Positions 1-42,929 of a stretch of DNA of 42,929 bases are shown here, piece by piece. Source of the stretch: Ignisphaera sp. Its GTDB lineage: Archaea; Thermoproteota; Thermoprotei_A; Sulfolobales; Ignisphaeraceae. The DNA is taken from positions 1 through 42,929 of the forward strand of contig JAWBDT010000017.1 in NCBI GenBank assembly GCA_038821645.1, given 5' to 3'. The notes beneath the pieces were generated by a model. That model was not told the DNA's origin, searched no databases, and saw nothing but the letters and a program-made list of their open reading frames with translations. How positions within the stretch are numbered: position 1 is the first letter of the stretch; each line of letters opens with the position of its first letter. The position numbers and the translations under genes were made by a program.

Positions 1-2
1 CA

Positions 3-749
3 ATCATAGTAGTTCATCTCTTCGGTCATCCAGCTGACATGAAGATAATAAAGGATATAGCTGAGGATAAAAACATTCTATTGATAGAAGATGCGGCACA
101 AGCGCATGGTGCTGAAGCTTACGGTAGAAAGGTTGGATCTTTTGGTGATGTAGCTACATTCAGTTTCTATGCTACTAAAAATATGACTACAGGTGAAGGA
201 GGAATAGTTGTTTCAGATAATAAAGCTGTTATAGAGAAAGTAAAGCTTTTAAGAAACCATGGTCAGATCGCAAGGTATATTCACAGTGAGCTTGGTGGAA
301 ACTATAGACTAACATCAATACAAGCAGCACTAGGAAGAGTACAGCTTAGAAAATTGGATAAACTCAACGATATAAGGAGGAGCTATGCACATAAGTATAA
401 CACTCTTTTAAGGAATTTAAAAGTCGTGAATACACCTATAGAAAAATCTTGGGCTAAACATGTATACCATGTTTATGCACTAAGGTTTAGAGATGGATTA
501 TGTAGAGATGCTGTATATAGCTGTATGTTGAATAAGGGAATTGAGGTCGCAATACACTATCCTCTACCTTTACATAAACAGCCGTTGTTTAAATCTCTTG
601 GCTACAAAGAATGTTGCATTAATTCATCGCATCTAGCGTCCATGGAGCTAAGCTTACCCATTCATCCTAAGCTAAACGAAGAAGATATAGAGTTTATTGC
701 TGAAACTTTAAAAGAATGTATCGAAATTTACTGCAGTAACTCTATATAG
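3..749 (+). CDS. DegT/DnrJ/EryC1/StrS family PLP-dependent sugar aminotransferase (5'-truncated by window edge)
   Basis: Frame is open from base 3 (IIVVHLFGHPADM...). Motifs IEDAAQAHGA, FSFYATKNMTTGEGG (PLP lysine), GxNYRL and LSLPIHP are present. Confidence 0.93.
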   Translation: MIVVHLFGHPADMKIIKDIAEDKNILLIEDAAQAHGAEAYGRKVGSFGDVATFSFYATKNMTTGEGGIVVSDNKAVIEKVKLLRNHGQIARYIHSELGGNYRLTSIQAALGRVQLRKLDKLNDIRRSYAHKYNTLLRNLKVVNTPIEKSWAKHVYHVYALRFRDGLCRDAVYSCMLNKGIEVAIHYPLPLHKQPLFKSLGYKECCINSSHLASMELSLPIHPKLNEEDIEFIAETLKECIEIYCSNSI

Positions 750-759
750 CTTTATAGAT

Positions 760-1770
760 ATGATTGCACTAGGGTCGAGATTGAGACCTTTTGTAATAAT
801 CACGCATAGAGATCTTGATGGAATAGCTGGTGCATCACTTTACATATACTGTAAAAATCTTTCTGAAGACATGTATAGAGTAATCTTTATAGAACCCAAC
901 AAAATCTTGGATGTATTCAGAAAATATTATAAAAAGAATAGAAAATATGTGGTAATAGACATAGGTCTAAGTAACACTATCTACCAAGACCTTAAACTCA
1001 TAGACTTAACCGAAGTTCATATTGAGTGGTATGATCATCATGTGTGGGAAGATGAATGGATTGAAACTCTAAAGACTAAAAGTGTAGATATACATATTGA
1101 TAGATCAGTTTGTGCCACAGGTGTTGTGGCAAAGAATGTCTGTAGGAATTGTATGAATAGTAGCAGTATAAATGATTTTGTTGAAAGTGTTTGTGGAGCA
1201 GATTTATGGAAATTCAATAGATATGAATCTGCTTTTCTATTCAGATACGCCGATGCTAAAAATACTAATGAGTGGCGCTACAACGTACTTAAAACGTTTA
1301 CTAATTATCTACGTAATAGGGATCATGACTTACTCAGTATCGTTAAAGAAGAAGTTGTTAAATATGTAGATGAAGAGTTGCAAGTTTTATCAAATCTTGA
1401 TAAAGAGGTCATTAAGTTTGTTATGGACGGTGTCACGCTATGTATATACATGAAGAAGGGACACATACCTAGTTCAAGCATTATTGGAAACATATTACTA
1501 AGCAGATGCGATATCGCGGCTATAATCAATGAATCGTTGAAGAGTATAAGCTTTAGATCCTCTAGATGTAATGTGAGAGAATTAGCTAAAATACTCAATG
1601 GTGGTGGTCATATTAAGGCTGCAGGAGCTCCTTTAGAGGTATCAACAATATATAAAGTTCTTAAGAATATAGGTATAGGCGATAGTATAGTTAGGGGAAA
1701 CATCGTTAATAATTTGCTTAATAAAATCGCTAAAAATATTGATTGGAGGAAACTATGTGTTTCTAATTGA
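760..1770 (+). CDS. DHH/DHHA1 family phosphoesterase (nanoRNase/RecJ-like)
   Basis: Motifs THRDLDG, VIDIG, YDHH and C-terminal SFRS...GGGHIKAAG. Confidence 0.9.
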   Translation: MIALGSRLRPFVIITHRDLDGIAGASLYIYCKNLSEDMYRVIFIEPNKILDVFRKYYKKNRKYVVIDIGLSNTIYQDLKLIDLTEVHIEWYDHHVWEDEWIETLKTKSVDIHIDRSVCATGVVAKNVCRNCMNSSSINDFVESVCGADLWKFNRYESAFLFRYADAKNTNEWRYNVLKTFTNYLRNRDHDLLSIVKEEVVKYVDEELQVLSNLDKEVIKFVMDGVTLCIYMKKGHIPSSSIIGNILLSRCDIAAIINESLKSISFRSSRCNVRELAKILNGGGHIKAAGAPLEVSTIYKVLKNIGIGDSIVRGNIVNNLLNKIAKNIDWRKLCVSN

Positions 1771-1876
1771 CTTGTTTAAGTTGATAAGTATATACAAGTT
1801 CATAACTTTATGGCTTTATCTTTAAGATGCTTTACATCTATTATTAGATAAGGATAACGATTTCAAAGAAATTAAA

Positions 1877-3319
1877 TTAAAGGACATCGCTTTCATTTGG
1901 AACATACTTTATAGATATTCCTTGGAATTGTTCTCCAAACCACTTTAACTGATTCTGTATAGATTTCCTCATCTGTTCATTTATATTGAATCTCTGTCTA
2001 GCCCAGAGAAGAGTTTCTTCTGTTACACGTCCCTCACCTTTACTAGCGGCTAACCTTATAAAAGCCTCTATTTCTGCATTACTAAACCACCTAGTTAGAT
2101 TGGCTATAGTCTCTAGAAGTTCTGACTTAAGGTCTATTTTATATTTCTCGGCACTTCTTAAAGCAATTCTTTTTCTAAACTCTCTATCAGGATAACCCAT
2201 CACTATTACAGCATCTATTCTACCAGGTCTAATTAGTGCTGGATCGAGAAGTTCTGGAACATTTGTTGTGAGTACTGTTAATGGTCTTGATGTTTCTTGT
2301 AGATACCTTAAGAGTATTGTTATCTCACTCACATGAGTTTCATGAAGAGAGACGTGTCTACCCACAAGAAAATCAGCATCATCTAGCAAAACAAGAGAGT
2401 TCTTTCGAGATTTTATGTTCTTCAGTATTCCCTCCAATATTTTCTCTGTCAAACCGTACCACATAGATCTATAAAGACTGGGTCTAAGTTCAATTATCTT
2501 TAACTTGAGAGCGGATGCAATTATCTCAGCAGTCACACTTTTACCTACACCTGGTGGACCTGTTATCATTATTCCTCGTGGTGCATAGGGGGCATTACTA
2601 GCTATAGGCTTTATAACTATAGTTTCAATTTCTTCTCTAAGTCTTGAAGGAAGATCATCTAAACACCATGTAGATGTCCTTATAGGTATTTTGATCCTTA
2701 GAGCTTCATGAAATTCGGGTACAGATATCTCTATATACTTGTCTTCTATCTTGTTTTCGAAAGTTACCAGAATACTGCGAGTTCTTAGGGGAATTGATGA
2801 AACATCTATACTCTTGTTCAGCTTTAATGGTTGTGATACATAAAACCAAGCCATTTTGAATAAACTGCCGAGTTGACGAATCTCTATGTGTTTTTCGTCA
2901 CTTCTAACTAACGCTATGAATAGAGTAGGTTTCTTACTTACATTCTTGGCATCTTTCTTTGTCACTAATGCAGCATTATGTATAACACCACTACCTTCTT
3001 TCGATATATCTATATATGCTATCAATGCCTGAGAATGAGGTTCATATTTGTTCAAGTATAGCGGTAGTATTGTTGCAGAAAGTAGGTGTACTAGATAAGA
3101 TAGTTTTTCAGGCTCTAGATGCGATATCTGTGAACCTCTTATCCTAAGCTTTATGTTAGCCTCTAAAGGAAATCTAAAATACTTTGAGATCTTAGATAGT
3201 ATTGAAATAACACGTGTATTAGGTACGGCTGGAATTGTTTCAACAACATATACTTTGTGACTCGTCATCTTAATTGGTGTGAAGCTGTAAGTTTTCGTAC
3301 TTTCTACGTGATGACTCAC
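1877..3319 (-). CDS. Single-domain AAA+ ATPase with ~210-aa unrecognised N-terminal region
   Basis: Walker A GPPGVGKS, Walker B LLDDAD, second region of homology TTNVPELLDPALIRPGRID. Confidence 0.88.
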   Translation of the reverse strand: MSHHVESTKTYSFTPIKMTSHKVYVVETIPAVPNTRVISILSKISKYFRFPLEANIKLRIRGSQISHLEPEKLSYLVHLLSATILPLYLNKYEPHSQALIAYIDISKEGSGVIHNAALVTKKDAKNVSKKPTLFIALVRSDEKHIEIRQLGSLFKMAWFYVSQPLKLNKSIDVSSIPLRTRSILVTFENKIEDKYIEISVPEFHEALRIKIPIRTSTWCLDDLPSRLREEIETIVIKPIASNAPYAPRGIMITGPPGVGKSVTAEIIASALKLKIIELRPSLYRSMWYGLTEKILEGILKNIKSRKNSLVLLDDADFLVGRHVSLHETHVSEITILLRYLQETSRPLTVLTTNVPELLDPALIRPGRIDAVIVMGYPDREFRKRIALRSAEKYKIDLKSELLETIANLTRWFSNAEIEAFIRLAASKGEGRVTEETLLWARQRFNINEQMRKSIQNQLKWFGEQFQGISIKYVPNESDVL

Positions 3320-3377
3320 TGGATTTTACACCTAGCTACTTTTTAGGAATAAAGTTTTTAAGTTCGCCACATATATT

Positions 3378-5189
3378 CTATGCATAGTCTACTTCATCAT
3401 CTATATCTTCTAGATCTAGGATATTGTAATAATCTTTAAGCTTATCCAATACTGGTGCATAGGTCTTTCTATATGGTTCTCCTTTAACCATCTTCTCTAC
3501 AATATCTTTGCTTCTAACATACTTGTTTTCGGCTAATGATTTCTCTCCATATATTTTCAGATAATCCTGAATAGGTATTCCAAAACTTTTGTGAGGAGTG
3601 TCTCTATATATGTCGTTTAAGATATTGAATGCACAGAAAGGTACTATTCTTCCATCTGGAAGAGCGTAATGCACAGCACATCTACTGACTCGCGAGATAT
3701 CATAGTTCCATTCATCCATGAAATGCATCATACCTATAAACAGAAATCTGTAGTGGAATCTACCAAGAGCATGGTAATTACGTTTAATGAATATATCGAG
3801 CAATATCGATCTAAGCTCATTTCTAATCTCTGTTGGAACCTTCTTCCATTCCACGAATTTGTTGAGTATATCGAATACTGATTTAAGTCCATAGAGCTTT
3901 GCAAGATATTTTGGTTTATTTGATAATAGCTCAACTCTGTTATTTAAGTAATCTAGCAGTCCATCAGCATCAATAAACCTAGTTATAGGTACGAATCTAA
4001 AACCATTATCCTTCTTCTCAACGTATACATATGTAGCAGCACCACAAGCTGGATGACATGTGAATTCTGCTCTTTTTGATGGACTTAAGAGTTCAAGGAA
4101 TCTAGCTATAGGTACTGATGCACCTACAGGAAACCATGCATACTTATCTATTTCGCCATTAGTTTGATCTTCTATAGCTTTGATGAGATCTGGTATCGTT
4201 ACTCTATATCGAGATCTTTCCTGCTTTCTCATCATACCTACAAGACTAACTGGTTGAAAGTTCACAGCCCTAACTATATCCATGTTGTGAGCAGCAACAT
4301 TTATTATATCACCAAGTTCATGATCGTTAATGCCTTTGATAACTGTAGGGACAAAAACTATGCTAGTCATACCCCCCTCTCTAAAAGCTTCTAGTGTGTA
4401 AGGTACCTCCCAATGATTCTTAGGATTAGTTTTTGGAGTAACTCCATCGAAACTCAGATAAACTGTATTCACACCTGCTTCTCGCAAGCTCTTAGTGTAA
4501 GCCACAGCATTATCTCTATTCTCTATATAGAGTTTAGCAAACTTTATTCCATGTGTATTTAGCTGTATATGTCTAACACCTAGATCTCGTAACAGCTTAA
4601 CTATATCGATAAGGTCTTCTCGTAGAGTAGGCTCTCCTCCTGTAAGTTGTACAGATAGAACTATGTTTGTCTGCTTCTTTAAACCATCAATCATGTTCTT
4701 AATATCATCAAGCGATGGTTCATAAACATAACCAGCTCTTTCAGCAAAATAGAAACAGTACCAACAACTTAAATCACATCTATTTGTAACATCAATGTTT
4801 AAGAGAGCTGTATGTGTTTTATGCATAGAGCAAAGACCACAGTTTAAGGGACAGGGAGCTGAAGTGGCTGTATATATATGTCCCGGTCCCCCTCCTTCAA
4901 AATAGTATTTCTCAAATCGCCTAAATATCTCGGAATCAGAGAAATATACTTCCTCTACCTCACCATGATCAGGACATGTACGCTTAATGTAGAGAGAACC
5001 ATTTCTTTCAATCACAATTGCAGGAAGAATCCTGAAACAATATGGACATAGAGAAGAGGTGTAACGTATGAGCCTTTCATCACTATCTAGTTGCGGTAAA
5101 GGTCCACCAACGGCAATCTCCTTCTTACCCACATATACTATATTTCTCTCTTTATCATATTGTGCAACAATCTTTAATTCATCACTCAA
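3378..5189 (-). CDS. tes: Radical SAM tetraether lipid synthase (Tes / GDGT macrocyclic archaeol synthase)
   Basis: N-terminal CPYC...CPDHG, CPLNCGLCSMH cluster, radical SAM CDLSCWYC, QLTGGEP, HPACG and C-terminal RCAVHYALPDGRIVPFCAFN, matching the Tes architecture. Confidence 0.88.
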   Translation of the reverse strand: MSDELKIVAQYDKERNIVYVGKKEIAVGGPLPQLDSDERLIRYTSSLCPYCFRILPAIVIERNGSLYIKRTCPDHGEVEEVYFSDSEIFRRFEKYYFEGGGPGHIYTATSAPCPLNCGLCSMHKTHTALLNIDVTNRCDLSCWYCFYFAERAGYVYEPSLDDIKNMIDGLKKQTNIVLSVQLTGGEPTLREDLIDIVKLLRDLGVRHIQLNTHGIKFAKLYIENRDNAVAYTKSLREAGVNTVYLSFDGVTPKTNPKNHWEVPYTLEAFREGGMTSIVFVPTVIKGINDHELGDIINVAAHNMDIVRAVNFQPVSLVGMMRKQERSRYRVTIPDLIKAIEDQTNGEIDKYAWFPVGASVPIARFLELLSPSKRAEFTCHPACGAATYVYVEKKDNGFRFVPITRFIDADGLLDYLNNRVELLSNKPKYLAKLYGLKSVFDILNKFVEWKKVPTEIRNELRSILLDIFIKRNYHALGRFHYRFLFIGMMHFMDEWNYDISRVSRCAVHYALPDGRIVPFCAFNILNDIYRDTPHKSFGIPIQDYLKIYGEKSLAENKYVRSKDIVEKMVKGEPYRKTYAPVLDKLKDYYNILDLEDIDDEVDYA

Positions 5190-5398
5190 ATAATGTACAC
5201 CAAAGTGCTATATAATATTGTTGAGGTATATAACAGTAGCTGTAGTAAAGACCTCCATACTTATTACTACAAAAGTATGTTGTGTTACGTAATACTTGAG
5301 TATATTGTGAGTATTTATATTGAATTCCTATATTTGGTTCATCTCTTATAGTATATCGAAATTGTAACCTAATTTTATGTACTTATAGTCTTTACTAG

Positions 5399-6370
5399 GT
5401 GTTACGATTGAGGCCCTGTGTTGTTTTTGGTTTACCTGATACATTGATACGGATCTGGGAACTTATACCAGATATAGAAGTAATGATTAATAGCATTAGA
5501 TGGAGATGGGATAGGCCTAAGGTTCATAGGGTATGGGTTGATTCGGGAGGGTATCAGATTATGATTAAAGGAATTGATATGGATGTAAAGACTGTAGCTG
5601 AAAAATATAGGAATATAGAGGGAGATATATTCATATCTCTAGATAAACCACCACAAGATCTTTGCAGTAAGTCTAAAGATCTTGTTGAATACAACATCAA
5701 GAACTTTGAATATCTTTACGAGAGAATAGAAAATAAGAAAATTGTTCCCGTTATTCATTGCTATAAAAGTGATCTACTTCTTTACGCAATAGATGTATAC
5801 AGTTCATACAATGTAGATGTTATAGCATATGGTGGCGCAGTTCCACCATCTATGGCTAAAGCCGGTAGAGGGAGTAGAACTATACCTTTACTCGCTTTAG
5901 CTATTATCCGAAAAACGTTTAACGGATGGATACATGCGCTAGGTATTGGTGGAACGCCAGCTATATACAAAGCATTGTCTATACTTAGAGTAAATTCTAT
6001 GGATTCATCTTCTTGGAGAACAAAAGCAGCATACGGTAAGGTCATGATTCCAGGATTAGGTGAAAGATATGTAGGAAATGGTAAGGCGGTCTTTGGAAGA
6101 AAAGATCTATCTAAAGATGATTTTAATATTCTTGAAAATGCGCTTAAAAAATCAGGTTTCCCGTATATTGATAGACTAGAGGATTTGTTAAAAACTTTTC
6201 GAGGGAGATGTTTAATTAATGCATGGATCATGAAACATTTTATCGATATTATATACAATGATAATGGCTTTATGTGGATGATAAAGTATGCTAATATGTA
6301 TGAATCATATAGTGTAGAAGAGCTCGTGACATTACTAGATAAAAAACTGAAAAGAAGATTAGTGAATTGA
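5399..6370 (+). CDS. tRNA-guanine transglycosylase (TGT/DpdA)-fold protein, catalytic domain only
   Basis: DSGGYQ, LDxPP, GGAVPP, IHALG and DSSSW...AAYG motifs. No Zn-binding CxCxxC and no PUA domain. Confidence 0.75.
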   Translation: MLRLRPCVVFGLPDTLIRIWELIPDIEVMINSIRWRWDRPKVHRVWVDSGGYQIMIKGIDMDVKTVAEKYRNIEGDIFISLDKPPQDLCSKSKDLVEYNIKNFEYLYERIENKKIVPVIHCYKSDLLLYAIDVYSSYNVDVIAYGGAVPPSMAKAGRGSRTIPLLALAIIRKTFNGWIHALGIGGTPAIYKALSILRVNSMDSSSWRTKAAYGKVMIPGLGERYVGNGKAVFGRKDLSKDDFNILENALKKSGFPYIDRLEDLLKTFRGRCLINAWIMKHFIDIIYNDNGFMWMIKYANMYESYSVEELVTLLDKKLKRRLVN

Positions 6371-6455
6371 CATATGGATTACCCTTTATTGTCTCAGATT
6401 GTTGTTACTAAAAACTTAATATTTAGGTCATGACTATATATTTTTAGCGAGTAGC

Positions 6456-6986
6456 ATGCATAGGTACATACCTATTCCCGTTAGACAGATAACCTATATC
6501 ACCACAAATATCTCTAGCCGTCATCTTATTAATGAATCCATGTATTTAATACCATCTGAATCAAACTACAATGTATCTGTATATCAGAAACCTCTTGAAA
6601 ACACAATAATATATGTCGTTCTATATGTATTGTTGATAATTATAGTGGGAAGTTTGATTTACATACTGTTTCTCTATTCACGACACAGGTATACGGGATA
6701 TGTACCGGTTATATCAATGTATAGACGTACAGAAGAACTAGATGTATTAGCAATCACATATAGCTATAAAGGTATAGCTAAAATATTGCGTGAGCTATTC
6801 ATAAAAGTAAGGAATAAAATTGGTTGTAGATATTGTACACCTAGAGAAACAGCATTAAAAAAATTCTCAGAGCCATTGCTACAACTATTTGCACAAATAT
6901 ATGAAGAAGTTGTTTATGGTTCGAAACATCGAGAAGATGTATATAAAGTTATTGGTAAAGTGAAGAACATTGTTGAAAAAGAATAG
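6456..6986 (+). CDS. Membrane-anchored protein, DUF4129-like
   Basis: One TM helix, TPRE and FxxxYEEVVYG motifs, first gene of the MoxR cluster. Confidence 0.65.
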   Translation: MHRYIPIPVRQITYITTNISSRHLINESMYLIPSESNYNVSVYQKPLENTIIYVVLYVLLIIIVGSLIYILFLYSRHRYTGYVPVISMYRRTEELDVLAITYSYKGIAKILRELFIKVRNKIGCRYCTPRETALKKFSEPLLQLFAQIYEEVVYGSKHREDVYKVIGKVKNIVEKE

Positions 6987-7938
6987 ACTGTTTTTAATAT
7001 TACTTGGATTCATATGCTTACTGCTACTCATATCATCTCCAGTTACCTTATTTATGTCACTCGAAATGGATCCTCCATCAGTATACAATAGAGGTTTTGG
7101 TGGACTAGAGAGATATGCTGTAGACACTATGCTTGGTAAAAAAGTGGAGATAATATTCAGATTTAGTGATCTTTATAGATTCGATCCAGAAGACTTTTCA
7201 CTCCTTATAGTAGGACCTGATGAAGAGCTTCAAGATATCGAGAAAATTATTGATTGGATAAGTAGAGGCGGTATAGCTATAGTATTAGATGAACTTAACT
7301 ACACTAAACCATTGATGACACTATTAGGGATTTCTCGAGGAGATATGTTTAATATAATTGATGTAGCTGATTGTCACTTTGATGGTATACAGATGAAGAT
7401 TCTAGTAAACGTTTTTACTGAGATCCTATCAGATAATGTTGATGATATACAACAGATATGTAGATACATCAATATACCTATAGCTATACGAGTTAGATAT
7501 GGTAAAGGTATGATCGTTTTTATTGGAGATTCAAGTTTGGTAATAAACGATGTTTATCTAAAGTCTCCACAATGGTATAGAATTAACTCTGAATTTATTC
7601 GTTTGTTATCTATGGATAGAGATATAATAATATACGAAGGCTCTAGAAAGTATAGTAGAATTACGTCTGCATTTATAGCGCTAGTCATATCAAACATAAA
7701 CAATGGAATACCAGATGTAATGAATATTGTTATTGGTGATTCATTAATGAATAGATTAGCAACTGCAATTATCTTAATGTTTGTATCTGTTTTATACACT
7801 ATGTACAAATTTGGGATACCTAAGTATAGAATAGATGAAAGCATCACATTTAAATATGTAGAGCGTATAGAGCATCAAGAGTTTAAGGAGAAAGTAAGAA
7901 AAGGTATGCTCTCATGGATAAAGAGTATAGAGAAGTAA
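6970..7938 (+). CDS. Secreted/membrane protein, DUF4350-like
   Basis: N-terminal signal/TM, SVYNxGxGGL, WISRGG, YGKG..FIGDSSLVIND, C-terminal TM. Lies directly upstream of MoxR. Confidence 0.65.
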   Translation: MLKKNRLFLILLGFICLLLLISSPVTLFMSLEMDPPSVYNRGFGGLERYAVDTMLGKKVEIIFRFSDLYRFDPEDFSLLIVGPDEELQDIEKIIDWISRGGIAIVLDELNYTKPLMTLLGISRGDMFNIIDVADCHFDGIQMKILVNVFTEILSDNVDDIQQICRYINIPIAIRVRYGKGMIVFIGDSSLVINDVYLKSPQWYRINSEFIRLLSMDRDIIIYEGSRKYSRITSAFIALVISNINNGIPDVMNIVIGDSLMNRLATAIILMFVSVLYTMYKFGIPKYRIDESITFKYVERIEHQEFKEKVRKGMLSWIKSIEK

Positions 7939-8882
7939 TAGAAATTGATGTAAAGAAGTGCGGAGAACTTATTGTTAAAGCTCTAGATCAAGTACAAAAG
8001 AAGGTTATTGGAAAAAGGAAAGAACTAGAATTAATATTAGCAACTCTTTTAGCTGAAGGACATGTGCTTTTAGAGGGTGTTCCAGGGGTAGCTAAAACGC
8101 TTATGGCTAAAACTATAGCTTTAGTTTTTGATCTAGATTTCAAGCGGGTTCAAGCTACACCAGATCTTCTGCCTTCAGATATCTTGGGAAGTCAGATATA
8201 TGATGTTAAGACGGGTCAATTTGTATTTAGGAAAGGTCCTATTTTTACAAATATACTCTTTGTTGATGAAATAAATAGAGCTCCTCCAAAAACACAAAGT
8301 GCTTTGCTTGAAGCTATGCAGGAAAAACAAGTAACAATTGAAGGTATTACCTATAGACTTCCACAACCATTTCTAGTTATAGCAACCATGAATCCTATTG
8401 AGATTGAAGGTACATTCCCATTATCGGAAGCACAAGTAGATAGATTTTTATCTAAAATCGAAATAGGGTATCCAACAGCTGAAGAAACTGTCGAAATACT
8501 TAACAAATACTATGAAGTAATAGACATGAGCGATATCGTACCAGCTCTAGAATTGAGGGACGTTCTCATGTTAATTAATACTGTCAAAAAGATTTATGTT
8601 GATATAAATATTAAGAGGTATATAGCGTCGATAATTGAGATGACTAGACGTCATCCAATGGTGAAGCTAGGAGCATCACCAAGAGGCGCTATAGCGTTAT
8701 ACACGCTATCTAAGTCGATAGCATTAATCAAAATGAGAGACTATGTGATTCCTGACGACGTAAAGTACGTAGCTTATGCAGCTCTTTCACATAGATTGAT
8801 CCTTCGTGGTGAAGCGAGAATTTCGGGGATAACAGTTAAGGATGTTATCGATGATGTTTTATCTAAGGTCGAGCCTCCTTGA
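7914..8882 (+). CDS. moxR: MoxR family AAA+ ATPase
   Basis: GHVLLEGVPGVAKT, RVQATPDLLPSDILG, DEINRAPPKTQSALLEAMQE, NPIEIEGTFPL, GASPR. Confidence 0.95.
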   Translation: MDKEYREVIEIDVKKCGELIVKALDQVQKKVIGKRKELELILATLLAEGHVLLEGVPGVAKTLMAKTIALVFDLDFKRVQATPDLLPSDILGSQIYDVKTGQFVFRKGPIFTNILFVDEINRAPPKTQSALLEAMQEKQVTIEGITYRLPQPFLVIATMNPIEIEGTFPLSEAQVDRFLSKIEIGYPTAEETVEILNKYYEVIDMSDIVPALELRDVLMLINTVKKIYVDINIKRYIASIIEMTRRHPMVKLGASPRGAIALYTLSKSIALIKMRDYVIPDDVKYVAYAALSHRLILRGEARISGITVKDVIDDVLSKVEPP

Positions 8883-10129
8883 AGATAACGCTTCCCGGCA
8901 TTATCCACATCATGTTATCACTACTTCTCATCTTTTATGCTTATATTAATCGAGATCCAATGGTATTCGCCCTCTCTTTATCATTTGTATTGATAATATA
9001 TTATGAATATACATCGTTTACTGAAGCTGTAAAAGCTATAGATAAAGTATGCATAAAGAGAGAATTAGAGAAGAAGGTATCGAATGAGTTAGAAGAAGTA
9101 GTTATGAAGATTATTATAGAGAATGGAAGTGATATTACCTTTCCACGTGTAATCTTGAAGGATATTATTCCTCAGCTAGTTTCTTCAGATCCAGCTAAGC
9201 CTGTATTTAGTATTGTTATACCGTCTAAAAGTTCTTTAGCAATAGAATATAAGGTAAAACCTCTAGTACCAGGAGTACATGATTTCCAGGTATTTGATGT
9301 AATTATTTCAGATGCTCTTGGATATTTTTACGAGAATGTCTCTATCGAGAGTAGAGATTCTCTTGTGGTACTACCTCTCTACAGTTCCACATCTATAGAT
9401 GTAAAGAGTCTACAGAGGATGATGGGAATAGCGCTAAAAGGAAAAGCAATAGGTGGAGCATTTGAGTTAGCTAATATTAGAGACTATGTAGTTGGAGATG
9501 ATACTAGAAAGATTCTATGGAAAATATATGCTAAAACTGGTAAGCTTATGGTTAGAGAAGATTTTGGTGAGACTAGAGCTAAAGTTTTAGTTCTAATAGA
9601 TATGAAGAAGAATCTATGGAGTATTGGTGAACCACCCAACACATTAGCTCAGATACAGCTTAGATATGCTAGATCACTTATAGACTACCTTGTTAGAAAT
9701 AGATGTACAGTTGATGTAGCTTTATGTAGTGGTCTAGTTCCGAAAGTTGCAAGAAATTTTGAGGAAAAAACCATAGAGTCTCTGTACAATATAATGTCGG
9801 TTCTACCTGTAGGTGGAGGTTGTGAATCCCCTCTATCTGTTTTCATAGATAGTGTGTATCATCTAGGAAGAGTACCTGAGTTCTACGATATTGTGATCCT
9901 TGTTACGAATCCCCTCTCACTAGTTATGGAATCTATAGATAGTCTCAATAGCTTGATGGAGACGTTTCCAGGTAAATTGGTTGTGACTATACCTAGGTAC
10001 AGGTATGATGAGATAGTTGAAGAAGAATTACTAAAGAATTTCTTGAAGAGTATAGCAACCATTATAGAAAGAGGTGGAATAGGTTTAGTGATTTCTGAAG
10101 AAGAAATGAGCGTAACTCACAGAGGATGA
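8879..10129 (+). CDS. DUF58 domain (vWA-like) membrane protein
   Basis: Two N-terminal TM helices and IRDYVVGDDTRKILWK..AKTGKLMVRE motif. TTGA overlap with moxR. Confidence 0.85.
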   Translation: MKITLPGIIHIMLSLLLIFYAYINRDPMVFALSLSFVLIIYYEYTSFTEAVKAIDKVCIKRELEKKVSNELEEVVMKIIIENGSDITFPRVILKDIIPQLVSSDPAKPVFSIVIPSKSSLAIEYKVKPLVPGVHDFQVFDVIISDALGYFYENVSIESRDSLVVLPLYSSTSIDVKSLQRMMGIALKGKAIGGAFELANIRDYVVGDDTRKILWKIYAKTGKLMVREDFGETRAKVLVLIDMKKNLWSIGEPPNTLAQIQLRYARSLIDYLVRNRCTVDVALCSGLVPKVARNFEEKTIESLYNIMSVLPVGGGCESPLSVFIDSVYHLGRVPEFYDIVILVTNPLSLVMESIDSLNSLMETFPGKLVVTIPRYRYDEIVEEELLKNFLKSIATIIERGGIGLVISEEEMSVTHRG

Positions 10130-10132
10130 ACA

Positions 10133-10786
10133 ATGTACATACCTTTACTATTGTTATCACTAATTACAGCGTTAATCATAGTTGATGTGGTTAAGAACTC
10201 TGAATATGCAAACATAGCAATTTTCATAACAATTTTATTAGCATTCATATTCAATTATAGATATTTGATATTCCTCTCGTTAATGATACCCATAAAATCA
10301 ATGCTTCAAATATTTAGGCTTTACAAAATAGCTAAAACGCTAGGTTTATACCAAGTGGTTAAACCATTTATACCTATAGCGATATACACTATATCAAGTC
10401 TATCCATAGGATATGTAAGTCAAAAAGCACTACTACCTCTACTAGATGTATGGACATCAAGTACTCTATTCATATTGATAATGTTCTTATCTCTAGCTCT
10501 AACTGTACAACCATCACTAGACAAACTATCTTCGATAGGATTGATCTTAGGTAAAAGTCTTTATAAATTAACTAGGCTACTCCATATATTGTCTATATCA
10601 CTAGGTTTCTTAGCAATACTCTACTCTATAATTATATTAAGGATATACATTATTATACCTGTCATAATTATCGGAATATTGATTATGGCTAGGAGAAGGA
10701 TCAAGATATTAAAAAGATTAGACAATTATTTTATGATACTATTATTCTTTATCTTTTTACTACTTCTATCCACAATTATTGATTAA
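10133..10786 (+). CDS. Multi-pass membrane protein, hypothetical
   Basis: Highly hydrophobic, 3 nt after the DUF58 gene, GAGGA SD-like site upstream. Confidence 0.75.
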   Translation: MYIPLLLLSLITALIIVDVVKNSEYANIAIFITILLAFIFNYRYLIFLSLMIPIKSMLQIFRLYKIAKTLGLYQVVKPFIPIAIYTISSLSIGYVSQKALLPLLDVWTSSTLFILIMFLSLALTVQPSLDKLSSIGLILGKSLYKLTRLLHILSISLGFLAILYSIIILRIYIIIPVIIIGILIMARRRIKILKRLDNYFMILLFFIFLLLLSTIID

Positions 10787-10845
10787 CTTAACAGTTTTGT
10801 AGATCATGATAATATATATTCTGGATATAGTCGTGAACACATATT

Positions 10846-11049
10846 GTGAAGCTCATGTCATTAAAACAAGATCTATATACATTAGTGCTAATGGTATCAT
10901 CAATAGTATTTATGGGTATATCAGTAACGTTTGTATATATTGAAAGATATCTTCAAGCTCTTTTAGCATTTGTTATAGGCATAATATTACTGAGTAGCTC
11001 TCTTGCCATATTGAGAGAAAAGATGAGGTATCGAGATGAAAATAGGTAG
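10846..11049 (+). CDS. Small two-TM membrane protein, hypothetical
   Basis: Two hydrophobic helices and a basic C-tail. True start may be the ATG at 10855. Confidence 0.6.
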   Translation: MKLMSLKQDLYTLVLMVSSIVFMGISVTFVYIERYLQALLAFVIGIILLSSSLAILREKMRYRDENR

Positions 11050-11158
11050 CAGTTATGTTTATGGATATCTATCGATATCCTAGTGTTATAGCTGTCTAGA
11101 TAAATTAAGTGATAAGGCTTTAAATCCTAGACATAACAAGTTCTGCTGTAGTACATAG

Positions 11159-11689
11159 GTGTATATTGAAATGAAATTGGCATCATTATGTATACCATTG
11201 TTGGAAAAAATATCTAGATCTATTGAAGCTAAGATAGAGAAGGCTACATCAGAAGAAAGAGATAAAAAATATATAAATGTGTTATTAGAGATACAATCAT
11301 TTATAAAACAAGTTAGAGAATTCATGAATGCATTGAGAAATTTAGAGACTATGTATACCGATTTAAATTATGGTAGAATATGTTTCAGATGGATGTATGC
11401 TGAATATGGATCAAATATATCTCTAGTAAAGTTTGAGCCAAGACTTTCAATCTTATACACACATGACAAACTTCATATCTCTTTTGATGACAGATCTGTA
11501 ACATTGTATGAAGGTCTAAAGATTGGATTTACTGTTAATACTTATAGTGATGTTGTGGACCTTGATGATGAAGAAAGTGTTATAAGTAAGAGGAGTTTAA
11601 TTTTAGATGTTGTATCACGTGTAGGTGAATCTCTCATAAGATCTGTTGCCAACATTAATCTCTGTATTAAGTATGCAAGATACAGATAG
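11159..11689 (+). CDS. Hypothetical protein
   Basis: 176-aa ORF with typical composition. AGGTG SD-like site suggests a start slightly downstream (e.g. ATG 11171). No recognised motif. Confidence 0.65.
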   Translation: MYIEMKLASLCIPLLEKISRSIEAKIEKATSEERDKKYINVLLEIQSFIKQVREFMNALRNLETMYTDLNYGRICFRWMYAEYGSNISLVKFEPRLSILYTHDKLHISFDDRSVTLYEGLKIGFTVNTYSDVVDLDDEESVISKRSLILDVVSRVGESLIRSVANINLCIKYARYR

Positions 11690-11701
11690 GTTGTATTCTA
11701 T

Positions 11702-11769
11702 CTATAACTCAGGCGGGGATTCTGACATCATCTTTTCAGTTGAGGCTAGACTTCATCACAACGTTATAG
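11702..11769 (-). ncRNA. Box C/D 2'-O-methylation guide sRNA
   Basis: Minus strand reads GTGATGA(C)-agtctagcctcaa-CTGA(D')-aaag-ATGATGT(C')-cagaatccccgc-CTGA(D), flanked by a 7-bp terminal inverted repeat CTATAAC/GTTATAG. Confidence 0.88.
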
Positions 11770-12462
11770 TAGTAAGTTCCAGCTTTTTGAAGTCCCATCG
11801 TAAACTATTAATGCAGACTCTTTAAGTTTTTGTAAAAGCTTGAACTCTATAGGATCAAATATCTTCTTTAACTCATCATCATTATTAGTTTTAGTGAGTT
11901 TCAGCTTATTTACAAAACTATTCCAGAATGATGGTTCAACAGCTATTCTCTCATCCTTAGCCTCAATCACTATGGCTCCTTCTCGTTCAAGTCTTGCAAA
12001 AAAGCTGTCTCTATTTCTAATCTTGTTTGCGATATCTTTTTCAAACATAACTTTTTGTTCTTTTAGGATTTCAATAGCAGATTTTCTAGATTTTTCTTGA
12101 ACTTTAATCTCTTCACGTCTAGTTTCTACTGTTTTAATTGTTTCTTCTAATTTGAATAATCTTTCTTCTACTACCTCTAATCTTTCCAGTAATTCTGCAA
12201 CTTTTCTTCCAAGGTCATCAACTTTTTGTGTAAAGGGATTTACACTATCTTGGACTTTACGCTCAACTAAAGCCATAATTTTATCTACTATTGTACTCTT
12301 TTTTGTTGTTTCTTCGTAACTTTCTTTATGTTCCGTTCTATAAATGTGTTTTGAGATAACGAAGACTATATAGTCAGATAGTGTTGCAAATCCCTCATCT
12401 CTAGCTCTTTTGATAAGTTCTTCGTAAACTTTGTCATCAAGTTTTAGCGTAACTACTTTCAT
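11764..12462 (-). CDS. Ribbon-helix-helix (CopG-like) protein with coiled coil and C-terminal domain
   Basis: N-terminal VVTLKLDDKVYEELIKRARDEGFATLSDYI fits the RHH pattern, followed by a heptad-rich middle. Confidence 0.8.
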   Translation of the reverse strand: MKVVTLKLDDKVYEELIKRARDEGFATLSDYIVFVISKHIYRTEHKESYEETTKKSTIVDKIMALVERKVQDSVNPFTQKVDDLGRKVAELLERLEVVEERLFKLEETIKTVETRREEIKVQEKSRKSAIEILKEQKVMFEKDIANKIRNRDSFFARLEREGAIVIEAKDERIAVEPSFWNSFVNKLKLTKTNNDDELKKIFDPIEFKLLQKLKESALIVYDGTSKSWNLLL

Positions 12463-12516
12463 GCTTTCTCCGTAGACTATATTGCTTCAAAGTCTAAAAA
12501 TATACAACAAGCTATG

Positions 12517-13710
12517 TTATAATTCTGCAAACATTAATTGCTCTAACACGTATTTTCTTATCTCTTTAGCTGATATAATCTCTTTTACAATTCTTCCATG
12601 ATCAATATACTTCTCTAACATAGGTTTTGCTTCTACACCATTACTACATACAACTAGTTTATTTGGAACATCTATATAATCTTCTATAAGAGGTCTACAT
12701 CTGTATAGCTGTTTAGCTCCTGGAAGTTTACCTCGCTTTGTTATAGGAATCCATCTTCCTTCTTTCTCATCATATATTTCAACAATATCCATACTTATAT
12801 CTACCGAAGGTGGAAATGCTATAGATGTTCCTACACCAAAAACATCAACAACATCTTTTAACCTTGCTATATGATTCTCATCTATACCTCCACTTACAAC
12901 TATCTTGATATTATCGTAGCCATGGAGCTTAAGAGTCCATTTAATCTCTTCTATAATCATTCTGATATCTCCTCTACGGCTTCTAGGTGTATCTAGTCTT
13001 ATTCCCCACAATTTGTTTCCTAAGGCTTGGACGGCCATAATACTTTCAACTCTTTCATCATAGAACGTATCTACAAGTGCTATACGAGGTACATCTGGAG
13101 GCATAACTTCATCAAAAGCTTTCCATGCCTTTACTGGATCCCTAAACACTATTATTAATGCATGGGGCATAGTACCTCTAGGGTTTGTCCCAGTAATTGG
13201 TGCACTAAATGCCCCAGAAACAGCATCACAGCCACCAATATATGCAGCTCTGTCAAGAGCTGGTGCAATTGCAGGATGATGGGTACGTAAACCAAAGAAA
13301 ATAACCTGTCTATCTCCAGCTATTTTCTTTATTCTTGCAGCTTTAGTTGAAACACTTGTATAAAATCTTAGTATACCAAGTAAAGCAGTTTCAATATCTA
13401 TAATCTCACAGATTCTTCCTTCAACAATTGCGAGTGGGTATAGATCCTTGAATAGAGTTCCTTCAGGAAGTGTATAAAAAGTTATGTCTCTATCCTTCAG
13501 TAATGCTAAAGCTTCTTCGACACCTGTATATACAGCCCATTTATAATCTCTTGGAAGACCATAACAATGTAGCTCGTATCTGACTAATGTGTCACATAAA
13601 TTGTTTTTTTCAAGTATTTCCCGACTTCTGATGAAGTATATATCTGTAGCTACACCTTTTCTAAGTTCATCAACAGTCAAGATATATATCCTAGGCTCCA
13701 TAGTATGCAC
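12517..13710 (-). CDS. pncB: Nicotinate phosphoribosyltransferase
   Basis: TDIYF, FGLRxxHP, GTMPHA, LVDTF, GIRLDTP, SGGIDE, FGVGT. Confidence 0.92.
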   Translation of the reverse strand: MHTMEPRIYILTVDELRKGVATDIYFIRSREILEKNNLCDTLVRYELHCYGLPRDYKWAVYTGVEEALALLKDRDITFYTLPEGTLFKDLYPLAIVEGRICEIIDIETALLGILRFYTSVSTKAARIKKIAGDRQVIFFGLRTHHPAIAPALDRAAYIGGCDAVSGAFSAPITGTNPRGTMPHALIIVFRDPVKAWKAFDEVMPPDVPRIALVDTFYDERVESIMAVQALGNKLWGIRLDTPRSRRGDIRMIIEEIKWTLKLHGYDNIKIVVSGGIDENHIARLKDVVDVFGVGTSIAFPPSVDISMDIVEIYDEKEGRWIPITKRGKLPGAKQLYRCRPLIEDYIDVPNKLVVCSNGVEAKPMLEKYIDHGRIVKEIISAKEIRKYVLEQLMFAEL

Positions 13711-13805
13711 ACCTTTACCTGACAGTAATAGTAAATGATGATGTACTTAAAATAAAAAATTTCTTAGGTTAAAAATCAGGAGATTCTTTTGAATTACTTT
13801 ATATA

Positions 13806-14051
13806 TTACTCTATCTTAACTCCTTGGGCTTCTGCTACCTTACGTGGCATCACAGATATTATGTTCTTTTCCTCATCTTTTATTACAACAAATTCATTGC
13901 CATATTTTTCTACAACATCCTTTGGTATATATAGATTCAAAGAGAGGGTATAGTATTCGTAAGTGTATAGCTTGTTCTTTATGTTCTTTCTACCCATTAT
14001 TTTTCTAACATTTACTATTCGTATTTTTTGTTTTTCTTGCTGCATGTTCAA
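13806..14051 (-). CDS. Small basic protein, possible AbrB/swapped-hairpin-like nucleic-acid binder
   Basis: Lys/Arg-rich N-terminus and YYTLSLNLYIPKDVVEKYG segment resembling an AbrB-type IPK motif. Confidence 0.6.
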   Translation of the reverse strand: MNMQQEKQKIRIVNVRKIMGRKNIKNKLYTYEYYTLSLNLYIPKDVVEKYGNEFVVIKDEEKNIISVMPRKVAEAQGVKIE

Positions 14052-14114
14052 CGCCTACTGCCTCTCTTTAACGAGAATAGAAAAAATAAGCGTTTCTATC
14101 TTTAGCTTATAAAC

Positions 14115-17051
14115 CTACTCTATATATATTCCGGGTCTAAGTGGTAGTGCTGATTTCTTTTTACCACCTTTATCAGGTACAAAGGGATCTTCTGCACTAT
14201 ATATCTCGATTCTGTTTTTCATAACTTTGGAAAGATAGTCTAGAGATATTTTTAATAACTCAAGCTCATCTACGTCACTTAATCTTAGATATAGATGTTC
14301 TATTTCGTCTGCAGTACTCATAGCTACATCATACATAGATTTAACTAATCGCGAAACTTCACTTTTGCTAAGTTTCAGTTCTTCAGATAGTTTGTTGATA
14401 ATCTCGTTAAGTTTTAGACCTTGTTTATGTAATTCTATGATTTTTCGCATAATCTTTTGATGGGCTCTAGAAGAGACGTAGATCACTATACTGTTTATTG
14501 AAGATCTCTTTGTAGCTCTAACTATATTTTGTATAGAATTCACTATGGTTTCGGCGTATCGTAGAGCTAGAAGCGCTTTTTCATCTATTTCACTAGGTAT
14601 ATTGATAATGTACATGGAGACGAAACCTTCCTTAAATGTTTTACTCCAAATTTCTTCGGCTATAAATGGTGTATAGATACTAATTAATGGTATCCATATT
14701 CTTAACATATCTAGTATCATTCTGTGAGGAATATCTACAAGTTTTAGATACATGTCTATAAGGTTTTTTATATCGTAGAATATAATTATACCTGCTTCTC
14801 TTATCTTAACATCATCAATTAGTTTAATAACTTTATTTATTTTATATATGAATTCGTTCCAAAAGAGTCTATCTATATTACTCATTTCATTCCTAAATCT
14901 CTCTCTATTTTGGAATACACCTATAATAGTATCATGAATAGACATTAATAGTTGTGGATATTCTTTCTTACCAAGCGTTTCAAGCATTTCGGGATCTATA
15001 TTTTCATCTTGATATACTTCAGCACCTAGAGCTAGAAACAGTCTCACTATGTCTGTACCATATTCATTGATGATTCTCTTTAGGGGTATTATGTTCCGCA
15101 ACGATTTACTCATCTTCATCTGTCTAACTAGAACCCATCCATTAGCTATTATTCCTCTAGGCTGAAGCTCTTCTGGAAATATTGCGATATGGTTAAATAT
15201 GAAGAATGTTAGATGATTAGGTATAAGATCTTTTCCACTAATTCTCATATCTAGTGGGTACCAGTATCGAAATTCATTACGTATATCTTCGATAACCTCG
15301 ATTGGTATGGATAACTCTCTAGACAGGTTCTCTACATCACCTAATCCAAGCATAACATAATCCCAGAACTTTATTGTTAACTTTTCGACAGGAATATTGT
15401 AGTATCTTATCTTGTTCACTACGGTATAGAAAGCCATATATATTGTAGAATCGCTTAAGCTTTCTATAATCCACTTTCTATCCCATGGAAGAGGTACACC
15501 TAAACCACGTGTTCGAGCACACGCTCTCTTCTTAAGCCACTCTATAGTTGCCTCGAACTGGGGTATAGCTTCTTCAGGAATAATCTTCATCTTAGCTAAG
15601 GTTGTTCTTGCTTTTTTCTTCCATTCAGTATCACCATAATTTATAAACCATTGATCTTTAAGAAGCTTAACTACGACCTCTGTTCCACATCTACAATAAA
15701 CAGGCTTATTTAGAAGTTCATAAAGTGTTACACCAAACTCTCTATCTATAATGAACTTTTTAACTACTTCACGAACTTCTGAAACACTTTTACCACTAAC
15801 GTTATTCTCAATAAATTGTTTCACTGTATTATCTATTGCTGGTACAAATGTATGGAGATGTTTAGCCATGTATCCATTTCGAAGCTCAAGCGAATAAACA
15901 TATCTAGTTGCTTCGTCTAGTTTATCTCTTTCAGATTGGCTCTCTATATTCATATTCTTTAGAGCTTCATATGCATTGGCTACAAGTTTTCCATCTGTTT
16001 CAATTATTGTTCGAGGAACTATAGACATAACTATGTCCCTGTATATGGGATCCTTCTTCAGATCCTCCAGAGCTGCAGCATCATAGGGAGCATGTGCAGG
16101 AACGCTCATAACTATACCAGTAGCAAATGAGTCATCTACAAAACTAGCTGGAAGAATCAACACTTGTTCACCTGTTACAGGATTTATAACTCTTCTACTA
16201 ATCAAGTCCTTTCCTTCTACATATTCTAATATCTCAAATTCAAGCTGATGAATTAGTCTTTCTGCAGCTCTACTACCTATAATCCATATAGATCCATTAC
16301 TCATCTTTATTTTCACATATTTAGCTGAAGGATTGATCCAGATATTTGTAACACCAAAAACTGTTTCAGGTCTAAGTGTAGCTGTAGGATAAATTATTCC
16401 GTCTAAGTCTTTAAAGAATATAGCGACAAACTCTCCTATTTCTGGCTCTACATCGCCCTTAGTGTCATGCATACCCACAGGCATACTGTGCTTAGGACAC
16501 CATCCAACAGGGTGTGAACCTCTCTCTATATAGTTCTTCTCATAGAGCTTTATGAACTGCCAATGAATGAAGGATACAAATTCCGGATCTATTGTTGTGA
16601 ATTCTCTCCTCCAATCAATTGAAAGTCCATAGAGATTCATAACCTCTTTGGAAACGTTATGGAAATATCTAGCCATATAGAGTGGATCAAGCATTCTTTC
16701 AATATCTTCTTCAGATACATCGTAGTCATGCTTGAATAACTCTATAAGTTCTCTATCTTTTGCAGCTATGGCTTCAGCCATGGTGATAATTGGTGTACCT
16801 GTATAATGGAACCCCATAGGGAATAGAACATTATATCCCATAATCCTCTTAAATCTTGCCAAAATGTCTGCAATTAGGTATGTACGCCCATGACCTATAT
16901 GTATAGGTCCGTTAGGATACATGAATGCTGCAGTTACATAAAACTTAGGTCTAGAGTTATCCCTGTTAACTTCATATACATGGTTCTCGTAAAGTATCTT
17001 GCTCCATTTCTCAGCCAGTTTTATAAAATATTCATTCAGATTGTTAACCAT
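14115..17051 (-). CDS. leuS: Leucine--tRNA ligase (archaeal type)
   Basis: HIGH and KMSKS motifs, CP1 editing motifs ATLRPET and GIVMSVPAHAPYD, ESLSDSTIY. Confidence 0.97.
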   Translation of the reverse strand: MVNNLNEYFIKLAEKWSKILYENHVYEVNRDNSRPKFYVTAAFMYPNGPIHIGHGRTYLIADILARFKRIMGYNVLFPMGFHYTGTPIITMAEAIAAKDRELIELFKHDYDVSEEDIERMLDPLYMARYFHNVSKEVMNLYGLSIDWRREFTTIDPEFVSFIHWQFIKLYEKNYIERGSHPVGWCPKHSMPVGMHDTKGDVEPEIGEFVAIFFKDLDGIIYPTATLRPETVFGVTNIWINPSAKYVKIKMSNGSIWIIGSRAAERLIHQLEFEILEYVEGKDLISRRVINPVTGEQVLILPASFVDDSFATGIVMSVPAHAPYDAAALEDLKKDPIYRDIVMSIVPRTIIETDGKLVANAYEALKNMNIESQSERDKLDEATRYVYSLELRNGYMAKHLHTFVPAIDNTVKQFIENNVSGKSVSEVREVVKKFIIDREFGVTLYELLNKPVYCRCGTEVVVKLLKDQWFINYGDTEWKKKARTTLAKMKIIPEEAIPQFEATIEWLKKRACARTRGLGVPLPWDRKWIIESLSDSTIYMAFYTVVNKIRYYNIPVEKLTIKFWDYVMLGLGDVENLSRELSIPIEVIEDIRNEFRYWYPLDMRISGKDLIPNHLTFFIFNHIAIFPEELQPRGIIANGWVLVRQMKMSKSLRNIIPLKRIINEYGTDIVRLFLALGAEVYQDENIDPEMLETLGKKEYPQLLMSIHDTIIGVFQNRERFRNEMSNIDRLFWNEFIYKINKVIKLIDDVKIREAGIIIFYDIKNLIDMYLKLVDIPHRMILDMLRIWIPLISIYTPFIAEEIWSKTFKEGFVSMYIINIPSEIDEKALLALRYAETIVNSIQNIVRATKRSSINSIVIYVSSRAHQKIMRKIIELHKQGLKLNEIINKLSEELKLSKSEVSRLVKSMYDVAMSTADEIEHLYLRLSDVDELELLKISLDYLSKVMKNRIEIYSAEDPFVPDKGGKKKSALPLRPGIYIE

Positions 17052-17174
17052 TTGAATCTCCTTAATTACTCTGAATTAGGTAATGTAGCTAACTAATAAT
17101 CAAAGCAAGTAGCAAATAAATATTTAACATATCAACAAGTAACGAAGCTTGATTTAGAGTTAATGTATGAAGCA

Positions 17175-17414
17175 CTATTTTGTGTAGAGTTTTTCTATAA
17201 CTACAATAGTTACCTTATACCATAAGTAGAGAATAGCTATAATAAGTGCAGCTAATAGCGCCATTCTAGGCAACTCGTGCCTCAGAGGAAAAATACTCAC
17301 AATATATATGGCTCCAACTAGTGACAATATGATTAAGGTAATGTATATCACCATCTTAATAAATGCTAATACAATCACTCTATTTGATGAACATCGACTC
17401 AATATACCCACCAA
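17175..17414 (-). CDS. Small two-TM membrane protein, hypothetical
   Basis: Two hydrophobic helices. Start uncertain (the ATG at 17354 is an alternative). Confidence 0.5.
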   Translation of the reverse strand: MVGILSRCSSNRVIVLAFIKMVIYITLIILSLVGAIYIVSIFPLRHELPRMALLAALIIAILYLWYKVTIVVIEKLYTK

Positions 17415-17481
17415 TTATAGCCTTAATGTAATCTGCAGAAAATGCTAAAAATATTAATCTAGTTTTACAGATAACTAGTAG

Positions 17482-17531
17482 ATGATGTACTTGGCCGTTA
17501 CAGATGTGGTGAAGATAATGGTAGCCACTGA
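17482..17531 (+). ncRNA. Box C/D 2'-O-methylation guide sRNA
   Basis: ATGATGT(C)-acttggccgtta-CAGA(D')-tgtg-GTGAAGA(C')-taatggtagcca-CTGA(D). Two 12-nt guides, 50 nt, intergenic. Confidence 0.75.
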
Positions 17532-17545
17532 TGGGATGAGGAAAC

Positions 17546-18511
17546 TTGCCCCCTACAGATATGGTGAAGAAATTATCGCGAACTGACCATAGAGTAGAGA
17601 ATTTCACAAAATTTCTCTATATTCAAGGAGTTTTAACTGAAGGTTTAGAAAATCTTTACGCTAATCCGTTACCTTTTTCATCTACTGTTCCTATGATCAA
17701 TGAAGATATCGTTAAATTCTATAGATGTCTGGCTATGAGTCTGTGTCTAGAAAGGGGTGAAGAAAAAGCTTATGTAGGAAACACTATAGATCTAGGTTTT
17801 GTCAAACTAATGAGCATAGATAACTTTAGGTACACTACAAAGGATGAAAAGCTATACATATATAATTTAAATGATAAGTACATAGACTTGATTATGAAAA
17901 GAAAGGTAGAAGAGATAGCCTTAATAGATCTAGATATGAGGGAAAAAAGAATAGATATAGGTAAAGATGCTGGGCATAGATATACAAGCGTTTATGCACT
18001 ATCTATCAAGATGAATAACAGAGATGTACTATCAATAGCCTTTTCTGAACCCATAATTATTGAGAGTATAGGGGAATCAATGTATAGACTCTACGTGCCT
18101 ATGGCAAGAGTTATGGCGATCTCTAGAAACAGAACACATGTTCAAATGTTTAGAGAAGTATTGATTTATTCAAATACAGTAGTGGTTATAGGTAAGCAAA
18201 AGAATGTACAATCTCTTATCGAGATACTAGACCCTATAGCTCTATCGAAACCTATAGATTTTATTGAAGGGTGTGTAGATCTAGAGATAGTTAATCCAAT
18301 AAATATTTCATACAATACTATAATCAAGGTCTATGGATATATAGATGAGATAACAGTAGATGATTTAGTTAAGTTCAAACCTAAGTATAATATAATCAGG
18401 ATAGCATTGCCTAGGAACTCTAAAGCAAAAATAAGGTTATGTATCTCTTCATCTATTCCTAAGAGAGCAGAACTTCTTTCAGCATTTAAAGAGGTTTCAC
18501 AAGTTTTTTGA
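17546..18511 (+). CDS. Hypothetical protein
   Basis: 321-aa ORF with no recognised motif. 26-nt convergent overlap with the PDO gene. Confidence 0.7.
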   Translation: MPPTDMVKKLSRTDHRVENFTKFLYIQGVLTEGLENLYANPLPFSSTVPMINEDIVKFYRCLAMSLCLERGEEKAYVGNTIDLGFVKLMSIDNFRYTTKDEKLYIYNLNDKYIDLIMKRKVEEIALIDLDMREKRIDIGKDAGHRYTSVYALSIKMNNRDVLSIAFSEPIIIESIGESMYRLYVPMARVMAISRNRTHVQMFREVLIYSNTVVVIGKQKNVQSLIEILDPIALSKPIDFIEGCVDLEIVNPINISYNTIIKVYGYIDEITVDDLVKFKPKYNIIRIALPRNSKAKIRLCISSSIPKRAELLSAFKEVSQVF

Positions 18512-19205
18512 TCGCTCTTAGTAACTGTACCTCATATGGAAGTCCAACAAATACAACTCTACCGTTTACAGCTATTGTAGGTACTGTTGTAACAGCGTAT
18601 CTATCAGCTATATCTGGATTTTCGTATGCTTCAACAATATGAGACTCCACATTTCCATTACCATAGACTTTGCTGACATATGCAAACATATTTGTTAATA
18701 ATGCAGCATAAGGACAATAAGGACAGGGAGGAGTTACAACAGTTTCTATAACTGCTTTACCTTCTAATGAAGATATTTCTCTTACAGTTTCACTAGATAG
18801 TCCGTGATCATTTGTGCTGATCCTGATTAAGGTTTCTATGAATCCTTTAATTTCTTCACCTGCAGGCATACCTATATACCTTATAGCTCCATCAGCTAAC
18901 AGAATTGTTGGTACTCTACTAACTCTATATTTCCTAGCTACATCAATTGATTCTGAGATATCTAAAATCTCTACATCTATTGCATGTCTGTCTCCTATCA
19001 TTGGGCTGTTTTCACTAAGCACCTTAACTAAGTTCATAGTATCTTCACATGAAAAGCACTCGTACTTGCTTCTGGAAATAAATAATGCTACATGTACTCT
19101 GCTAACCATATCTTTTAATGCATCTCTTATAGCCTCTATATCAGCTTGCGTAAAGTTGAATCTAAACATCTCAGCTATATACGGTGGTAATGTGTATTCA
19201 TCCAT
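18486..19205 (-). CDS. Protein disulfide oxidoreductase (PDO, double thioredoxin/glutaredoxin fold)
   Basis: Two CxxC sites (CFSC, CPYC), RVPT and TVPT cis-Pro motifs, GMPAGEE. Confidence 0.92.
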   Translation of the reverse strand: MDEYTLPPYIAEMFRFNFTQADIEAIRDALKDMVSRVHVALFISRSKYECFSCEDTMNLVKVLSENSPMIGDRHAIDVEILDISESIDVARKYRVSRVPTILLADGAIRYIGMPAGEEIKGFIETLIRISTNDHGLSSETVREISSLEGKAVIETVVTPPCPYCPYAALLTNMFAYVSKVYGNGNVESHIVEAYENPDIADRYAVTTVPTIAVNGRVVFVGLPYEVQLLRAIKKLVKPL

Positions 19206-19351
19206 GTGGTGCTACACCTTATCACCACTTTAAAGCTAAACAATACTTATAAGAATTACTAGTTTAACTAAGTCAAAGATGTATTATATATGGAGTCATA
19301 AAGAGTTTTCATAAACAAATATACTAGTTTCTATGTCTATTATCTTGTGGG

Positions 19352-20191
19352 ATGCCCATGGAGAAGGTATTGGTTGTAGGTTTAGGTGAAGTTGGTTCAG
19401 CTATATACCACGTTATTAAAGGAGTTGGCAAGTTTAAGGTATATGGATATGATGTAGATCCCTCTAAATCAACTGATTCTCTTGAATCTATAGAGAAACC
19501 TGTAGATTATCTACATATAGCAATACCCTATACATCTAGTTTTATTGATATAGTTAAAGATTATGTAGAGATCTTTAAACCGAAAATAGTATTCATACAT
19601 TCAACTGTAGCTATTGGAACAACTAGAGCGCTACATGCTTCAGCAAAAACTATTGTAGCTTATACACCTATCAGAGGTAAACATCCAAACCTCGTTAAAC
19701 ACATTCTGTTCTGGAGTAAATGGATTGCCTCAATACCTACAGAGGAAATCGAGAAATGTGCTAAGCATTTACTTGAAGCAGGATTTAAGGTGAAGATGTA
19801 TAGAGGATCTCCAGAATCTCTAGAACTTGCAAAACTTTGGGAAACAGTCTATAGAGCTATAATGATTGCTTCATGGCAGGAGTTGCATAGAGTGGCAAAG
19901 AGGTTTGGTGTTGATATAGAGGTTGTAGCAGAATTTATTGGAGAGGTACATGAGGTTCTTAAGGATAGACCTATATACTATCCCAGCTATATAGGTGGTC
20001 ACTGTCTTATACCAAATACGAAGATACTAATGTCTCACTATCCATCGAAGCTCTTCGAATTTGTTCTAGAGTCTAATGAAAAGAGACTAAAGGAATTAAA
20101 TGATATTGAGGTGCTAAATGATATCGAGAAGATAAAGACTATAGCTAAAAAATACATGAACCTAGATTACTATGGAGGAAAAATAAAGTAA
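19352..20191 (+). CDS. Short nucleotide-sugar dehydrogenase (UDP-glucose/GDP-mannose/UDP-ManNAc DH family)
   Basis: GLGEVG Rossmann motif, HSTV, ELAKL and IGGHCL catalytic Cys. Lacks the usual C-terminal domain. Confidence 0.82.
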   Translation: MPMEKVLVVGLGEVGSAIYHVIKGVGKFKVYGYDVDPSKSTDSLESIEKPVDYLHIAIPYTSSFIDIVKDYVEIFKPKIVFIHSTVAIGTTRALHASAKTIVAYTPIRGKHPNLVKHILFWSKWIASIPTEEIEKCAKHLLEAGFKVKMYRGSPESLELAKLWETVYRAIMIASWQELHRVAKRFGVDIEVVAEFIGEVHEVLKDRPIYYPSYIGGHCLIPNTKILMSHYPSKLFEFVLESNEKRLKELNDIEVLNDIEKIKTIAKKYMNLDYYGGKIK

Positions 20192-21052
20192 CTACTCTTC
20201 TTTAGGTCTACTCACAATCTTCGTTAATGTTGTCAAGAGTTCTAGAGGAATAACTATCTTTGTTGATGGACTTTCAGCTATAGATCTTAAGACCTCTAGA
20301 TACTGAAGCAAGATAGCATTACTTCCAAGCTTCATAGCAGCCTCATTTATAAGCTCTAGAGATTTGGCTTTGCCTTCAGCAACAAGTATATTGTATTGCC
20401 TTTCACCTTCACCTTTTCTAATCAATGCTTCTCTCTGTCCATCAGCTTCAAGTATAGCTGCAGTTCTTTTACCTTCTGCTTCTGCAACCATAGCTCTTCT
20501 ATTCCTTTCAGCTGCCATCTGTTTAATCATTGCTTCCTGTACATCTTTTGGAGGCTTTATCTCCTTTATCTCTACTGAGGTAACCTTTATACCCCATCTA
20601 TCTGTAACTTCATCTAGTCTAGCTCTAAGAGTTGAATTTATGTATTCTCTTTTAGCTAAAACATCATCGAGAACCATATCACCTATAACAGCTCTAAGAG
20701 TTGTTATAGCTATACCTGTAGCTGCAGATACATAGTTCTGTACGGCTGTAACAGCTTTAACAGGATCGAATATCTTCATATATACCAGAAGATCTATATC
20801 TACTGGAGCATTATCTTTAGTGATACATGTCTGTGGAGGTATATCTATAACAAATTCCCTTAAATCAACATCAATACCTCTATCTATTAGAGGTAACAGA
20901 AAAACTAGGCCAGGTCCTTTTATAGACTCAAGTCTACCTAGTCTAAACACCACAAGCCTCTTGTATTCAGGTACAACCCTGATTCTCGGCAACACTATAG
21001 CGACAATTATAAGTATAAATAGTAATGCTATAGCTATAGTGATAGGATCCAA
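20192..21052 (-). CDS. SPFH/band 7 (stomatin-like) membrane protein
   Basis: N-terminal TM, VVFRLGR..KGPG, ITKDN, WGIKVTSVEIK, AERNRRA..AEG. Confidence 0.95.
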   Translation of the reverse strand: MDPITIAIALLFILIIVAIVLPRIRVVPEYKRLVVFRLGRLESIKGPGLVFLLPLIDRGIDVDLREFVIDIPPQTCITKDNAPVDIDLLVYMKIFDPVKAVTAVQNYVSAATGIAITTLRAVIGDMVLDDVLAKREYINSTLRARLDEVTDRWGIKVTSVEIKEIKPPKDVQEAMIKQMAAERNRRAMVAEAEGKRTAAILEADGQREALIRKGEGERQYNILVAEGKAKSLELINEAAMKLGSNAILLQYLEVLRSIAESPSTKIVIPLELLTTLTKIVSRPKEE

Positions 21053-21095
21053 GATCTACACCTCAGCATAACAATATAGTTCAGATATTTATGTC

Positions 21096-22367
21096 TTAAT
21101 CGATTTTTTCTACATAGAGCTTTAAACCATCTATACGAACAATCTTTACTCTAGATCCTGCTGGAATTACTCCCCTAACTGAATATGCAGTCCATTCCTC
21201 ATTTAATACATATACTACACCAGGATTTTCCTCACGTATATCAGTTTTAGCTATACCTATTGATGATAGGAGTTGTTGTTCTAAAGAGATTCTCTTCTTT
21301 CTAACAGTCTGTACAGCTTTATACGCTATATATCCCATGATCGATATAATCGCTAAGATACCTCCGATAACGACGTAGACTGGTTGAGTTAGTAACTCTG
21401 GTGGAGTTAGATACAGCTGGTATACAATACCTATAGGCAGAAGCACAAGACCTGTTAATCCAAAAAGACCGAAACCTGGTGTATACATCTCTATAGCTAA
21501 TAGTATCGTTCCAATCAACATAACAAGTAGCGCAAATAGATTAGGTGAAACAACATTCATAGAATATAGAGCTAGAAGAATCAAAAGAACACCAGCAATA
21601 GCATAACCCTGAAAACCTGTTGTAAATATCTCGGCCAATATCAGGAATAAACCAGCAACTAGAAGGATATTCGATACTATTGGTAGTGATAGAATCGATA
21701 AAAGTCTATCCCATTGAGATGGAGATACCACATGTGATACTCTAACACCTATAGAATCCTCAATCTCTTTAACAGATTCAGCTCTTTTCGCAAAACCTAT
21801 AGATACAGCTTCTTCAGCTGTTAGAGCTCTTCCTTCTCTAACCATAGCTTCTGCAACATCTACAAGCTCCTTTCTATCAAATATTCTTTCAGCAAGAGAT
21901 CTAAATCTAGCAGCAACATATTCTACAACCTTAGGTTCAGAAGGGCTAGGAGTAGCAGCACCAATAACAGAACCAGAACCCATATATATACCTCTACACC
22001 CTAGAGCAATCATGGATGCAGCTGAAACAGCATAACCACCTGGAGGTATCCATGTATAACACTCTATATTTCTCTCTAGAATATCGTTCACAATTCTATC
22101 AGCAACAGATAGATACCCACCATAACTATTAATCTTTAGTACAAGAACATTACCTCTATAGCTATTCAAAACTCTTTCCCAAAAAACAAGAGCACCACCG
22201 TCAACATTTATATCAAAGTCCACTACAACAGCGTTAAAGTTACTAGATCCATAGATAGACATAGCGTGTATGGAGAGTAGAGGTATGTAAATGGCTAGAA
22301 TAATGTGGAGAATTATCAAGAGAGATCTATTTCGTGTGATTCTCATGAAACAACGTACCTCGATCAA
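21096..22367 (-). CDS. nfeD: NfeD (long form) membrane-bound serine protease, stomatin operon partner
   Basis: INSYGG, AVSAA, IGAATP ClpP-like domain, TM region and C-terminal OB fold (GVVYVLNEEWTA). Probable start is ATG 22346. Confidence 0.9.
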   Translation of the reverse strand: MIEVRCFMRITRNRSLLIILHIILAIYIPLLSIHAMSIYGSSNFNAVVVDFDINVDGGALVFWERVLNSYRGNVLVLKINSYGGYLSVADRIVNDILERNIECYTWIPPGGYAVSAASMIALGCRGIYMGSGSVIGAATPSPSEPKVVEYVAARFRSLAERIFDRKELVDVAEAMVREGRALTAEEAVSIGFAKRAESVKEIEDSIGVRVSHVVSPSQWDRLLSILSLPIVSNILLVAGLFLILAEIFTTGFQGYAIAGVLLILLALYSMNVVSPNLFALLVMLIGTILLAIEMYTPGFGLFGLTGLVLLPIGIVYQLYLTPPELLTQPVYVVIGGILAIISIMGYIAYKAVQTVRKKRISLEQQLLSSIGIAKTDIREENPGVVYVLNEEWTAYSVRGVIPAGSRVKIVRIDGLKLYVEKID

Positions 22368-22536
22368 TCCATGTACTGTGTATACAGTATATAAACTATC
22401 AAAATCATGGTAAAACCACTAACGACAAATAATTCAATTCTATAGATATAGAGAAACCTTCGACTACTAGTCGCATCCTCTAGTCAAACTAGTTTAGCAT
22501 CAAATCCCAATATCTTCACGAAATGGGTGAACCTCT

Positions 22537-23367
22537 ATGAAGAAACCCCTAAATAGAAAAGGTATCGTAGGTATAGAAGCAGCTATAGTAATGATAGCAT
22601 TCGTTATTGTAGCAGCAGCATTAGCATTCGTAGTACTAAACATGGGATTCTTCACAACTCAGCAAACTAGGCAAGTAATTCAGAGAGGTTTAGGTCAATC
22701 AGCATCAGCACTAGAAGTAGATGGAACACTTGTAGCTAATGTAGATGTATCTCAATCCAGGATACAGTTCGTCTATGTACCTATAAAACTCTCTACAGGT
22801 CAATACGTAGTAGATCTAACACCAGGTAAATCTATAGTTGCATACTGGAGTCCACAAAGAGGAATATCAATAGCAAACACCTATCTAGCAGCAATACTAA
22901 CACCAATAGATACACCACAAAAACTAGCAAATATAACAAAAGCATTAATAAATGAGGAGGATATCACAATTAGTGGTAGGAAGGGAGAAGTAAAGACATA
23001 CTATGCAACTTGTAATGAACAAGAAGGATGCACAATAAACATAGACGAGGTGCCTGGGGGTTATAAGATATTGATAGCTCTTCCAGATGATGTTGACAAT
23101 GATGGCATTACGTTGAAGGACTTCTTTAGAAGGTTTACTGGTGGTGAGGTTGTTACTGTTATGGCTTGGCTCACCAAGATAAATGAGGATATAGTGCTTG
23201 ATCCTGGTGAAAAAGTACTTATGCTAACATACTATAATTCAAGTAACTCTATGCCTCAGAGTTACGATATTGTTAAATTTGAGATTAGAGTACCTATAGG
23301 AGCTCCTTTAACGATAGAGAGAAGTGTGCCACCAAGCTTAACACAAGGTGTTGTAGATCTAGGTTAG
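22537..23367 (+). CDS. flaB: Archaellin (FlaB/ArlB family)
   Basis: Class III signal peptide RKG|IVGIEAAIVMIAFVIVAAALAFVVLNMG and conserved C-terminal LDPGEK...EIRVPIGAPLTIER. GGTGA SD 6 nt upstream. Confidence 0.92.
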   Translation: MKKPLNRKGIVGIEAAIVMIAFVIVAAALAFVVLNMGFFTTQQTRQVIQRGLGQSASALEVDGTLVANVDVSQSRIQFVYVPIKLSTGQYVVDLTPGKSIVAYWSPQRGISIANTYLAAILTPIDTPQKLANITKALINEEDITISGRKGEVKTYYATCNEQEGCTINIDEVPGGYKILIALPDDVDNDGITLKDFFRRFTGGEVVTVMAWLTKINEDIVLDPGEKVLMLTYYNSSNSMPQSYDIVKFEIRVPIGAPLTIERSVPPSLTQGVVDLG

Positions 23368-23387
23368 AGATAGTGTAGATAAAGATC

Positions 23388-23428
23388 TTTTTATTTAATA
23401 TAATATTTATTTTTTTATTATTTTTATT
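23388..23428 (+). terminator. Probable oligo-T archaeal terminator after the archaellin gene
   Basis: Several T5-T7 runs starting about 20 nt after the stop codon. Confidence 0.5.
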
Positions 23429-23554
23429 GTGTATGTTCTTGGTTTCAGTAGTTTTGGATCTATTTATCTAGCTTAATAGGTTTAGTGTCTTTGAGATAGC
23501 TCCTTAGTGTTTATCTATGTAGGTGTTATTGTTGTAGAGGTGTTTTGGTTGTGG

Positions 23555-24442
23555 TTATTGTTTGGTTTTAGTGTTCTGTTTATTTATAGTATCTATTATG
23601 TATTTTGTTATGTTTGGATAGTCTTTATCTCCATAGTTGTGTAGTGTTGCTTCTAGATATCTATGCATTGCTGCTGCTGTTATTGGGGTATTCAGTTTCT
23701 TTATTCTTGCAGATTCTATAAAGCTTTGTAGATCTTTTGCTGCTAATTCTATTCTGAATCTTGGTGGATGTTCTTCTAGAGCTCTTTTCATGAATCTACT
23801 TAGTATAGGTTCCATCCATGTCCCTTTAACAAGTTCTTCAAGTAGTGAGTAGTCTATTTCATTGATCTTCAAAAACGAGAGAGTTTCTGCTAGTGTAGCC
23901 ACTATAACCATATTTAGCTGGTTTAGAGCTAGTTTAAGTGCCATTGCTTTAGGTATGTTTCCTACATACATGATTTTTTTGGATATAGATGATAAGAACT
24001 GTTTAACATTTTCATTAATATTCTTATTGCTTGCAACTATAGCCACTAGTCTTCCTTCTAGAACTTCTGATACACTTCCATACACAGGGCTCTCTACATA
24101 GTTTCCTCCATTAGCTTCAATAACTCTATATATTCTTTCTGATACTGCTGTTGATACTGTTGACATATTGACTATATCTTTTCCTCTACTTGAATCAGCA
24201 AAACCATTTGGTGGAAACACTACATCTATTAACGCATTATCATCTGCAACAAATATAGCAGTAATATCTGATGAGCTACAGCATTCTCTAGGAGTTTCAG
24301 CTACTTTTGCATTTATTTCGTCTGCAAGTCTATACGCTTTATCAATAGTTCTATTGTATAGTATAACATTGTATCCACTATTCCTAAGCCTTTTAGCGAG
24401 AGCAGAACCCATTAAGCCTAAACCAATAACACACACATTCAT
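23555..24442 (-). CDS. NAD(P)-dependent beta-hydroxyacid dehydrogenase (3-hydroxyisobutyrate/6PGD family)
   Basis: IGLGLMG, YNRT, NMSTVS, ESPVYG, LKLALN, FxIELAAKDL. Confidence 0.9.
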   Translation of the reverse strand: MNVCVIGLGLMGSALAKRLRNSGYNVILYNRTIDKAYRLADEINAKVAETPRECCSSSDITAIFVADDNALIDVVFPPNGFADSSRGKDIVNMSTVSTAVSERIYRVIEANGGNYVESPVYGSVSEVLEGRLVAIVASNKNINENVKQFLSSISKKIMYVGNIPKAMALKLALNQLNMVIVATLAETLSFLKINEIDYSLLEELVKGTWMEPILSRFMKRALEEHPPRFRIELAAKDLQSFIESARIKKLNTPITAAAMHRYLEATLHNYGDKDYPNITKYIIDTINKQNTKTKQ

Positions 24443-24497
24443 ATATCTTTACCCACTTCTTAGTTTGCAAAGAAGAAGTATATAGTTCTTGTTGTCT

Positions 24498-24547
24498 TCA
24501 GCGTTTGCACCGTTCATCATTTTTCAGACCCAGGTTCAAAACATCAT
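24498..24547 (-). ncRNA. Box C/D 2'-O-methylation guide sRNA
   Basis: Minus strand reads ATGATGT(C)-tttgaacctgggt-CTGA(D')-aaa-ATGATGA(C')-acggtgcaaacg-CTGA(D). Confidence 0.88.
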
Positions 24548-24642
24548 CTACTAAACATAATTCAATGAAATATAGATATATCCTTAACTAAAACATTTTG
24601 AAACTTATAGAGAATTTGAACACCACTACTCTTTAGAAAGCT

Positions 24643-26301
24643 CTATTCCCTAAATACAGCACCTGTATATGATGATGTAACAAGCTCTGAGTATCTCTTT
24701 AGATAGCCCTTAAACCTTATTTTAGCAGGTTTCCATTTCTTGAATCTTTCATTCAATTCATCTTCATCTACTAATAAATCGACTTTCTTCATCTTCAAAT
24801 CTATTCTTATCCTATCACCATTCTCCACAACAGCTATAGGACCTCCTTCAGCTGCTTCAGGTGATACATGACCTATAGAGATACCTCTAGTAGCTCCAGA
24901 GAATCTTCCATCTGTTATAAGAGCTACATCTCTATCGAGATTCATACCAACGAGAACAGATGTGGCAGTCAGCATTTCTCTCATCCCTGGCCCTCCTTTA
25001 GGTCCTTCATATCTTATCACAACTACATCACCTTTTTCAACTTTCCCATTAAGAATATCCGCTACTGCTTCTTCTTCTGAATTATAGACTTTTGCTACAC
25101 CATCGAAGAAGTAAAGGTTCTCCGGTAGAGCTGAAACTTTTATAACAGCACCAAGGGGTGCTAAAGAACCTTTTAGAATCATTATGCCTCCTCTCGGTAG
25201 TATGGGATTTTCTATAGGTCTAATTACATCTCTACGCATAACCTCTGCACCATCTATTATCTCCCCAATAGTTTTTAGAGCTACAGTTAAACGATCTCTA
25301 TGTATGAGCCCCTTCTTATCAAGTTCTTTCATAACTGCAGCTACACCTCCAGCTTCATGGAGATCCTGTATGTGGTGATGTCCAGCAGGGCTAAGCTTAG
25401 CTAATGTAGGTGTGATTTCACTAACTCTATCGAAATCATCTAGATCTAGGTTAATCTCGCATTCTTTAGCTATAGCCATTAGGTGTAGAACGGTATTTGT
25501 TGATCCACCTAAAGCCATATCGACTGCTATAGCATCTAGAAAAGCCTCTCTAGTCAGTATATCTCTAGGTTTTATGTTTTTCTCAACAAGTTTCACAATA
25601 TTCATACCGGTAATTTTGGCAAGCCTTATTCTAGCAGCATCTACAGCAGGTATCGTTCCATTACCAGGTAGAGATATACCTAGAGCTTCGGTCAATATGT
25701 TTAGTGTATTGGCTGTGAACATTCCTGCACATGATCCTACACCAGGACATGCAGCTTCTTCTATCTGCTTCAGCTCATCTAAAGAAATTTTGCCTATCTT
25801 TACTGCTCCAACGGCTTCGAAGACATCGTGTAGATCAATATCTCTACCTCTATATCTTCCGGCAAGCATAGGTCCACCTGATATGAATATTGATGGTATA
25901 TTCAGTCTAGCTATAGCCATGAGCATACCTGGTATGATTTTATCGCATGATGCTATAAGGACCAAACCATCGAATTGATAGGCTTTAGCCATAACCTCTA
26001 TGCTATCAGCTATAAGCTCTCTCGATGGTAAAGAATACTTCATCCCTTCGTGACCCATAGCTATACCATCACATATACCTATAGTGTTGAACTCTAGAGG
26101 TGTTCCACCAGCAAGTCTTACACCGATTTTCACAGCTTCAGCGATCTGGTTAAGGTGTTTATGTCCAGGTATAACTTCGTTCCACGAGTTTGCTATACCT
26201 ATTAAAGGCTTCTCTATCTCTTCGTCAGTTAGACCTAAAGCTTTGAATAGAGATCTGTGAGGAGCTCTCTCAATACCTTTCTTTACAACATTGCTTCTCA
26301 T
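24643..26301 (-). CDS. ilvD: Dihydroxy-acid dehydratase
   Basis: [49 protein letters not shown]. Confidence 0.97.
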
Positions 26302-26333
26302 GGATAATCACCTAACAATATCTACTGTTACGA

Positions 26334-27911
26334 TTAAGGAGCTAGGAAATTAAAACTCTGTTTACCAAAGATAGGTAGTTGTTGACTCTTTTTCGAGATA
26401 GCTAAAAAATATTCATAGGCGTCAACAAGGCCTCTAATGAATGCTTCTATAACATTTATGGACACGCCTTGAGCAGACCATCTGTAGTTATTGTATCCTA
26501 CTTCTACTGTAACTCTAAAGAGACCACCGTTTAGCGTAGATATAGAGGAATTTATGAGCTTTATACCAGATGTTGAGGGATACACTATTGATGCAGCTTC
26601 AGAAAACGCTCTAGCTACAGCCTTAACTACATCTACATCTATAGCTCTAGCATTAACGTTTTTGATATCAACTACAGCTACACTTAAGCCACTTGAGTCA
26701 AGAAATACGCGCCAGCTATAGGGGGTTAGTGTTTCTTCAACATATCCAAGCTCCTTCAAAGCAATTAGTATAGCTGATGCTGGCGCTATATCGAAACTAT
26801 AACCGAATTTCTCAAGTTCTTTAATCTTTGATAAAGCGCTTCTAACTCTGGAATCCTTCTTATCCACATCTATACCTATCTCCTTAAGGATAGCGACAAT
26901 ATTTGAGCTACCTGATAGATCTGATAGAACGAACCTTCGTGTATTTCCCACAGCCTCTGGATCTATATGTTCATAAGCTCGCGGATTCTTTAGAACAGCA
27001 TCCACATGGACCCCAGCTTTGTGGGCAAAAGCGTAGTCACCTACATATGGTTGATAGGGGTTAGGCTTCATATTAAGTATCTCATAGACTAGTTTGGACA
27101 TTGTTTTCAATTTTTTGATTGATTCAACACCATTTAGTACCCTCATATTCAATTTATAGAATAGTGTTGGTATGATTTGCACAAGATCGGCATTACCCGT
27201 TCTTTCACCAATACCATTTATTGTACCTTGAACATGTCTAGCACCAGCTACTACACCAACAATAGTATTTGCAACAGCACAACCAATATCGTTATGCATA
27301 TGTAGTCCTACAGGTATTTTAACTATGGATACAACTTTACGGGTTATTTCATAGACCTCTAAAGGTGTTGTACCACCATTTGTGTCGCAGAGAACTACAG
27401 TTTGTGCACCAGCTCCTTCAGCAGTCCTAAGTGTCTCTAAACTGTATTCAGGATCTTCTTTGTATCCTTGATAGAAGTGTTCAGCATCGAATATCACCTT
27501 AATTCCATGGCTCTTTAGATAGTTAATGGTATCATATATCATCTCCAGGTTCTCTTCCTTAGAGGCATGCAGAATTTCGTATACGTGCAGAGACCAGCTT
27601 TTCCCAAAAATTACAGCAAAATCTACATCTGCTTTCAATATAGCCTTAACATTTTCATCTTCATAGACCTTAGAATTCTTTTTTCGTGTACTTCCAAAAG
27701 CAGCTATTTTTGCATGTGATAGACTATATCTTTTTATCACATTGAAGAATTCTGCATCTTTTGGATTAGATCCAGGCCATCCCGCTTCTATATAGTCTAC
27801 ACCTAGATCATCAAGAGCTAGCGCAATCTTTATCTTGTCTTCAACTGTTAGAGAGATACCGCTAGCTTGCGAACCGTCTCTAAGTGTTGTATCCAGTATT
27901 TCAACGGATTT
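26334..27911 (-). CDS. cimA: Citramalate synthase (LeuA family) with anomalous 5' end
   Basis: The frame continues upstream of the ORF-track start as KSVEILDTTLRDGSQ...YIEAGWPGSNPKD until an in-frame TAG at 27914-27912. DAEHF, LCDTNGG, HMHND and FAHKAGVH are typical of CimA. Confidence 0.85.
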   Translation of the reverse strand, partial: KSVEILDTTLRDGSQASGISLTVEDKIKIALALDDLGVDYIEAGWPGSNPKDAEFFNVIKRYSLSHAKIAAFGSTRKKNSKVYEDENVKAILKADVDFAVIFGKSWSLHVYEILHASKEENLEMIYDTINYLKSHGIKVIFDAEHFYQGYKEDPEYSLETLRTAEGAGAQTVVLCDTNGGTTPLEVYEITRKVVSIVKIPVGLHMHNDIGCAVANTIVGVVAGARHVQGTINGIGERTGNADLVQIIPTLFYKLNMRVLNGVESIKKLKTMSKLVYEILNMKPNPYQPYVGDYAFAHKAGVHVDAVLKNPRAYEHIDPEAVGNTRRFVLSDLSGSSNIVAILKEIGIDVDKKDSRVRSALSKIKELEKFGYSFDIAPASAILIALKELGYVEETLTPYSWRVFLDSSGLSVAVVDIKNVNARAIDVDVVKAVARAFSEAASIVYPSTSGIKLINSSISTLNGGLFRVTVEVGYNNYRWSAQGVSINVIEAFIRGLVDAYEYFLAISKKSQQLPIFGKQSFNFLAP

Positions 27912-27956
27912 CTAAACCACCAACCACCTACTACACCGAACCCAAAAATATTGCAG

Positions 27957-27970
27957 AAGTTTAAAAACTT
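27957..27970 (-). promoter_or_regulatory. BRE/TATA promoter of cimA-ilvD
   Basis: Minus strand AAAG-TTTTTAAA, about 55 nt upstream of the conserved cimA N-terminus. Confidence 0.55.
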
Positions 27971-28025
27971 TATGTAGGATTATTGAATATAATATTGTAT
28001 AAACAGGTATAAAGGTCACATGCAT

Positions 28026-29365
<1,340 letters not shown>

Positions 29366-29388
<23 letters not shown>

Positions 29389-31087
29389 GTATGATCATCT
29401 CTCTAAGACTTCCTCCAGGAGGTAGTGTAGGTATGGCTAGTTCATCTTCAGGTATAGGTACTCTTATAACAGTAGCTACATTCTCCTTAATTGCAGTTTT
29501 AACAGATGTAGCGATATCTTCATAGCTTTGGACATCGAATCCTAAAGCTCCAAAAGCTTCTGCTAACTTTATATAATCAGTTCTATAGCCTAGCTCTACA
29601 GATATTATTCTGCCGCCAAAGAATAGATCTTGAACTTGACGAACGAGACCTAGATTTCTATTATCGAATACAACAACTATTACAGGAATATTTTCTTCAA
29701 CAGCAACAGGAAGATTGTTTGCTGTCATAAGAAATGAACCGTCACCATCTAGATCAACAACCACATTCTGAGGTCTAGCAAGTTTAGCACCTATTGCTGC
29801 AGGGAATCCAAAACCCATGGTGCCCATGCCTCCAGAAGAGATAAATGTTCTAGGTTTAAGTACATCCCAGAATACTCCAGCCCACATCTGGTGCTGACCT
29901 ACACCCGTTGTCACAATAGTGTCTCGTGGAAGAACATCTCTAATCGTCTTAAGCACTCTCCAAGGCTTCAAGCCTTTACCATTATCTTCATAGTATATTC
30001 TAGTATAGTAGTCTTTAAGCTCCTTGATACGTCTAATCCATTCGGTTCTATCATACTTTTTAGCTACTGTTGTTAGTGCTGATATCAGTTTCTTCAACAC
30101 TATTTTGGCATCACCTACTAAACCTACATCAATTTTTATGTTCTGTCTCTCTATTTCTGTTGGATCTATGTTGATCATAATTATCTTCTTGTTCGAATCT
30201 TTGATATCGTTATAGTTAGTTATCGTTCTATCACTTAATCTAGCACCAACAACAAGAACTACATCAGATTCTAAGAAAGCTTGATTAGCCTCGGCTCGCC
30301 CATAGTATCCCATCATACCTAAGTAGAGTGGATAGTCATGGGGTATAGCAGCTTTACCGAGAAATGTGGATACTATTGGTGCAACAAGAATATCTGATAA
30401 GGTTATGACCTCTTCTGTAGCGTTGCTCCAAACAACTCCTGCTCCAACAAGAATCAATGGTTTTTCAGCATTAATCAATAGCTCTATAGTCTTCTTGATA
30501 GCTATTTGATCTATCTTTAATGGAAATTCTCTATATCCCCTAATACTTCGTGTATCAAAGTTTTTTACACCATTGTCTATGTTTTGAGTCCAAATATCTC
30601 TAGGTACATCGATTACGACAGGACCAGGTCTACCTGTTAAAGATATATAGAAAGCATTTCTAATCCATATAGGTATTTCATCTGCGCTATTTAACCTAAT
30701 TGCAAACTTAGAGATATTCTGTACAACACCTATTATGTCTGCTTCTTGAAAAGCCATTTTACCCATTGATGATAATGGCACTTGACCTGTTATAGCTATT
30801 ATGGGGGAACTATCCCAATAAGCTGTAGCTATACCTGTTACAAGGTTAAGTGCTCCAGGTCCTGAGGTAGCGGTACATACTCCAGGAAAACCTGAAGCTC
30901 TTGCATATCCATCAGCTGCATGAGCAGCACCTTGCTCATGCCTCATTAAGATGTTCCTTATGTATCCATCTTTAACATAGTCGTATAAGATATCATAGAA
31001 CTTCATGTTCGATAGACCTGGTATACCGAATATGACTTTAACACCTTCTCTGATAAGGGATTCTGCCATAAGCTTAGCGCCTATCAT
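29366..31087 (-). CDS. ilvB: Acetolactate synthase large subunit
   Basis: RHEQGAAHAADGYAR, TSGPGALN, GQHQMW, SGGMGTMGFG, TPP-binding GDGSF. Confidence 0.96.
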
Positions 31088-31182
31088 TAGAATCCTCCTC
31101 CAGATTTGACATATAGCTTATTGATACGGTTCTCTACATCAATCTCGCCATCCATTATTGTGTTGTGTTCGCTAACTGACAT
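31087..31182 (-). CDS. 31-aa upstream ORF coupled to ilvB
   Basis: MSVSEHNTIMDGEIDVENRINKLYVKSGGGF. Its start and stop both lie in TAATG overlaps. Confidence 0.4.
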   Translation of the reverse strand: MSVSEHNTIMDGEIDVENRINKLYVKSGGGF

Positions 31183-31223
31183 TAACAGACTTGGAGTTCC
31201 ATCGACCTCACCACACAAACCAT
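31182..31223 (-). CDS. 13-aa Val-rich putative leader peptide
   Basis: MVCVVRSMELQVC. ATG lies about 30 nt from the TATA 5' end (leaderless position) and the stop overlaps the next ATG. Confidence 0.4.
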   Translation of the reverse strand: MVCVVRSMELQVC

Positions 31224-31242
31224 GTTTACCCCTTGTTGTAGC

Positions 31243-31258
31243 GAGTTTTTAAACTTTT
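31243..31258 (-). promoter_or_regulatory. BRE/TATA promoter of the ilvB-ilvH-ilvC unit
   Basis: Minus strand AAAAG-TTTAAAAA-CTC. The 14-mer AAGTTTAAAAACTC is identical to the one in the his promoter. Confidence 0.6.
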
Positions 31259-31387
31259 CTTCTAAAGCATTTACTAACAATTACAATTTAAACATATTTA
31301 TATCTGTTTATATATTGTGGACTGTAGATATTATCTTAACGTGTTAATGAATACTTATATACCTCTAAAAATGATGTGTTGTAGGGG

Positions 31388-32557
31388 ATGTCTATTGCTT
31401 ATCCCCTGGAAATAGGTAGAAAAAACCTAGACAAATATGTTAGATTACTTGATACTACGTTAAGAGACGGAGAACAAATGCCAGGAGTTGATTTAAGTGC
31501 TGAGCAAAAGCTAGAAATAGCATTGTTGTTGGATGAACTAGGTGTAGACTCTATAGAGGCAGGATTCCCCATAACGAGTCAAGGCGAGTTTGAAGCTGTT
31601 AAACTTATAGCTAAGAATGTTAGTCGTGCAGAAGTTGTTGCATTAGCTAGAGCAGTAAAAGCTGATATAGATAGAGCTCTAGATGCTGATGTAGATGCTA
31701 TTCATACCTTTATAGCTACATCAGATTTGCATATGAAATACAAGCTCAAAATGACGCGTGAGCAAGTTTTAGAGAAAGCTGTTCAGGCAGTTGAGTATGC
31801 AAAAGCTCACGGTGTTGTTATTGAATTTAGTGCTGAAGATGCTACAAGATCTGAACCAAGGTTTCTGGTTGAAGTGTTTCAAGCTGTTGTTAATGCTGGT
31901 GCGAGTAGAATAGATATAGCTGATACAGTTGGTGTTGCATATCCAAGCTATATCTCAAGCTTGGTATCATATGTCAAGAGTAATGTTAGAGGTAACTATA
32001 TAGTTAGTGTTCATTGTCATAATGATTTTGGTATGGCTGTAGCAAATAGTATATCAGCTATCGAGGCAGGTGCAGAACAAGTGCATGTAACGATTGTCGG
32101 TGTAGGTGAAAGAGCAGGTAATGCTGCTCTAGAAGAAGTAGCTTCTGCATCAAAATTCCTCCTAGGCTGTAGAGTTGGCATTAATTTCGAGAAGATACGT
32201 AAAGTGGTTGATACAGTAGTGAAGTATTTCGGAATATCTATACCACCCAATAAAGCTATAGTTGGTCGTAATGCATTTGCACATGAATCGGGAATACATG
32301 TTCATGGAGTTCTTAGCCATCCGCTAACCTATGAACCTATAGATCCGGCTATTGTGGGAGCTGAAAGACTTATAGTTATAGGGAAACATAGTGGTAGACA
32401 TGCTGTTGAATATGTATTGAAACAAATGGGTATAGAACCAAGAGAAGAAGTGGTTATGGAGGTCCTAAAGATGGTTAAAGAACTTGGAGACAAGGGTATT
32501 AAAATCGATAAATATGTATTGGACGATGTGATTAGAAAAGTTGTGGGGAGGACATGA
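31388..32557 (+). CDS. leuA: 2-isopropylmalate synthase (short form, no C-terminal regulatory domain)
   Basis: DTTLRDGEQ, IEAGFP, EDATR, HCHND, GERAGN, FAHESGIH. Overlaps leuB by ATGA. Confidence 0.88.
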   Translation: MSIAYPLEIGRKNLDKYVRLLDTTLRDGEQMPGVDLSAEQKLEIALLLDELGVDSIEAGFPITSQGEFEAVKLIAKNVSRAEVVALARAVKADIDRALDADVDAIHTFIATSDLHMKYKLKMTREQVLEKAVQAVEYAKAHGVVIEFSAEDATRSEPRFLVEVFQAVVNAGASRIDIADTVGVAYPSYISSLVSYVKSNVRGNYIVSVHCHNDFGMAVANSISAIEAGAEQVHVTIVGVGERAGNAALEEVASASKFLLGCRVGINFEKIRKVVDTVVKYFGISIPPNKAIVGRNAFAHESGIHVHGVLSHPLTYEPIDPAIVGAERLIVIGKHSGRHAVEYVLKQMGIEPREEVVMEVLKMVKELGDKGIKIDKYVLDDVIRKVVGRT

Positions 32558-33576
32558 AGATCTTCAATATAGCTGTTGTAGAAGGAGACGGTATAGGACC
32601 CGAGATAGTCTCATCAGCTCTTAAAGTACTAGAGAAAGTTGTTAGACTCTATGGACTACAAATTGATGTTACAAAAGTTTATGGCGGAGATACAGCAGTT
32701 AAAATGTTTGGTGAGGCTCTTCCAGAAGATTCGTGGAATATCATAAAGAAAAGTGATGCAATACTTAAGGGTCCTGTAGGTGAAAGTGCAGGAGATGTTG
32801 TAGTGAAAATCAGAAGAGGTCTAGATCTGTATGCTAATATCAGACCAGCTAAAGCTTTGCCAGGTGTTAATTCGCTGAGAAAAGATATAGATTTGGTAAT
32901 AGTTAGAGAAAATACTGAAGATGTGTATGTGAGAGCTGAACATATGGTTACAGATGATGTAGCTATAGCTTTACGTGTAATAAGTAAAAGAGCAAGTGAA
33001 AGAATAGCTAAAATGGCCTTTGATTTAGCATTAAAGAGAAGGAAGAAGGTTACAGTGGTTCATAAAGCTAATGTTCTAACAGTTAGTGATGGTTTATTTA
33101 GATCATGTGTGTATAGAGTAGCTCAGAACTACAGGGATGTGGTAGTAGATGAAATGTATATTGATGCAGCAGTTATGGATATTGTTAGAAGACCTGAAAG
33201 ATTTGATGTAATTGTGACCACAAATCTATTTGGTGATATACTTAGTGATCTAGCAGCTTATGTTTCTGGAAGCATAGGTTTAGCAGCATCAGCAAACATA
33301 GGTGACGAAAAAGCAATGTTTGAGCCTATACATGGGGCAGCATTTGATATCGCTGGCAAAGGTATAGCTAATCCTACAGCAATGATATTTTGTGTCTCGT
33401 GGATGCTTAAATGGTTAGGTGAGAAACATAATATAGATTCATACATTAAGGCATCTGAATCAATAAATAGAGCTATTCTAGAGGTCCTCAAGGAAGGTAC
33501 GAAACTAACGCCAGATCTTGGTGGAAACAGTAAAACAGTTGAGTTTACTGAAGCTGTACTTGAAAAAATCAGCTAG
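32554..33576 (+). CDS. leuB: 3-isopropylmalate dehydrogenase
   Basis: GDGIGPE, LYANIRP, RENTE, HKANV, NLFGDILSDL, FEPIHG. Confidence 0.92.
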   Translation: MKIFNIAVVEGDGIGPEIVSSALKVLEKVVRLYGLQIDVTKVYGGDTAVKMFGEALPEDSWNIIKKSDAILKGPVGESAGDVVVKIRRGLDLYANIRPAKALPGVNSLRKDIDLVIVRENTEDVYVRAEHMVTDDVAIALRVISKRASERIAKMAFDLALKRRKKVTVVHKANVLTVSDGLFRSCVYRVAQNYRDVVVDEMYIDAAVMDIVRRPERFDVIVTTNLFGDILSDLAAYVSGSIGLAASANIGDEKAMFEPIHGAAFDIAGKGIANPTAMIFCVSWMLKWLGEKHNIDSYIKASESINRAILEVLKEGTKLTPDLGGNSKTVEFTEAVLEKIS

Positions 33577-33952
33577 GTTCTGTAACAACATCCGCTATAT
33601 TTCTATAGAAACAAGTCCTATTACCCGTATGACATATAGGTCCTAGAGATCTAACCAGGACTACAATAGCATCTTTATCACAATCAACTTTAATATCTAC
33701 AACAATTTGATAGTTGCCGCTAGTTTCACCTTTAAGCCAGATTTTATTACGTGATATAGACCATAAATGTAGATAACCTGTAGTTAACGTCTTTATAAGA
33801 GCTTCTCTATTCATATGACCAACCATAAGTACATCCTTTGTATCAATATCTTGTACAACAGCTATAACGGTATTTTGTTCATATCTAAATCTCAGTTTAT
33901 TTACAATCTCTTCAGCTCTTTCTCTACTGAATATAACTATCTCTTTATCCAT
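33569..33952 (-). CDS. hisI: Phosphoribosyl-AMP cyclohydrolase
   Basis: SRxxIWLKGETSGN, DCDKD, CHTGNRTCF. Confidence 0.95.
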   Translation of the reverse strand: MDKEIVIFSRERAEEIVNKLRFRYEQNTVIAVVQDIDTKDVLMVGHMNREALIKTLTTGYLHLWSISRNKIWLKGETSGNYQIVVDIKVDCDKDAIVVLVRSLGPICHTGNRTCFYRNIADVVTEPS

Positions 33953-34542
33953 TGAGCAATAGCCTCAAGAAGTTGCTTACCTGTAGAACCGCTTTTTTCT
34001 GGATGGAATTGAGTTCCAAATATATTTCTATAGGCTATAGCTGCTGGAAAAAGCATATCGTAATGACTTAGCATGCATATGGAATCGAGGTGTCTAGGAT
34101 AAACAACATAACTGTGGACGAAATATACATACTTACCATTAAGTTCTGCAAATACTTTGCATTTCTCGTTTCTGTTGAAGAGGTATACTTTATCCCAACC
34201 TATATGGGGGAGTTTTCTACTGGTTATAATCCTTTCTACATATCCCTCCAGGATACCTAACCCTTTTGAGTATCCATATTCTGTACTGTATTCAAATAGT
34301 ATCTGCATACCTAAACATATACCAAGTACTGCAGAAATTTTATTAATCACATCTTTAAGTAAATCACCTTTCTTTTCTATATAAGGTCCAAGAGCCTTAA
34401 ACGAACCTACACCTGGTAGGACTAGAAGATCATAATCGTATTCAAGATCGCTAGATATACGTACATCAAAGCCTACACGTTTTAATGCTGATGATATGCT
34501 GAAAAGATTGCCTACACCATAATTAAGTACTAGAGCCTTCAT
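33937..34542 (-). CDS. hisH: Imidazole glycerol phosphate synthase, glutaminase subunit
   Basis: YGVGNL, LPGVG, GICLGMQ, PHIGW, YFVHSY, QFHPEKS. Confidence 0.96.
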   Translation of the reverse strand: MKALVLNYGVGNLFSISSALKRVGFDVRISSDLEYDYDLLVLPGVGSFKALGPYIEKKGDLLKDVINKISAVLGICLGMQILFEYSTEYGYSKGLGILEGYVERIITSRKLPHIGWDKVYLFNRNEKCKVFAELNGKYVYFVHSYVVYPRHLDSICMLSHYDMLFPAAIAYRNIFGTQFHPEKSGSTGKQLLEAIAQWIKR

Positions 34543-34820
34543 TTACGTCTCCTCAACAACTCTTTAGCAATATCTTCTGGTGTAATGTTCTTGAGCACCA
34601 TCAATACCAAGAGATGATATAGAAGATCAGCTACCTCACTTATGAATCTTTCTCTAGATTCTGTTAGAGCAGCTACTATCACTTCTATAGATTCTTCACC
34701 AAACTTTCTAGCAACATACTCAATACCTTTACTTACTAGCTGAACCGTGTAACTGTTTGTAGGCTTCTTTTCTATTCTGTCAACTATAATACTGTAAAGT
34801 TCAGCTAGAACTAGATCCAA
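34539..34820 (-). CDS. hisE: Phosphoribosyl-ATP pyrophosphatase
   Basis: SYT, KFGEE, EVADLLYH. Confidence 0.95.
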   Translation of the reverse strand: MDLVLAELYSIIVDRIEKKPTNSYTVQLVSKGIEYVARKFGEESIEVIVAALTESRERFISEVADLLYHLLVLMVLKNITPEDIAKELLRRRK

Positions 34821-36015
34821 ATCTTACACCTATGCTCATACCATGTATTTTAAACCCTTCATATTCAGCTAGTTGTAGAACAGCTTGAATAACCTCTCTC
34901 TTTATGGATGAACTATCGAGTATTATTGATAAAGGTTTGAGAAAGTCGTAGACGCTTAATGCACCCCTAGATGTAGCCCATCTATTTGTTGGAAGTATAT
35001 GGTTAGGACCTATATAATCTATTAGTGCTGGAGGTTCTTTTCCCAAAGATATGGCACCCACATTACTTATATAGTTCAAGTATTTTTGTGGTTGAGCTAC
35101 ATGAAGCGATAGATGTTCAGGCGCAATAGTATTGACTATATCTACAGCTTCATCAATACTACTAACTTCAACAATGTAATAGTCATGATCTTTATCTTGC
35201 TCTAGGATTTTACCTACTTCTTGTATAAGCTTTTTTGAATTAGATATCAATACTATAAATGTTCCTTGACCATGTTCAGCTTGCGCCATCATGTCAATTG
35301 AAATCATCTCTGGATCAGCCGATTCATCAGCCACAACAACAAGTTCTGTGGGCCCTTCTACACCATCAATAGCTACAGCATCTTGTACAAGAAATTTTGC
35401 TGCTTGGACATATATGTTTCCAGGACCCACAATTTTGTTAACCTTCTTAACAGATTCAGTTCCATAGGCAAGTGCCGCTATAGCTTGTGCACCACCCACC
35501 CTATACACTTCATCTACCTCTAGCTTTAGAGCTACGTAAGCTACAGCTGGATTGATACAGCCATCAGGCATAGGTGGAGAGGTTACATATATCTTTTTAA
35601 CTTTTGCAACTTTAGCTGGGATTCCAGCCATTAATAATGATGAGGGATACGATTTTCTTCCTCCTGGTACATATATACCTACATTATCAATGCTTCTCCA
35701 AACATATCCTAATCTAATACCTTCAATTTCTATTACAACATCTTTAGGTAGATGGAGCTCATGAATTTTGAATAGAATATCGTAGACCACGTCTATAGAT
35801 TTCTTGAGGCTGGACTCAAGATCTTTACAGCATTTCAATAAGTATTGTCTGTCTATTGCAATAGTATCTATATCCACACCATCGAATTTCTTTGTCAATT
35901 CCTTTAAAGCTCTATCACCATATTTTCTAACGTATTCTATAATATTCTTAACGTTATCTAAAACTTTTTCAAGTTCTAAAGGTCTTACAGTTGGAATACG
36001 ATAATATATAGTCAT
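34801..36015 (-). CDS. hisD: Histidinol dehydrogenase
   Basis: [40 protein letters not shown]. Confidence 0.96.
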
Positions 36016-36767
36016 AATCTGACCTCGATACCTTTAGACTTGAGGTATAGTTTTAGCTCCATTATACTCACAATACCATCATGAAATATACCAGCAGCTA
36101 ATGCGGCATCGGCATAACCTTGTACAAAAACCTCGTAAAAATGCTCCATACTCCCAGCTCCACCACTAGCTATAACTGGTAATCTAACAGCACATGCTAT
36201 ACTTTTAGTTAGCTCTACATCATATCCAAGTCTAGTCCCATCTCTGTCTATACTGGTCAACAGTATTTCGCCTGCTCCTAAGGCTTCAACAGTTTTAGCC
36301 CATTCTACAGCATCTAAGTTTGTGTTGTATGTGCCTGAGTATGTATATACAAGGTATTTATTGCCACTCTTCTTAGCGTCTATAGCTACAACAATACACT
36401 GTGAACCGAATTCTTCAGCACTTCTCGAAATTATTTCTGGATTATTTACTGCAGCCGTATTTATGCTTACTTTATCTGCTCCATATGATAGAACGTCAGC
36501 TATATCATTTAAATCTCTTATACCTCCTCCAACAGTCAAAGGTATTGATAACACACTTGCAGTATCTTTAACAACATTGAGTAAGGTCTTTCTATTCTCT
36601 ATACTTGCAGTTATATCGAGAAACACTATCTCATCTGCACCTTCTTCTTCATATCTAGCAGCAAGCTCTACTGGGTCACCTTTATCTTTTAGGTTCTGGA
36701 ACTTTACACCCTTGACTACCCTCCCATTCTTTACATCTAGACAGGGAATTATTCTCTTAACAGTCAT
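36012..36767 (-). CDS. hisF: Imidazole glycerol phosphate synthase, cyclase subunit
   Basis: [42 protein letters not shown]. Confidence 0.97.
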
Positions 36768-37345
36768 ATTACTCCCTTTGTACTCTTGATACCGCTACCA
36801 ATGATTCGTGTAGCATCGTGTAGAGCTAGACCTAATCCCTTAAACACAGCTTCTATAATATGGTGTGTATTGTGACCTTTAATTTTTAGAACATGAATAG
36901 TTATCTTTGATCTGGTAGCTAATGTATCTATGAAGTGATTAACATTTTCAGTACTCATTCCACCTATAACTACCTTCTCTAGATCTAGATCTATATAACT
37001 ACCACCTCTTCCAGATACATCAACTGCTACAAGAACTAATGCATCATCCATTGGTACAATAACATGCGAATATCTCTTTATACCTGATTTATCTTCTATA
37101 CATTTGGCCAAAGCTTCACCTATAGCTATAGCTGTATCTTCCACAACGTGATGGTCATCGTAAGGCTTCTTGTCAACGGTTTTAATGGTTGCAGAGGAAT
37201 TCATGTGTTTGAATAATGTTTCAAGCATATGGTTTAGAAACGGTATAGGTGTATCAATCCTGATCTCTCCCTCTGAGTCTATATCTATATAGACTTCTGT
37301 AAAAGTTTCTAGTGTATCTCTTGAATATCTGCACTGCCTAGACAT
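36764..37345 (-). CDS. hisB: Imidazoleglycerol-phosphate dehydratase
   Basis: [31 protein letters not shown]. Confidence 0.96.
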
Positions 37346-38036
37346 TTTTTACACCCTTAAGAAAGCCTCTGAAGAGAGCCATACCGACTATAGCGTAATC
37401 AAAACCCATGGAGTTTAGCAACAATAAGTCTTCATATCTCGAGATACCTCCAGCATATTCTTTCAGTCCTTTAACCTTTGGTATAAATCTAGCTATGCTA
37501 TTATCTATTCCACTCATAGTTCCTTCAGTATCTATATAAGTGAACATTACACCTAGTAAAGGGTATTGCGAAGCAATTTCTATTGCTTTCTCAATTTCTA
37601 TTGCTTTCTCGTTCCATCCAGAGACATATACATATCCATCAGATCTATAATCTAGTGCAAGAATGACTTTATCACCACCAACATCGTTAATTATATGATT
37701 AAACTCACTTCTATTTCTAAAGAATAACGAAGATATTACAACAGCTGAAGCACCATATCCAAGAACTCTATAAACTTTAGTTAAACTCCTTATGCCACCC
37801 CCAACCTGAATCCAACTGAATCCTATAGACGATATATCGCTTATTAAATGACTATTATCACCCACCCCTTCTGCTGCATCTAGATCTACTACATGTATTG
37901 CTTCATATCCATTACTATACAGTTCTTCAGCAACCTTAATAGGGTCACCAATAACTATACCAGTACCTCTAACGCCTTTAACACGTTTCACAGCCTTGCC
38001 ATCACTTATATCTATGCTGGGCATAACCTTAATCAA
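37338..38036 (-). CDS. hisA: ProFAR isomerase
   Basis: PSIDIxxGKAVK, HVVDLD, QVGGGIR, EGTMSG, AGGI. Confidence 0.93.
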   Translation of the reverse strand: MIKVMPSIDISDGKAVKRVKGVRGTGIVIGDPIKVAEELYSNGYEAIHVVDLDAAEGVGDNSHLISDISSIGFSWIQVGGGIRSLTKVYRVLGYGASAVVISSLFFRNRSEFNHIINDVGGDKVILALDYRSDGYVYVSGWNEKAIEIEKAIEIASQYPLLGVMFTYIDTEGTMSGIDNSIARFIPKVKGLKEYAGGISRYEDLLLLNSMGFDYAIVGMALFRGFLKGVKNV

Positions 38037-38893
38037 GATATCACCTTTTCGATATCTAGTACAACTATATCTCTAGCTCCTTTAGATATAGCTTTAGTTA
38101 TCACAATAGGTATATCATCTTCATTAACTACTGTTATGACCTCCCAAGCATCAGCCTTACTTAATTTTGTTACAGCTGGAGCCAACATTGCTGGAAGAAC
38201 GCTAAGCACATCACTAAGTCTATCGTTAGGGACATTCATGAAGACCATCTTCTTTCCTTTGGCGTTTATAACTCCCTGGACAAGTGTTACAATAAGCTTT
38301 ATCATCTCAGCGTAACGACTTTTTTGCCAGTTCTTACCAGCAATAAGTGTTGCATATGTATGTAACACAGTATCTATAGGCTCTAGACCATGGATACGAA
38401 GCGTTGTACCACTACTAGCAACATCTATAACTGCATCAGCTGCACCTAGATATGGCATAACTTCTGCAGCTCCACTAACTCTCACTATTTTTGCCTTCAG
38501 ATTCTGTTCCCTAATATACCTAGAAGCAATATTGTAATACTTAGTTGCAATCCTTATACTTCTATCCCTAATCTGAGATACCTCTCGTACATTCCATCCA
38601 CTTGGTACAGCAAACACTATACTTGCTTCACCAAAATCGAGCTTCACCAACTCTTCAACATCTGCTTCAGACTCTACAACGTAGTCGTGACCTGTTATGC
38701 CTAGCTCAGCTCCTCCACTTTCAACAATATATGGTATATCTTCTGTTCTTACTGCTACAAGCTCTACATTACTCCAATTAGTTGGAATGACTAAAGCCCT
38801 CTCATCAAACACTTTAGGCTTTATTCCTATTGCTTGAAGAAGTTTTAGTGATGGTTCTTGAAGTCTACCTTTATTAGGTATCGCTATCTTCAT
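38033..38893 (-). CDS. hisG: ATP phosphoribosyltransferase (long form)
   Basis: IAIPNKGRL, GITGxD, IATKY, GAAE..P, DVASSGTTL and C-terminal regulatory domain. Confidence 0.96.
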   Translation of the reverse strand: MKIAIPNKGRLQEPSLKLLQAIGIKPKVFDERALVIPTNWSNVELVAVRTEDIPYIVESGGAELGITGHDYVVESEADVEELVKLDFGEASIVFAVPSGWNVREVSQIRDRSIRIATKYYNIASRYIREQNLKAKIVRVSGAAEVMPYLGAADAVIDVASSGTTLRIHGLEPIDTVLHTYATLIAGKNWQKSRYAEMIKLIVTLVQGVINAKGKKMVFMNVPNDRLSDVLSVLPAMLAPAVTKLSKADAWEVITVVNEDDIPIVITKAISKGARDIVVLDIEKVIS

Positions 38894-39915
38894 AACTCTC
38901 TACCTATAACATATAATATCTTGCTACATAGCTCTGGTGGCGGTATCGTTAGCCTATATAGATCTTCACCAACTTTCTTAATATATATACCATGTCTCTG
39001 CAAAATACTACTAAGATCTCTTCTATCTCTGATTAGTAGGAAATTCGTTAAAGATCTATAAACCTTCAGATTTAAGTTCTTAAATGTTTCATAGAGGTAG
39101 TTCCGCATCTCCTTTATACTATTCACCACCTTCTCCATATACCATCTATTTTCTAATGCGCTTATACCTGCTACAAGTGATGGAGTAGGTATATCGAAGG
39201 TTGTATGTATTGCTGATATCCTTTCTATAACATTTTTGTCTGCCACGATATAGCCAAGTCTAAAGCCGGCTAGACAGAAAGCTTTACTAAGGCTTCTAAC
39301 AACTATAATGTTTGGATACCGATCTATGTAGGGAACTACAGTATAACCTGCATATTCATGATATGCCTCATCGAACACAACATAACCATTAACATTCTTT
39401 GCTAAGGCTTCAACCACATCCTCTTTAGCATGCACCACAGGACCACCAGTAGGATTATTAGGATCAACTATTACAGCTAGATTTACATCTCTAGACTTCT
39501 CTATTAGAACATCTGTATCTACTCTCCACCAATCGCCATCTTCATAACTGTTAACAGTTACGCTTACTAATCCTCTTGCTTCTGCATATACCTTTATCAT
39601 AGCAAATGTTGGATCTATGTATAGAACCTTGTTACCTTGGTTAACTAAGGTATAGAAAATAGATCTTAAAGCACCATCGCCTCCAACAAATGGATAGACG
39701 TTGTCTTTATCAGTTTTGGTGTATTCAGCTAGAAGTTCTCTTAATCTATCAAAGAGGTTTTTATTTGGGTATAGATTACAGTTCTTTAGATATTTTGTGA
39801 CACTCTCTATCACAAAATCGGGTACATTGTATAAACATTCATTGAGATGCAACCTTATGGCTTCATTTGGAGGCTCTTCATATACATAACGGATTTGTAT
39901 TTGTGCAATAAACAT
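38890..39915 (-). CDS. hisC: Histidinol-phosphate aminotransferase
   Basis: RLHLNE, PNNPTG, DEAY, RSLSKAFCLAGFRLGY. Confidence 0.94.
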   Translation of the reverse strand: MFIAQIQIRYVYEEPPNEAIRLHLNECLYNVPDFVIESVTKYLKNCNLYPNKNLFDRLRELLAEYTKTDKDNVYPFVGGDGALRSIFYTLVNQGNKVLYIDPTFAMIKVYAEARGLVSVTVNSYEDGDWWRVDTDVLIEKSRDVNLAVIVDPNNPTGGPVVHAKEDVVEALAKNVNGYVVFDEAYHEYAGYTVVPYIDRYPNIIVVRSLSKAFCLAGFRLGYIVADKNVIERISAIHTTFDIPTPSLVAGISALENRWYMEKVVNSIKEMRNYLYETFKNLNLKVYRSLTNFLLIRDRRDLSSILQRHGIYIKKVGEDLYRLTIPPPELCSKILYVIGREL

Positions 39916-39938
39916 CCCCTTTCATCCAATCTTGTTTA

Positions 39939-39952
39939 GAGTTTTTAAACTT
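39939..39952 (-). promoter_or_regulatory. TATA promoter of the his operon
   Basis: Minus strand AAG-TTTAAAAA-CTC, about 30 nt upstream of the AGGGGATG start region. Confidence 0.6.
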
Positions 39953-40071
39953 AGTGTATTACATAGTTTATACAAAACTCATAGAACTAATGTGTCTATT
40001 TACATAGCAATCATTCATGAATATGTATAGCTTATTAACAAGTTCACACTACATTACTAGGTAGGTGCTAG

Positions 40072-40365
40072 GTGTTGGTTGTATACATACCGAGGGATGA
40101 GTTAATAGATGTTATAGTTCGTAATGGCATGGTTGAAGAATTCGCTTCTTGGATTAAGAAGAAGCTCGGAGATGATTGTGATCCAATTTCTCTAGAAGAT
40201 GTAGATTATGAATATCTGCTTCATTTCGCTATAGAGAAAAAGCTGATAAATGTTGATGAGCTTCCAGAATATATTAAAGATGCAGAGAATCTACACTATC
40301 CTGATATTGATGACAAAGAACTTGAAATGAAGAGGTTGCCTAGAAAGATCAGACGAAAGACATAG
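40072..40365 (+). CDS. Small hypothetical protein
   Basis: 97 aa, acidic core with basic C-tail, AGGTG SD upstream, convergent with the helicase gene. Confidence 0.65.
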   Translation: MLVVYIPRDELIDVIVRNGMVEEFASWIKKKLGDDCDPISLEDVDYEYLLHFAIEKKLINVDELPEYIKDAENLHYPDIDDKELEMKRLPRKIRRKT

Positions 40366-40367
40366 AT

Positions 40368-42542
40368 CTATTCCTCTTTACTGCTTACATCATTAGTATA
40401 GACATTCTCTACTTCTTCTAAAATCTTTTTACCCCATCCATCACCTAAAAGTTTTATCAGAAGCTCACGCTTTTCGATAATATCCTTAATGTTTCTTATA
40501 CCATTATTAGCAAGAATTCTAGCTCTAACTCTACCTATGTACTTGAGCTTGACTAAATCTAGAACATCCTCTCGGACTCCGTGTCTCACTCTCTCAATTA
40601 GTACTTCAAGCTTATCGCTATGTCTCTTCAATCCCACAGTTTTTGTAATGATGTATGCTGAAAATACAAGCCATTCACCAGTTTCTTTGATAACTCCGAG
40701 ATCACCAAGCTCTATACCGTATCGTTCAACAATAACTCTTTCGGGAACCTCTTCTATCCAATCTCTTAATATCAATCCAATTAAACATCCTCTAAACCAA
40801 TCTACATTAGGATCTTTTGCTCTATCCTCTAAAGATTTTGATGGAACTTCTTCTCTCATTTCAAGATCTGCTACAAGTTCTTCGAACCATTCATATGTCT
40901 GTCTAGCTATATGTATATCACTAAAATCAGGAGTCATACCTATGAGAGAAAGGTAGTATAGAAGAGGTACATCTTCTCTGTCTTTTAGTCCATCTATTAT
41001 TATGAAGCTTGAGACAGGATCTATGTAGAGCCACGATGTTGCCATACCCAAGCTTGTAGGTGTGAATGTTACTTCTGTTCCAGTCTTTCTTGATCTAATC
41101 ATTGCAAGCTCTTCTAGCATAGTTACTGTCTCTCTTAGTTTTTCTTCTATGGTTACTGGATCCATATTTACTGCATTGAACGACATACTAAAAAACTTGA
41201 CAAGATCCCGTAATGTTGGTGTTTCTCCTGACGATATTGAAGCGAGTACGTGTTTTCGTAGAGCATCATCATTCCATAGACTTGAACTTATAGCTTCTGG
41301 TGTACCATCAATATATCTTTTGGCTTCAGATAGAGATGCCACGTCTTTACCTATCACAACTATACCGTATGGATCATATTGAGGTCTTCCAGCACGACCT
41401 GAAAGCTGTTTGTATTCTAATATACTGATCCTCTTCATGTATTTCTCGCTAAAGTATCTAGTGTTTATGATCACCACTCTAGCAGGTAGATTAACGCCCA
41501 TGGCTAGTGTTGGTGTAGCAGCTAAGTATCTCAGTAGTCTTTCTCTAAATGCTTTTTCTATGAATTGTCTAGCGTTAAACGATAGTCCAGCGTGATGATA
41601 GGATGCTCCACAACGTATTAACGGATATAGTTTTTCGTATTCAAAATCGTGGAGCTGATCTTTGAGCTCTTTTGCTAAAACATCTAGTTCTCGTAGTTCG
41701 TAATCTGGTAGGGATTTGCACAATACGGGAGCATATGTATAGGCTAATTCTTCAACTGCTTTTCTAGAATATTTGAACTCTAATACATTAAAACCTTCAC
41801 TAATAGCTTTTTGTAACCAGTAATTGGTTAAATCATCGACAGTTATAGTGTCTAGACCATAAGTTGCTCCTCTAGGTATGATCATGGTCCAGGTTTTTTC
41901 ACCTCTATTCTTATAAGCTATAACCTCGTAAAGCTTTACAGGTCTCCAATCAGATTTAATGAGAATAGCATTAAGCCATTTAGCTACCTCTTCAGGATTG
42001 CCTATAGTTGCTGATAAAGCTACTATCTGTATTCCCAGCATTTTAGCCCTCATGGCTATCATCTCAACTATATGCCCTCTGCTAGAATCCCCAAGCATAT
42101 GCATTTCATCTATGACAACGGTTCTTACCTTATCGAACCATCTAGGTCTTTTCCTCATAATGGAGTCTAGACGTTCATAGGTAGTAACAATTAGGTCAAA
42201 TCTACCTAAGTTCTCTATCTCTTCTTGAGTAACGATGTAATCTCCAACAGATATACCAACCTTTATACCATATCGTTCCCAAAATTTGAATTCACTATAC
42301 TTTTCATAAGCTAGAGCCTTTAGTGGTGTTGTATAGATGCCTTTTCCATTTTTTGTAGCAGCATTAATTAGAGCTATTTCACCAATAAGAGTCTTACCGC
42401 TAGCAGTAGGCGCTACAACGAGCATGTTATTCATATCGAGAAGACCGTTTCTTAAAGCTTCGGCTTGTGGGGGTGTGAAACTCTTTATCCCTTTTTCTCT
42501 CAGTCCGCTGGCTATAGGCTCGGGGATATCCATAAACATCAC
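40368..42542 (-). CDS. hel308: Ski2-like SF2 DNA helicase Hel308/Hjm
   Basis: APTASGKT, DEMH, ALSAT, WRPV, HHAGL, TPTLAMGVNLPA, Q..GRAGRP and C-terminal HhH IGRVRARIL. Confidence 0.92.
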   Translation of the reverse strand: MMFMDIPEPIASGLREKGIKSFTPPQAEALRNGLLDMNNMLVVAPTASGKTLIGEIALINAATKNGKGIYTTPLKALAYEKYSEFKFWERYGIKVGISVGDYIVTQEEIENLGRFDLIVTTYERLDSIMRKRPRWFDKVRTVVIDEMHMLGDSSRGHIVEMIAMRAKMLGIQIVALSATIGNPEEVAKWLNAILIKSDWRPVKLYEVIAYKNRGEKTWTMIIPRGATYGLDTITVDDLTNYWLQKAISEGFNVLEFKYSRKAVEELAYTYAPVLCKSLPDYELRELDVLAKELKDQLHDFEYEKLYPLIRCGASYHHAGLSFNARQFIEKAFRERLLRYLAATPTLAMGVNLPARVVIINTRYFSEKYMKRISILEYKQLSGRAGRPQYDPYGIVVIGKDVASLSEAKRYIDGTPEAISSSLWNDDALRKHVLASISSGETPTLRDLVKFFSMSFNAVNMDPVTIEEKLRETVTMLEELAMIRSRKTGTEVTFTPTSLGMATSWLYIDPVSSFIIIDGLKDREDVPLLYYLSLIGMTPDFSDIHIARQTYEWFEELVADLEMREEVPSKSLEDRAKDPNVDWFRGCLIGLILRDWIEEVPERVIVERYGIELGDLGVIKETGEWLVFSAYIITKTVGLKRHSDKLEVLIERVRHGVREDVLDLVKLKYIGRVRARILANNGIRNIKDIIEKRELLIKLLGDGWGKKILEEVENVYTNDVSSKEE

Positions 42543-42703
42543 TATGAGTACCCTGAATATCCATATGTTATCTTAACTTGCTGACGTTATATACTGAGAG
42601 GTGTCCAAAAATTACATAACACACTACTGCCTAAGAATATACCTCAATCATAATGCTAAAGCTTTTATTGTTTATCAAACATAATTAACTATGAGGTGGT
42701 GGT

Positions 42704-42929
42704 ATGGTTTTAGGACCTGTAGCTATTGCAGATAATGCCTATTGGGTTGGTGTAGATGACGAAATTAAAGAACTTTTTGAATCGCTTTGGCCTCTACCAT
42801 TCGGTATATCGTATAATGCTTATGCTGTAATAGGTAGTGATGCTGTTGCACTTATTGATACAGTTGATGAGAGGTATACATATGAGTATCTAGGTAAGGT
42901 TAAAGAAGTTGTTAAAGATTTTGATAGAA
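42704..42929 (+). CDS. fprA: FprA-type flavodiiron (metallo-beta-lactamase fold) protein, 3'-truncated by window edge
   Basis: Translated by hand: MVLGPVAIADNAYWVGVDD...FESLWPLPFGISYNAY...ALIDTV. GAGGTG SD upstream. Confidence 0.85.
   Translation, partial: MVLGPVAIADNAYWVGVDDEIKELFESLWPLPFGISYNAYAVIGSDAVALIDTVDERYTYEYLGKVKEVVKDFDR

Follow-up and report, generated by a model that had tools for sequence, protein, structure and literature searches.

Out-of-frame mini-ORFs as candidate ribosome-based amino-acid sensors at the 5' ends of biosynthetic operons in Ignisphaera and related archaea

Transcription attenuation by means of leader peptides is the mode of control found at the bacterial trp, his, leu, ilv and thr leaders, and the ilvBNC operon of Corynebacterium is reportedly a further case (PMC11857589). 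The short open reading frames (mini-ORFs) described here resemble those leaders in their position at the 5' end of an amino-acid operon, in their codons for the end product and in that a ribosome would read from them the supply of aminoacyl-tRNA. They differ in that terminator and antiterminator hairpins were not found in the archaeal leaders, that one or two cognate codons usually take the place of a run, that the ORF and the enzyme gene overlap in different frames, whereas a bacterial leader ORF precedes its gene, and that the hosts are archaea with almost leaderless mRNAs. In bacterial infC, a conserved weak AUU start on the regulated gene serves to sense IF3. The invariant ATT of hisC and leuA compares with this AUU, although there IF3 and not an amino acid is sensed, and here the AUU shares bases with a UUG start one frame on (AUUG).

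In mycobacteria, leaderless short ORFs encoding polycysteine are described as a translationally controlled 'Cys ribulon', in which a ribosome that stalls opens up the RNA duplex masking the following ribosome-binding site (bioRxiv 10.1101/834739). That system is alike in its leaderless or near-leaderless sensory short ORFs, which occur on several operons and form a ribosome-directed regulon; it is unlike the present one in that here no conserved duplex is seen and sensor and target frame overlap. Bacterial release factor 2 (prfB) and antizyme are sensors that act by frameshifting, both +1. According to the passages on them in a review (PMC5009743), translation starts on a short zero-frame ORF, the functional product comes from another frame and a slow A-site codon decides the outcome, as proposed here, and the +1 case has an SD-like element close upstream, as does cimA here. 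In those systems a stop serves as the slow codon and responds to RF2 or polyamines (PMC5009743), whereas here a sense codon would sense a specific aminoacyl-tRNA, the shift would mostly be -1 and the design is common to many operons. The same passages describe hungry-codon frameshifting in E. coli, where the peptidyl-tRNA slips when one aminoacyl-tRNA is limiting, and the ketolide-induced ermC leader, where shifted ribosomes traverse the leader and activate the gene that follows, a run-on that our proposal for ilvB resembles (PMC5009743). They state that no hungry-codon shift is known to yield functional trans-frame proteins, and regard frameshifting in pheL as apparently incidental (PMC5009743).

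The window, a stretch of 42,929 nt from the hot-spring archaeon Ignisphaera sp., carries four amino-acid biosynthetic units whose first genes are cimA, ilvB, leuA and hisC (Table 1). A TATA-like box, identified by eye, lies 22-24 nt upstream of the 5' end of each unit as predicted from distance. An initial annotation, made from the sequence alone, had reported a short ORF at each of these first genes and suggested that ribosomes sense the cognate amino acid there, through start-site competition, frameshifting or translation-coupled termination; each of the four ORFs is found where it was placed. The hisC product matches TIGR01141 with an E-value of 2e-74 and 250 bits, below the 277-bit cut-off, and the part of cimA from GTG27740 reaches 463.8 bits against TIGR00977 in an alignment that begins at profile position 58.

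Table 1. Coordinates of features in the four units of the window (5' ends are predicted).
Feature	Position	Strand	Remarks
TATA-like box TTTTTAAA, cimA unit	27960..27967	-	read by eye; similar box upstream in 15 related loci
Predicted 5' end, cimA unit	~27937-27935	-	predicted from distance
cimA mini-ORF	27901..27927	-	GTG GTT GGT GGT TTA GAA ATC CGT TGA
In-frame TAG, codon 3 of cimA enzyme frame	27912..27914	-	GTG GTT TAG AAA TCC...
GAA of cimA mini-ORF	27912-27910	-
Ile codon ATC of cimA mini-ORF	27909-27907	-
cimA, citramalate synthase, frame past TAG	26334..27911	-	TIGR00977
TATA box TTTAAAAA, ilvB-ilvN-ilvC unit	31246..31253	-	equal distance in related leaders
ilvB leader mini-ORF, ATG GTT ...	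31182..31223	-	MVCVVRSMELQVC-stop
ilvB conserved core GATGGAACTCCAAGT	31203-31189	-	SD, ATG, GAA, CTC (Leu), CAA, GTC (Val)
Open leader frame, -1 of ilvB mini-ORF	31087..31218	-	from core to TAA overlapping ilvB ATG (TAATG)
ilvB, acetolactate synthase large subunit	29366..31087	-	NF005039, 997 bits
TATA-like box TTATATAC, leuA-leuB unit	31355..31362	+	placed by distance
Predicted 5' end, leuA-leuB unit	31384-31387	+	GGGG; placed by distance
leuA, 2-isopropylmalate synthase	31388..32557	+	TIGR02090, 512 bits
Invariant ATTGCT of leuA	31394-31399	+
leuA mini-ORF	31395..31415	+	TTG CTT ATC CCC TGG AAA TAG; +1 frame inside leuA start
TATA box TTTAAAAA, hisCGABFDEHI unit	39942..39949	-	placed by distance
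Predicted 5' end, his unit	39919-39917	-	GGG; placed by distance
his operon	33569-39915	-	hisC, then hisG, A, B, F, D, E, H, I
hisC, histidinol-phosphate aminotransferase	38890..39915	-	his operon gene 1; TIGR01141
Invariant ATTGCA of hisC	39909-39904	-
hisC mini-ORF	39855..39908	-	TTG CAC ... TAA; +1 frame inside hisC start

The initial annotation had suggested looking in relatives for a conserved out-of-frame start together with the cognate codon; both are kept in all four units and in two families, which supports the proposed sensor. At the hisC start, where the mini-ORF has 17 codons here and 3-5 in most relatives, TTG-CAY (His) is found in 15/15 loci of the genus and in 30/30 loci of a second family (45/45 together), while ATTGCT and TTG-CTN (Leu) are found in 16/16 leuA loci, the mini-ORF reading M-L-Q-L... 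in ten of them; the His (CAC) and Leu (CTT) first noticed at codon 2 of these two ORFs are thereby borne out. For the other two units only part of the original reading stands. The Val at codon 2 of the ilvB mini-ORF, whose start codon lies 22 nt past the TTTAAAAA box, is present in the window but is not a conserved sensor (ATG/TTG GTT occurs only in loci L001 and L002); what is conserved is Leu-Gln-Val/Ile at the 3' end of the mini-ORF, with CTC CAA [GA]TY and then a stop within 0-2 codons in all 44 distinct loci of two families, and the exact core recurs once per genome in 14 of the 16 other genomes of the genus. In cimA, the ORF (M-V-G-G-L-E-I-R-stop) is present and its Ile is conserved, the conserved part being Glu-Ile rather than the codon-2 Val: an ORF of 9-15 codons with a start codon and G-G-x-[E/K]-I overlaps cimA in 15/15 loci, its frame reading GAA or AAA followed by AT[CT] in every one.

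From this cognate rule further cases were predicted and then found beyond the window, for Thr (thrB, thrC), Ser (serA), Trp (two trpB genes) and Phe/Trp (the aro operon). The mini-ORF contains a Thr codon at thrC in 6/6 loci of the genus and 5/5 of the second family and at thrB in three of four orthologues, and a Ser codon at serA in 6/6; it ends in Gln-Trp-stop at trpB in 9/9 loci and at the paralogue trpB2 in 11/11; and at tktN of the aro operon, where it reads Met-Glu-Phe...Trp-stop, G GAA TTY is kept in 14/14 and the Trp-stop ending in 11/14. Against the explanation favoured below, thrB starts ordinarily in genome G010 and in the second family, and inspection of argG revealed no such mini-ORF. 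The rule holds in 9/9 gene families, a count that is partly post hoc because the families beyond the original four came from our own searches and the pattern was refined while searching. At the level of sequence comparison, the architecture and its conservation as well as the cognate-codon rule are established.

Short out-of-frame ORFs are common, so that chance combined with ordinary N-terminal coding constraint has to be considered: the motif has 47 matches across the genome, mostly at unrelated genes, and in a crude genome-wide scan the -1 architecture was no more frequent than the +1 control (58 and 63 cases, respectively). In these background matches, however, the codon is unrelated to the function of the gene, whereas at the loci above both families retain the cognate codon at positions that are silent in the enzyme frame; the conservation counts already contradict an origin by chance, which we consider extremely improbable. 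A reading without any sensing, in which the mini-ORFs give small peptides with a function of their own or the -1 frame of the ilvB leader gives a small protein, is hardly probable either. In its favour, the ORFs show conservation, start codons and SD-like sites, but the peptides, of 3-13 residues, vary freely except for the cognate residue and its neighbour, and the long ilvB leader peptide is unconserved past the overlap and often has no start codon.

Codon choice at the overlaps is counted as support for selection on the mini-ORF frame, at positions where a change in the enzyme frame would be synonymous (hisC, leuA, serA). All hisC loci have GCA as the Ala codon after the ATT, and all leuA loci GCT, at a genome usage of 33% and 54%, respectively. 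ATT GCA CCA ACC is invariant at 12/12 bases among 29 distinct hisC sequences, whereas the invariant residues of the hisC RLHLNE block vary over 2-6 synonymous codons each. In serA, the rarest Val codon, GTC (7%), is kept in 6/6 loci, and thereby TCG (Ser) in the frame of the mini-ORF. Such conservation of nucleotides, including the 12 invariant bases of hisC, would also be expected of DNA operators for amino-acid-responsive transcription factors, or of other nucleotide-level start signals, and the cognate codons would then be coincidental; the predicted transcription starts fall on the elements or just ahead of them, and the 5' ends of leuA and hisC in this genome match at 15/16 bases. Yet the single base that separates the hisC motif from that of leuA is the base that changes His to Leu, nine families each have their own cognate codon in the same type of short ORF, and the stop positions of the mini-ORFs are kept while the codons change. 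Operators would moreover leave the missing start codons and the open ilvB leader frame unexplained, and we regard them as very unlikely.

Many enzyme frames lack a canonical start or contain a stop, as comparison of the loci establishes. A canonical enzyme-frame start is lacking in 5/6 serA, 3/6 thrC and 2/3 thrB loci and in 15 of the 30 hisC loci of the second family, and a stop stands immediately ahead of the ATT in 5 of the 15 hisC loci of the genus. The TAG at codon 3 of cimA is without a later canonical start in 11/15 loci (CAA or AAG in the other four); contigs of three other studies, which are independent assemblies, cover the site with no listed difference, and the N-terminal KSVEILDTTLRDG of the product is conserved among relatives. 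As judged from these frames, recoding or a non-standard start is needed for several enzymes (cimA, hisC, serA, thrC, thrB), and readthrough instead of a frameshift could serve at the cimA TAG. By a count that also admits starts no more than five codons beyond the stop of the mini-ORF, only 2/16 leuA loci lack a canonical start in the enzyme frame. The leuA of this genome has its own ATG two codons ahead of the ATT, the homologous codon is ATC or ACC in L003, L004, L005 and L016, and an in-frame ATG of L004, about 7 nt past the TATA box, is judged to sit upstream of the transcript. Frameshifting is not required where a canonical start lies within or just after the mini-ORF (trpB, trpB2, tktN, second-family thrC and the hisC and leuA of this genome).

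The enzyme frame is the -1 frame of the mini-ORF in seven families and the +1 frame in cimA. An SD-like core precedes the -1 slip codons by 8-11 nt, at exactly 10 nt in 24/26 ilvB, 5/5 thrC, 7/8 trpB and 9/11 trpB2 loci, and in cimA the SD-like GGTGG stands 4 nt ahead of GAA in 15/15; this fixed spacing is likewise established by comparison. The SD-to-slip-site spacings of E. coli dnaX and prfB match the -1 and +1 cases here. The classical X XXY YYZ heptamer is absent from all slip sites, and re-pairing at C-CAA would involve only two of three positions, with a mismatch in the middle. In the hisC of the second family a Pro and not a His codon follows CAA, so that hisC must use the A-UUG slip site. 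Conserved RNA structure or hairpins were sought and not found, in keeping with the initial annotation, which had seen no bacterial attenuator hairpins, and an Rfam search gave no family at threshold.

In the leaders of ilvB the -1 frame is open for 28-48 codons, up to the ilvB start, in 44/44 loci. The peptide varies and openness alone is conserved: the frame of the mini-ORF has 239 stop triplets, the +1 frame 51 and the open -1 frame 4, and shuffling of the leaders gives a mean probability of 0.092 for an open frame.

The mechanism that we propose would run as follows. Translation would begin at the ATG, GTG or TTG of the mini-ORF, usually after an SD-like GGTGA or GGGAT. The mini-ORF overlaps, in another frame, the beginning of the leading enzyme gene or, in ilvB, a long leader frame that has no other evident meaning and closes on the ilvB start. 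Two to six codons on, the ribosome would reach the cognate codon (His in hisC, Leu in leuA, Leu and then Val/Ile in ilvB, Ile in cimA, Thr in thrB and thrC, Ser in serA, Trp in trpB, Phe and Trp in the aro operon), which directly follows a codon whose tRNA can re-pair one base away (G-GAA, C-CAA, A-AAA-A, U-UUG or the initiator on A-UUG). With abundant cognate aminoacyl-tRNA the ribosome would read through and terminate a few codons on, and the enzyme frame would thus not be entered. With scarce aminoacyl-tRNA it would pause with an empty A site, and the P-site tRNA would slip (-1; +1 in cimA) into the enzyme frame, aided by slip-prone codons (G-GAA, C-CAA, A-UUG) and by the SD-like element at its fixed distance. 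In ilvB, the slipped ribosome would cross the leader to the ilvB ribosome-binding site, couple translation of ilvB and shield the leader. Translation of the mini-ORFs, a slip brought about by starvation and this direction of regulation are what we infer.

The sensors might also work with no frameshift, the enzymes using starts of their own, whether canonical ones inside the mini-ORF or weak AUU/AUA codons. A stalled ribosome could then shield the 5' end against 5'-to-3' decay, prevent factor-dependent premature termination (polarity) or change termination-reinitiation at overlapping stops and starts such as AUAG, AUAA and AUGGUGA. Embedded canonical starts do occur in trpB (CCA ATG GTA), trpB2, tktN and second-family thrC, the ATT is invariant in hisC and leuA, and at several hisC loci as well as in thrB and thrC an AUA shares bases with the stop codon of the mini-ORF. 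Canonical starts are also missing from other genes in this genome; TgtA and an NTPase have apparent AUA/AUU starts, and thus initiation at AUU/AUA could explain hisC, leuA and thrB with no slippage. A T-rich tract 7-10 nt after the second-family ilvB mini-ORF could be an archaeal terminator. On the other hand, a stall on the sensor codon would mask an embedded start, so that starvation would lower the first enzyme, the wrong direction, and the stop-free ilvB leader frame, the cimA TAG and the fixed frame relation would all go unexplained. We hold this alternative to be unlikely, though far from negligible.

Taken by itself, the general claim that the mini-ORFs are sensors of their cognate amino acid, read by the ribosome, is quite probable, and the sensing role is well supported by the sequence comparisons above; that frameshifting is the effector is a tentative proposal with nearly even odds. 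The explanation that we favour, a regulon of ribosome sensors with a slip at the hungry codon into the enzyme or leader frame, is given a probability of about 0.5. A search of the literature did not find such a mini-ORF sensor system in print. The amino-acid operons of this hot-spring archaeon and its relatives thus look as if they carry, in a 5' mini-ORF that is out of frame and contains a codon for the operon's own product, a candidate ribosome-based amino-acid sensor, of a kind not yet described in archaea.

The biosynthetic genes of the window (G+C about 36%; the genome that holds this contig measures 1.57 Mb and is 97.8% complete) are arranged in four transcription units (see table), and the short ORFs that the initial annotation had reported at the 5' ends of cimA, ilvB, leuA and hisC were all located as described. 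In every unit a TATA-like box, as judged by eye, lies 22-24 nt 5' of the place where the short ORF starts. Below, these very short reading frames, which overlap the start of the enzyme gene (or, for ilvB, a leader frame) out of frame, are called mini-ORFs, and the codon for the amino acid that is made by the operon is called the sensor codon. The proposal that they act in ribosome-based sensing is supported in its general form by the finding that short ORFs with cognate codons are conserved in relatives, and judged by this comparison the mini-ORFs are probably sensors of the cognate amino acid that are read by the ribosome. The more specific reading that we put forward, at a rough probability of 0.4, is that of a regulon-wide amino-acid control in the Sulfolobales, in which the first enzyme (or a coupling leader frame) would be reached only by a frameshift at a hungry sensor codon.

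Coordinates of the transcription units and other sequence features (C-numbers denote contigs of the same genome, outside the window)
Feature	Position	Strand	Remark
cimA unit	26334 to about 27911	-	
ilvB-ilvN?-ilvC unit	31087-28026	-	
leuA-leuB unit	31388-33576	+	
hisC-G-A-B-F-D-E-H-I unit	39915-33569	-	
leuA 5' end	31384-31399	+	shares 15 of 16 bases with the hisC 5' end
hisC 5' end	39919-39904	-	
ORF of 126 aa	29008-29388	-	between ilvB and ilvC, the place expected for ilvN (small subunit); no NCBIfam match at E<=1e-5
ORF of 97 aa	40072-40365	+	between hisC and the Hel308 helicase gene; without family match
TgtA (tRNA-guanine transglycosylase)	C5:37245-38825	+	no canonical start near the N-terminus
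NTPase (NF010248)	C11:26774-27322	+	no canonical start near the N-terminus
Phenylalanyl-tRNA synthetase alpha subunit (NF003210, 520 bits)	C14, about 18080-19618	-	GGGGATGTATAATTGTTTTGA at the 5' end
Second isocitrate/isopropylmalate dehydrogenase-family gene	C3:19195-20202	+	directly upstream of thrC

The starts of hisC and leuA illustrate the design in its most compact form. An invariant ATTGC opens all 15 hisC and all 16 leuA loci of the genus (the latter including that of the genome G038); the enzyme frame reads ATT GCx, and shifted by +1 the same bases give TTG CAY (His) in all hisC and TTG CTN (Leu) in all leuA loci. The base that decides between His and Leu is the synonymous third base of an Ala codon, A in all hisC and T in all leuA loci, at a genomic usage of 33% for GCA and 54% for GCT. 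The +1 ORFs are short (M-H-x-stop in eight hisC loci and M-L-Q-L... in ten leuA loci of the genus set), and a stop immediately precedes ATT in 5 of the 15 hisC loci. Four leuA loci have ATC or ACC at the place of the ATG or GTG found in the others, one of which (L004) has an in-frame ATG judged to lie upstream of the transcript; by scripted count a canonical enzyme-frame start is absent in only 2 of the 16. The bases that the leuA and hisC 5' ends of the window have in common (AGGGGATGTYTATTGC) were turned into the pattern GG[GT]G[AT][TG]NNNTATTGC, which has only three matches in the genome; the third, on contig C1, heads no recognisable gene and was rejected.

The hisC element extends to a second family, the Sulfolobaceae, where ATTGCACCAACC occurs about 9 nt past the predicted 5' end in 30 of 30 hisC loci (29 distinct). 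All 12 of its bases are invariant; conserved residues farther into the gene are encoded by two to six synonymous codons each. The +1 ORF reads M-H-Q-P-x-stop in most of these loci and never exceeds 14 codons. In a scan of 185,579 species genomes the extended hisC motif was matched 15 times, ten of the matches heading hisC in named Sulfolobales (Saccharolobus, Acidianus, Metallosphaera, Stygiolobus, Ca. Aramenus and others) and the remaining five lying in bacterial sequences without HisC. A variant, ATG TCT TTT CTT TGT TGA, heads a leuA-like gene at seven loci from four genera of this family: its Leu codon follows TTT, and the relation of the frames is the opposite one, the enzyme lying at +1 of the mini-ORF (and the mini-ORF at -1 of the enzyme). 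At these loci the enzyme has a TTG or GTG start 4 nt 5' of the ATG, with the exception of L146, which has none.

In cimA the enzyme frame itself is interrupted. It reads GTG GTY TAG AAA TCC..., with TAG as the third codon and without a canonical start thereafter, in 11 of the 15 loci of the genus, CAA or AAG replacing TAG in the other four; DNA contigs from three other studies span the TAG site, and no difference is listed. One base back, the mini-ORF consists of a GTG or ATG start followed by G-G-x-[Glu|Lys]-Ile in 15 of 15 loci, and its sensor codon is that of isoleucine, to the synthesis of which citramalate synthase contributes. A +1 slip at GAA-A or AAA-A would bring the ribosome onto AAA, the codon directly after the TAG. 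Alternatively, the TAG might be read through instead of being bypassed.

The ilvB gene is preceded by a leader of about 135 nt, for which 46 loci were collected (15 from the genus, those of G038 and G036, and 29 more from the Sulfolobaceae), leaving 44 after removal of two duplicates. All 44 leaders hold a mini-ORF with a start, the final codons CTC CAA [GA]TY (Leu-Gln-Val/Ile) and a stop zero to two codons further on, the usual peptides being MELQVx in the genus and (V)KKMIGDCTLQV or MIGGYTLQV in the second family. The Val at codon 2 that had initially been taken as the sensor is present in only two loci (L001 and L002), and Leu-Gln-Val/Ile takes its place as the conserved sensor. Of the 16 other genomes of the genus, 14 each have a single copy of the exact 15-nt core, and the two genomes that lack it (75% and 85% complete) also lack a match to ilvB. 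Elsewhere in the genome, matches with up to two mismatches number five, against six in a reversed control, so that the copy at ilvB alone is meaningful; beyond the genus, matches with one mismatch are likewise at control level.

The -1 frame stays open between this core and the ilvB start in 44 of 44 leaders; it spans 28-48 codons and is closed by a stop at a position between -14 and +22 relative to the ilvB start. Counted over all leaders, the mini-ORF frame has 239 stop triplets, the +1 frame 51, of which all but one come from the genus set (16 loci, 15 from the genus and that of G038), and the -1 frame 4. In shuffled leaders the mean probability of an open -1 frame is 0.092; over the same, stricter segment the real frame is open in 40 of the 44. 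We rejected the possibility that this frame is the gene of a small protein: the -1 peptide varies, in 10 of the 16 genus-set loci the core is not preceded by a canonical start, and in the majority of Sulfolobaceae loci there is a TGA 10 nt upstream. Because the -1 frame is kept open and often lacks a start of its own, the expectation from these alignments is that ribosomes travel along it and can enter it from the mini-ORF only.

The leaders of the second family (L055-L083) differ from those of the genus in that neither the +1 nor the -1 frame contains a stop on the way to the ilvB start, the former opening at the GTG within GGTGA and reading V-x-x-P-S-K-S..F-S-K. Most of them also carry a T-rich tract (TTTTCC, TTTTTC or similar), absent in the genus, 7-10 nt past the mini-ORF stop; in the two G+C-rich loci L071 and L078 it lies within a hairpin loop. 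This tract may be an archaeal oligo-U terminator that works with the mini-ORF.

A search of the whole genome for the same design, followed by a check of each new family in relatives (thrC, thrB and serA in 5 of the 16 other genomes of the genus, thrC and thrB also in 5 of the 41 Sulfolobaceae genomes), yielded five more gene families. The thrC mini-ORF ends in TTG GAA ACA TA[AG] (Glu-Thr-stop) in 6 of 6 loci of the genus, and TTG GAA ACA recurs in 5 of 5 Sulfolobaceae loci. Three of four thrB orthologues carry ATG [CGC|CTC] CAA ACA ... TAG; the thrB genes of G010 and of three Sulfolobaceae genomes have an ordinary ATG without a mini-ORF. The serA loci (6/6) read T TTG TCG, the TCG arising in the mini-ORF because the enzyme frame uses the rarest Val codon, GTC. 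The first gene of the trp operon, trpB, is headed by ATG AGC CAA TGG TAA (M-S-Q-W-stop) in nine of nine loci and its paralogue by M-x-Q-W-x-stop in 11 of 11. At the transketolase N subunit gene (tktN) that heads the aro operon, the mini-ORF has ATG GAA TT[TC] in 14 of 14 loci and ends in Trp-stop in 11 of them. In all these additions (thrC, thrB, serA, trpB, the trpB paralogue and aro) the enzyme lies in the -1 frame of the mini-ORF. No cognate mini-ORF was seen at argG, and that of prephenate dehydratase, in which Met rather than Phe follows GAA, was counted as background.

Two other genes outside the window deserve mention. At the phenylalanyl-tRNA synthetase alpha gene, GGGGATGTATAATTGTTTTGA gives a +1-frame TTG TTT TGA (M-F-stop) over the start, the enzyme frame having an in-frame TTG five codons upstream; judging by its codons, this ORF is a possible Phe sensor of the mini-ORF type at a synthetase gene. 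The motif scan also listed the dehydrogenase-family gene upstream of thrC, the mini-ORF of which stops just past GAA and lacks a sensor codon. Overall, nine gene families with one metabolic theme are headed by cognate-codon short ORFs in this genome and its relatives, as are the operons of a 'ribulon', a count of nine out of nine that is partly post hoc because the added families came from our own searching; the conservation counts within families are not post hoc.

What the ribosome would do at the sensor codon is suggested by the sequence around it. In every family the cognate codon has on its 5' side a conserved codon the tRNA of which could re-pair one base away (G-GAA, C-CAA, U-UUG, A-UUG at the initiator and GAA-A/AAA-A), re-pairing at two to three of the three positions having been judged by hand, and these putative slip sites are not classical heptamers. 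The usual distance of an SD-like stimulator of frameshifting is about 3 nt at +1 sites and about 10 nt at -1 sites. Here, the SD-like core lies 8-11 nt from the -1 sites, the spacing being 10 nt in 24 of 26 ilvB and 5 of 5 thrC loci of the Sulfolobaceae, 7 of 8 trpB and 9 of 11 trpB paralogue loci, 8 nt in 6 of 6 thrC loci of the genus and 11 nt in 3 of 3 thrB loci, and it lies 4 nt from the +1 site of cimA in 15 of 15; these counts leave out tktN, hisC, leuA and serA, the rows of which had extra regular-expression matches. The distances match the SD spacing at the frameshift sites of E. coli dnaX (-1) and prfB (+1), and an SD-like stimulator at a fixed distance is also what characterises prfB- and antizyme-type recoding; the -1 spacing is explained in part by the SD serving the mini-ORF start. 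Several sensor codons are rare within their codon family (CTC 10%, GTC 7%, ATC 13%, TCG 7%); the thr sensor codon ACA, at 54%, is not.

A usable canonical start is lacking in the enzyme frame of 11 of 15 cimA, 5 of 6 serA, 3 of 6 thrC, 2 of 3 thrB and 15 of 30 Sulfolobaceae hisC loci, the script having anchored one locus per hisC set at a second, intragenic ATTGCA; an embedded canonical enzyme start is found instead in trpB, tktN and the hisC and leuA of the genome under study. At hisC, leuA and thrB the enzyme frame could be entered by initiation at AUU or AUA. The TgtA and NTPase genes, by their sequence, likely start at ATA or ATT behind a good SD, from which it follows that starts of this kind may be frequent in the lineage; the apparent AUU or AUA initiation at these two genes argues against the frameshift model, as do the embedded canonical starts, the departure of the slip sites from the classical heptamer, a possible readthrough of the cimA TAG and the outcome of the two genome scans described below. 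We give nearly even odds to frameshifting (or to the initiator shifting its register on AUUG) as the effector.

The initial annotation had noted no attenuator hairpins, and this holds: RNAalifold found no conserved structure in 14 of 15 distinct genus-set ilvB leaders (-1.6 kcal/mol, no covarying pairs) or in 18 of 29 Sulfolobaceae leaders (-3.0 kcal/mol, one covarying pair), and at hisC, leuA and cimA the overlap of ORF and gene leaves no space for hairpins. When positions 26000-41000 were compared with Rfam at E<=1, two sub-threshold matches alone were obtained, both inside genes (E 0.13 and 0.76). Between leader ORF and first gene no terminator/antiterminator hairpin pair was found, nor did the ilvB leaders reveal conserved pairing that hides the ilvB ribosome-binding site (the 'ribulon' duplex). 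A crude and noisy genome scan for start-less long ORFs overlapped by a short ORF returned 58 cases in -1 and 63 in +1, i.e. no genome-wide enrichment of the -1 architecture. A separate scan for the slip-codon architecture gave 47 matches; the 39 of them that were annotated are all unrelated genes with their own starts and a codon unlinked to their function, and were taken as background.

Conserved short 5' ORFs that contain codons of what appears to be the regulating amino acid are a feature of bacterial leader peptides. Bacterial attenuation has the same sensor logic, but its defining hairpins are absent here; the same applies to the mycobacterial Cys 'ribulon' (bioRxiv 10.1101/834739), the defining duplexes of which are likewise absent. 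Lack of the cognate aminoacyl-tRNA at a sensor codon directly after a slip-prone codon would set off the frameshift, and the enzymes would be made with their first residues from another reading frame. Such an effector has parallels in prfB, in antizyme and in the shift that ketolides induce in the ermC leader, whereas the trigger here would be a hungry sense codon. According to the sections consulted of a 2016 review (PMC5009743), there is no known example of hungry-codon frameshifting that makes functional proteins, and frameshifting at pheL seems incidental; for archaea, the portion consulted of a 2021 review (PMC8211752) lists one -1 frameshift, in fucA1, and none of the present genes. Our full-text literature search yielded no description of these elements, although supplements or other papers may still hold one.

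The occurrence of the hisC element in named Sulfolobaceae (Saccharolobus, Acidianus, Metallosphaera and Stygiolobus) makes testing practical; the ilvB and thrC elements are found in the same family, and genetic systems exist for close relatives of these species. To our knowledge, and as far as our literature searches reach, cis-acting ribosomal sensing of a specific amino acid has not been described for archaea. If true, the proposed control would be a new class of regulatory recoding and a directly testable archaeal counterpart of attenuation, the existence of which is an old question, and it would correct the start-codon annotation of hisC, leuA, cimA, thrB, thrC and serA in many genomes. 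A structure-free switch based on hungry-codon frameshifting would suit near-leaderless mRNAs at high temperature, and it would explain how amino-acid synthesis is tuned in hyperthermophiles whose mRNAs are leaderless and whose RNA structures are unstable.
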